From NCBI GenBank assembly GCA_016210585.1, contig JACQTX010000204.1, positions 1-42,630 on the forward strand: DNA of 42,630 nt, written 5' to 3'. Under the pieces are notes generated by a model. It saw nothing but the letters and a program-made list of their open reading frames with translations, made no database searches and had not been told where the DNA came from. Within the stretch, counting starts at the first letter, position 1, and each line of letters starts with the position of its first letter. This stretch comes from Chloroflexota bacterium. Lineage in GTDB: Bacteria; Chloroflexota; Dehalococcoidia; Dehalococcoidales; JAFGLR01. A program made the position numbers and the translations under genes. This document shows positions 1 to 42,630 of the stretch, piece after piece.

Positions 1-9
1 GGGCGCAGG

Positions 10-552
10 GTGTGGAGTATAGACCTGGAGACGGTCTGGCTACCCTTTTTCCTGGCCACAAACACGATGGGCGAAACGCGCGTCCCCTCTGAAGCTATCG
101 GCGCACCGCTACGCCTGGCTTATAACCCCGATGGCACGGTGAAGTTTTCCAAGTCAGGCAGGCCAATCACCAAAGTGGCTAAAGAGCTGGGCGATAGCAT
201 CCGCCTGGTGCGGGAGAACTTCACCGCTTCCCTCAGAAGCTACGCTAACGGCGTCATCGCCGAAAACACCGAAGGCTACAGGGCACAGGTAGAAGCGGCC
301 AGACAGGCGGGCGCACCAATCATGGCACGGGACAAGGCCAGCCTGGACAAAGCCTTAGCGGATATGATTGCCGAATCTATGCGCGAGGCTGAGGGGAAGG
401 TTGAGACTGTCGTCAAGGCTGAGGGGGAAGCGGGGCAACCAGCCGTCACCAATGCCGAAGCGGAAGCGAAGGCCGAAGCGGTAAGGGAAGCGGAAGCCAT
501 AGCGAAAGGCAAGTCCCGCGCCAAAAGGGAAAAGGTCGCCGTCCCCGCGTAA
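10..552 (+). CDS. Hypothetical protein with an Ala/Glu/Lys-rich C-terminal tail; probably 5'-truncated by the window edge
   Basis: The frame is open back to base 1 (GGG CGC AGG GTG). Co-oriented with the downstream run; no recognisable motif. Confidence 0.6.
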   Translation: MWSIDLETVWLPFFLATNTMGETRVPSEAIGAPLRLAYNPDGTVKFSKSGRPITKVAKELGDSIRLVRENFTASLRSYANGVIAENTEGYRAQVEAARQAGAPIMARDKASLDKALADMIAESMREAEGKVETVVKAEGEAGQPAVTNAEAEAKAEAVREAEAIAKGKSRAKREKVAVPA

Positions 553-608
553 GACAGGGTATGGCGTATGGGCATACTCACACCTACCTAAGATAGAAAG
601 GGGGAAAG

Positions 609-1133
609 ATGGCTAAGCCAAAGTGGGTAACGCCTGAACGCCAGTCTCACCTGGTAAAGCTCTTTACCCGCAGCAAAGGCTTCTGTGTCTTTGGTCACAA
701 GCCATGCCCTTTCCCAGAGCACCACTACGAGGTCTTTATTGAAGGTCTCATTGGTGACTGGGTAGCTGATGATAAGGCACAGCAACAAGCGGCATGGCAA
801 GAGGCACGAAGGCAGATGCACCGCCTTGCGGATAGACGCTATCCGCTACACGGTCAATTCAGCGCCGTCACCAAAGACATCTTCTATGAGGCACAACCGC
901 AATACTACCTGGAAGGCTTGGGCATAAGCGGGCTGACCTTCCAAGCCTTTGTCAAAGTCCGTGTTGCCTCTAGCTTTGTCCACCTTCATGTGAACTTGGG
1001 CGACACCTTAAAGACGGTAAGCAAGGCCAAGAGACGCAAGGCCATACGCTACGGGAAAGAATTACCCGAAGAGACACAAAGGCAAATAGACAGGCTGTGT
1101 AGCCTAGCGGTGAAACATTACTTAGAGCACTAA
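609..1133 (+). CDS. Hypothetical protein, possible C-x6-C-x4-HH metal site
   Basis: Purine-rich RBS (AAAGGGGG) before the ATG; FCVFGHKPCPFPEHHY motif; followed by a terminator-like hairpin. Confidence 0.75.
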   Translation: MAKPKWVTPERQSHLVKLFTRSKGFCVFGHKPCPFPEHHYEVFIEGLIGDWVADDKAQQQAAWQEARRQMHRLADRRYPLHGQFSAVTKDIFYEAQPQYYLEGLGISGLTFQAFVKVRVASSFVHLHVNLGDTLKTVSKAKRRKAIRYGKELPEETQRQIDRLCSLAVKHYLEH

Positions 1134-1138
1134 CGGCG

Positions 1139-1185
1139 AAAAAAGAAAGGGACGCCTCTGTTGAGGGGGCGTCTCTTTCTTTTTG
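1139..1185 (+). terminator. Intrinsic terminator, possibly bidirectional
   Basis: AAAAGAAAGGGACGCCTCT-GTTG-AGGGGGCGTCTCTTTCTTTTT: near-perfect stem flanked by an A tract and a T tract. Confidence 0.7.
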
Positions 1186-1245
1186 ACCTGTCTGGTTAGG
1201 CTCACCTGCCACGGGTGACCCTTTCTATCTAATACGGGAAACTCT

Positions 1246-1300
1246 GGGGGGCACGCTATTACCCTTCCCTTCTCAAAGGGAAAGGGACGGCGTGCCCCCC
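1246..1300. repeat. Long GC-rich inverted repeat / hairpin
   Basis: GGGGGGCACGCT...CCCTTCCCTT-CTCA-AAGGGAAAGGG...GGCGTGCCCCCC. Confidence 0.8.
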
Positions 1301-1301
1301 T

Positions 1302-1670
1302 TTGTTTATGGAAAGAAGGCTAGCTGTGAGGCAGTCAACACGGCGCCGATACTACGGTAGAAGCAACATAGCCAGCTCGTTACGGAGTGCCCTCAATGAG
1401 CTTCAAGAGGCCATAAAGCTCAGCCAGAAGCCTCTGGAGACGCCTCTGTCGGTGTCTCTGGGTAAAGTCATGGCCGACCTACAACGCGCCGAAGAGGCGT
1501 ATCTCATCTTCAACGTGGGTCGAAAGCGAATCGCCCGCAAGATTGAGCGGGAAAAGAAGCATATTGCCGAACTACTGGCAGAGGTTACCAGTATCCCTGT
1601 GACCAAAGAAGAAAAACTGATAGCAAAAACCGGCAGAAAGAAGCCACACAAGGAAAGGGTGAGGAGATAG
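1302..1670 (+). CDS. Hypothetical basic protein
   Basis: ORF of about 120 aa within the co-oriented run; start uncertain (TTG 1302 or ATG 1308). Confidence 0.55.
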   Translation: MFMERRLAVRQSTRRRYYGRSNIASSLRSALNELQEAIKLSQKPLETPLSVSLGKVMADLQRAEEAYLIFNVGRKRIARKIEREKKHIAELLAEVTSIPVTKEEKLIAKTGRKKPHKERVRR

Positions 1671-1680
1671 GGTACCCTGT

Positions 1681-1959
1681 GTGAAAGTGAAAGGGGATAG
1701 TAGCGTGGACTTATATTGCACCAGATGTGGTGAGCCATGGGATATGGACTACGTGCAGCAGGAAATGGCGCCGGACGAGTGCCATCGCTTCCAGCATGGT
1801 AAGGGTTGTCCCGCCTGCTACGGCAAGACCGTGGAGAGAAGGCCGCTGCGAGCGGAGCTGGCGGCAGCCCTGGGCGACATGCTGGGTGATGACCTGGACG
1901 GGCTGGCCGCCGAGATGGAGGACGCCGAGTCCATGCTGGGCCAGGAATTCTGGTCATAG
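1681..1959 (+). CDS. Hypothetical zinc-ribbon protein
   Basis: CTRC...GCPAC Cys pairs and an acidic C-terminus; the true start may be the GTG at 1705. Confidence 0.7.
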   Translation: MKVKGDSSVDLYCTRCGEPWDMDYVQQEMAPDECHRFQHGKGCPACYGKTVERRPLRAELAAALGDMLGDDLDGLAAEMEDAESMLGQEFWS

Positions 1960-1992
1960 CCCGAAGAATGGGCTAGAGACAAGGGGGGTAAT

Positions 1993-2166
1993 ATGCCAAT
2001 GAAGGACTTATCTGGCAAGACCGTCTACGACCTTGAGCCGGAGGATTTTGAAAAGCTCTTCTGCCGGCAGTGCCGTTACCAGGACTGCGAACGAAGCTTC
2101 AAAGATATGAATGCTTGCCAGCTCCTAGTGGATACCGGCGTCTGGGACAAACTCTACCGCAAGTAA
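1993..2166 (+). CDS. 57-aa Cys-rich small protein (absent from the ORF track)
   Basis: RBS AAGGGGGG then ATG; MPMKDLSGKTVYDLEPEDFEKLFCRQCRYQDCERSFKDMNACQLLVDTGVWDKLYRK*; fills the gap between neighbouring genes. Confidence 0.7.
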   Translation: MPMKDLSGKTVYDLEPEDFEKLFCRQCRYQDCERSFKDMNACQLLVDTGVWDKLYRK

Positions 2167-2224
2167 CATCGCCCCTGGGCTGATAGGAACGTCCCGCGGC
2201 TTGCGTGTGGAAGGAGCAAGCAGA

Positions 2225-2716
2225 ATGACCAGCACTGACGACAAATGGATTGATGACATAGTTGGTGTATTCTTTGACCCCATCATCGTAATGCCCGGCG
2301 GCTGGGGGGACTCCTTACCTGAGTGGATAAAGGGGGAAATCACCCTTGAGCGCCTCATTGAGAATATGAAGGCGCTGAAGGGCGGGAAGCCTGCAGCCAC
2401 AGATGCCGAGGTTGTCGCTTACCTCTACACCGCTTCGCTCACCGCGCCGATGCCTGACCCGTGGCCGCAAATCTACCTTTTCACCATGACACAGCTGATG
2501 CGCCGGTCAAAGAAGGTTGAATTGCCGTCCGATATCGCTGTGGAGTCGCTCACCGAATATCAGAAAGCCAAGCTGCACTACCTTCGCGACTGGCTGTATG
2601 AGGCGCGCACACGGGCAAGAAAGAAGACTGGACACAGCCAGAAGCCAGACGAGGGCAAGCGAATGAAACAGCAACTCGTGCAGATGTCGATGTTTGATTC
2701 AATTGACGGGGCATGA
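2225..2716 (+). CDS. Hypothetical protein with a C-terminal QMSMF beta-clamp-binding-like motif
   Basis: RBS AAGGAG before ATG 2225; a flexible basic tail ends ...QQLVQMSMFDSIDGA. Confidence 0.75.
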   Translation: MTSTDDKWIDDIVGVFFDPIIVMPGGWGDSLPEWIKGEITLERLIENMKALKGGKPAATDAEVVAYLYTASLTAPMPDPWPQIYLFTMTQLMRRSKKVELPSDIAVESLTEYQKAKLHYLRDWLYEARTRARKKTGHSQKPDEGKRMKQQLVQMSMFDSIDGA

Positions 2717-2783
2717 CTCGATTAAGAGCTGCAGAAAACGAAAGACACATGACTTGTGATGGCTAAGAGAAAGGAGGAACTAC

Positions 2784-2972
2784 ATGGCCAGGGTATTTGT
2801 CTATGACGGACGGGAGTTTCCCGACCCGGACCCCACCTTGAGCGCGGAAGAGGTAAGGCGGATGATGACCGATTTCTTCCCCGAGCTCGCCAACGCCGAG
2901 GTGCGGGAACACCAGAGGGGCGAAGACACCCTCTACGAGCTGGTCAGACGAGTGGGTACAAAGGGGAGCTAG
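2784..2972 (+). CDS. PRTRC system protein C (prokaryotic ubiquitin-like, Prok_Ub)
   Basis: RVFVYDG.EFPDPDP.LS.EEVR...FFPELANA...VGTKG signature; strong RBS AAGGAGG; upstream of E2/JAB/E1 genes. Confidence 0.88.
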   Translation: MARVFVYDGREFPDPDPTLSAEEVRRMMTDFFPELANAEVREHQRGEDTLYELVRRVGTKGS

Positions 2973-2995
2973 CCCCTGGTTGAGGGGGTGGACAG

Positions 2996-3265
2996 GTGAA
3001 GATAACCGACATTATCCGTGAAGTCTTGGAAGTTGACTTCTCCGATGAGACGTTAGACCGGACAGGCACTAGGTGTGCCGAGTTCCTGGCATCCCGAGAC
3101 GAAGCGAAGCTGACTCGTCTCTGGCAGAACTGGCTCACGCTCAACGAGCTAATCAGCGGCAGCGCTAGTGTTCCGGAGCTGATCCTGCTCGGCTACTACC
3201 TCGGCACCCTCAAGACCGAGTATGACACTGAGGTCAGGGACTTAGCCAGGCTTCTCGAGAGGTAA
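2996..3265 (+). CDS. Hypothetical protein within the PRTRC cassette
   Basis: 89-aa ORF, RBS GAGGGGGTGG, tightly packed in the operon. Confidence 0.65.
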   Translation: MKITDIIREVLEVDFSDETLDRTGTRCAEFLASRDEAKLTRLWQNWLTLNELISGSASVPELILLGYYLGTLKTEYDTEVRDLARLLER

Positions 3266-3291
3266 AGACAGCTAAAGGCAGGAGTCGGAAA

Positions 3292-3513
3292 TTGGATACA
3301 GATTCCGTCCTCAGGGCGCTGAGACAGGTGCCTGAGATGCGGCTTCGCCTCATCGAAATGGCCTGGGGGATAACCGGAGAGGACGGCTCTCTCGACCTTC
3401 AGCGGGTCGCATTCTATCGCCTTGAGATGGCAGAGGCTATTGGCGAAGCACAGGCCTATGTGCAGGCCACCAGGGAGGCGGTGCACTGTCTGAGAGAGAT
3501 AATCCACTCCTGA
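3292..3513 (+). CDS. Hypothetical helical protein within the PRTRC cassette
   Basis: RBS AGGAG before TTG; 73 aa. Confidence 0.65.
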   Translation: MDTDSVLRALRQVPEMRLRLIEMAWGITGEDGSLDLQRVAFYRLEMAEAIGEAQAYVQATREAVHCLREIIHS

Positions 3514-3549
3514 GGCTCGCCCAAGATTTGTATGGAAAGGGAAGCGGAA

Positions 3550-3750
3550 ATGAATATGGACAAACAAATCCTGACTGAGACTGTGACAGTCCTTACTGAC
3601 GCCGTCATGGTGACCCTTGATGGCAAGCAATACAGCATCTCCTGGCGGCACACGCACACCGGCAAAAAAGGCATCATGGTGCTGAGTCCGCAGGGAGAGG
3701 TGAATGTCGTAGACAGGAGTGACACGGGACACTGGCTAATCATCAGGTAG
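3550..3750 (+). CDS. Hypothetical small beta-rich protein within the PRTRC cassette
   Basis: Co-oriented ORF; start 3532, 3550 or 3556. Confidence 0.6.
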   Translation: MNMDKQILTETVTVLTDAVMVTLDGKQYSISWRHTHTGKKGIMVLSPQGEVNVVDRSDTGHWLIIR

Positions 3751-3764
3751 CGGAGGACAGTGCC

Positions 3765-4544
3765 GTGTCTGAAAGGGACGGGCCGCTCCTTGTTCTCGCA
3801 CGCAGGCTGCTCTCGCTCGGCCCACCTTCTTTGAGCACCCTGATAGCACGCGTGGCCGAAGCGGAGGAGTATGAAGACTTCGTGAGCCTGGTGAGGGAGT
3901 TCCTGCCGGAGCGAGAGCCAGATATCCTCCGGGAGGCTACCCCGGCCCGTCAGATAGCTGCCTTCGCCAGCCACTTTCGCGACCGCTACTTTCCCCTGCA
4001 GGACTACCTGGAAATGGGCGATGCAGAAAGCTATGGCGACCTCACCCGGGACATACCGGTCATTCCCCTGGGTCTCTCTGACCAGGATTATCATGCTATC
4101 GTCTCGGACTGGCGGAGTGGCTTTCAGCTTATGACCTATCTTGTCGAGAGTCCCTGTGCCGGGGAGGCACGCCTCCCCCTGGCTGAGGCCTGCCAGGAGT
4201 ACATTCCGGTAAGCCTTATGGAACAAGTTCCCGAGCATGGTTTCAGCCCGGGCGAACTTCGCTATCTGCTGGGCAATACAGAACACAGGGCACTGGCCCA
4301 CTGGGCTGACATTGTTTGGCACGACACAGGCAATTTCTTCCTCGACACTGACGATGCGAACCTGTGGAGCGACGAGCTTCCGAACTGGGACGACGGAACA
4401 GTGGCCAACCTCACCAGAGAGTGGCAGCAAGCGGAAGCTATGCAGGAGGAAATCGACAACCTGGTGGCATGGCTTGAAGAAGACCCACCGGCACATTTTC
4501 GCGAGCTTCTGGAGTTCACACATGGCAGGCAAGAAAATGAATGA
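3765..4544 (+). CDS. Acidic protein at the PRTRC protein F position (F-like)
   Basis: RBS GGAGG; 259 aa, very acidic and Trp-rich; lies between the Ubl (C) and E2 (B) genes as F does. Assignment is by synteny only. Confidence 0.55.
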   Translation: MSERDGPLLVLARRLLSLGPPSLSTLIARVAEAEEYEDFVSLVREFLPEREPDILREATPARQIAAFASHFRDRYFPLQDYLEMGDAESYGDLTRDIPVIPLGLSDQDYHAIVSDWRSGFQLMTYLVESPCAGEARLPLAEACQEYIPVSLMEQVPEHGFSPGELRYLLGNTEHRALAHWADIVWHDTGNFFLDTDDANLWSDELPNWDDGTVANLTREWQQAEAMQEEIDNLVAWLEEDPPAHFRELLEFTHGRQENE

Positions 4545-5250
4545 AGCTATCGCTAAGAGTAAGATTGACACACTGACACACGATCCGGCGGGCTACAAGT
4601 GGGCGTTGCCGGAATCCCTGGAGGTGCCCGCCGACGAGCTCAAGGCACGCCTGGACTTCTACCAGGATGCGGTCATGCTCTACCTGGTGGAGGCGGGCGT
4701 TATTGCCACCCGGATGGTGTCGGCACGCGATGTCGCACTGGCTTTGCTGAGGGAAGTGCCACTCAGGTCGGGGCTTTTGCCCGAAAACACGCTCTGGTGG
4801 GGCCAGGGCAGGGAAGGGGTAGAGATCGCCCTGTGGCGGCCGCCGAAGATATGGCCTGTTGCCCTGCAGACGGAGCCTTTCCGGCCTCCGCGGCGGCTCA
4901 AGTTGCCCATGCCCGGCCTCATCTTCCTCTGCTCGCCAGGGAGACCGCCGCGTGTTTATGCCGCTAAGAAGAGGCCAGCCAGACTTGAAGATACCGTCTA
5001 CCACGCTCCCCTGTTCAACGTGTTCAGCGACGGCCGGACCTGTCCTGGCACGCATAAGTATCCCGGTGCCACCGGGGAAATACCGGAGTCCTTCTTTGCC
5101 AGCTTCTTCACCCCTGCCGCCGACTATATGGGTCGGTCGCAGAAATACCCCAATGACCTGCTCAAGCTGTGGGCAGAGCTGGACGGCCATAATAGATACC
5201 CGCTGGGAGACCTGGTGCCCTTCGGCAAGGTAGAGGACATCATGAAATGA
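4537..5250 (+). CDS. PRTRC system protein B (prokaryotic E2 family D)
   Basis: LPMPGLIF...YHAPLFNVFSDGRTCPG with the putative catalytic Cys; overlaps the upstream stop; alternative start 4522. Confidence 0.85.
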   Translation: MNEAIAKSKIDTLTHDPAGYKWALPESLEVPADELKARLDFYQDAVMLYLVEAGVIATRMVSARDVALALLREVPLRSGLLPENTLWWGQGREGVEIALWRPPKIWPVALQTEPFRPPRRLKLPMPGLIFLCSPGRPPRVYAAKKRPARLEDTVYHAPLFNVFSDGRTCPGTHKYPGATGEIPESFFASFFTPAADYMGRSQKYPNDLLKLWAELDGHNRYPLGDLVPFGKVEDIMK

Positions 5251-5792
5251 GACCGGTCGGTTACCTCTTGAATAGAGGGACAAACCTGGACGGCGAGCCG
5301 GGTCTTTTCTATGACTACATCCTGGCCGGGAACGGGCTTTTTGTCCGGGCCAGGAGCAGTCTTCTGGCAGCCACGGTCAGCATTGCGTGGGCGCAGGTAA
5401 GAGGACTTGCCCTCCTCGCGGAGAAGATGGTGCTTCCCAAAGGCAAGATACCACGTCACCTGTATGACCTCGCCCTCTCTGTCCTATTCGCCGATAGCTG
5501 CCACGAGCGCTACCTGGCCATTACGTGGGAAGGCGAATACCGCCTGAGAATGCCGCCGCAGGAGGGCAGCTCCGGTGGCGTGCAATACGAAGTGATGCCC
5601 AACACCGTGGTGGACATCCACAGCCATGCCGGTATGAGCGCCTTCTTCAGCAGCACCGATAACAGAGACGAGCGGGGACTGCGCCTCTATATGGTGGTAG
5701 GCAGACTGGATACCCTGGTGCCGGAAAGAGAAATGCGAGTGGGCGTCTACGGCTATTTCTCTCCTGTGGAATTTGATGACGTCTTCGCCTAG
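5247..5792 (+). CDS. PRTRC system protein A (JAB/MPN+ metalloprotease)
   Basis: E...VVDIHSHAGMSAFFSSTDNRDE JAMM motif; ATGA overlap with the E2 gene. Confidence 0.9.
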   Translation: MRPVGYLLNRGTNLDGEPGLFYDYILAGNGLFVRARSSLLAATVSIAWAQVRGLALLAEKMVLPKGKIPRHLYDLALSVLFADSCHERYLAITWEGEYRLRMPPQEGSSGGVQYEVMPNTVVDIHSHAGMSAFFSSTDNRDERGLRLYMVVGRLDTLVPEREMRVGVYGYFSPVEFDDVFA

Positions 5793-5803
5793 TTAAGGGT
5801 GCG

Positions 5804-6595
5804 ATGCACAGATTGGACAACAGCTTCACACAGCGCCACTTCACGGTGACGGTAGTCGGGTGCGGCGGCACGGGCGGCTTTGTGGCCGAGGGCCTCTGTC
5901 GCCTGCTGCCCCGACATGCCGGCCTGGCCCTCATAGACCACGACCGGGTGGAGGAAGAAAACCTCACTCGCCAGAACTTCACCCGAGAAGACCTGGGGCG
6001 GTTCAAGAGTGAGGCTTTGGCCAGGAGACTGGCCCGGAAACACGGACGCACGGTGGCCTACGCGGCTCTCCCTGTTGGCATGGTTGAGCTGGCACTACCG
6101 GGTATAGTTATCGGTGGCGTGGACAACGGCCTGGCCCGCCGGGACATAGCCGCCAGGCTGAAGGGCTTTTCGACTATTGGGCTGATTAATCAGGGCTATG
6201 TTTCCAGGCCGAACTGGTGGGTTGATGCCGGCAACGGGGAAAACTACGGGCAGATACTCATCGGCAATGCCGACAGGGCCATTTTTGAGAAGGATGTTTG
6301 CTACGCCATGCCCTTGCCCACGCTGCAGAGGCCGGAGCTGCTGGCACAGGCACCATCCCAGGAGCCCAGCTGTGTCCAAATCGCTGAGCAAGGGCCGACC
6401 ATGAACCTGGCCATGGCGGCCGTGGTGCTGGAGGTGGTGAGGAGGCTTATTGAGGGCACCTGCCCCTGGATGCAACTATACCTTGACCTGGCCGAAGGAA
6501 CGCTTCATTCCGTCCCGGCCACGCCTGGTGCAGTTACGAGAATACTGGGCATTAAGAAGCAAAAAATAATTCAGAAAGGAGGAGGCACAAGATGA
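5804..6595 (+). CDS. PRTRC system ThiF-family E1-like adenylyltransferase
   Basis: VVGCGGTGG nucleotide-binding loop, DHDRVEEENLTRQNF, VDN..ARR, WVDAGN, PSC (putative catalytic Cys). Confidence 0.9.
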   Translation: MHRLDNSFTQRHFTVTVVGCGGTGGFVAEGLCRLLPRHAGLALIDHDRVEEENLTRQNFTREDLGRFKSEALARRLARKHGRTVAYAALPVGMVELALPGIVIGGVDNGLARRDIAARLKGFSTIGLINQGYVSRPNWWVDAGNGENYGQILIGNADRAIFEKDVCYAMPLPTLQRPELLAQAPSQEPSCVQIAEQGPTMNLAMAAVVLEVVRRLIEGTCPWMQLYLDLAEGTLHSVPATPGAVTRILGIKKQKIIQKGGGTR

Positions 6596-6888
6596 GCGAG
6601 GAGACCAAGATTGTCATTGCCCTCAAAGGCAACACAGCATCGGTAGGCGTCCAGACACTCGGCTGTGACCCCGTCTTTGCCCGTGTCGAGGGCGACCTGC
6701 CGGCAGTCCTGCAAAACATTCCCGGCCTAGTAGAGAATGCCCGCCGGCGGTGGGAAGCGAACCAGCGCTACCCGAAATGCGAGACAGTGCTGTCACCGCC
6801 AACACCAGCGCCAGCACCGTCCTCAGGACAGTCGGGGCATTCATCCAGGCGGGAGACGGCGACTTCCAGCCTGCCCAGAATGTTCTGA
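6592..6888 (+). CDS. Small protein with a Pro/Ser-rich tail, possibly PRTRC protein E-like
   Basis: ATGA coupling to ThiF, RBS AAGGAGGAGG; folded N-terminus plus low-complexity tail ending LPRMF. The E assignment rests on architecture and context only. Confidence 0.5.
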   Translation: MSEETKIVIALKGNTASVGVQTLGCDPVFARVEGDLPAVLQNIPGLVENARRRWEANQRYPKCETVLSPPTPAPAPSSGQSGHSSRRETATSSLPRMF

Positions 6889-6956
6889 TACAGATAATTG
6901 CCTGCCCTGAGGTCGACAGGGTTTCTATGAAAATACATTGAAAGGAGGTGACAAAG

Positions 6957-8066
6957 ATGCAAATACGAGTAGATAGGCTCAGGGAGGCCCTGGAGCTCCT
7001 TCACCCGGTCGTCCCCAGGAAAACTTCTCTCGATGTGCTGGGCAATGTCCTGTTAAGGAACGGCCGGGCGGCAGCCACCGACCTCGAGGTGGCCGTTGCC
7101 CTGGAGCTTCCCGAAGTCGAATGCGAATGCCTTCTCCCGCAGGAACTGGTGGCCAAACTGCTCAAATACGTGCCGGGCAGTGAGGTGCTCACCATTGAGC
7201 AGAAGGGTAAGAGCCTGGGGTTTTCTTGGGACGGCGGCCAGGCTACCTATGAGGTACCCAAGCCTGCCGATTACCCGCCGCTGCTGGAGGTTAAGACAGG
7301 AGAAGCGCAGGCTGTGGATGGGGAGACACTGGTGCCGGCGCTTTCAGCGATGCTGGCGTACTGTGCCACCGCGAAGGACCGGCTTGTGCTGACCGGGGTG
7401 CACCTTACCCTGGGTGAAACCACAGAGGTAGCTGCCGGAGACGGCTTCAGATTGGCCTTCCAGACCTTGCCTATAGCCGTGTCCCCGGTGGATGGTGTCG
7501 AGGGGGCGGTCATTCCTGCTAGTGCAGTCACTATCCTGGGACACCTGTGGCGAAAGGTCCCGGGGGCACCATTGGATGGTTTCCCGGCCCGGCTGCTCAA
7601 GCGCCGGCTGGAGCTTACCCTCAACAAGACCATGCTCCAGGTACGCTTCGGGCGAGTAACCCTCACCACCAGGCTCATCGAGGGCGCCTCACCCAATTTC
7701 AAGCAGTTTATCCAGCAGGAAGCTGCGCTCAAGGTGCGTATGCTAGCCCCGGACTTCGAGCGGGCGGTGCGCCGTGTCCAGGACATGGCCAGAGAGAACT
7801 CAGGAATTGTCCGCCTTGCCTGGTCCGGCGCCGCCCTGTCCGTCTCCGGCCGGAGCAGTGAGAAGGGTCAGGTTGAAGTCAGCTTCCCGGTGACGAGCGA
7901 AGGTGGCGACGGTAGGGTAGCCCTGAACGTGAGCTACCTGCTGGACTACCTCCGTGGCCGAGAGGGCCTGGTAACCATGTCTGTCATCAGCGAGAAAGCC
8001 CCTGTCCTCTTCCGGCACGGCACATCCCCAGTGGTGGTGATGATGCCTATCTTTGTCCAGTGGTAG
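6957..8066 (+). CDS. dnaN: DNA polymerase III beta sliding clamp, divergent accessory copy
   Basis: About 370 aa; ATDLEV, LTGV, GDGFRLA, LIEG..PNF, ALNVSYLLDYL and C-terminal VMMPI motifs; RBS AAAGGAGG; not in a dnaA-dnaN-recF context. Confidence 0.9.
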   Translation: MQIRVDRLREALELLHPVVPRKTSLDVLGNVLLRNGRAAATDLEVAVALELPEVECECLLPQELVAKLLKYVPGSEVLTIEQKGKSLGFSWDGGQATYEVPKPADYPPLLEVKTGEAQAVDGETLVPALSAMLAYCATAKDRLVLTGVHLTLGETTEVAAGDGFRLAFQTLPIAVSPVDGVEGAVIPASAVTILGHLWRKVPGAPLDGFPARLLKRRLELTLNKTMLQVRFGRVTLTTRLIEGASPNFKQFIQQEAALKVRMLAPDFERAVRRVQDMARENSGIVRLAWSGAALSVSGRSSEKGQVEVSFPVTSEGGDGRVALNVSYLLDYLRGREGLVTMSVISEKAPVLFRHGTSPVVVMMPIFVQW

Positions 8067-8069
8067 CCA

Positions 8070-8151
8070 GGTGGGGGCCGGGTGGTTCAGACCCGGCCCC
8101 CACCGCGCCTGGGGAAGAGACGCCATTGCAGCCAGCATGTTTTTCTCCCAG
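8070..8151. repeat. Two tandem hairpins after dnaN
   Basis: Perfect 14-bp IR GGTGGGGGCCGGGT/ACCCGGCCCCCACC (8070-8104), then imperfect CTGGGGAAGAGAC/GTTTTTCTCCCCAG; no clear U-tail. Confidence 0.7.
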
Positions 8152-8176
8152 TATGGGTTTGATAGGAGAAGTAGTA

Positions 8177-8494
8177 ATGGACGCACTATTGGTAATCAAT
8201 GCTGTTTTCCCCACCGGACAGATTGTGGCTACGAGGGGAGTTTACGATCTGGCGTGCCAGAACCCGGACTTTGCCAGGTTCATCCAGAAGTCCCTCAACC
8301 GCCACGTCAAAGGCGACTGGGGAGACGTGGATGACGAGGATAAGCAGACCAACGACCAGGCGCTCAAACAAGGGAATCGGTTGCTATCAGCCTACAACGA
8401 CGACCGCTTTCCAAGAAATGGCAATGCGACCATCTGGATAATCACCGAGGCTGACCGGAGCGCGACAACTATCCTCTTCCCTGACGAATATTGA
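8177..8494 (+). CDS. Plasmid/ICE-associated hypothetical protein (GDWG...WIITEADRS.TT family)
   Basis: FPTGQIVATRG, RH.KGDWGD, N..AL..G.RLLSAY, IWIITEADRSATTILFPDEY; RBS AGGAG. Confidence 0.8.
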   Translation: MDALLVINAVFPTGQIVATRGVYDLACQNPDFARFIQKSLNRHVKGDWGDVDDEDKQTNDQALKQGNRLLSAYNDDRFPRNGNATIWIITEADRSATTILFPDEY

Positions 8495-8567
8495 CCCGTT
8501 GAGCCTTGCGACTGTGGTAACTGTTCAAATCTACAGTGCTCACCATGCCCGAGAAAGGAGGTTCAAG

Positions 8568-8813
8568 ATGCCCGAACGAGTTGAGCTTCTTCAGGCAGAT
8601 ATTGAAGTGGAAGGACACCGCTTCACCGTTACGGCCATACCAACGGCAACATCGGGAAGCTGGTACACCGTCCAGGATGCCTGCGAGGTCTGGGGAGCGG
8701 TCGCCATAGGCCTTGATGGCACGGTGGTGGGTTGGCGAAGCCCTCCCGATGAGAAGTATCGCCTGCAGCTGGAAGAAGCCATTAAGAGGGCGTTCGGTCT
8801 GCCGGAAGTGTAG
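8568..8813 (+). CDS. Hypothetical protein
   Basis: RBS AAAGGAGG before ATG 8568; 81 aa. Confidence 0.7.
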   Translation: MPERVELLQADIEVEGHRFTVTAIPTATSGSWYTVQDACEVWGAVAIGLDGTVVGWRSPPDEKYRLQLEEAIKRAFGLPEV

Positions 8814-8861
8814 AGGCCAGGTGGCTCGAATCGAGTTACCCGTACCCGGAAAGGAGATGGG

Positions 8862-9068
8862 ATGGCTTACCAAGACCAACTGGAGTGCCCCCATTGCCAC
8901 AGGATGATTGATATCGAGACCGAAATTGAGGGCGATGACGGCTACATGAACCTGTACCCGATTGTAAAGCCGGCAAAGCTGAAGGCTCCAAAAGAGACGC
9001 GATTGGATGAGGTCGGACCGGGAAAAAGACCGGAAAACCAGGCAGAAGGGGGTGATATGAAGGACTAG
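8862..9068 (+). CDS. Hypothetical small protein with CxxC
   Basis: RBS AAAGGAG; LECPHC motif. Confidence 0.6.
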   Translation: MAYQDQLECPHCHRMIDIETEIEGDDGYMNLYPIVKPAKLKAPKETRLDEVGPGKRPENQAEGGDMKD

Positions 9069-9128
9069 CTGCGCGCAAAAAGGGGAGCACGTGCTCCGAA
9101 GATTGAACGGAGAGGAGGTGAAAAATAG

Positions 9129-9902
9129 ATGGCTAGAAGAAGTATCTGGAAAGGAGCTATCGCCTTTGGCATGGTGGCTATCCCTGCCAAGCTCTACTCG
9201 GCAACCGAGGACACGGACATCAGCCTGCACCAGTATCATAAGGACTGCGGCCACCGTATCTCCATGCCCAGGTATTGCGGCACCTGCCAGAAGATGCTGG
9301 CCACTGCCGACATTACCAAAGGCTACGAGGTGGGCGACAGCTATGTGCCTTTGTCTGAATCTGACTTCCAGAGCCTGCCCCTCAAATCGGTGAAGACGAT
9401 CGAGGTGGTGGAGTTTGTGGATGATCGCCAGATAGACCTCAGGTGCTACGACAAGCCCTACTTCCTGGCCTCGGATGAAGGGGGCTACAAAGCCTACCGG
9501 CTCTTTGTCATGGCGATGGCAGAGGCGAAACTGGCGGCAGTCGCCAAGCTCTGCTATCGCGAAAGGGAACGGCTGTCCGTTGTCCGCCCCTACCAGGGGG
9601 TAATGCTGCTGCAGACACTACGCTATGCCGATGAGCTGAAGGAATGCTTCGACCTCAAGCCACCGGAGTATCCCATCAGCAGCAAGGAGCTGGAGCTGGC
9701 CATATCCCTGGTCAAAGCCATGGCCGCCCCCCAGTTTGAGCTGGCCAGGTACCACGATGAATACCGCCAGGCGCTGGAGAAGCTGATTGAGGCCAAGATT
9801 GCCGGTGAAGCCTTGCCAGTTGCTCAGGAAGCCCAGTTCCCGGTATCCGATGTGGCGGATGCCTTACTTGCCAGCTTGAAGCTGGTAGAAGCGAAGCGGT
9901 GA
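9129..9902 (+). CDS. ku: Ku DNA end-binding protein (NHEJ)
   Basis: RSIWKGAIAFGMVAIPAKLYSAT, KGYE, PYFL, LLQTLRYADE, YHDEY motifs; HKDC...CGTC Zn-type bridge; no long basic tail. Confidence 0.95.
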   Translation: MARRSIWKGAIAFGMVAIPAKLYSATEDTDISLHQYHKDCGHRISMPRYCGTCQKMLATADITKGYEVGDSYVPLSESDFQSLPLKSVKTIEVVEFVDDRQIDLRCYDKPYFLASDEGGYKAYRLFVMAMAEAKLAAVAKLCYRERERLSVVRPYQGVMLLQTLRYADELKECFDLKPPEYPISSKELELAISLVKAMAAPQFELARYHDEYRQALEKLIEAKIAGEALPVAQEAQFPVSDVADALLASLKLVEAKR

Positions 9903-9991
9903 TAGCCGCTCAATGCGCTGGGCCTGAGAGCGATTTCAGGTTCAGGCATAAGGTGGCTATCCGTGACTGAATTCCAGTCGAATGGAAGGTA

Positions 9992-10891
9992 ATGAAAACG
10001 ATTAAACCAATGCTGGCCCAGACAGCCAGTGAACCGTTTGCCCACAAGGATTGGCTCTTTGAACTGAAGCTGGACGGGGTAAGGTGCGTCGCCTACCTGG
10101 ACAGGAAGACCCGACTGCAGGCGAGAAGTGGGCAGGATATTGCGGCCCAATTCCCCGAATTGCAGGAACTACACCGGCAGGCGGTGCAGCCCTGCATCCT
10201 GGATGGAGAGATTACTTGTGCCACTTTCAACCAAGTTCAGCACCGTATTCACAGGACTAAAGCCCTGGACATCAGGGTGGCCGCAAAGCTCTACCCGGCC
10301 CGCTTCTTTGCCTTTGACATCCTGAATATCGGCGGCAGAAGCACGATGCCCCTTGCTCAGACAGCCCGCAAGGAAACCCTGGCCACGGTGATGAAGGAAA
10401 GCGAGTATGGACTGACCCTGCCCTGGCGGGATGGTGAAGGGGTAGCCTTGTTTCGCGAAGTCCAAAGTCGCCGTCAGGAAGGTATTATGGCGAAGCTGAA
10501 GTCAGCGCCCTACGTAGAAGGAAAGCGGGTGAACTGGTGGCTCAAAATCAAGAACTTCCACGAAGGCACTTTCTATGTCTGCGGGCTGACCGAGGGCGAG
10601 AATGACCGCAAGGCCACCTTTGGCTCACTCATACTGGGAGAACTGAGAGACGGCAAATGGGTCTATGCCGGCAACGTCGGCACTGGCTTTGACCAGCAAC
10701 AACTCAGAGAGCTGTCCGCATACTTCGATGCTCTGAGGGGAGACTGTCCCTTCGAGCACGTGGATGTGGGACGGCCAGTCAAGCTGTGGACCAGGCCGAT
10801 TGTTCAGTGCGAAGTCCGGTTCCTTGAGCGGGGTGGCGACGGCAAGCTGCGCTTCCCCAGCTTCAGACAGCTAATGAGTGAGTTGCGGTAA
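9992..10891 (+). CDS. ligD: ATP-dependent DNA ligase (stand-alone LigD ligase domain)
   Basis: PMLA, ELKLDGVR (KxDG), ILDGEI, AFDIL, EGIMAK, WLKIK, VGTGF, LRFP; no POL or PE domain. Confidence 0.9.
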   Translation: MKTIKPMLAQTASEPFAHKDWLFELKLDGVRCVAYLDRKTRLQARSGQDIAAQFPELQELHRQAVQPCILDGEITCATFNQVQHRIHRTKALDIRVAAKLYPARFFAFDILNIGGRSTMPLAQTARKETLATVMKESEYGLTLPWRDGEGVALFREVQSRRQEGIMAKLKSAPYVEGKRVNWWLKIKNFHEGTFYVCGLTEGENDRKATFGSLILGELRDGKWVYAGNVGTGFDQQQLRELSAYFDALRGDCPFEHVDVGRPVKLWTRPIVQCEVRFLERGGDGKLRFPSFRQLMSELR

Positions 10892-10949
10892 CCGAACTGC
10901 TGCACAGCCACTCATCGGAAAAGGCTAACCAGGCGTGATGCTGTCATTA

Positions 10950-11843
10950 TCATTCCAATGCCAGGCGCATTTGGCGGGCGTTTACTACGGCCTTGTCAGC
11001 ATAGCAGTTGTTGAAAAGCACGTGCACTTGTCCGACGCTGACGGCCAGCTTGTGGATTGGGGACACCCACTCCTTCAACTCGTCTTCACTGTAAAGGTAG
11101 TTGAAGCGTTCGGCCGTAGTAATGCCCGCCTTCTCCCAGGCCTCCGTGTTCCGGCCGTGGAAGCGCACTAACGCAATATCAGAGGTTACTTCCACAACGG
11201 GCGGCACACTTGACTTAAACCCCTGCGGCTCATCCACACAGACAAACGGCAGTTTGTTTTCACGGAGAAATGTCATCGTTCGTTCCGCATTCTTCTCATT
11301 CACCCAGGAGCTGTGCCGGAACTCAACGGCAATCCGGTATTGCGGCAGTCTTCGCTGGCATTCGAGAATATAGTCCCTCGGCTCATTCCCCGGGGAAAAC
11401 CAGGGCGGAAACTGGAACAGGACTACGCCTAGCTTGCCGGCGCTGTCCAGCGGCAGCAGGGCCCGCTCGAAGCGGCGCCAGATTTCGTCCAAAAGGCCCG
11501 AAGGGAAATCGCGCTGGTACAGGTTCTTCTTAGCTTTCAAATTGGCTGGTAAGGCTTCCCTGAGGTCTTTGGGCAGCGCCTGCTGAGGCGTGGGGTGCTG
11601 CGTGAGCAGGCGGAAGGCTTTGATGTCGAACATAAAACTGTCTGGAGTCCTGTCTACCCATAACCCGCTGGTCTTCTCGCTGGGCAAAGCATAGTAGGTG
11701 CTGTCCACTTCCACTATCGGAAACTGGCTAGCGTAGTAGCGCAGCCGTTCCTCGGCCGAAGTTGCCGAGGGCGGGTAGAATCGGCCGCTGGCAATCAGCG
11801 TCGGCTCAGTCCATGAGGTTATCCCTACCAGGATTTCACCCAT
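10950..11843 (-). CDS. DUF72 (YecE-like) family protein
   Basis: VEVDSTYYALP, FDIKAF...TQH, LFQFPPWF, AVEFRH.SW, VDEP, RFHGRN, YLYS..EL, FNN motifs. Confidence 0.9.
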   Translation of the reverse strand: MGEILVGITSWTEPTLIASGRFYPPSATSAEERLRYYASQFPIVEVDSTYYALPSEKTSGLWVDRTPDSFMFDIKAFRLLTQHPTPQQALPKDLREALPANLKAKKNLYQRDFPSGLLDEIWRRFERALLPLDSAGKLGVVLFQFPPWFSPGNEPRDYILECQRRLPQYRIAVEFRHSSWVNEKNAERTMTFLRENKLPFVCVDEPQGFKSSVPPVVEVTSDIALVRFHGRNTEAWEKAGITTAERFNYLYSEDELKEWVSPIHKLAVSVGQVHVLFNNCYADKAVVNARQMRLALE

Positions 11844-11852
11844 GTTATGTCT

Positions 11853-13892
11853 TCAGCGCCACATCTGGCGGATTCTATCGGCGATTCGGCCGGGAGGCAC
11901 ATTATCTGCTACCTCGTCTGCATTGCGGTGGCCATCTCCGGCTACCACCGCGTCCATTGTCGCTGTCACGTCCGGCGTGAAGAACCGGCAGCACTGGGCG
12001 TAGCTGTGGTTATCCGTGAGTCCCCGTGACTTGTGGTAGTAGCGGAGCGGCCAGAGGACATACAGGAAGTCACGGGCACGCGTCATGGCCACGTAAGTCA
12101 ACCGAAGCTCTTCTTCAACCTGGCCATTGTCGCCGGTGGCCATGTCAGACGGGAGGCACCCATCGGCGGCATGGATGAGATAGACAACGTCCCATTCCAA
12201 TCCTTTGGCCGAATGGATGGTTGACAGCACCAGCCAGTCTTCATCGCGGCTCGGGGGCCCGGCCAGGTCTCCGGTGGAAACCGGCGGGTCGAGAATCAGC
12301 TCGGCCAGAAACTGCCGGCGTGAGTCGTAGCGCCGGGCAAGCTCGCCGAGGTGCTCGATGTCGTTCGCCCGCGGTCCGGGATCCTCGTAATTCCGTTCCA
12401 GCAACGGCAGGTAGAACTCGCCTATCCTTTCGACCTGTGCCGAGGGTCTATCATCTGCCATGCTCTGCAGGTCGCCCATGAGCGAGGCCAGCCCCGCCAT
12501 CTCCTCTTGTGCTGCCGGCGGTGCTTTGAACGTGGCCAGCGATGACTGTGTGCCATGATTGGCCAGGACATGCTGGAATGCCGCCCCCGCTGTTACCGGT
12601 CCCACCCCTCGTAACAGCTGCAGGACGCGAAACCAGGCCATTTCATCCCGGGGGTTTTCGCTAATCCGCAGGAAACTGATAAGGTCTTTCACATGGGCGG
12701 CTTCCAGGAAGCGGAGGCCGCCATACTTGTGAAAGGGGATATTGTGGCGCACCAGGGCCAGCTCCAGAGACTGGGAGTGTGAGGCAGCCCGGAAAAGCAC
12801 GGCCTGTTTGCGCAGTGGTATGCCCTGCTCGTAGTGCTCGAGCACCTGACGGATGACCGTTTCGTCTTGACGGGTCTCATCCGGACAGGTAATGAGATGG
12901 GGCCGTTGGCCGCCGTCGCGCTTCGACCACAGCTCCTTTGAGTAGCGCTCGCGGGCCTGGCCGATGACGCGGTTGGTGGTCTCCAGTATAGGCCGGAGCG
13001 AGCGGTAGTTCTGTTCCAGCGTCACGACCCTCGTGCCGGGAAATTGGATGGGGAAGTCGAGCATGTTGCGTATTGTTGCGGAACGAAAGCTGTAGATACT
13101 CTGGGCATCATCGCCGACCACGGTGATGCTATTGTTGAACCGGCGCATGCCCAGCAGAATCCCCGACTGTATCGGGTTGGTATCCTGGTATTCATCCACG
13201 AGGATATGGTCGAAACGGCTGCCGATACTGCGGGCGAGGGCTTCTTCCTGGAGCAGGTAATACCAGTAGAGGAGGAGGTCGTCGTAGTCCAGGATATTTT
13301 GCTGTTGTTTGCGCTGGACGTATTCCCGGAAAAGCTGGTTGAGTTCGTCCTGCCACATGAGGCACCAGGGGAAGTCACGGCGGAGGATAGCCTCAAGCTC
13401 TTCGTTGCCATTGACGCGGCGGGAGTAGATGTCCAGGCAGGTGCTCTTGCGCGGGAAGCGCTTGTCTTTGGTCGAAAAGGAGAGATTGTTGCGGACGACA
13501 TTGAGGCAGTCCTCAGCGTCGGTGCGGTCAAGGATGGTGAAATCGGGCGAAAGGCCGGCGGATTGGGCGTATATCCGGAGAAGCCGGTTGGCCGTGGCAT
13601 GGAAGGTGCCGCCCCAGACATGCCGGGCCAGGGAATCGTCTGAAGCAGCCGGAGATGTTGCCCGCTTCAGCATCTCTTCGGCAGCACGCCGGGTGAACGT
13701 GATCAGCAGGATACGTTCCGGCGGGACTCCCTGGGCAATGAGGTAGGCGACACGGTAAGCGAGTGTGCGTGTTTTCCCAGTGCCGGCCCCGGCTACAATG
13801 AGTAACGGCCCGTTGCCATAGGTGACCGCTTCCCGCTGTCGGGGGTTCAAGTCGGCAAGTAGCTTCTGTATGTCTTTGCCCATCTTCACCAC
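11853..13892 (-). CDS. UvrD/PcrA/Rep superfamily 1 DNA helicase
   Basis: LNPRQ, AGAGTGKT, ITFT, GTFHA, LVDEYQDTN, VGDDAQSIYSFR, LEQNYRS, TIHSAKGLEW, EELRLTYVAMTRA; alternative start 13883. Confidence 0.95.
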   Translation of the reverse strand: MVKMGKDIQKLLADLNPRQREAVTYGNGPLLIVAGAGTGKTRTLAYRVAYLIAQGVPPERILLITFTRRAAEEMLKRATSPAASDDSLARHVWGGTFHATANRLLRIYAQSAGLSPDFTILDRTDAEDCLNVVRNNLSFSTKDKRFPRKSTCLDIYSRRVNGNEELEAILRRDFPWCLMWQDELNQLFREYVQRKQQQNILDYDDLLLYWYYLLQEEALARSIGSRFDHILVDEYQDTNPIQSGILLGMRRFNNSITVVGDDAQSIYSFRSATIRNMLDFPIQFPGTRVVTLEQNYRSLRPILETTNRVIGQARERYSKELWSKRDGGQRPHLITCPDETRQDETVIRQVLEHYEQGIPLRKQAVLFRAASHSQSLELALVRHNIPFHKYGGLRFLEAAHVKDLISFLRISENPRDEMAWFRVLQLLRGVGPVTAGAAFQHVLANHGTQSSLATFKAPPAAQEEMAGLASLMGDLQSMADDRPSAQVERIGEFYLPLLERNYEDPGPRANDIEHLGELARRYDSRRQFLAELILDPPVSTGDLAGPPSRDEDWLVLSTIHSAKGLEWDVVYLIHAADGCLPSDMATGDNGQVEEELRLTYVAMTRARDFLYVLWPLRYYHKSRGLTDNHSYAQCCRFFTPDVTATMDAVVAGDGHRNADEVADNVPPGRIADRIRQMWR

Positions 13893-13939
13893 CAGTCCGC
13901 CTGTTATACCGCATTGTAGCAGTTTGCGGCGCGGACTGG

Positions 13940-16900
13940 CTAGCAGAAATTCCTGGCCCTCGGTGCGGCAGAGGCGGCGGTGGCGTGCTCTTGCAAGGGT
14001 ATGACCTGTTTGGCTATGATGTTGCTGATACCCTCCTTTTTCTGCAGCACCCCTTCGATAACAAGCAACGGCTCCGTGCGGACGATGTAACGGTATTTTT
14101 GGTAGACATCCGGTCTGAGGACAATGTTAAGCAGACCGGTCTCATCTTCGATGGTGAGGAAGACATGACCTTTGGCCGTCGCCGGGGCCTGGCGGCAGAC
14201 TACGTAGCCCGCTGTCTTAACTCTGGTGCCAGATGATAACGCCATGACTCTGGCGCCGGTCAGGATACCATCTCCGGAGATGGTGCTTCTGATTAGCTGC
14301 ATGGGGTGAAGGCGAGCGGAAAGCCCCTGGACACTATACTCGGCAGCCAGCTTTTCCCAATCGGTCATGCCCGGCAGGGGCACCTGATAGGTGTGGTATT
14401 CCAGGGCCAGGGTATCGCGCCCGGCCTGCTCCAGCTCCCCCAACTCCCAGAGCAACTGGCGGCGGGGGACATTGAAGCTATCCATCGCCCCGGCCAGGAT
14501 AAGGTTTTCTATTTCTGCCCGGCCCAGCCGGGTCCGGCGGTAGAAATCTTCTAAGGAAAGGAAGGAGGCTGCTCCTCTTGCCTGCTCCATGTCGTCTATC
14601 GCCGTCTCACCCATTTCCTTAACATAGCAAAAGCCGAGGCGGAGCTTACTCCTCTCTACCGTGCACCTGCCCTGGCTGTGGTTGATGTCCACAGGCAGCA
14701 CTGGCACGCCGTGACGTTTGGCATCCCCCACGATAACCTCCGGCGTGTAGAAGCCCATCGGCTGGTTGTTCAACAATGCCGCATAGAACTCGGCGGGATA
14801 GTAATACTTCAGCCAGGCCGACTCGTAGGCCAGCAGGGCAAAGCTGGCAGCATGGCTCTTGCAGAAGCCGTACTCGGCAAAGCCTTTGAGGGTATCGAAT
14901 ACCCTGGTCGCCACGTCCTCACCTATATTGTTTCGCTGCGCCCCTTCCAGGAAGCGCTGCCGCATGTCTTCTATAGCCTGCCGGGAGCGCTTGTGGCTCA
15001 TTGCCCGCCTTAAAGAGTCCGCTTCACCGGGACTGAAACCGGCCACGGCGATGGCGGCTTGCAAGACCTGCTCCTGGAACAGAATCACACCCAGCGTTTC
15101 CTCCAGGATGGGCTTCAAGATTCTATGCGGGTAGGTGACCTTTTCCTTGCCCTGCCGTCGGTTAATATAGGGATGTACCATGTTGCCCTGTAGCGGGCCG
15201 GGACGGATGATAGCTACTTCTACGGTCAGGTCCTCTATGGAGCGTGGCCTGGTGCGGGGTAAAGTCTGTATCTGGGCACGGCTTTCCACCTGGAAGACGC
15301 CCAGCGTGTCGCCGCGGCAAATCATGTCATAGACCTGGCCGTCATCAAGCGGAATTCGGGACAGGTCGAAACCGGCATTATGCCCCTGCTTAACCAGGTT
15401 GACCGCCTCGTCAATGAGCGAGAGCATACGGAGGCCGAGGATGTCCACCTTGACCAGCCCGGCCTTTTCTACGCCGTCCTTGTCCCATTGGCAGACTACC
15501 CGTCCCGGCATGCTCGCTCGCTCCAGGGGCACAATATCGCAAAGGGGACAGGAGGCGATTATCATGCCGCCGACATGAATGGAGAGATGACGGGGAAAGT
15601 TAGCTATCTCCTTGCAGAAAGAGAGGAAATATTGCCAGGGTAAGGTGGTGACGTAAGGGCGAAACTTTTCCAGGCTGCCCAGGTCGTCACCTATCTCCCG
15701 GGCGCTGTAAGCCCCGACAGTCTTGGCCATCTGGTCGAGGATGGCGGCCGGCATGCCCAGTACCTTGCCCACTTCCCGTATAGCGTTACGGGCCTGGAAG
15801 GTGATATAGGTGCAGACCATGGCCGTATGCTCTTCACCATATTTTTGATAGACATACTGGATGAGCTTTTCACGGTGGTTGGTGGAAACGTCAATATCTA
15901 TATCCGGGATGGCCGACATCTCCTCGTTGATGAACCGGCCGACAAATAGCTTATTCCGGATAGGGTCAACCCTGGTTATGCCCAGGACGTAGGCAATAAT
16001 GGAGTTTGCCGCCGAGCCTCTACCCTGTGCCGGGATACCGTTCCTGCGGGCATAGTCCATGATGTCCCAGACAATCAGGAAATAGCCGGAGAGGCCGAGC
16101 TTGCGGATGAGGTCAAGCTCATAGCTCACCTGGCTTCTTACCTTTTCGGAGAGGTCGCCATAGCGCTCTTTCGCCTTCTGCCAGCACAGCCCGGCCAGAT
16201 AGCTATCGGCGGTCTCACCAGCGGACAGCGGGAACTCAGGGAAACGGTAGGCGGCAAAGTTGAGGTCAACGTTACACTCACTGGCAATACGCAGGGTGTT
16301 TTCCAGTGCCTGCGGGTGTTCTTTGAATAGAGAAGCCATTTCCGCAGCAGGCTTGAGGTAAAACTCGGCGTTGGGGCGGCGCACATGCCCCGATTTATCG
16401 AGAGTAGTGCGGTTTTTGATGCAGACCAGGATGTCATGCAGGCGGTGCCTGTCTGGGGTAGTGTAGTCCACATTATTGGTGGCAACGTATCTTACGCCCA
16501 TGGTGTCCGCTAAATCTACCAGTTGCCGGCAGAGCGGGGTGTCCCCGGGACACAGGTTGTTCTGCAATTCAATGAAGAAGTTGTCGCCGAAGATGCTCAG
16601 GTATTTTCTGACCGCCATCTGTGCCTGCTCCTTCTTGCTGGCAAAAAGCAGGCTGGGGATTTCCCCTTTCCGGCAGCCAGACAGGCAGATGAGGCCGTCC
16701 GCATGCTTGCCCAGTATTGCCAGGTCGGTGGCCGGGCTGCCTTTGCTGTGGTCTAGCTGTGCCTTTGTTATGATGCGGCACAGGTTGGCATAGCCCTGGT
16801 TGTTTCTCGCCAGCAGGGTGATGTGATGTCCGCCGCTGAGGGTAAGCTCAACTCCAATGACTGGCTTAACCCCCAGTTTGCGGGCTGACTTATGGAAGTC

Positions 16901-17044
16901 AATGGCACCATATAAGCCATTGTGGTCGGTCAGCGCCAGGGCCGGCATATCAAGCTCTTTAGCCCGGGCGACCAGCTCCTCCGGCGGCGAGGCCCCGTCC
17001 AGCAGGGAGAAATGAGAGTGGCAATGCAGCTCGATGTAGTCCAT
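13940..17044 (-). CDS. dnaE2: Error-prone DNA polymerase III alpha (ImuC)
   Basis: PHP domain (HCHSHFSLLDG), GRGSAANS, PDIDID, KVDILGL, GFCKSHAA, C-terminal ARNFC matching the DnaE2 [S/T/G]R[D/N]F-type tail; adjacent to imuB. Confidence 0.93.
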   Translation of the reverse strand: MDYIELHCHSHFSLLDGASPPEELVARAKELDMPALALTDHNGLYGAIDFHKSARKLGVKPVIGVELTLSGGHHITLLARNNQGYANLCRIITKAQLDHSKGSPATDLAILGKHADGLICLSGCRKGEIPSLLFASKKEQAQMAVRKYLSIFGDNFFIELQNNLCPGDTPLCRQLVDLADTMGVRYVATNNVDYTTPDRHRLHDILVCIKNRTTLDKSGHVRRPNAEFYLKPAAEMASLFKEHPQALENTLRIASECNVDLNFAAYRFPEFPLSAGETADSYLAGLCWQKAKERYGDLSEKVRSQVSYELDLIRKLGLSGYFLIVWDIMDYARRNGIPAQGRGSAANSIIAYVLGITRVDPIRNKLFVGRFINEEMSAIPDIDIDVSTNHREKLIQYVYQKYGEEHTAMVCTYITFQARNAIREVGKVLGMPAAILDQMAKTVGAYSAREIGDDLGSLEKFRPYVTTLPWQYFLSFCKEIANFPRHLSIHVGGMIIASCPLCDIVPLERASMPGRVVCQWDKDGVEKAGLVKVDILGLRMLSLIDEAVNLVKQGHNAGFDLSRIPLDDGQVYDMICRGDTLGVFQVESRAQIQTLPRTRPRSIEDLTVEVAIIRPGPLQGNMVHPYINRRQGKEKVTYPHRILKPILEETLGVILFQEQVLQAAIAVAGFSPGEADSLRRAMSHKRSRQAIEDMRQRFLEGAQRNNIGEDVATRVFDTLKGFAEYGFCKSHAASFALLAYESAWLKYYYPAEFYAALLNNQPMGFYTPEVIVGDAKRHGVPVLPVDINHSQGRCTVERSKLRLGFCYVKEMGETAIDDMEQARGAASFLSLEDFYRRTRLGRAEIENLILAGAMDSFNVPRRQLLWELGELEQAGRDTLALEYHTYQVPLPGMTDWEKLAAEYSVQGLSARLHPMQLIRSTISGDGILTGARVMALSSGTRVKTAGYVVCRQAPATAKGHVFLTIEDETGLLNIVLRPDVYQKYRYIVRTEPLLVIEGVLQKKEGISNIIAKQVIPLQEHATAASAAPRARNFC

Positions 17045-17048
17045 GGGC

Positions 17049-17303
17049 TCAGTCCCGCAGCTTGCTCAGATACCACCTGCCGGCTACCAGGTCATGGTAG
17101 ATGTCATAGACCAGCCCTTGCGCTGTCTCAACTCTGAAATAGTCGCGCCGTATTTCTTCAGCCCACCAGCCATCGGCTATCCGCCAGTGCTCATAGATAC
17201 TGAGCACCCGGTGCATACGGCCATTCCGCTTGAGGTTGAGCGGCTTACCGTCACTATCTGTTTTGACCTCTATTTCTGGCAGACTGCCTGTTTGTCCGGT
17301 CAT
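17049..17303 (-). CDS. Small protein resembling the ImuB C-terminal WW...RDYF region (DUF6504-like)
   Basis: W.IADGWW....RRDYFRVET..G.VYDIY.D...GRWYL; ATGA overlap with the imuB stop. Confidence 0.75.
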   Translation of the reverse strand: MTGQTGSLPEIEVKTDSDGKPLNLKRNGRMHRVLSIYEHWRIADGWWAEEIRRDYFRVETAQGLVYDIYHDLVAGRWYLSKLRD

Positions 17304-18505
17304 TCTACCGCCTCCCGCTCACTGGCATCTTTCAGGGCAAAACGGCGCTCCGGGATGAAGGCCGTCGGGTCCTTTATGACTATCTGTTTGAGTGGCTGAT
17401 AGCCAAATCTTAGCTTTAGCTCGCCGGTCAGCCGGTCAAGCTCACGCCTGACTCTTTCGTGAGGCCACAAAGTAGGATGCTTGCCAGGCTCCTTCGTGAG
17501 CCAGAGGGAGATGGTCATACCTGATACTGGTGCCGGAAATTCTCGGCTCTCCAGCCAGGTTTCCAGGCGTCTCACGATGACATCGCTGGCAATAGTAGCC
17601 TCTTTCAAGGGCAGCCTTTGCGCTTCTTGTGTCCCGGACGCAAAGCTCAATCTGACCGTGATTTCACGGCAGAGCTTGCCATGCGCTTTCACGTCAGCAA
17701 GAAGCTTTCCCAGCACGGCGTCACCTGCCCGCAATATATCCAGGTAGCTGTCTATCGGCGGGTCAAACTCGATGGTATCCTCTACAATCTGAGGCTTCTT
17801 CCGGGGAATGAGCGGAGTAGGGTCAATCCCGTGCGACAGGTTGTGAAGGGTCATGCCTTCGCTGCCGAACTGGGTGACGAGCATTTCCCGTGGGAACCGG
17901 GAAAGCTGGCTGATAAAACGGATGCCCAGGAAACGCAGCCGCTCTTTGGCCTCATCGGAGCAAGGCAATAAATCTATCGAGAAAGAAGCGATGAAGTCCC
18001 GCTCTCTTCCCGGTGCCAGGATAACTGAAGCTTCCGGCGTGGCTACCAGGGCTGCCGCATGAGCGAAGAACTTGCCGCCGCTTATGCCGGCAGTGGCATC
18101 CAATCGGGTATCAGCACGTATTCTGGATACCATGTCACGGGTCAGTACCGCTTCATTTTGGACTCCGGCGACATCAAGACAGGCACAGCCGGGCTTCTCG
18201 GCATCTATTATGGGGCTGAAGTTTTCCAGGACGCTGAGCACTTCCTCATAAGCCTGCTCATACCGCTTCCCGTCCGCTGGCAAGAACTTCGCTTCGGGAC
18301 AAAGAGCATAAGCCTGGCGCAGTGACATGACACGGGCAACACCGGAGGCAGCCGCCTCTGGTGAAGCATCAAGGACAGGCTTGTCCTCGAAGGGCAACCC
18401 GCCAATTACAAGTGGCTGCCCTCGCCAGTCCGGGTTATGGCAAAGCTCCACCTGGACAGGCAAGTTATTGATTACCACACAGGCAATTCTCATCATTCTC
18501 TTCAC
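17300..18505 (-). CDS. imuB: ImuB-like catalytically inactive Y-family polymerase
   Basis: DinB-like fold motifs (ASPEA...GV...M.L.QA..LCP, FSP.I, GIS..KF.A, LGIR) but lacks the catalytic DxD and SIDE residues; upstream of dnaE2. Confidence 0.85.
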   Translation of the reverse strand: MKRMMRIACVVINNLPVQVELCHNPDWRGQPLVIGGLPFEDKPVLDASPEAAASGVARVMSLRQAYALCPEAKFLPADGKRYEQAYEEVLSVLENFSPIIDAEKPGCACLDVAGVQNEAVLTRDMVSRIRADTRLDATAGISGGKFFAHAAALVATPEASVILAPGRERDFIASFSIDLLPCSDEAKERLRFLGIRFISQLSRFPREMLVTQFGSEGMTLHNLSHGIDPTPLIPRKKPQIVEDTIEFDPPIDSYLDILRAGDAVLGKLLADVKAHGKLCREITVRLSFASGTQEAQRLPLKEATIASDVIVRRLETWLESREFPAPVSGMTISLWLTKEPGKHPTLWPHERVRRELDRLTGELKLRFGYQPLKQIVIKDPTAFIPERRFALKDASEREAVE

Positions 18506-18513
18506 CAGTAATG

Positions 18514-18527
18514 ATACACTTGTTCTA
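18514..18527 (-). promoter_or_regulatory. Putative LexA (SOS) box, GAAC-N4-GTTC type
   Basis: The minus strand reads TAGAAC-AAGT-GTAT immediately downstream of the -10 element of the imuB promoter; one half-site is perfect, the other degenerate. Confidence 0.6.
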
Positions 18528-18530
18528 GCA

Positions 18531-18567
18531 ATTATAGATTATATCTCTGCCTTTTCCCTTTCGTCAA
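18531..18567 (-). promoter_or_regulatory. Sigma70 promoter of the imuB-dnaE2 operon
   Basis: TTGACG (18567-18562) - 18 bp - TATAAT (18543-18538), with a second TATAAT at 18536-18531. Confidence 0.75.
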
Positions 18568-18822
18568 GAGAGGGGCATGGCCCCGGAATCAGCGATTGGC
18601 TTTACGGAAGATGATTTCGGGCAAATTCTTAGCTTCCAATCGCTATTTTGGGTGGGGAGGTGTATGTAACGGTAGGCGTCGAGGTGGGCGCCTCAGGAAA
18701 AGTGGGGGGCTAACCGTGGCTTACATAGCGTATTCAATCTTGGCAGATAGGGCGCGAGGAGGAAATGCTTCTCGAATCCAACAAAGTTAACAAGTGTGAC
18801 CTTGTCACTGGCTGGTTACCAC

Positions 18823-18844
18823 GGGGCGGGTTAGAACCCGCCCG
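18823..18844. repeat. REP-like palindrome
   Basis: GGGCGGGTT-AG-AACCCGCCC, resembling GGGGCGGGT..ACCCGCCC REP-type elements; single copy in the window. Confidence 0.4.
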
Positions 18845-19223
18845 CAATTTGAGCAACTGGAAGATACCTCATCTGCTCTATCTCACCAGGGCTTCGTGCA
18901 CCTGTCTTACCAAGTATCTCTCTTTGGCGTGAATTCCGTGTCCCCCACCGTGTAACTGGATGAGGGTGATAAGCTTGTCCTTAGCCTCATAGCCGAATAC
19001 CCCAAACAATCATACCTAAAACTTAGCTTTTTGATAATCTACTGTGATTGCCATTCTTATAAAGATGTGGCTAATCACATAGCGAGAATCCACGGACTAC
19101 GCTTTCGGACAGACGCTTGCTTGACAATGCGGGAAGCGCAGGGTAACATCGTTATTACTTCCAGTATTTGCAGACCTGGCCTTCAAAGCTGATTTCAAAA
19201 CTAAGTTGACAAGGAGTCCTGAG

Positions 19224-20510
19224 ATGCCTAATAGAGTAGTTGTTGTGGGTGGTGGTCTCAGCGGCTGTGCCGCGGCAGTGTCAGCTGCCAGAGCCGGAGC
19301 ACGAGTCACCCTGCTCGAGCGGATGGAGCTTCTCGGAGGCTGTGGGCTACTTGCGGGTAGAGTGGACCAGCGGTACTTCCCGGTCAGGGAAGAGTTACGG
19401 CTGATGGGTGGAGACGACATCTTTCGCTTGCTTGATAGTTGCACCCTCCACGAAAAGGTGGAATTTCCCTGGCCAAAACCCGGGGCAACCAAAACAATAT
19501 ACGACGTCACCAGGCTCGACCCTGTCTTGAAGAAACTTATGGATGAGATTGGTGTCGAGGTGCGATTGCAGTCGCGGGCAAAAGACGTTAGGATGGTCGG
19601 GCAGCGCCTTCAGGCGGTCACATTGGATGATAAGTCCTTGGTGAACGGAGACGTCTTCCTTGATTGTACCGGCGCCGTGGGACCTACCGGAAACTGCAAG
19701 CGGTACGGCAGTGGATGTGTTATGTGCATCATGCGTTGCCCGTCATTTGGTGACAGAGTCAGCATCGTAGCCAAGGCCGGTGTTAAGGAGTTAAAGGGGA
19801 AAAAGCCTGATGGGTCAATTGGTCCCAGGGGAGCTTCTTTTAGTTTGCTGAAGGAAAGTATGAGCCCTGAATTGAGACAGGAAATGGAGCGCGAAGGTTT
19901 GGTAGCGGTGCCACTGCCGCAGGAGATGGTTGATTACAAGCGTACCGACAATATCACCGCCAGCATGAATATTGACAGGGGTTTTGCGGAACATATAGTG
20001 CTGGTTGACACCGGGGCGTATGCCAAGAGCATTGCTACGGGGTACCGGACGCTATCGGAACTGAGGAAACTACCTGGCCTGGAGCGGGCGATATTCGCTA
20101 CTCCTTACGCCGCGACACTGGGCCTTTACGTGTCGTTTATGGCGCTTTCGCCGAGGGGTGCGGCGCTTAATGTCCCAGGCATTGAGAACCTCTTCGTGGC
20201 TAGTGAGAAACTGGGTATTAGCGGCATCGGCGAAGTCATAGCAACGGGCGTGGTGGCCGGGCACAATGCGGCTCGAAGGGCGGCCGGCGTGGCTCCCCTA
20301 ATTCTGCCCAGAACGACGATGTTGGGGGACTTCATTGGCTATGTTAAGGAGAGGTGGAATACTGAGGAGGGACTAAAGTCCAGGTTCCATTTGCTGCCTG
20401 GACCTTACTTCACCAGAGCTGTCGAGTCCGGCTTATACACTGAAGATAAGAGCTCGATACATCTGCGGATGGAGCAGGGCGGTCTGTTGAATATTCTTGG
20501 CCCTTTGTAG
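19224..20510 (+). CDS. FAD-dependent oxidoreductase (GidA/MnmG-N-like family)
   Basis: VVVGGGLSGCAAA...LLER..LLGG Rossmann motif; Cys cluster CKRYGSGCVMCIMRCP; NLFVASEK.G...GVVAGHNA; RBS AAGGAG. Confidence 0.85.
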   Translation: MPNRVVVVGGGLSGCAAAVSAARAGARVTLLERMELLGGCGLLAGRVDQRYFPVREELRLMGGDDIFRLLDSCTLHEKVEFPWPKPGATKTIYDVTRLDPVLKKLMDEIGVEVRLQSRAKDVRMVGQRLQAVTLDDKSLVNGDVFLDCTGAVGPTGNCKRYGSGCVMCIMRCPSFGDRVSIVAKAGVKELKGKKPDGSIGPRGASFSLLKESMSPELRQEMEREGLVAVPLPQEMVDYKRTDNITASMNIDRGFAEHIVLVDTGAYAKSIATGYRTLSELRKLPGLERAIFATPYAATLGLYVSFMALSPRGAALNVPGIENLFVASEKLGISGIGEVIATGVVAGHNAARRAAGVAPLILPRTTMLGDFIGYVKERWNTEEGLKSRFHLLPGPYFTRAVESGLYTEDKSSIHLRMEQGGLLNILGPL

Positions 20511-20597
20511 GCCAACAGGGTAGGGTGAAACGTCTAACGTATTCTATGAAGACTGCCTCGCCATAGATGTAGCTCGCTCGCCTCGACTGAGGATAGC

Positions 20598-20735
20598 CTA
20601 TCGGATGGCGTCTTCTCTCTCCAACTCTGGAATAATCCAGTCAAGTTCTAGTTCCCCGATCTTTTCTCTTCTTTGCAAGCCAGTGGCCACATCCCACCCT
20701 CTCGCTCCATAATACTCGTCGAGCATGGTCTCCAG
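20598..20735 (-). pseudogene. C-terminal stub of an aldehyde:ferredoxin oxidoreductase
   Basis: LETMLDEYYGARGWDVATGLQRREKIGELEL aligns with the end of the AOR at 38645-40567 (LKPVLDEYYQARGWDVTTGLQTRQTLQELGL). Confidence 0.8.
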
Positions 20736-20828
20736 TCGCCAAACACCTATCGCATGTTGTGTAAGCTCCATCATAGCAGGAAGTGCCACTACGAAGAATG
20801 CACCGGGAACTGACCCTGTTAGCATCTT

Positions 20829-22106
20829 CTATTGCCTGGACTTTTCCTGGTTACACAGTTCGAGAGCAATCATCGCATACAGACTGGCAGCCTTGTGCAA
20901 ATCATCCACGCCAATACGGAAATTGCCGCCGCCACTTGCCGCCGCTGGTCCGTAGGTCAAGGCGGGAATGCCTACCTCGTTGAAAACATTGGTGTCTCGC
21001 CACATGCTACATAGCGGGCCACTGCCTACTCTGGGTTTTTCGTTGAAGAGTCTGAAGTGGGAATGTTCAACAGCTTGGATAAGAGGGCCAATATTCTTGG
21101 CCTCGTAACCGTTCCGCGATACGAAGATATCTACTTGCCCCTCCAATTCCAGGGAATGCAGGAGCTCTTCAAGCTCGGCCTTGAGGGCCAGGACATCCTG
21201 GCCGGGGCTAGTCATAATGCTAACGTATATCGAGCAAAGCTCTGACGTCCTGGGCAGACGGCTCAATGTTCCGCCTCTAATAGCGCCGATAGCGACTCTG
21301 GGAATTACCGTACCGCCGGGACAAATGTAGGTATGCTTCTTTTCGTAGTCCAGAGCCCAATCTTCGAGTCTCTGGATAAGTTTCGTCATGCGCACAATGG
21401 CGTTGGGGTTACGTTCTACAGGATACGGTCTAGCGAGATAAGGGGTATAAATAGACCTCTCGCCGACCACGGTGATTTTGGTGAAGACCTCGCCCGCTTC
21501 AACCCAGGCTAGCTCGAAGTTGCTAGCCTCAGCCACCAGGGCAAAATCAGCTATAATACCGTGGGTGACAAGCCACGGTGCCCCTACTGCCCGGCCATAA
21601 AGATGCTGGGCCTCGGTCCCGTCCGGAACTGGTTCCAACGATATTTCGCCGCTCACCGCGGTAAGTAGCAGGTCACCCTTGAGCCTAGCCTTAGCCTGCT
21701 TAAGTGCTTTCCCGGCAATCAAAAAGCAGGCCAAGGGACCCTTATCATTGACGATGCCTTCCCCGTATAGCGTGTCCCCTTCTTGCCACGCACCACGGTA
21801 AATTGGCTCATTGCTATCACGTCGCGTCCAGACCTCGTCCGGCGACACCGCGACATCCATATGGCTGTTGAACAGGAGACTATACCCACCGCCAGTTCCC
21901 TCGCATACTCCCACCACATTAGGGCGGTCTTCTGTCAGGCCAAGAACCTTGGTGGGGAAACCCTCTCGTCGCAACCAGTTGGCGACAAAATCCGCCACAT
22001 CCTTCTCTCGTCCTGCGGGGCTGTCTATGTTGCCGAGGTCAAGGGCCAGTCTGGTTAGCTCTTCTCGGTCAATTTTGGCCAAGACTTCTGCTGTTTGAGA
22101 ATCCAT
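20829..22106 (-). CDS. M20 family metallopeptidase/deacylase (ArgE/DapE-like)
   Basis: RPNVVG, LLFNSHMDV, LYGEGIVNDKG, GEI, AEAS, GIPALTYGP; RBS GGAGGGGG. Confidence 0.88.
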   Translation of the reverse strand: MDSQTAEVLAKIDREELTRLALDLGNIDSPAGREKDVADFVANWLRREGFPTKVLGLTEDRPNVVGVCEGTGGGYSLLFNSHMDVAVSPDEVWTRRDSNEPIYRGAWQEGDTLYGEGIVNDKGPLACFLIAGKALKQAKARLKGDLLLTAVSGEISLEPVPDGTEAQHLYGRAVGAPWLVTHGIIADFALVAEASNFELAWVEAGEVFTKITVVGERSIYTPYLARPYPVERNPNAIVRMTKLIQRLEDWALDYEKKHTYICPGGTVIPRVAIGAIRGGTLSRLPRTSELCSIYVSIMTSPGQDVLALKAELEELLHSLELEGQVDIFVSRNGYEAKNIGPLIQAVEHSHFRLFNEKPRVGSGPLCSMWRDTNVFNEVGIPALTYGPAAASGGGNFRIGVDDLHKAASLYAMIALELCNQEKSRQ

Positions 22107-22190
22107 GGGTCAACCCCCTCCGAATAAGATGAGAGAATTTAACACTTTTGGGCATTCCTGTCAACCTAATGGAACGCTGTCCAGTCTCAG

Positions 22191-23627
22191 CTACTTCACC
22201 AAGTTCTCATCCGCCCGCCTAACTATCCTGTCCAGTTCTTTCTGCACTTCCTCGGGTAAATGCTGGGGTTGTAGCTTTTTCTTGAGCTCCTGGTATTCCT
22301 CAATCGCGCGGGCACGCAGGTCTTTTCCACCACTTGACCGCCATATTTCTAGCGGCGGAAGCAGAAACAGGTCTTGTCGTAGAGCATCGTGACAATGTCG
22401 CAAGGTATGTTTGGTATCCATGAAGTGGCCATCAGGAGCGACTTCAAGAATCTCCTGAAAAGCCAGGGTGTCATCATCAACCTTCACTCCGGAGTTGAGT
22501 CGTTTCAAAGCAGCAGTAAGGCTATTATCAATGATTAGTTGCACCGGACTGATGGCTTTAGCCACATTCAACTGCCCGGCGCCGCCCAAGATATCCCCGC
22601 CAGCTGCCGCAATTAGCATTGCCATGCGGGAACTTTCAATCATGCCCTGGCCATCTGGAATGAACGCATCGGCACCAAAACCGTAAGTGTGTACGGGTAT
22701 TCGGAAAACTTCCTTGACGAATTGTGTGCAGGCAGCCGTGCTCAGCAATGATTCAACGGTTGACTGCCCGACCTGGCCGCTGAGCATATCTATGCTGAAT
22801 GATAGTGGCATCCCGATGACTGGCGTGCCAGGCTTTATCATCTGGCTCATTGTAATCATGGCCAATATGACTACGGAAGAGAGTAGCGCCGTGCCGGCGA
22901 TGGTAATCGGCGCAGTTCCCCCAGAACTGGCCAAGCAGCCCGCCAGCAGCGGCACACCATACTGGCATATCAATAGGATTCCCGCCATGTTCCAGTCCTT
23001 AAAGCCTAGCGGCGCCAGTGACCCACCAATTACCTGTATCCTTGGCCTCTTCTTCAACTCGGCTTCGCTGCCGCTCACCGCCAAAGCAAGCTCAAACAGG
23101 TACTCAAGACTCTGCATGCCGTAAGGCTGTACCATGATGTGCTTTGAAGTATTCTCCAGCAAAAGCTTGAAGGCGTGGATATCAGCAGTTTGTGCCGGTA
23201 CATCCCTGGGTGAAGGCAAACCACAAACATTGATTTCAGACAGGATGTCTACGAGTTGAACGCATTCTCGTGTGTAACTCAGAGTCAGGTCATGGTAAGC
23301 ATTAGTCTCCGGGACGATATAAGATACAGCCCCTGTGCTGCTGCGCGTGTAGAATAGACCTTCGGGATGTGGCAAGAGATAAGAGTTCTTGTTTCCATCA
23401 GCCAGCGTCACAGAGTGCGGCACGGTGCGCAACGCATTCTCTATTATCTCTCTGGGGAAACAGACCTGCCGATTGCTGAAATCAACATTTGCCCCCAGTT
23501 TTTTCAAGATGTTCAGCCCTTTTTCGTAATTGACTCTCACACCTTTGTTGGACAGAAGATAAAGGCTCTTCTCGTAGATAGTGCTCATTTCCGCTTCAGA
23601 AAGCAATCTAAGCATTGACGTCTTCAT
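22191..23627 (-). CDS. Trimethylamine methyltransferase (MttB) family protein, non-pyrrolysine, copy 1
   Basis: SKH, APITIAG, PGTPVI, DA..PD.Q..E, GAGQL, GHF...HTL motifs; no in-frame TAG; RBS AGGAGG before ATG 23627. Confidence 0.9.
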   Translation of the reverse strand: MKTSMLRLLSEAEMSTIYEKSLYLLSNKGVRVNYEKGLNILKKLGANVDFSNRQVCFPREIIENALRTVPHSVTLADGNKNSYLLPHPEGLFYTRSSTGAVSYIVPETNAYHDLTLSYTRECVQLVDILSEINVCGLPSPRDVPAQTADIHAFKLLLENTSKHIMVQPYGMQSLEYLFELALAVSGSEAELKKRPRIQVIGGSLAPLGFKDWNMAGILLICQYGVPLLAGCLASSGGTAPITIAGTALLSSVVILAMITMSQMIKPGTPVIGMPLSFSIDMLSGQVGQSTVESLLSTAACTQFVKEVFRIPVHTYGFGADAFIPDGQGMIESSRMAMLIAAAGGDILGGAGQLNVAKAISPVQLIIDNSLTAALKRLNSGVKVDDDTLAFQEILEVAPDGHFMDTKHTLRHCHDALRQDLFLLPPLEIWRSSGGKDLRARAIEEYQELKKKLQPQHLPEEVQKELDRIVRRADENLVK

Positions 23628-23773
23628 TGGCTGAAGCACCTCCTAAAAATAGATAACGGTTTTGAATGCGAAACGATATTGGTCCCGTTGCAGTCTGCTC
23701 GAAAACATGACTGGGAGCATTGCTAAGAAGCACAGAAGTTCGTCCCCTTTGTCGGCGAAATTATATAATCGGC

Positions 23774-23803
23774 ATAATAACCTCTTAATGGTTACTTTGT
23801 CAA
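23774..23803 (-). promoter_or_regulatory. Sigma70 promoter for MttB copy 1
   Basis: TTGACA-18-TATTAT; similar to the promoter of copy 2. Confidence 0.6.
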
Positions 23804-23923
23804 GCCAAACGCTCTTCTGCCGACCGCTCTCCTGGTAGTGCAATATGGGACACTCTTGCTCCGCTACATAGTTGCATATGTGCATGAGCCGCTGGCACGA
23901 GGCTACGTTCGGAATAGGAATGA

Positions 23924-24868
23924 CTAGAGAGCTGTCAATATGAGAATCTCTGCAATGAAGCAAAGGAATGCTGCAGGGATAACAATTAGGGACCGTCTCG
24001 ATAATGGGACCCCTCTTAGACGTTCACCAAACATGCTCAGGGGCACAGCCAGAAGCGGCCAAACAGCCACTATGAGTGCGGCCAGTGAAACTCCGAGTTT
24101 GGCGATACCGCTGAAATAGAAGGTATAACCGATTGCCATACTTAGCACCCCGTGAAGTGCAAAGAAGGCATAACCTCTTTTCTTGGGGGACGCTCCGTTA
24201 ATAACTGTTTTCCCTCTCTTTATCAACAATAATGCGGGCAGGAGCATCAATATCGCAGAAGCCAAACCTGCCAACAGGGCATAATATGTCGCGGTGATAG
24301 GATTTGTATCAGCCGTTCCCAGCTTGATAAAGACCTCGCCGAGTGACCAACTCAAAGGGGCACCCAGTGCAACTAGAAAGGGCATCGCGCCCTGCAGGTG
24401 TCTTACTCCCGAAACATTTTTCGCCTTTTTTTCCTTACTGAGAGCTACCAGAACCAGACCTAACAACAGTAAAGCGGCACCAATCAAGATACGCGGGTGG
24501 ACAATTATCCGTTCACCCAGTATCCAGGTGCCTAATAGAACGGAGAACAAAAGCTTGGAAGACACAAATGGCGCCGCTCTCTTAGCCGCAATCATTCTTA
24601 TGGATATGTAGTAGCAGCCAGTTCCCAGAGGAAAAGTAAGAATACCGGCCAAAATAAGGTAGAGAGAGGATAAGACGGGAGGCACAAGCAGGGGTTTGGT
24701 GACCACAAAAGTCAATAATATGCTCCCTATTGCGAACGCCAGGCAGAGGCCCAACGAGATGTGGCGCCAGCTTGTCCCAACATAGTAAATACCAGACTCT
24801 ATTGCTGGCGCGGAAATCGCCCAAGCGAGGGCCGCGATAGCAACATAGGTAAGACTTACAGGCTCCAA
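23924..24868 (-). CDS. DMT/EamA family transporter
   Basis: About 10 hydrophobic segments in two repeats; GERI motif. Confidence 0.85.
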   Translation of the reverse strand: MEPVSLTYVAIAALAWAISAPAIESGIYYVGTSWRHISLGLCLAFAIGSILLTFVVTKPLLVPPVLSSLYLILAGILTFPLGTGCYYISIRMIAAKRAAPFVSSKLLFSVLLGTWILGERIIVHPRILIGAALLLLGLVLVALSKEKKAKNVSGVRHLQGAMPFLVALGAPLSWSLGEVFIKLGTADTNPITATYYALLAGLASAILMLLPALLLIKRGKTVINGASPKKRGYAFFALHGVLSMAIGYTFYFSGIAKLGVSLAALIVAVWPLLAVPLSMFGERLRGVPLSRRSLIVIPAAFLCFIAEILILTAL

Positions 24869-25148
24869 ATCACATTTCCTTTACAAGTTCTCATTGAAAG
24901 CCTTATCGGTTTTTCGTCCTCGGATAATATAGCACATGTTCTGTAGCATCGCTTCTGAGGTTGGACAGCCACTCATTATCAAGCTAAAGTTCTTTGCCGG
25001 CCTGGTGCATCTGAAGAAGTAGTATTACACAGTTACCACCTCCCCAGCAAGGCGCTGATGAAAACCCACTGGATACCCGCGGCTTGCCGTGATGCTACGT
25101 GGTATTCAAACTTGCCAGGACTTGATGCTTGCAGCCCACATTTTTGAC

Positions 25149-25178
25149 TTGACAAGACATTAGGGGAAACGCTATATT
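25149..25178 (+). promoter_or_regulatory. Putative sigma70 promoter upstream of the TRAP permeases
   Basis: TTGACA-18-TATATT. Confidence 0.5.
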
Positions 25179-25637
25179 AGTCTATCTTTTCACTTTGGCG
25201 GTCAAGAAAGCCGTTACCTGCATGTGAGCCGCAACCTGCTGGAGCATATGATATCACGGCAGCCCTGAGCGCACCACTATCGGTGAGACCGGCCAGCGAA
25301 ATCAGCACGGCTGCGTTACAAGATCCGGAGGATGATACTGCCGCCTTCCGTGAGAGCATGGCGAAACCTTGAAGGAGACTTGCTGAATGTGGCGAAGCCC
25401 CGTTCTCCGAAGAATCAGGTCCAGTTGCTCACGGATATCAGCGTTCATCCGAATATGACCGGAGACGATGTGATCCTAACCGACCGGATTGCCGGGGTCA
25501 AGGAACGGACTGCCATTGATATCCCAAACTAAGCAAGTGGAGAGAGAGAATCGTCGCAAGTTCTGTGCAAGTTAATCTGATCGTCCCCCGGATGTGGTAG
25601 TAACTGAAGGTGTTGAAGTGCAGAGGTTAGGAATGGT

Positions 25638-26156
25638 ATGAAAGGACTCAAAATACGCTTTGGCACTATCGAAGATAGCCTAGAAGCCGTGGCCATGGCC
25701 TTCATCCTGTTCATGATGCTTCTAACCACAGCTGATATCATCGGCCGATACGTTTTCAACTCACCGATTGTCGGCGTCACAGAAATCGAAGAGGAGCTAA
25801 TGTCCGTAATAGTCCTTTTATGTCTCGCTTCCATTCAGCGAACAAATATTAACGTAGGTGTAGACCTTTTTGAGCAAGCTGTCAAAAGGAAGGGACACAT
25901 CCTCATTTATCACGGGATTCGTATCTTTAATTGTTTGTTGCCCCTTGTCCTTTACGCTATCGTCAGTTGGAGTAGCTTCGGTAGAGCAATGGATGCTTTC
26001 GCAGAACGTCTCTATTTTAGTGGCTTCCTTCGCCTGCCCAGCGGACCGTTTCTGCTGAGCGTGCCTTTGGGCAGCGTCTTACTTTGCATTCGCCTCGTTA
26101 TCCAAATAGTCAATGAGACTCGAAACAAGGATAGCGCGAGCATAGAAGTAGGGTAG
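25638..26156 (+). CDS. dctQ: TRAP transporter small permease
   Basis: DIIGRYVFNSPI.G..EI, NVGVDLF; 4 transmembrane segments. Confidence 0.88.
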   Translation: MKGLKIRFGTIEDSLEAVAMAFILFMMLLTTADIIGRYVFNSPIVGVTEIEEELMSVIVLLCLASIQRTNINVGVDLFEQAVKRKGHILIYHGIRIFNCLLPLVLYAIVSWSSFGRAMDAFAERLYFSGFLRLPSGPFLLSVPLGSVLLCIRLVIQIVNETRNKDSASIEVG

Positions 26157-26174
26157 AGATACGAAGAGGGCATA

Positions 26175-27482
26175 ATGGAACCACAGATAATCGGCCTATT
26201 GGGCATTGTGTTGCTTCTGATCTTAGTCCTGGCCGGAATGCGTATTGCCTATGCTTCTTTCCTGGTCGCCTTTCTTGGTTTGCTGGTTCTGAAGAACTGG
26301 AACATAGCGTTTGAATTTGTGGGGCGGACCGCTTATACCCAAAATGCCTCCTGGAGCTATGTTGTCATCCCGATGTTTGTCCTGATGGGACTTTTCCTTT
26401 CGAATGCTGGCCTGGCAGACGAGATTTTCGTTGCGGCGCAGAAGTGGTTTGGCCACCTGCCTGGGGGTCTGGCCTTGGCCTGTATCTGGGGCAGCGCGGG
26501 TTTTGCCGCTTGCACCGGGTCAACGGCGGCCGCCGATGCCGTCGCCGGCAAGTTGCTTATCCGTAAGATGATCGGCCTTGGCTACAAACCCAGCATGGCA
26601 ACTGGTGTGGTGGCATCTGCCGGCTGCCTTGCTATCCTCATTCCACCGAGCGCCACAATAGTCATCTACGGCATTATTACGCAGCAGTCTATAGGGGCAC
26701 TCCTTATCGGTGGCGTTTTGCCTGGCCTGCTGTCGGCCACCGTCTACGCCGCTGGTACCTATTTCATAGCTATCCGTAATCCCGCCATCATGCCAGCACT
26801 GCCCCGAGTTAGCTGGCGGGAGAGGTTCGCCTCACTCAAAGGTACTTCAATTGCCTTTATGATACTGGGACTGATGTTGGGCGGACTTTACTTTGGCATA
26901 TTCACACCGTCTGAAGCGGGTGCCGCCGGAGCGGCCGCCATCTTTCTTTTCTGTCTAGTTCGGCGGCGCGTAACTTTCAAGATGGTGAAGGACTCACTCC
27001 GTGAAACCGCCCGTATTAACGCGATGATTTTTGTGCTGATGATTGGTATTCTTGGCCTGATGAACTTCATGTCTATCAGCGGGACTACCGGCGTCATTGT
27101 CAATTACATCGCCGGACTTGTTGTGAACCGATGGCTAATTTTTGCGGCCATAATCGTGCTTTACATCATTTTGGGGATGTTCCTCGGCTCATACGCTATG
27201 ATGTACCTGACACTACCGGTTCTTTTTCCTTTGGTAGTTTCCCTGGAATTTAACCCCGTCTGGTTTGGCATCATTGTTATCATAATGTGCGAATTGGGCA
27301 GCATAACCCCCCCTATTGGCTATTCGGTATTTGTGGTGAACTCCGTCATTCCTGAGGTGCCTGTACAGGAAATATTTAAGGGTTGCTTCCCGTTCATGGT
27401 CATGGACCTGATAATAGTGGGGATTCTGGCAGCTTTCCCGGCCATAGTGACGATTCTACCAACATTGATGAAGATGAGCTGA
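26175..27482 (+). CDS. dctM: TRAP transporter large permease
   Basis: VIPMFVLMG, PGGLA, GSTAA, ILIPPS, FTPSEAG, WFG, ITPPIG motifs. Confidence 0.93.
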   Translation: MEPQIIGLLGIVLLLILVLAGMRIAYASFLVAFLGLLVLKNWNIAFEFVGRTAYTQNASWSYVVIPMFVLMGLFLSNAGLADEIFVAAQKWFGHLPGGLALACIWGSAGFAACTGSTAAADAVAGKLLIRKMIGLGYKPSMATGVVASAGCLAILIPPSATIVIYGIITQQSIGALLIGGVLPGLLSATVYAAGTYFIAIRNPAIMPALPRVSWRERFASLKGTSIAFMILGLMLGGLYFGIFTPSEAGAAGAAAIFLFCLVRRRVTFKMVKDSLRETARINAMIFVLMIGILGLMNFMSISGTTGVIVNYIAGLVVNRWLIFAAIIVLYIILGMFLGSYAMMYLTLPVLFPLVVSLEFNPVWFGIIVIIMCELGSITPPIGYSVFVVNSVIPEVPVQEIFKGCFPFMVMDLIIVGILAAFPAIVTILPTLMKMS

Positions 27483-27637
27483 TTTCAGTTCATGTTGCCA
27501 GCAAGCGGTGACAAATCCACCGGTGCTACTTGGCTGTCTTTCTTGTGCCGCAACCCGTCCGACTTTCTTGCCCTCATATTCCAGCAAACTCAAGCGGAGC
27601 GCCCGCCCAATACGGCAAGTGGCGAGATAAAAAACAA

Positions 27638-27668
27638 ATGAAGCCGATAGACAAGCTATCGGCTTCAT
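27638..27668. terminator. Hairpin between the convergent dctM and dctP genes
   Basis: Perfect 13-bp IR ATGAAGCCGATAG-ACAAG-CTATCGGCTTCAT, with an A-rich run on the left (U-tail on the minus strand). Confidence 0.7.
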
Positions 27669-27795
27669 CAGAAACCAAGGACTAACGCAAGCCACCCCGT
27701 CATGGTCACGACTATCCACGCGTGTCAAATGACTCACTGACATAATTGCAAGGGGACCTTGCACCCTTCACATCATCGTGATGTGTTCTCTGTTC

Positions 27796-28941
27796 TTATT
27801 TTGTAAGCTCAGCTCGTTTTGCCTGGGCAAACTTTAGAAGGTCTGTCCCGGGGACCCCCCTGCCGTCCCGGTCTGCTTTCCAGTTGTTCCACAGGGCCAA
27901 GCCCGCGTCAATAATCTTGGCAACTTCCTCGGCCGGCAATGTACCAACATTCTTGTAGAGCGTCTTAGATTTCTCTTCGCCCTTGACCTGCATATCCACC
28001 ACCCAGTTAACACTGCCTTCCGTTGCCTTCGGAACTTCTTCTTTGAGTATCTGCTTCAAGTCATCTGGCAGAGCATTAAAGGAATCACGATTTAGCGCGA
28101 CGGCAAGTGCCTGGTTTTGGGTCATGTTTAACCCCAGAGTCAGATAATCTACCACCTGGTAGTATTTGTCCGATTCGACCAGATATTCGTAGGATGGTGC
28201 GAAATCAACCAGATTTGATTGCAGAGCGGAGAAGACTTCAGCGTACGAAACAGTCACCGGCACAGCACCCAGATTTTGGAAAAGTGTCGCCGTAATGGGG
28301 TTAGGTGCTCTTATCTTCACACCTTTAAGATCGGCTATCGCTTTTATTGGCTTTCTGCCCGCTAGGTTCATGTAACTCGACATCACTGGCATCAACAGGC
28401 TTGATTCCATGTTCATTTTGCCAAATTCATCCTTGACCGCCTGATGAGTTAGAATGGCGCTTAAGAAAGGAAACATCTGCGTCTTGATTGCCGGCGCATT
28501 CTGAGCGGGGACAAGCATAGGCAAATCCACAATGGTGAAAAGAGGGAACTTCGCCTCGTTGAGGCCTCCTTGTACGAGCCCTATATCAGCTATGCCAGTT
28601 CTTATGCCCTCAGGAATACTTTTGGCGTCAAGTAATGAACCGCTCCAGTTGTAGTTGAATTTGAAGCGTCCATTCGTGCGCTCCTCCAAGGCTTTGCCCA
28701 GCATGATTGCTACCTGGCTGCTGCCAGCCGTGGGCCCTAGATAAGAAGCGTAGTTCCAGACTACAGATTTGCCAGTCGTAGTCGGTGCCGGTGTAGCCGT
28801 TACTGTTGTAGTTGGTGTCACCGATACGGTTACTGTCGGGGCGGGCGTTGGTTTTGGCGTTGCTGCCTTGGCACAGCCCGCACCCACCAGTCCCGTTAGC
28901 AAGGCGAGACAAAACACCAGACAGGCAACCTTCTTAACCAT
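27796..28941 (-). CDS. dctP: TRAP transporter solute-binding lipoprotein
   Basis: Lipobox (LVGAGC), Pro/Thr linker, ERTNGR, DLKGVKIR, LGAVPV...EVFSALQ, LPDDLK. Confidence 0.9.
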   Translation of the reverse strand: MVKKVACLVFCLALLTGLVGAGCAKAATPKPTPAPTVTVSVTPTTTVTATPAPTTTGKSVVWNYASYLGPTAGSSQVAIMLGKALEERTNGRFKFNYNWSGSLLDAKSIPEGIRTGIADIGLVQGGLNEAKFPLFTIVDLPMLVPAQNAPAIKTQMFPFLSAILTHQAVKDEFGKMNMESSLLMPVMSSYMNLAGRKPIKAIADLKGVKIRAPNPITATLFQNLGAVPVTVSYAEVFSALQSNLVDFAPSYEYLVESDKYYQVVDYLTLGLNMTQNQALAVALNRDSFNALPDDLKQILKEEVPKATEGSVNWVVDMQVKGEEKSKTLYKNVGTLPAEEVAKIIDAGLALWNNWKADRDGRGVPGTDLLKFAQAKRAELTK

Positions 28942-28994
28942 ATTTATTCACTCCCTCCTCCTTTTTGTTCCTCCCCCAGGGAAAAGTAGAATAA

Positions 28995-29023
28995 TTTATA
29001 GCACTATTGGGGCACTTTGTCAA
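28995..29023 (-). promoter_or_regulatory. Sigma70 promoter for dctP
   Basis: TTGACA-17-TATAAA with extended TG. Confidence 0.65.
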
Positions 29024-29192
29024 ACTTATCATTTGAGGGTTTTATTTGTATTTAGTTGATTGATGCTTTACCCTCTATCCAATAGCCCGAATGCGGAGTT
29101 CCACGTGGCGAGCACGTGGGTGAATGCGTATTCGCCCGGGCATCAAGCGAAGCTCGCGCCAGTTGAGTGTCACTGGCTATGACAGTGAGTAT

Positions 29193-30113
29193 CTACGAAA
29201 CTAAGGCCAAGAGGCTCCCAATGACGAGGAAGCTGTTGCCCAAAAGCACCCAGCGGCCAAGGCTCTCATGCTCACGAATAAAGGCAAAGGCGAAGAGGAG
29301 TGTCCATAAAGGTGACGTGCGCATCACAAGACTCACCACTATTACTGACCCGTAGGTCAGGGCGAAATTCCTTAGCAACTGCGCTACGCTCGCGGTAAGT
29401 CCCGAAAGAACCGCCAGCCGTAGTGCTACCCCTCGCGTCTTAAGTATTGCCGCCCTGTTTTCTGCAACTAAGAATGAACTGGGACAAATAATTACACAAG
29501 CGGCAAGATAAGCTACCAGAGTACCAAATACGGGTGACCCTCCGTTGTCCAGACTAAACTTTACCAATATGGGGCTACTACCACGGAAGACGGTGACACC
29601 TGCAGCATACAAAATGCCCTTGTACAAAGTTGCGCGGTCCACTTTTTCCCCAGCGCTGCCGAATAATTTGTTGTCACGAGAAGTTGTTGATTCCTTCATA
29701 ATCAGCAGAAAGGGACCCGACAAGGCGAGAAGGATTCCAACGAACGTGAGCGGCTTAACAGCTTCCCCCAATATGACTACGGCTAGGATTATGACGACAA
29801 CGAAGTTCAGACTGGTGACAATATTGGAACGGGTGGCGCCGATCAGTTGGACGGACCTGTAGGCCCACGTGCGCCCTAAGGCAAACTCTGTCGCACCGGA
29901 GAGGGCGAAGAAGATATAGACTTGCCACGGGGACTGTCCAAGCCTGAATAAGTCTCCCGTTACGATGGTCGCCAGCAGAAAAAAGGGAGGGCCCGTAAAG
30001 ATAGATACGTTAGCTACGTATGTTGGGCTAGCCCGGAGCACCCCACCACGGGCAACAATAGAACTGGCTCCATATGCTGCTGCCGTTGCCAGTCCCAGGA
30101 AAGCTCCAATCAC
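29193..30113 (-). CDS. DMT/EamA family transporter
   Basis: Two hydrophobic repeats; GR...Y.SVQLIGATR, ILGE, SPLW motifs. Confidence 0.88.
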   Translation of the reverse strand: MIGAFLGLATAAAYGASSIVARGGVLRASPTYVANVSIFTGPPFFLLATIVTGDLFRLGQSPWQVYIFFALSGATEFALGRTWAYRSVQLIGATRSNIVTSLNFVVVIILAVVILGEAVKPLTFVGILLALSGPFLLIMKESTTSRDNKLFGSAGEKVDRATLYKGILYAAGVTVFRGSSPILVKFSLDNGGSPVFGTLVAYLAACVIICPSSFLVAENRAAILKTRGVALRLAVLSGLTASVAQLLRNFALTYGSVIVVSLVMRTSPLWTLLFAFAFIREHESLGRWVLLGNSFLVIGSLLALVS

Positions 30114-30323
30114 GACATCATTCTAACGTCTCCACCATAAAGAATGCAAAGCTACCTGTGAGGCCAAAATCCGGCATCTATTGAAAAACTCAGGGGTGCC
30201 AATATCGTTCACCTCTTTGGTGGTAGTTTTTTGCTTTACTCCCGCCATAGCGCAGCTTTGCGCTACGCACCAGCGAGGTTCCTGCTATTACTTTTGCTGG
30301 CGGGTCACAGGTGCTCAGAACCC

Positions 30324-30353
30324 TTGACAGGTGGGGGGGGGGAGTATTATGAT
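30324..30353 (+). promoter_or_regulatory. Sigma70 promoter of the tctCAB operon with a G10 tract in the spacer
   Basis: TTGACA (30324-30329) - 18 bp including G10 (30333-30342) - TATGAT (30348-30353). Confidence 0.65.
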
Positions 30354-30382
30354 AACTATAATTTACTTAGGAGGGAATTACA

Positions 30383-31579
30383 GTGTACAAATGGATGGCG
30401 GCTTTGATTGTACTTGTGTTGAGTGTTTCTCTGGCTGCCTGTGCTGCGCCAAAAGCTACGCCGGCACCGACAGTGACCGCAACGGCGACCGTGACGGCGC
30501 CGCCGACCACAGCAACGGCAACCGTAACCGCACCGCCGACTACAGTAACGGCAACACCAGCCCCAGCCCCGACAGTCACACTGACAGTGCCAGCCCCGAC
30601 GCCTACGCCGACCGCGGTCGGCGTAGCTGATTTTTATAAAGATAAGCGTGTCACGATGGGTGTTGCCTATGCGCCCGGGGGCGGCGTCGACTATAGCTCC
30701 AGAGTATTCGCCAGCTTCTGGCCCACATTCACCGGTGGCGCTATGGTGGTAGAGAATAAGCCGGGTGCTGGTGGCTTGGCCATGGCGAACTCCATGGCCT
30801 CTAGCGCAAAGCGTGATGGATCCGAATTGGGTGCAACATCATACCGCTCAGGCCTGGCAGGCCCATGGCTAATGCAAGACCCCGGCGTTCAGTATGATGC
30901 CTTAAAGTTCAGCTACATTGGGTCAGTGGCAAATGAACTCAGCGGCCTTGCTATTGGAGCCGGCAGGCCATACAACACCATCGCAGACCTGCGACAGGCG
31001 AAGGGCCTGAAGTTTGGCTCTTTAGAGAAGTCCGCCGGGTCAACGGTGGCCACTGCCGTACTCATAAAACTTCTCGGCCTGGATGCCCGCCTGGTTATTG
31101 GCTACGCGGGAACTGCAGAGCTGTCTCTGGCTGCTGGTAGAGGGGAAATTGATGGCTATGTGACCGGCGAGACAACCATAAAGGCTGAAGGTGACAAGGG
31201 ATATGTGAAAAAAGCACCCTTGGTCATGATCGAGCGCCAGAGGGGCACACTTTTCAAAGACGTAATAGCGATAACCGAAGTCGTAAAGCCCTCCCCGGAA
31301 GATGAGATATTATTGGATACCTCGTTGCTCCAGAAGGTCAGGGTCATCTTCTTTACTCCTCCCGAGGTATCTCAGGATAAGGTTGCCTTCCTGCGCACGG
31401 CTTTTGACAAAGTCACTGCCGATAGTGCTTTTATGACGATGATGACGCGATACTACGGAATCTATGTACCGCCGGTGACGGGCGCGGAAGAAGCTAAGAT
31501 AATAGCTCGCCTGGGCAGCATACCGAAGGCCCAGTTTGACGCTGTTACCAAGCTAATTGACCAGTATGCGGGCCAATAA
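30383..31579 (+). CDS. tctC: Tripartite tricarboxylate transporter substrate-binding lipoprotein (Bug/TctC)
   Basis: Lipobox SLAAC, long Pro/Thr/Ala linker, FYKDK, APGGG.D, VVENKPGAGG, GY.G, RGEIDG, PPEV. Confidence 0.88.
   Translation: MYKWMAALIVLVLSVSLAACAAPKATPAPTVTATATVTAPPTTATATVTAPPTTVTATPAPAPTVTLTVPAPTPTPTAVGVADFYKDKRVTMGVAYAPGGGVDYSSRVFASFWPTFTGGAMVVENKPGAGGLAMANSMASSAKRDGSELGATSYRSGLAGPWLMQDPGVQYDALKFSYIGSVANELSGLAIGAGRPYNTIADLRQAKGLKFGSLEKSAGSTVATAVLIKLLGLDARLVIGYAGTAELSLAAGRGEIDGYVTGETTIKAEGDKGYVKKAPLVMIERQRGTLFKDVIAITEVVKPSPEDEILLDTSLLQKVRVIFFTPPEVSQDKVAFLRTAFDKVTADSAFMTMMTRYYGIYVPPVTGAEEAKIIARLGSIPKAQFDAVTKLIDQYAGQ
30466..30615 (+). repeat. Imperfect coding tandem repeat (PT(T/V)TATATVTAP linker)
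   Basis: Repeated CCGAC..GCAACGGC.ACCGT.AC.GC.CCG units encoding the lipoprotein linker. Confidence 0.6.
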
Positions 31580-31698
31580 GAGAGGCGCTTCAAAGAGGTG
31601 CAGTTAGTCATCGCTAGGAAGAATTGAAGATATGAATCTTCTTTAGCCTCGACGAAACCGCCAAAATCCCCCTTGGCCCCCCTTTCCCAAAGATGAAA

Positions 31699-31731
31699 CC
31701 GCTTAGTCCCCTTTTATGGGGGACTAAGCGG
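31699..31731. repeat. Intergenic stem-loop between tctC and tctA
   Basis: Perfect 13-bp IR CCGCTTAGTCCCC-TTTTATG-GGGGACTAAGCGG. Confidence 0.75.
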
Positions 31732-31814
31732 GGTTCCTGTAGTTATCATCAAGTTTCGCGGATGGCTGTTATTCCCGGTGCCGCTCTACGGGTCAGGAAA
31801 GACGAGGGCAGTAA

Positions 31815-33311
31815 ATGGAAGCTTGGCTACAGGCTTTGCAGAACTATACGGATTTGGCCTTCGTGGGTTGGGTGCTCGCCGGTGGTATTGGGGGGCTAAT
31901 ATTCGGTATCATCCCGGGCATAAGCGGCATGACATTAGTGGTCTTGTTCTTGCCGTTCGTTCTGGATATGAAGCCAGAATACGCCCTCGGTTTCATTACG
32001 GCGACTGCTGGCGCCTCCATGACCGGAGGTTCAGTAACTGCCATTCTACTGAACGTACCGGGGACCACCGTCAATGCCGCTACTCTCCTTGATGGCTATC
32101 CTATGACAAAGAAGGGTCAAGCCGGCCGCGCTCTCGGGGCAGCCGTCACCGCCTCCGCGCTGGGTGGCATTCTCGCCGTATTCCTTGCTTTTGCCATGGT
32201 GCCCTTGATATTGCCTATGGTTATGGCGATGCGCTCCGCCGATATGGTTTTCCTTATTCTAATGGGGCTAACGTTTATCGGCGTTCTGGGCACAGGCGCT
32301 ATGATCAAAGGCCTGATCAGCGGAGGAGTGGGGCTGCTTATTAGCTTTATCGGATATCAGTCCATAACGGGTATGCAGCGTTTTACCTTCGGCAGCACCT
32401 ATCTCTATGATGGTCTACCGATAATGCCTGTTATTCTGGGACTATTTGCCTTGCCTGAGGTGATTGACCTTGCCGCGAAGGGTGGTACCATCGCCCAGAC
32501 AAGAGCGGTAATTAAGGGAATGACACAGGTGATAGAAGGGGCAAAGGACGTGTTCCGGCACTGGGGTTTATGGTTCCGAAGTACCGTTATTGGCTACATC
32601 ATTGGAGTCATCCCCGGAATCGGTGCCGCAACGTCTATCTGGGTGGCTTACGGCCAGGCCAAGCAGATTTCGAAACACCCTGAAAAATTCGGCACTGGCA
32701 CTGTCGAGGGCGTTATTGCTCCGGAAAGTTCTAACAATGCCACTCAGGCCGGGGCATTGCTAACCACCGTGGCTTTGGGCATACCAGGGAGTGCTGAGCA
32801 TGCCGTAGTCCTGGGAGCCTTTCTAATACTGGGGGTTACGGCTGGGCCGACACTTATGATGCAGCACCTGGACCTACCTCTCACATTGTTTTTCGCCATT
32901 ATTGCGGGCAATCTGATAGGCGGAATTCTGTGTTTCTGGACGGCGCAACACCTGGCTAAAATAGGCAACGTTCCCAGCCGCATCTTGGTTCCTCTGGTTA
33001 CGGTCATGGTTCTTGCCGGTGCTTTTGTTATGAGGGAGCAGTTCAACGATGTTATCGTCACTCTCATCTTTGGTGCGCTGGGATTCGGGATGAGAAGGCT
33101 AGGTTTCAACGCACCGGCGCTGTTAGTAGGGTATGTTCTGGGGTCTCTATTCGAACAATACTGGTTCATAGCCATTCAAGTTTCTGGCCCGACGTTCTTC
33201 ATGCGACCAATCAGTTTAGGCATCATTGCTGTTACCGTTTTGGTCCTTACCTCTGGACCCATAAGAAGCCTGGTTCAGCAGCTATTCAAAAAGGGGGCCA
33301 AGGGAACGTGA
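31815..33311 (+). CDS. tctA: Tripartite tricarboxylate transporter large permease
   Basis: GIIPGISG, AILLNVPG, DGYPM..KGQAGRAL, GLFALPE, EGVIAPESSNNA, LGIPGS. Confidence 0.93.
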   Translation: MEAWLQALQNYTDLAFVGWVLAGGIGGLIFGIIPGISGMTLVVLFLPFVLDMKPEYALGFITATAGASMTGGSVTAILLNVPGTTVNAATLLDGYPMTKKGQAGRALGAAVTASALGGILAVFLAFAMVPLILPMVMAMRSADMVFLILMGLTFIGVLGTGAMIKGLISGGVGLLISFIGYQSITGMQRFTFGSTYLYDGLPIMPVILGLFALPEVIDLAAKGGTIAQTRAVIKGMTQVIEGAKDVFRHWGLWFRSTVIGYIIGVIPGIGAATSIWVAYGQAKQISKHPEKFGTGTVEGVIAPESSNNATQAGALLTTVALGIPGSAEHAVVLGAFLILGVTAGPTLMMQHLDLPLTLFFAIIAGNLIGGILCFWTAQHLAKIGNVPSRILVPLVTVMVLAGAFVMREQFNDVIVTLIFGALGFGMRRLGFNAPALLVGYVLGSLFEQYWFIAIQVSGPTFFMRPISLGIIAVTVLVLTSGPIRSLVQQLFKKGAKGT

Positions 33312-33778
33312 AACTAAAGGCGGATAGCTACTCTTACATAGCAGTGATGGCAATCATGCTGGTAATAATAGCATCGGCACTGTCAATGAAGTATGCACAA
33401 TCCAAGCTGTTGCCACTGACATTCAGCAGCCTTGTTTTCGTCCTGGCGGCAGCTGGGCTGTGGAGAGATTTCTCAACTAAAAGCCCCACATTAACGGCTA
33501 TCGGCGAAGATAAACGTGAAGAGAAGAAGTCTGGCGTGACCTTACGAGGATATTTAACTATCTGGGCCTGGGTAGTGGGCTTTTTCCTGGCTATCTACTT
33601 ATTGGGCTTCGTGGTGGCTATTGCTGCATTTGTTCTTGCTTATATCAAATCACACGGCGTAAGCTGGCGGCTGGCTCTTACATTTTCTGGTCTCACTACG
33701 GCATTTGTTTACGCCGTATTCGAACGATTACTGGATGTTGTCTTGTATCGAGGCTTATTCCTCACCTGGTTAAGCTAG
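33308..33778 (+). CDS. tctB: Tripartite tricarboxylate transporter small permease
   Basis: 4-5 transmembrane segments, LLGF motif, GTGA overlap with tctA. Confidence 0.85.
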   Translation: MKLKADSYSYIAVMAIMLVIIASALSMKYAQSKLLPLTFSSLVFVLAAAGLWRDFSTKSPTLTAIGEDKREEKKSGVTLRGYLTIWAWVVGFFLAIYLLGFVVAIAAFVLAYIKSHGVSWRLALTFSGLTTAFVYAVFERLLDVVLYRGLFLTWLS

Positions 33779-33807
33779 GTATGTACCTGGGACTCTACCA
33801 GTTGGGG

Positions 33808-33858
33808 TCGTCTGAAGATATCTATCAGTTCGTGCTTAACTTAAGGCAACGCATCAGA
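33808..33858 (+). pseudogene. Short C-terminal stub of a nitroreductase paralogue
   Basis: SSEDIYQFVLNLRQRIR versus SSDDIYQFLVDLRRRSK in the adjacent minus-strand nitroreductase; shared 14-mer GATATCTATCAGTT. Confidence 0.5.
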
Positions 33859-34166
33859 GAACACTACACGAAATTTCGAATTGGCGTCCGCTGATATCGC
33901 GTCGCTGCGCCCCGATTCCTCATTGTAGAGAGGGCTACGCTTGGCATTGCTTTAATTGAGAAGGACGCACGCTCAGCGATGCCGAGCTGCTGGTAGTTTG
34001 TGATGCCGGTGCGGCACAGTACATGTTCATCAGCACCCCGATATCTGTCCGCCGAGGTGCAGCCGATACAGTCTGGCTCTCTATTGCACGGACTGTTAGG
34101 CACGGCAGACGTTTCATCGGAACTGATACAGATGCTCAATTGCACGGCGCAAAACCAGGATACTAC

Positions 34167-34913
34167 TCAGGTTGATTGGCCCGGACCGGACGTATCATAG
34201 CCTGGTTTTGACCTTCGTCTAAGGTCAACCAGAAACTGATAGATATCGTCACTGGACCGGTACTTGGATTGGTCATATCTGTCGTGATGTGTGATTTCTT
34301 CCAATGGTCTTCGCCAACCACCACGCGCTTTATGTGCCGGGTATCCGATTGGGACTATGGTGTGTATATCCAGTTCCGCCGGGACACCCAAAAGGGTCTT
34401 CAGTGAAGCTTCCCAACTTCGATTGACAGTAACCCATTGGGCACCAAGGCCAAGTGCTGCTGCGGCAAGATGCAAATTATGAGTGGCATTGCCCACATTC
34501 TTAATATAGGTTGCCTGAGGCCCCCCTTCGCAGTTGATGAAACTCGACGTTAATGTTGTAGCCTGCAGCGTTCTCTGGTCTCCACAGACAACTATGCATA
34601 TCGGAGCATCCTCAAAGCCAGGCAGACCCGGCTGGGGTTCGACCTGGTACATTAGATGCCTCACCTCTTTAACCCGTGTCTTTTCTATATTCCACTTGTC
34701 CCTCTGAAGGCTGTGCCCAAGCTCAGCCATCCTTCTTATTGTTTCCCTGTCCTTAACAACGATGAACTCCCACGGCTGACCGTTTGCCCCGGACATTGCC
34801 CAGCGAGCCACCTCAAGTATTTTTTCAATATATTCATCCGGGATGGGGTCCGGTCTAAATCTGCGGCAACTCCTTCTCTTCCTCACCAAGTCAACAAGTT
34901 CGTCAATCTGCAC
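34167..34913 (-). CDS. Nitroreductase family protein
   Basis: RRSCRRF.PDPI, ARWAMSGANGQPWEFIVV, LAAAALGLG.QW, PIGYP; RBS AGGAGG before GTG 34913. Confidence 0.9.
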   Translation of the reverse strand: MQIDELVDLVRKRRSCRRFRPDPIPDEYIEKILEVARWAMSGANGQPWEFIVVKDRETIRRMAELGHSLQRDKWNIEKTRVKEVRHLMYQVEPQPGLPGFEDAPICIVVCGDQRTLQATTLTSSFINCEGGPQATYIKNVGNATHNLHLAAAALGLGAQWVTVNRSWEASLKTLLGVPAELDIHTIVPIGYPAHKARGGWRRPLEEITHHDRYDQSKYRSSDDIYQFLVDLRRRSKPGYDTSGPGQST

Positions 34914-34947
34914 GTCCAAGCTCCTCCTTCGTCCTTTGGTGTCGAGA

Positions 34948-35049
34948 ATAATAGCACATGAATATAACAACTGTCAACGAGGATTACTGCGAGGATTACT
35001 CAAATGGAGAATGAAATGGCTTGACAGAGCTGCTATTAAGGTTTATCAT
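34948..35049. promoter_or_regulatory. Divergent sigma70 promoters flanking an 11-bp direct repeat
   Basis: Minus strand TTGACA(34977)-18-TATTAT; plus strand TTGACA(35021)-17-TATCAT; CGAGGATTACT twice (34978-34988, 34990-35000). Confidence 0.65.
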
Positions 35050-35187
35050 CGCGACTGTAATCTTACTGATGGAGAAGGGGTGAACGCCATTGATTTTCGT
35101 CGGTGAGCTTACTTAGGGCTTAGGTGAATCTGAAGGGCACCAGACTAGACTCATTCGCAGTATCTATTTCAGGAGGTGTTTTCACTG

Positions 35188-36624
35188 ATGAAGACGTCAA
35201 TGCTCAGGCTGCTCTCTGAAGCCGAAATGAGCTCTATCTACGAGAAAAGCCTTCATCTATTGTCCAATAAGGGTGTAAGAGTGAATTACGAAAAGGGGCT
35301 GAACATCTTGAAAAGATTGGGGGCAGACGTTGACTTCAGCAGTCGCCAGGTCCGTTTCCCTAGAGACCTCATAGAGAACGCCCTGCGCACCGTGCCGCAC
35401 AGTATGGCGCTGGCTGACGGAACCGGAGACTCCTATCTTTTGCCGCACCCAGAAGGTTTGTTTTACACGCGCAGCAGTAGTGGGGCCGTATCTTATATTG
35501 AGCCGGAAACCAATGCCTACCGTGACTTGACTTTAAGTTACGCACGTGAATGCGTTCAACTTGTAGATAACTTGCCCGAAATCAACATGTGTGGCTTGCC
35601 GTCACCCAGGGACGTGCCGACACAGACTGCTGATATCCACGCCCTCAAGCTGGTGCTGGAGAATACTTCAAAGCACATCATGGTCCAGCCATACAGCCTG
35701 GAGAGTCTTGATTACCTGTTTCAGCTTGCTCTGACAGTAAGCGGCGGCGAAGCCGAGTTGAGGAAGAAGCCAAGAATACACGTAATTGGCGGGTCGCTGC
35801 CGCCGCTGGGGTTTAAGGACTGGAACATGGCAGGAATTCTACTGATATGCCAGTATGGCGTGCCCATGATAGCGGGCTGTCTTGCCAGTTCTGGGGGAAC
35901 CGCGCCGATTACCATCGCCGGCACCGTGCTTCTATCCTCTGTGGTGACACTGGCTATGGTTGTAATGAGCCAGATGATTAATCCGGGCACGCCGGTCATC
36001 GGTCTGCCCCTATCATTCGCCATCGACATGCTGACTGGCCGAGTCATGCAATCGACCGTTGAGGACTTGTTGAGCGCAGCTGCCTGTACGCAATTCTTCA
36101 AAGAAGTTTTCCGCATACCAGTGCATACTTACGGTTTTGGCTCCGATGCATACATTCCGGATGGCCAAAGCATGATTGAGAGTTCCCGCATGGCGATGCT
36201 AATCTCGTTAGCGGGCGGCGATATCCTGGGCGGCGCCGGGCAGCTAAATGTGGCCAAAGCCATAAGCCCGGTACAACTAATCGTTGATAATAGCCTGACT
36301 GCCGCCCTGAAACAACTTAGTGCGGGAGTGAAGGTCGATGACGATACCGTGGCCTTTCGCGAGATTCTTGAAGTCGCCCCCGATGGCCATTTTATGGATA
36401 CCCGGCATACCCTACGACATTGTCACGATGCTCTTCGGCAAAGCCTGTTTCTGCTGTCGCCCCTCGAAGTGTGGTGGGCAGAGGGAGGTAAAGACTTCCT
36501 TGCCCGGGCGAACGAGGAATACCGAGACATCAAGAAAAAGATACAGCCCCAGCGCCTCTCTGAAGACGTACAGAAGGAACTGGACTTAATAGTCAGACGA
36601 GCGGATAAGAACTTGGTGAAATAG
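35188..36624 (+). CDS. Trimethylamine methyltransferase (MttB) family protein, non-pyrrolysine, copy 2
   Basis: Colinear with and highly similar to 22191-23627; same length; no in-frame TAG. Confidence 0.9.
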   Translation: MKTSMLRLLSEAEMSSIYEKSLHLLSNKGVRVNYEKGLNILKRLGADVDFSSRQVRFPRDLIENALRTVPHSMALADGTGDSYLLPHPEGLFYTRSSSGAVSYIEPETNAYRDLTLSYARECVQLVDNLPEINMCGLPSPRDVPTQTADIHALKLVLENTSKHIMVQPYSLESLDYLFQLALTVSGGEAELRKKPRIHVIGGSLPPLGFKDWNMAGILLICQYGVPMIAGCLASSGGTAPITIAGTVLLSSVVTLAMVVMSQMINPGTPVIGLPLSFAIDMLTGRVMQSTVEDLLSAAACTQFFKEVFRIPVHTYGFGSDAYIPDGQSMIESSRMAMLISLAGGDILGGAGQLNVAKAISPVQLIVDNSLTAALKQLSAGVKVDDDTVAFREILEVAPDGHFMDTRHTLRHCHDALRQSLFLLSPLEVWWAEGGKDFLARANEEYRDIKKKIQPQRLSEDVQKELDLIVRRADKNLVK

Positions 36625-37092
36625 CTGGGACTGTGCCTGCGCTTCATCAGGTTGAGGCGATGACCAGAAGTGTGAAGTTCTCTCATCTTGGATTTGCGTA
36701 GCCCCACCCATACTCGGGGGCAATAATGCGACCGTCTGCAAGATTGCCGAGGAGGCGAACTTGCCCTTAGGGGCGAGCATTACAGGACCGGGGTGAAGTT
36801 CGCCAGGAATAGAACCAAGATATGAAAGCTGGGCTTGGGCGATAAGATCTCTCTTTCTGAACTTGAATGTTGTAAGAAAAGACCTGTGCCCAGAGCATCG
36901 CTAATGTAGAATCTGGATATACCGATGCGGTAATTCTTTGCTGGCTTGGTCGGAAATGAAGAATCTCCGGACCACCATGCTCCAGTTTGGTTACCGCAGC
37001 GGCTGGTTGAAAATGCTGGCTTAAGGGCTTGTTTCGCGGACTCAATTTCGACTGATATTGCCAGCGAATGCTGGAGTGCAGTTCACACGAGT

Positions 37093-37127
37093 TTGACAGG
37101 TGCTTTGCCCATATCCCATAATGGGCT
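37093..37127 (+). promoter_or_regulatory. Putative promoter of ubiD-aor with an overlapping inverted repeat
   Basis: TTGACA-18-CATAAT; a GCCCAT...ATGGGC palindrome spans the -10. Confidence 0.5.
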
Positions 37128-37170
37128 ATACAAAGTCCGCAAGATAGCAATTAAGAAAGGAGGACTGCCA

Positions 37171-38604
37171 ATGCCATTCAGGGACTTGAGGGAATTCATC
37201 GCCCGGCTGGAGGGAGAGAAAGAAGCAGTACAGATAAAGGAAGAGGTCGACTGGGATCTGGAGGCAGGGGCGATAGTCCGGCTTGCCCATGAAAAAGGGT
37301 TGCCGGCACCATTCTTCCAGCGAGTCAAAGGCTATCCAGAGGGCTACCGTATGTTTGGTGCGCCTCTGGCTACACACAAGAGGGTAGCGATAGCCATGGA
37401 TATGGATGCTGACGCCTCGCTGCGACAGATGATTCAGGAGTATGGCAGACGTGAACGGCAACCCATTAAGCCTGTATTTGTGAAGAACGGGCCGTGCAAA
37501 GAGAACATCTACGTAGGGGAGGAAGTGGACTTGCTGAAATTCCCAGTACCTTTGCTCCATGAAGGTGATGGCGGCCGATACATAGGTACGTTCCACCTTA
37601 CTATTGTGAAAGACCCGGATAGGGAATGGGTGAATTGGAGTATGCAAAGGCACATGGTGCATACCAGGAATACCATGGGCATACTCGCTGAGCCGCTAAC
37701 TCACCTGGGGGGTCTGCTACGCAAGTACGAAGAGCGAAACAAGCCAATGGAGGTTGCCATCGCCATAGGCACTGAACCTGTATCAGCCTTCTGTTCCGCG
37801 TCTCCCATACCCTATGGTGTATCTGAAGTTGACATTGCCGGTGGTATACGTGGTGAACCAGTGGAACTAGTGCGATGTGAAACGGTGGACCTGGCAGTGC
37901 CTGCTACTTCCGAAATTGTCATCGAGGGTGAGTTCCGACCGCACGAGAGAATGTTGGAAGGCCCATTTGGGGAATACACGGGTTATATGGCCGGTGACCG
38001 GGCACCACGCCCGGTAATCACTGCCAAGGCGATAACCCACCGGAACAACCCGATACTTACTGTAACTTGTGAGGGGATGCCATTGACCGAAGGCCAGCTA
38101 ATAGGTTCGATAGGCAAAACTTCGGAGCTAATCGACGCATTGAAGGCAAGGGGACTGCCTGTGACTGATGTCTGCGTATATGCCGAGACGAGCCCTATGT
38201 TGGCCGTGGTCGCCGTCAAAGTTCCCTTTGCCAACGTAGCCAGTGAAATCGCGCATGTGGTCTGGGGGGTAAGAGCCGGAGCGCACATAGCCTATATCAT
38301 AGTTGTCGAAGATGATGTTGACCCATATAACATGTCCGAGGTGCTCCACGCCCTGGTCACCAAGTGCCATCCTTCGCGAGGCATATTCAAGTGGGAACAG
38401 ACTATCGGGTATAAGCTGTTTCCTTTCTTGAACGAGCATGAGAGAAAATACGCCATGGGGGCAAAGGCCTATTTTGATTGTACCTGGCCTGTGGACTGGG
38501 ACCCGGCAGCGGTGCCCAAGAAATCATCTTTCAAGACGATATACCCTGCTCAAATTCAGGAGAAGGCGTTGGCCAAATGGCGTAAGTACGGTTACGCGGT
38601 TTAG
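37171..38604 (+). CDS. UbiD-family (de)carboxylase, phenylphosphate carboxylase subunit-like
   Basis: DLREF, P..HEGDGGRYIGT, VPATSEIVIEG, EGPFGEYTGY catalytic motif, KCHP.RGI, FDCTWP.DW, F...YP...W..YG; RBS AAGGAGG before ATG 37171. Confidence 0.9.
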   Translation: MPFRDLREFIARLEGEKEAVQIKEEVDWDLEAGAIVRLAHEKGLPAPFFQRVKGYPEGYRMFGAPLATHKRVAIAMDMDADASLRQMIQEYGRRERQPIKPVFVKNGPCKENIYVGEEVDLLKFPVPLLHEGDGGRYIGTFHLTIVKDPDREWVNWSMQRHMVHTRNTMGILAEPLTHLGGLLRKYEERNKPMEVAIAIGTEPVSAFCSASPIPYGVSEVDIAGGIRGEPVELVRCETVDLAVPATSEIVIEGEFRPHERMLEGPFGEYTGYMAGDRAPRPVITAKAITHRNNPILTVTCEGMPLTEGQLIGSIGKTSELIDALKARGLPVTDVCVYAETSPMLAVVAVKVPFANVASEIAHVVWGVRAGAHIAYIIVVEDDVDPYNMSEVLHALVTKCHPSRGIFKWEQTIGYKLFPFLNEHERKYAMGAKAYFDCTWPVDWDPAAVPKKSSFKTIYPAQIQEKALAKWRKYGYAV

Positions 38605-38644
38605 ATGGCAAGACTCTGGATAGAGATTCACCTGGAGAACGAAG

Positions 38645-40567
38645 ATGTCTTTGTGTGGGTGGGCTGGTAGAATTCTTAACGTCGACCTGACGAAAGGGCG
38701 GGTGGAACAGGAGCCAATCTCCGCGGACTTTGCGAAGGAGTATATCGGCGGCATCGGGTTCAATGTGGCCAGGCTTTTCCACCTGGTCAAGCCAAAAATC
38801 GATGCCCTGGGACCAGAGAACATAATCATGTTTGGGGTTGGCCCTCTCTGCGGGACCCTGTATCCGGGTGCCGCCCGGCTTACGATAACGGCGAAGTCGC
38901 CGGAGACCGATATCTTCGGGAGCACTAACATAGGTGGACATTTCGCTGCCGAGCTAAAGTATGCCGGCTACGACCAGGTGTGCGTCGCCGGGCAGTCACC
39001 ACAGCCTGTCTATCTGTGGATAGATGATGACCGAGCCGAGCTCAGAGATGCCGGTCATCTCTGGGGAAAGTCTAGCTGGGAAACTGGCTCAGTAATAAGA
39101 GAGGAACTTGCCGACCTTGAAATACAGGTCTTGTGCATCGGACCGGCGGGAGAGAACCTGGTAAGGTTCGCCAGTGTCATTAACCCGCCAAGAGGCGCCG
39201 CTGGACGAACCGGCATGGGTGCGGTTATGGGCTCGAAGCGGCTCAAGGCCATTGCGGTGCGGGGGACAAAGCCTGTAAAAGTAGCCAGACCAGAGGAGTT
39301 CCTTCGCCTGTGCCAGGCATCAACCATATTCGGTCGCAGCGAGCCAAGGTACAAGGTGCTGCGCAAGGGTGGTTCGGCAAACTGGCTGGACTTCGCTGCA
39401 CCTAAAGGTGGCCTTGGGAGGCGAAACTACCAGAGCACACGATTCCCCAACTGGCGAGCACTATCGGCGGAAAGGTTCGTACCCGGAGGCGAGTTCACCG
39501 TGAGAAAACGGGGTTGTTTTTCCTGTCCGATAGGTTGCGCCGGTTTCTTCAATGTCAGAACGGGTGAATTTGCCCAGACGTTTGGGCGAGTACCGGAATA
39601 TGGCATGACATCAATTGGCGTCAGATGCGATATTGATCAGCTTGAGCCCATCTTAAGAATGCAAAGCCTCTTCGACGAATTCGGCATAGACGCAACCAGT
39701 GGCGGCGGCATGATTGCATGGGCAATGGACTGCTACAATAGAGGTCTGCTGAGCCGGGAAGAGACCGATGGCATCAGCCTGGAGTGGGGTGATTATGCCG
39801 CGGTGCTTGAGCTAGTGCCCCGCATCGCGCGTCGCCAGGGATTCCTGGGTAACCTGCTGGCTGAAGGCGAGAAGAGAGCGCCGCAAATACTGGGCAAGGC
39901 ATCAGATAAATTCCTTTACCATATCAAAGGACTTTATGCGGCCACGTATGACCCGCGGGCGGACAAAGTTTTCGGTTTGTCATGTTTCATAGCACCGCGG
40001 GGAGCTGACCATCTCACCGCCAATATACTATGGATACCCGACCTGCTTAGGGACACCGACCTCGGTAAGGAACTAGCAAAGAAGTTCCGAGAGTGCCTTG
40101 CCCTTCCATCGGAAAGCAGAGACGCAAATCTGAAGGGATTAGGGACGGCATTCAAGCTTTGTGAAGACCGGTCCACACTACTCAATGCGATAGAGGTTTG
40201 CACCAGGACAGGTGGCTCCTTTGAATTGCTCCGCCAGGCGCTAGCAGCGGCCACAGGCGTCGAATTTGGTATGAATGATTTGGTTCGCGCTGGCGAACGC
40301 ATTTTTAATATCGAAAAGGCCTTTAACTCACGAGAGGGTCTGACCAGGGAAGACGATAATATTTCTGTCCCGGAGAAATTTATGGGGGAGGCCCTCAGTG
40401 AAGGTCCGTACAAAGGTGACGTGCTTAACCTGAAACCCGTGCTCGACGAATACTATCAAGCTAGAGGATGGGATGTGACGACAGGTCTGCAGACCAGGCA
40501 AACCCTTCAGGAATTAGGCCTGGCAGATATGGTCCCTGAGCTGGAAAGCCTGGGTGCCTTGCAGTGA
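38645..40567 (+). CDS. Aldehyde:ferredoxin oxidoreductase (tungsten/molybdenum AOR family)
   Basis: GWAGRIL.VDL, KSPET, IGPAGE, AAGRTGMGAVMGSKRLKAI, CFSCPIGC, PEY, RGADH, EYY..RGWD. Confidence 0.93.
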   Translation: MSLCGWAGRILNVDLTKGRVEQEPISADFAKEYIGGIGFNVARLFHLVKPKIDALGPENIIMFGVGPLCGTLYPGAARLTITAKSPETDIFGSTNIGGHFAAELKYAGYDQVCVAGQSPQPVYLWIDDDRAELRDAGHLWGKSSWETGSVIREELADLEIQVLCIGPAGENLVRFASVINPPRGAAGRTGMGAVMGSKRLKAIAVRGTKPVKVARPEEFLRLCQASTIFGRSEPRYKVLRKGGSANWLDFAAPKGGLGRRNYQSTRFPNWRALSAERFVPGGEFTVRKRGCFSCPIGCAGFFNVRTGEFAQTFGRVPEYGMTSIGVRCDIDQLEPILRMQSLFDEFGIDATSGGGMIAWAMDCYNRGLLSREETDGISLEWGDYAAVLELVPRIARRQGFLGNLLAEGEKRAPQILGKASDKFLYHIKGLYAATYDPRADKVFGLSCFIAPRGADHLTANILWIPDLLRDTDLGKELAKKFRECLALPSESRDANLKGLGTAFKLCEDRSTLLNAIEVCTRTGGSFELLRQALAAATGVEFGMNDLVRAGERIFNIEKAFNSREGLTREDDNISVPEKFMGEALSEGPYKGDVLNLKPVLDEYYQARGWDVTTGLQTRQTLQELGLADMVPELESLGALQ

Positions 40568-40930
40568 AACGCGATTACCGCCATAGATTAGAGAGCTGCA
40601 AAGGACTTTTGCTTTGACAAGAGACAATCAGATGAGAAGCGTGGTGTCCCAGACCTGTGAGATTTTATGAATGTAGTAGTCTTATCCGGTCGTAGCTAAC
40701 AACCCGCCTTTGGAACAGTTGAAATCAACTACATGTTTCCCAGACAGAAGACGGCAGTTGCCGCTCAGGTGATTTGGCTATTGCCTTGATGCCGAGAGGC
40801 ACCGTGATTTCGGTCAATCCTCTGGTAACGGCTACTTTTGGGAACTGCTTGCTCTCAGACTGCTGAACAAGTCGTCGAGTTAGCACTTTACTTTCTTGTA
40901 CCAGCGATCAGCCTCTTCAAAGTTCCATAC

Positions 40931-41077
40931 TTGAATCCCCGACCGTAAGGTCGAGGGAGGAAGTTCTCCCTGAATCTTTTTAGTGGAGGTTGCCTATAAG
41001 TCACATCGTAGGAAAAGATTCAGGGCAAGCGAAGTTTGAGATAGGTTAGAACCCCGACCGTAAGGTCGGGGAAGTTT
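40931..41077 (+). mobile_element. Non-autonomous IS200/IS605-end-like mini element (PATE-like)
   Basis: Two direct copies of the hairpin CCCCGACC-GTAA-GGTCG(A)GGG(G) (40937-40957, 41052-41071) enclosing a 13-bp IR CCCTGAATCTTTT/AAAAGATTCAGGG; no transposase. Confidence 0.55.
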
Positions 41078-41623
41078 ATGCACATAGAACGGCAGGGCGA
41101 AACGCCTTACTTCGATGCGTGGTTCCAGTCCCATGGCTACCGTATCCGAAAGCTCGGTGCCGGCTGCATCTTCGAAGGCATGGGGGATGCCTTGCCGATG
41201 GGAGACACCATCATCGCCGGATACCGGCATCGCTCCGAGGTCTGTTCCCACCAGGCTCTTGGCGAGATAACCGGCCGCCGGGTGCTTTCGCTTGAGATGA
41301 GCGACCCACTATTCTACCACCTCGATACCTGCTTCTGTCCCCTGGACAACGAGTCAGCCCTTTTCTTCCCCGACGCCTTCGATACCTATGCGAATGAAGT
41401 ACTCGCTAAGACGGTGCCCCACCTGCTCGCCGTCAGCACCATATCAGCGCACCGCTTCGCCTGCAACGCCGTAGTTGTGGACAAGACCGTTATCACCAAC
41501 ACCGGTTGTGACGACCTGAAGCAACCTCTCGCCGAGCGTGGCTATGAACTTAGGATGGTCGAGCTTTCCGACTTCATGAAATCCGGTGGCAGCGCCAAAT
41601 GTCTCACGCTGAGGCTCGAATGA
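41078..41623 (+). pseudogene. 5'-truncated amidinotransferase/dimethylargininase-family gene
   Basis: ERQGE, FEG.GD, FYHLDTCF, FACNAV and F.KSGGSAKCLTL are present, but the N-terminal INPWM / LPDMVFTAN segment is missing; the ORF starts right at the mini element end. Confidence 0.75.
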
Positions 41624-41660
41624 ATAATATTCTGTGCAAGACTCGTACTGAAAGGACTGT

Positions 41661-42074
41661 GTGTATAGCCATCTTTTTGAAAAGTTCCTGGCCAGCGATG
41701 ACACGCTGCGGAAATACCAGGGCTTGAAGCTGGTCTTTTCCTCAACCAGAGACGGGCTGTTACCGCTATTGGAATACACCGTGCCGTCCCGTCCTGACAA
41801 ACACAACGCGGTAGTTTTCGACAAGGTGATGGGTAATGCCGCGGCTCTTCTAGCCATAAATGCTGGCTGCAAAGAGGTCTTTAGCCCGTTGGGCAGCCTG
41901 CCTGCCATGCAGACCCTGGCCAAGTATGCTATGGCTTGTCACTTCATCAAAATCGTTCCCTACATCCAGACTCCGGACGGACAAGCTATGTGTCCCATGG
42001 AGAAGCTATCCCTGGACAAGACGCCTGCCGAGTTCTATACCCTTGTGAGACAGATTATCGAGAAGCAGGGCTAA
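41661..42074 (+). CDS. DUF1893 (TM1506-like) protein
   Basis: GLLPL, DKVMGNAAALL, S.PA...L, VPYI......MCPMEK motifs. Confidence 0.8.
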   Translation: MYSHLFEKFLASDDTLRKYQGLKLVFSSTRDGLLPLLEYTVPSRPDKHNAVVFDKVMGNAAALLAINAGCKEVFSPLGSLPAMQTLAKYAMACHFIKIVPYIQTPDGQAMCPMEKLSLDKTPAEFYTLVRQIIEKQG

Positions 42075-42630
42075 GCAAAAATGGCTTGAGATGGCCAGGC
42101 CGCTGCCCCGGGTAACATTGCACAATCCATCTTATTGTTAAATCACAATCGTCATCCATCTTTCGGTCCAGTTCGTGGCGAATCCGCATACAACGCCAGG
42201 CGGCGATACTTGTAGGTTGCTGCTTGTGCTTGTGATACTTGTGAAGATTGTAACACAACAGCACGGCTGTTAGGCTATGCGCACCCCTATGATTTGATTC
42301 TTCCTTCTCAGAGTTGCTAGCTGCCAGGTAATTGCGCAATGACATGGGCAGCGTAGTAGGGACTTTGCTTAATGACGACCCGCATACTGAAGTTGTTTCA
42401 AGAAGGTCTGGAGTTGTCTGAAAGACACCGAGTACGGATTCAATGCGTGGGTAGGCTTTTGGTAACAAGGTTGTAAGGAAATGGTGTTAAGTTAAACTAA
42501 CTCTGAGGCTAAGAAGGGTATCAATTGCTGAGATACTGAACTATATGGAGTGGGCTGGGGTTATCGGGTATATTGACTTGCAGGACCAATTCGGCTATAC
42601 CTCAGGTGGTGCAAGGTGCAAGCTGCACCA

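What the first reader, a model, noticed from the sequence alone, without database searches (positions are those of the whole stretch)
2784..8066. Ubiquitin-like conjugation cassette (Ubl-E2-JAB-E1) co-oriented with its own sliding clamp: candidate bacterial analogue of PCNA ubiquitination
Seen: one tightly packed + strand run (ATGA couplings E2/JAB and E1/next ORF) encodes a PRTRC-type Ubl, an E2 with a putative catalytic Cys, a JAMM protease and a ThiF E1. After one small ORF and a gap of about 70 bp comes a complete divergent beta clamp. The error-prone dnaE2/imuB genes start about 6 kb further on, past Ku and a ligase. Known: PRTRC cassettes occur on mobile elements, and I know of no established substrate for them. 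In eukaryotes, ubiquitination of the PCNA clamp recruits translesion polymerases. Inference: the cassette may modify the element's clamp or clamp clients to switch replication or repair mode. I know of no description of this combination but cannot check the literature.
Basis: partly seen in the sequence, partly recalled or inferred. Interest (0 to 1): 0.88.

Follow-up and report, generated by a model that had tools for sequence, protein, structure and literature searches.

The report
Ubiquitin-like cassette wired to a sliding clamp
A mobile element in a groundwater Chloroflexota genome carries a ubiquitin-like tagging cassette whose last small gene ends in a sliding-clamp docking motif and sits directly before the element's own clamp gene, which hints that this long-mysterious cassette works at the DNA clamp.

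Summary
Window 2784-8066 encodes Ubl, E2, JAB protease and ThiF-type E1. A 98-aa ORF and a complete divergent beta clamp follow, all on the + strand, with both ATGA overlaps as described.

The clamp link is conserved in this clade. E1, small ORF and clamp were adjacent in 10 of 11 genome loci found with the clamp. The clamp followed in 20 of 21 metagenome loci found with the E2 that had room for it.

New here: the small ORF family has a folded N domain, a disordered linker and a clamp-binding-like C-terminus (Q-x-x-[FML]-F). That ending occurs in 38 of 41 relatives, against 6 of 4139 ORFs in this genome. A second conserved element protein (2201-2716) ends in QMSMF. A controlled docking run gave weak support only.

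Limits: 20 of 20 more distant cassettes in the same class lack any nearby clamp gene, yet keep a small ORF ending in TLxLF or QLSLF. Of 7 canonical PRTRC plasmids, 2 have dnaN beside the cassette. Ku and ligase recur rarely; dnaE2 and imuB never.

Best reading: a clamp-tethered Ubl conjugation module. The clamp as substrate (the PCNA analogy) remains untested. This is a new variant of a known kind.

The parts
1..552 (+). o1: conserved element protein of unknown function. The contig start cuts about 19 aa from its 5' end. The family ends in (R/K)E.VPA.
   Evidence: Homologues lie upstream of the cassette in relatives, including L016, which lacks the cassette. No Pfam hit or PHROG hit (L008 homologue); the atlas gave nothing usable.
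609..1133 (+). o609: conserved element protein of unknown function, with Cys/His-rich N-terminal half.
   Evidence: Syntenic with o1 in relatives. No hit in Pfam, PHROGs or PADLOC.
2201..2716 (+). orf2201: second conserved clamp-client candidate. It has an N domain, a basic helix and a tail carrying QMSMF at residues 161-165. The start codon is uncertain.
   Evidence: In relatives it usually lies just after the clamp gene. Of 18 family members, 7 end exactly in Q..[LMFIW][FLMI] and 10 carry a penta- or hexapeptide-like motif in the last 12 residues. Alignment A5; regex hit in the window copy.
2784..2972 (+). Ubl (Prok_Ub / PRTRC_C type). The C-terminus is ..VGTKG followed by one Ser.
   Evidence: Pfam 6.7e-14. 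NCBIfam 53 bits, above the 45.95 cut-off. VGTKG is conserved, and relatives carry 0 to about 70 extra residues after it.
3292..3513 (+). o3292: conserved 73-aa cassette protein of unknown function.
   Evidence: Found between the Ubl and o3765 in most relatives. No family hit.
3765..4544 (+). o3765: conserved 259-aa all-helical cassette protein. It occupies the position that PRTRC_F holds in canonical systems. Its end overlaps the E2 start.
   Evidence: AF2 model with pLDDT 89.8 and pTM 0.81. No fold match: Foldseek best E 0.34, VIA best Z 3.6. hhalign against pHG1 PRTRC_F gives probability 0.3%. Of 64 relatives, 5 carry a clamp-motif-like C-terminus such as QLPLPI or QLALAL.
4522..5250 (+). 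E2 (Prok-E2_D). Invariant Cys137 and Cys174 in 242-aa numbering. Cys174 sits in DGRTCPGTH.
   Evidence: Pfam 5.9e-17. Alignment A3 invariants. The same D/S-G-x-x-C-x-G motif is seen by eye in PRTRC_B of three plasmids.
5247..5792 (+). JAB/JAMM metalloprotease with HSHx7SSTD. Presumed to trim and remove the Ubl.
   Evidence: Pfam Prok-JAB 1.6e-6. PRTRC_A 56 bits, below the cut-off. Sequence. ATGA overlap with the E2.
5804..6595 (+). ThiF-type E1 with GCGGTGG, a conserved Arg/Asp set and a conserved Cys in ..PSC..IAEQG.
   Evidence: Pfam ThiF 3.4e-14. PRTRC_ThiF 93.5 bits, below the cut-off. Family sequences.
6592..6888 (+). o6592: small adaptor candidate. It has a folded beta-beta-beta-alpha N domain (residues 1-58) with invariant Cys25-Asp26-Pro27. 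A Pro/Ala/Thr-rich disordered linker follows, then a C-terminal clamp-binding-like motif. The window copy ends ..LPRMF; the family consensus is Q-[PQ]-x-[FM]-F.
   Evidence: ATGA overlap with the E1. Alignment A4. 38 of 41 relatives end exactly in Q..[LMFIW][FLMI]. 80 of 150 representatives found with the N domain alone end the same way. AF2 model. Docking run with weak support: 0.49 against a best control of 0.01.
6957..8066 (+). Element-encoded divergent beta sliding clamp (DnaN paralogue). It keeps the pocket motif GDGFRL and the C-terminal MPIFVQW.
   Evidence: A distinct clade of about 82 clusters scores 226-802 bits, then drops to 84 bits. The host clamp on C63 shares DGFRL and MPMFVQW.
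8177..8494 (+). o8060: accessory small protein (GDWGD..ED..N..AL..G.RLLSAY..IWIITEADRS.TT.LFPDEY) found at varying positions in relatives. The start codon is uncertain.
   Evidence: No family hit.
8568..8813 (+). o8499: accessory small protein (..IPTATSGCWY..HDA.E.W.A.A..) found at varying positions in relatives.
   Evidence: No family hit.
9129..9902 (+). Ku. Cargo of this element lineage, not part of the conserved unit.
   Evidence: Pfam Ku 2.4e-42. Also present after the clamp in the second copy C227 and in L024, and in no other related locus. A host copy lies on C48 at 36% identity.
9992..10891 (+). ATP-dependent DNA ligase (LigD ligase-domain type). Cargo, like Ku.
   Evidence: Pfam DNA_ligase_A_M 4.7e-25 and A_C 1.2e-18. 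Distribution as for Ku.
10950..18505 (-). Opposite-strand block: DUF72 (10950-11843), UvrD-like helicase (11853-13892), DnaE2 (13940-17044), ImuB (17300-18505). Neighbours in this contig only. Whether they belong to the element is open.
   Evidence: Pfam. None of them was found in the 115 related loci scanned, apart from one short UvrD-like segment in L009 about 9.6 kb past the clamp. A DUF72 fragment lies on the second copy C227. GC content does not set the region apart: genome 0.567, region 0.55-0.61.

Best explanation
This is a divergent PRTRC-like (Iyer 2006 'type 6d') ubiquitin-like conjugation cassette on an integrated, phage-related mobile element of a groundwater Chloroflexota (Dehalococcoidia-class) genome. 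It appears to be built to act at a beta sliding clamp.

Shown:
- The cassette genes are Ubl, o3292, o3765, E2, JAB and E1, with intact catalytic motifs.
- A 98-aa gene (o6592) is translationally coupled to the E1.
- A complete second clamp gene follows.
- The order E1, o6592, clamp is conserved across the clade.
- The o6592 family has a folded N domain, a disordered linker and a conserved extreme C-terminal Q-x-x-[FML]-F.
- A second conserved element protein, orf2201, ends in the same kind of motif.

Inferred:
- JAB trims the Ubl to ..VGTKG. E1 adenylates it and forms a thioester. E2 (Cys174) carries it.
- o6592 docks through its C-terminal motif in the client pocket of a clamp loaded on DNA. 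That clamp is the element's own where one is encoded, and otherwise the host's.
- This would place the conjugation and deconjugation machinery at primer termini or forks of the element. There it would modify the clamp, a clamp-bound client (orf2201 is a candidate) or o6592 itself.

The substrate, and whether o6592's N domain binds E1, E2 or the Ubl, are unknown. The neighbouring Ku, ligase, DnaE2 and ImuB genes are lineage-specific cargo or neighbours. They are not part of the mechanism.
For: 1. Domains and motifs.

2. Synteny. E1, o6592 and clamp are adjacent in 10 of 11 genome loci found with the clamp, at 37-54% clamp identity. The clamp is present in 20 of 21 metagenome loci found with the E2 that have at least 900 bp after E1. 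Within the class sample, three further places show the E2 and a clade clamp 2-3 kb apart: G042:C31, G285:C1 and G285:C3.

3. Juxtaposition at other positions. In L098 the clamp lies upstream of the Ubl. In the Azospira canonical PRTRC plasmid dnaN lies directly upstream of PRTRC_E. The Sulfuricystis plasmid shows the same by coordinates.

4. Motif counts.
- 38 of 41 o6592 relatives end exactly in Q..[LMFIW][FLMI]. For E2, JAB, Ubl, o1, o609 and o3292 the count is 0 of 20-71 each; for E1 it is 1 of 48.
- The background is 6 of 4139 ORFs of at least 100 aa in this genome.
- A profile of the N domain alone found 577 representatives. Of the best 150, 80 end in the motif and 110 end in two hydrophobic residues.
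- For orf2201, 7 of 18 end in the motif and 10 of 18 carry a motif in the last 12 residues. The window copy has QMSMF. That fits the canonical Q-phi-x-[L/M]-[F/L] quoted in passages of PMC11139829.

5. Cassettes without a nearby clamp gene keep the adaptor. In 19 of 20 such loci an o6592 homologue was found, and all 19 end in (Q/E)TLxL(F/L) or QLSLF.

6. The AF2 model of o6592 has residues 1-58 folded and the tail disordered.

7. Docking of the clamp with o6592 residues 66-98 gave weak support: ipSAE 0.49 (runs 0.49, 0.50, 0.48) against a best control of 0.01.
- The partner's pLDDT was at least 40, and the runs agreed in at least 36% of contacts.
- The mark was reached by 58 of 80 solved complexes and 2 of 110 mismatched pairs. 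At 0.60 or under, only 7 of those 80 and both mismatches reached it.
- My own alignments were used, so these counts hold only roughly.
- Clamp-peptide complexes are solved, so the pass may reflect likeness to them.

8. No promoter-like or terminator-like site was listed on the + strand between 5303 and 13109 (a crude scan).
Against: - The window's own o6592 lacks the Gln (..LPRMF), as does C227 (..PPRMF).
- Position 2 of the family motif is Pro or Gln, not the aliphatic residue of canonical motifs.
- The docking result is weak support only, and no interface was reported.
- No evidence ties o6592's N domain to E1, E2 or the Ubl. It has no fold match (best Z 5.6, rmsd 4.4, 66 aligned residues, 4wsp_A). 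hhalign sees no homology to PRTRC_E (probability 0.4%).
- The modules can separate. L016 has o1, o609 and the clamp without the cassette. L046 has the cassette, o6592 and orf2201 without the clamp.
- 20 of 20 distant cassettes and 5 of 7 canonical PRTRC plasmids have no clamp gene nearby.
- Conserved order in a mobile-element backbone can arise from common descent alone.
- The difference between FF-type and LxLF-type endings is confounded with host family. The pocket Phe (DGFRL) and the C-terminal MPMFVQW are shared with the host clamp. There is therefore no sign of a private clamp-client code.
Confidence: 0.45

Rival explanations
1. The Ubl is conjugated to a lysine of the element's own clamp, as ubiquitin is to PCNA, to switch between replication and error-prone or end-joining repair by the nearby DnaE2/ImuB and Ku/ligase.
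For: The cassette and clamp are adjacent and conserved. An adaptor-like protein with a clamp motif lies between them. Ku and ligase follow the clamp in three related copies: the window, C227 and L024. Passages of PMC11139829 say modifications of the beta clamp have hardly been explored.
Against: dnaE2 and imuB were found next to none of the 115 related loci scanned, and in the window they lie on the other strand. Apart from C227, Ku and ligase occur in 1 of those 115 loci. Most related cassettes have no clamp of their own, so a private clamp cannot be the general substrate. No conjugation site or conserved acceptor lysine was sought or shown.
Confidence: 0.1
2. Two independent modules share a backbone. 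The clamp and its clients (o6592, orf2201) form a replication or takeover module of the element. The Ubl cassette does something unrelated, such as counter-defence, addiction or regulation of element proteins. They are neighbours by descent only.
For: The modules occur apart, in L016 and L046. The whole block from o1 to orf2201 is syntenic, not only the cassette and clamp. Related cassettes sit in phage early or replication regions, next to ParB, a replisome-organiser-like ORF and terminase. Canonical ones sit among antirestriction and methylase genes.
Against: o6592 stays with the cassette, not with a clamp gene, in 19 of 20 loci that lack one, and it keeps a canonical-looking clamp motif there. 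It is ATGA-coupled to the E1 in the window. A clamp gene abuts cassettes in three different arrangements and two phyla. In a few lineages o3765, an inner cassette gene, carries a clamp-motif-like tail (5 of 64).
Confidence: 0.3
3. The conserved C-terminal motif is not a clamp-binding motif. It could be a degron or a docking peptide for another partner, for example the JAB protease, the E1 or a host protease. The clamp would then have nothing to do with it.
For: The window copy has no Gln, and the family has Pro or Gln at position 2. Canonical PRTRC_E proteins end in hydrophobic motifs without Gln: 77 of 87 pHG1-like homologues end in [DN]L[ASG][SD][LF][LI]. The docking support is weak.
Against: The motif sits at the free C-terminus after a disordered linker, as in several known clamp clients (passages). 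Gln at position -5 is kept in about 90% of sequences. Relatives carry exact QLSLF. A second protein beside the clamp gene has the same ending. Replacing either chain abolished the docking score: 0.00, 0.00 and 0.01.
Confidence: 0.15

Closest known systems
PRTRC system (NCBIfam TIGR03734-TIGR03742; 'fourth operon type', Table 1 row 6d, of Iyer, Burroughs and Aravind 2006, PMC1779556, passages seen)
   Same: Both have a small Ubl with a C-terminal Gly, a Prok-E2_D E2 with the same Cys motif, a JAB protease and a ThiF-type E1, in the order Ubl, large unknown protein, E2, JAB, E1. Both are borne by mobile elements. Both include a small protein with an N domain, a low-complexity linker and a hydrophobic C-terminal motif: PRTRC_E in canonical systems, o6592 here.
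   Different: Only the Ubl passes NCBIfam's cut-off. No ParB, D, E or F match was found in the window. hhalign finds no homology of o6592 to PRTRC_E (0.4%) or of o3765 to PRTRC_F (0.3%). The adaptor-like gene sits after the E1, not before the Ubl. An own clamp follows. The hosts are Chloroflexota, and the related elements are phage-like.
Bil and Bub bacterial ubiquitination-like operons (preprints 10.1101/2023.09.26.559546, search listing only; 10.1101/2024.11.21.623953 and .623966, passages seen)
   Same: All combine a Ubl, E2, JAB and E1 on mobile or defence islands. For Bil, the E2 is proposed to pick the target directly. Bub operons are often linked to regulators that sense DNA damage.
   Different: PADLOC gave only partial E1 matches (best E1-E2 model 1.3e-11 over about 70 residues; BilD 9.4e-4). 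It gave nothing for the E2, JAB, o3765, o6592 or the clamp. The passages seen of those two papers hold no mention of PRTRC or of a clamp (0 occurrences each). Their supplementary tables could not be seen.
Beta-clamp clients with C-terminal clamp-binding motifs (Pol II, Pol IV, Pol III alpha; review PMC11139829, passages seen)
   Same: A short linear motif at a free, disordered C-terminus, with Gln then two hydrophobic positions ending in Phe or Leu. orf2201's QMSMF and the relatives' QLSLF fit the quoted canonical form.
   Different: The o6592 family motif has Pro or Gln at position 2 and often Phe at position 4. The window copy has no Gln. The proteins carrying it are not polymerases or repair enzymes. 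They are small proteins of unknown activity encoded in or beside a Ubl cassette.
PCNA ubiquitination and SUMOylation in eukaryotes (recalled knowledge, no call)
   Same: A Ubl machinery and a sliding clamp are brought together.
   Different: No evidence here that the clamp is the substrate. No RING-type E3. The polymerase-switch partners (DnaE2, ImuB) are not conserved with the cassette.

Membership tests
PRTRC system (NCBIfam) | PRTRC_C (Ubl) above the curated cut-off | tested here: met
   53 bits against 45.95.
PRTRC system (NCBIfam) | PRTRC_B, PRTRC_A and PRTRC_ThiF above their curated cut-offs | tested here: not met
   B 58.7 against 131.45, A 56 against 101.8, ThiF 93.5 against 144.75. 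These are the best-scoring families for each protein but fall below the equivalog level.
PRTRC system (NCBIfam) | PRTRC ParB, D, E and F present | tested here: not met
   No hit at E 0.01 for any ORF from 2201 to 6888. The ORFs before 2201 were scanned against Pfam only: no ParB domain. hhalign o6592 against E gives 0.4%, and o3765 against F gives 0.3%. The contig starts inside o1, so a ParB further upstream cannot be excluded. A viral relative (L100) has ParB directly before its Ubl.
Prokaryotic Ubl-E2-JAB-E1 cassette (Pfam Prok_Ub, Prok-E2_D, Prok-JAB, ThiF; Iyer type 6d) | All four domains above Pfam gathering scores, in one co-oriented cluster | tested here: met
   51.9, 62.4, 28.5 and 53 bits against 25, 25, 25 and 28.1. 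Overlapping or tightly spaced genes.
Prokaryotic Ubl-E2-JAB-E1 cassette | Catalytic residues: Ubl C-terminal Gly, E2 Cys, JAMM H-x-H-x7-S-x2-D, E1 nucleotide loop and Cys | tested here: met
   VGTKG is conserved. E2 Cys174 is invariant in 8 of 8 sequences. HSHAGMSAFFSSTD, GCGGTGG and the conserved ..SC.. in the E1 are visible. Activity was not tested.
Bacterial beta sliding clamp (DnaN) | Three-domain clamp fold with a client pocket | tested here: met
   Pfam central and C-terminal domains above cut-off, N-terminal domain 19.1 against 24.4. phrog_947 3.2e-43 over residues 2-364. Full-length alignment to solved clamps. The pocket motif DG[FH]RL and the C-terminal MP.F are kept. No structure was predicted for it alone.
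Clamp-binding motif clients | Q-phi-x-[L/M]-[F/L] or Q-phi-x-[L/M]-x-[F/L] in a disordered region (form quoted from PMC11139829) | tested here: inconclusive
   orf2201 in the window has QMSMF, which fits. o6592 in the window has LPRMF, with no Gln. The o6592 family is Q-[PQ]-x-[FML]-F in 38 of 41, with position 2 not aliphatic. Relatives carry TLxLF or QLSLF. The tail is disordered in the model. Docking gave weak support only.
Known anti-phage Ubl systems (Bil; CBASS Cap2/Cap3; 6A-MBL) | Match of the cassette proteins to PADLOC or NCBIfam models of those systems | tested here: not met
   Only partial E1 matches over the nucleotide-binding part: PADLOC E1-E2 1.3e-11, BilD 9.4e-4; NCBIfam 6A-MBL cap2_3 31.5 bits against a cut-off of 320. 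PADLOC dates from 2023.
PCNA-ubiquitination-like clamp modification | Covalent Ubl-lysine link on the clamp | not testable with these tools
   Needs biochemistry or mass spectrometry.

The most novel reading that the evidence does not exclude
PRTRC-type ubiquitin-like cassettes, unexplained since 2006, may in general be machines tethered to a sliding clamp. Their small subunit with a low-complexity linker (PRTRC_E in plasmids, o6592 here) would dock in the beta-clamp pocket. The E1, E2 and JAB enzymes would then write and erase a Ubl mark on the clamp or its clients at the incoming or replicating DNA of the mobile element. That would be a bacterial counterpart of PCNA ubiquitination or SUMOylation. 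Some elements would go further and bring their own clamp.
Probability: 0.17. Interest if true: 0.92.

Novelty: new variant of a known kind. Interest (0 to 1): 0.72.

Why it matters
PRTRC-like Ubl cassettes are widespread on plasmids, integrative elements and phages. The E2 matched 27 of 301 genomes of this class and at least 254 metagenome stretches. I found no stated substrate or function in the passages and search listings I saw.

A conserved clamp-docking tail on a cassette protein gives the first concrete, cheap test for these systems. In some lineages a dedicated clamp gene is placed against the cassette, which points the same way. The question becomes whether the system works at the clamp.

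If it does, bacteria would have a Ubl-and-clamp connection so far known only for eukaryotic PCNA. The 2024 review passages I saw say that modifications of the beta clamp are largely unexplored. It would also show how mobile elements steer replication or repair on their own DNA.

Tried and rejected
- GC content as an island marker. The genome is 0.567 and the element region 0.55-0.61. Only the metabolic region at 19-42 kb is low, at 0.518. This does not set element borders.
- tRNA genes and Rfam families as attachment-site or regulatory clues: none in the window or in 1-20 kb.
- LexA-box search with GAACNNNNGTTC: 0 matches.
- PADLOC and PHROGs for the unknown ORFs: nothing except the clamp.
- Protein atlas for orf2201 and the o1 homologue: scores under 0.9 or no usable hit.
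- PDB profile searches for o3765 and orf2201: none, or one hit at E 1.8.
- Fold searches. For o3765, the Foldseek best was E 0.34 and the VIA best Z 3.6. For o6592, the VIA best was Z 5.6. No family can be named. This shows neither novelty nor absence of a known fold.
- Homology of o6592 to PRTRC_E and of o3765 to PRTRC_F: hhalign probability below 1%. The likeness is of architecture and position only.
- A private pocket code for the element clamp: rejected. The host clamp shares DGFRL and MPMFVQW.
- Clamp alignment in viral contigs: 0 relatives.
- Expression: no RNA holder was listed. Four DNA runs from one groundwater study hold the stretch. Read laying was not used, because contigs cannot show transcripts.
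- Window clamp against plasmids: only distant dnaN hits at 23-30% identity. Two records appeared in both the clamp and the E1 lists, but the hits lie 25 and 59 kb apart.
- The contexts in Chondrocystis, Chlorohelix and Geoalkalibacter (E1 28-36% identical) show no dnaN.
- Rhodoferax plasmid dnaN: no PRTRC within 9 kb.
- Supplementary tables of the Bil and Bub papers could not be seen. They may list operon neighbours.
- One search flagged genome G244 as unpublished. No claim here rests on it.
- Literature. 'PRTRC' gave 45 papers, of which 25 were listed by title and abstract start; none was visibly about the mechanism. 'PRTRC' with 'clamp' gave 0. 'Prok-E2', 'Prok-JAB' and 'sliding clamp' gave 0. 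The five-term searches gave nothing relevant. Subscription journals are not covered by the library.

Full report
WHAT IS THERE

The window is a whole 42.6-kb contig (C166) of a 2.79-Mb, 254-contig genome bin. Its relatives are Dehalococcoidales and other Chloroflexota MAGs. Four DNA runs from one groundwater study hold the stretch.

From 2784 to 8066 the + strand carries the following genes.

- A 62-aa Ubl: Prok_Ub 6.7e-14; PRTRC_C 53 bits, above its cut-off.
- Two window-specific small ORFs (2996-3265 and 3532-3750). They were not found in relatives.
- A conserved 73-aa ORF (o3292) and a conserved 259-aa ORF (o3765).
- An E2: Prok-E2_D 5.9e-17. Its start is at 4522 or 4537, overlapping the end of o3765.
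- A JAB protease that starts in an ATGA overlap with the E2.
- A ThiF-type E1.
- A 98-aa ORF (o6592) that starts in an ATGA overlap with the E1.
- After 68 nt and a GGAGG, a 369-aa beta clamp.

Ku and an ATP-dependent ligase follow. DUF72, a UvrD-like helicase, DnaE2 and ImuB lie beyond them on the other strand. From about 19 kb the contig holds ordinary metabolism genes.

The qualification is that only the Ubl reaches NCBIfam's PRTRC cut-off. The E2, JAB and E1 have PRTRC models as best hits but score well below cut-off. No ParB, D, E or F was found (the ORFs before 2201 were scanned against Pfam only). The cassette is a divergent relative of PRTRC, which is the 'fourth operon type', row 6d, of Iyer et al. 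2006 (PMC1779556; passages).

THE CLAMP IS A SECOND, ELEMENT-TYPE CLAMP

The bin has a housekeeping dnaN on C63, 28-32% identical. It also has a second copy of the stretch from JAB to DUF72 on the 6-kb contig C227, at 81-91% protein identity. That copy is either a second element or a related strain in the bin.

In the 5.8-billion-protein collection the window's clamp belongs to a sharply bounded clade. About 82 clusters score 226-802 bits, and the next hit scores 84 bits. Almost all members come from metagenomes.

IS THE CLAMP CONSERVED NEXT TO THE CASSETTE?

Search centred on the clamp. A scan of one genome per species with an alignment of close clade members found 11 loci, with 37-54% clamp identity. 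In 10 of them the clamp directly follows E1 and o6592, with the E2, JAB, o3765 and Ubl upstream wherever the contig reaches. The exception, L016, has the upstream element genes o1 and o609 and the clamp, but unrelated small ORFs in place of the cassette.

Search centred on the cassette. A metagenome scan with an E2 alignment found at least 254 relatives. The tool kept the best 80, with E2 identity of 56-78%. Of these, 51 include an E1 hit, and 21 of those have at least 900 bp after the E1. The clamp follows in 20 of the 21.

- The exception, L046, runs E2, JAB, E1, o6592, orf2201 with no clamp.
- L057 has a clamp cut after about 100 residues, next to an unrelated 297-aa ORF on the opposite strand.

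The 80 kept loci are the closest relatives, so this count describes the clade and not all such cassettes.

Beyond the clade the picture changes.

- In a sample of 301 genomes of the class, 27 have the E2 at 38 places, with up to three copies per genome. Clade-type clamps (260 bits or more) occur in only six genomes.
- I fetched 20 of the remaining E2 places, from other families and with 41-50% E2 identity. All 20 have Ubl, o3765, E2, JAB and E1 (o3292 was detected in 12). No clamp gene of any kind lies within 7-9 kb. The queries were the window's clamp, the host clamp and the Azospira plasmid clamp (tblastn, E 1e-3).
- Four viral contigs hold still more distant cassettes. One, L098, has a clade clamp upstream of the Ubl. 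Three have none within the flanks. Two of these carry terminase genes downstream, and in one a ParB gene ends directly before the Ubl.
- Among canonical, NCBI-annotated PRTRC plasmids, Azospira pAZI09 has dnaN immediately upstream of PRTRC_E, in the place where other plasmids have the PRTRC ParB. A Sulfuricystis plasmid shows the same by coordinates.
- Five other PRTRC plasmids have no dnaN within 9-10 kb: C. necator pHG1, P. propionicus pPRO1, Piscinibacter, Aromatoleum EbN1 and Sphingobium.
- Three loci with 28-36% identical E1s have none either: Chondrocystis, Chlorohelix and Geoalkalibacter.

So an own clamp is near-universal in the window's clade. It recurs beside cassettes in at least three arrangements and two phyla. 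It is absent from most cassettes.

THE OVERLOOKED SMALL ORF

The o6592 family has a conserved N-terminal domain of about 60 residues, with invariant Gly19, Cys25-Asp26-Pro27, Gly34, Leu36, Trp54 and Pro61. A non-conserved linker rich in Pro, Ala and Thr follows. The extreme C-terminus is conserved: QPKFF, QQNFF, QQRMF, QPPMF and the like.

- 38 of 41 complete relatives end exactly in Q..[LMFIW][FLMI].
- The same test gives 0 for the E2 (71), JAB (60), Ubl (50), o3292 (51), o609 (24) and o1 (20), and 1 of 48 for the E1.
- It gives 6 of 4139 for all ORFs of at least 100 aa in this genome.
- To avoid circularity I searched 1.84 billion representatives with a profile of the N domain only. This gave 577 hits at E 1e-3 or better. 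Of the best 150, 80 end in the motif and 110 end in two hydrophobic residues. Many of the rest are close variants or longer and truncated forms.
- The AF2 model shows three strands and a helix (residues 1-58, pLDDT mostly above 90) and a disordered remainder.

This is the build of a protein that docks by a C-terminal short linear motif. The motif resembles the beta-clamp-binding motif. Passages of the review PMC11139829 quote QL(S/D)LF and the canonical Q-phi-x-[L/M]-[F/L]. They also say that Gln matters but is not essential, and that several clients carry the motif at a free C-terminus.

A second conserved element protein is orf2201. It lies before the Ubl in the window and just after the clamp in most relatives. 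It has the same kind of ending: QPSFF, QPTFF, QPTLFEF, QLGLPM. In the window it carries QMSMF, which fits the canonical form. In a few lineages the inner cassette protein o3765 ends in QLPLPI, QLALAL or QLELAL (5 of 64).

The 20 cassettes without a clamp gene keep an o6592 homologue in 19 cases. All 19 end in (Q/E)TLxL(F/L), or in exact QLSLF. That fits docking to the host clamp.

Canonical PRTRC_E proteins have the same three-part build and hydrophobic C-termini.

- Examples are DDLQLF, TAELF, DLASLL, EPSLFG.. and EPASLW.
- 77 of 87 pHG1-like homologues end in [DN]L[ASG][SD][LF][LI], and 5 more carry the motif shifted by one residue.
- In Geoalkalibacter, the second ORF after the ThiF gene ends in PTLDLF.
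- These lack Gln, and hhalign sees no homology to o6592. The parallel is one of architecture, not shown descent.

DOCKING TEST

I used the one complex job on the clamp (36-row alignment) with o6592 residues 66-98 (30-row alignment).

- The verdict was weak support: ipSAE 0.49 (runs 0.49, 0.50, 0.48) against a best control of 0.01.
- The partner's pLDDT was at least 40. The runs agreed in at least 36% of contacts.
- The mark was reached by 58 of 80 solved complexes and 2 of 110 mismatched pairs. At 0.60 or under it was reached by only 7 of those 80 and by both mismatches.
- My own alignments were used, so the counts hold only roughly.
- Clamp-peptide complexes are solved, so the pass may reflect likeness to them. 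No interface was reported.

WHAT THE ELEMENT IS

The conserved block runs o1, o609, sometimes a zinc-ribbon ORF, Ubl, o3292, o3765, E2, JAB, E1, o6592, clamp and orf2201. Two small accessory ORFs (o8060 and o8499) sit at varying places.

- In L013 the block is flanked by a serine recombinase and a tyrosine integrase on one side and host genes on the other. That makes an island of about 12 kb.
- In L008 it abuts an antitoxin and a type I restriction system.
- Distant relatives lie in phage genomes.
- None of o1, o609, o3292, o3765 or orf2201 matches Pfam, NCBIfam (o1 and o609 were not scanned there), PHROGs, PADLOC or the PDB. o3765 folds confidently (pLDDT 89.8) into a helical domain with no match.

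Ku and ligase follow the clamp only in the window, C227 and L024. dnaE2 and imuB were found next to none of the 115 related loci scanned. The host has its own DUF72, Ku and ligase cluster on C48. The repair genes are lineage-specific cargo or neighbours.

HOW IT MOST LIKELY WORKS

Shown: the gene set, the motifs, the conserved order and the conserved C-terminal motifs.

Inferred from family knowledge:
- JAB trims the Ubl after ..VGTKG. Relatives carry 0 to about 70 residues after that Gly.
- The E1 activates the Ubl, and E2 Cys174 carries it.

Inferred from this work: o6592 tethers something to a DNA-loaded clamp. It is coupled to the E1 and travels with the cassette even where no clamp gene is present. 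The most economical reading is that it tethers the cassette's activity to the clamp. The substrate could then be the clamp, a client such as orf2201, or o6592 itself.

I put this reading at about 0.45. The rivals are:
- independent modules: 0.30;
- the motif is not a clamp motif: 0.15;
- the full PCNA-like polymerase-switch model: 0.10.

Points against are told in full in the fields above. The main ones are these: the window copy lacks the Gln, position 2 of the motif is atypical, the docking support is weak, nothing ties the N domain to the enzymes, the modules can separate, and backbone synteny can be inherited.

NOVELTY

No paper in the searchable library holds both 'PRTRC' and 'clamp'. None holds two or more of 'Prok-E2', 'Prok-JAB' and 'sliding clamp'. 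In Iyer et al. 2006, 'clamp' occurs only as an author's name in the reference list, and 'replication' does not occur. The two 2024 preprints on Bub and Ubl diversity have 0 occurrences of 'PRTRC' and 'clamp'. Subscription journals and supplements were not visible.

The cassette type is known. What appears new is its conserved coupling to an element clamp in a Chloroflexota clade, the recurrent dnaN juxtaposition elsewhere, and above all the clamp-motif tail on a cassette-linked small protein. I rate the finding as a new variant of a known kind. Interest is 0.72, because it turns an old open question into a bench test.

Noticed in passing
G000 contig C227 (6011 bp), whole contig: A second copy of the stretch JAB, E1, o6592, clamp, o8060, Ku, o8499, ligase, DUF72 fragment, at 81-91% protein identity to the window. 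It is either a second element in the genome or a related strain in the bin. Contigs C111 and C82 hold o609 fragments 92-93% identical to the window's.
   Followed up: partly
window 1-59 and G000 contig C214 1-58: The first 58 bases of C214 are identical to window 2-59, in the same orientation. C214 then runs into the 3' end of a 531-aa serine recombinase on the other strand. This may be an assembly fork between element variants or a recombination-site repeat. L013 also has a serine recombinase left of o1.
   Followed up: no
L009, L010, L012-L016 and L098 (clamp genes): Many clade clamps are 426-461 aa long. After the conserved ..MPMFVQW they carry an acidic low-complexity extension. In several (L009, L010, L012, L014, L016) it ends in a basic tail of the ..KKRRRK.. 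type. The window and C227 copies lack it.
   Followed up: no
window 10950-11843 (- strand), DUF72: The DUF72 protein ends in ..ARQMRLALE, which fits the hexapeptide clamp-motif form Q-phi-x-[L/M]-x-[F/L]. This is a single sequence, and conservation was not checked.
   Followed up: no
L102 (Azospira sp. I09 plasmid pAZI09) 6999-12660: In this canonical PRTRC, dnaN sits in the place of the PRTRC ParB. Its PRTRC_E is unusually long (230 aa) and ends in ..VTAELF. The neighbours are an N-6 methylase, an exonuclease VII large subunit and a PD-(D/E)XK nuclease.
   Followed up: partly
L140 3273-5660 and L148 3274-5637: In the cassettes without a clamp gene, a helicase-like protein of about 790 aa lies upstream of the Ubl. 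About 20 residues before its C-terminus it carries ..QPAS(M/L)SMF.., another clamp-motif-like stretch. A roughly 140-aa ORF between the E1 and o6592 looks DUF2958-like. That name is recalled and was not tested.
   Followed up: no
L013 8137-9612; also L033 and L061: Some cassettes have the E2 followed directly by the E1 with no JAB gene. The deconjugating or processing protease is therefore dispensable, or is supplied from elsewhere, in those copies.
   Followed up: no
window 18505-18570 (- strand): imuB is preceded by a near-consensus sigma-70-like promoter (TTGACG, 18 nt, TATAAT; 11 of 12 matches). Between the -10 element and the start lies TAGAACAAGTGTATCA, an imperfect GAAC-N4-GTAT repeat that may be a degenerate SOS box. 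No exact GAACN4GTTC occurs in the window.
   Followed up: partly
window 2996-3265 and 3532-3750: Two small ORFs inside the cassette (89 and 72 aa) have no counterpart in any related locus scanned. They may be lineage-specific insertions or not genes at all.
   Followed up: no
window 22191-23639 (-) and 35176-36624 (+): Two MttB-family methyltransferase paralogues lie here with TRAP and Tct transporters, a UbiD-family decarboxylase and an aldehyde ferredoxin oxidoreductase. This is host metabolism with GC 0.518, below the genome mean of 0.567.
   Followed up: no
o1 family C-termini (window 1-552; L008, L011-L013, L016): The o1 proteins end in a conserved (R/K)E.VPA after a variable acidic or Ala-rich stretch. 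This is another possible short docking motif of unknown partner.
   Followed up: no
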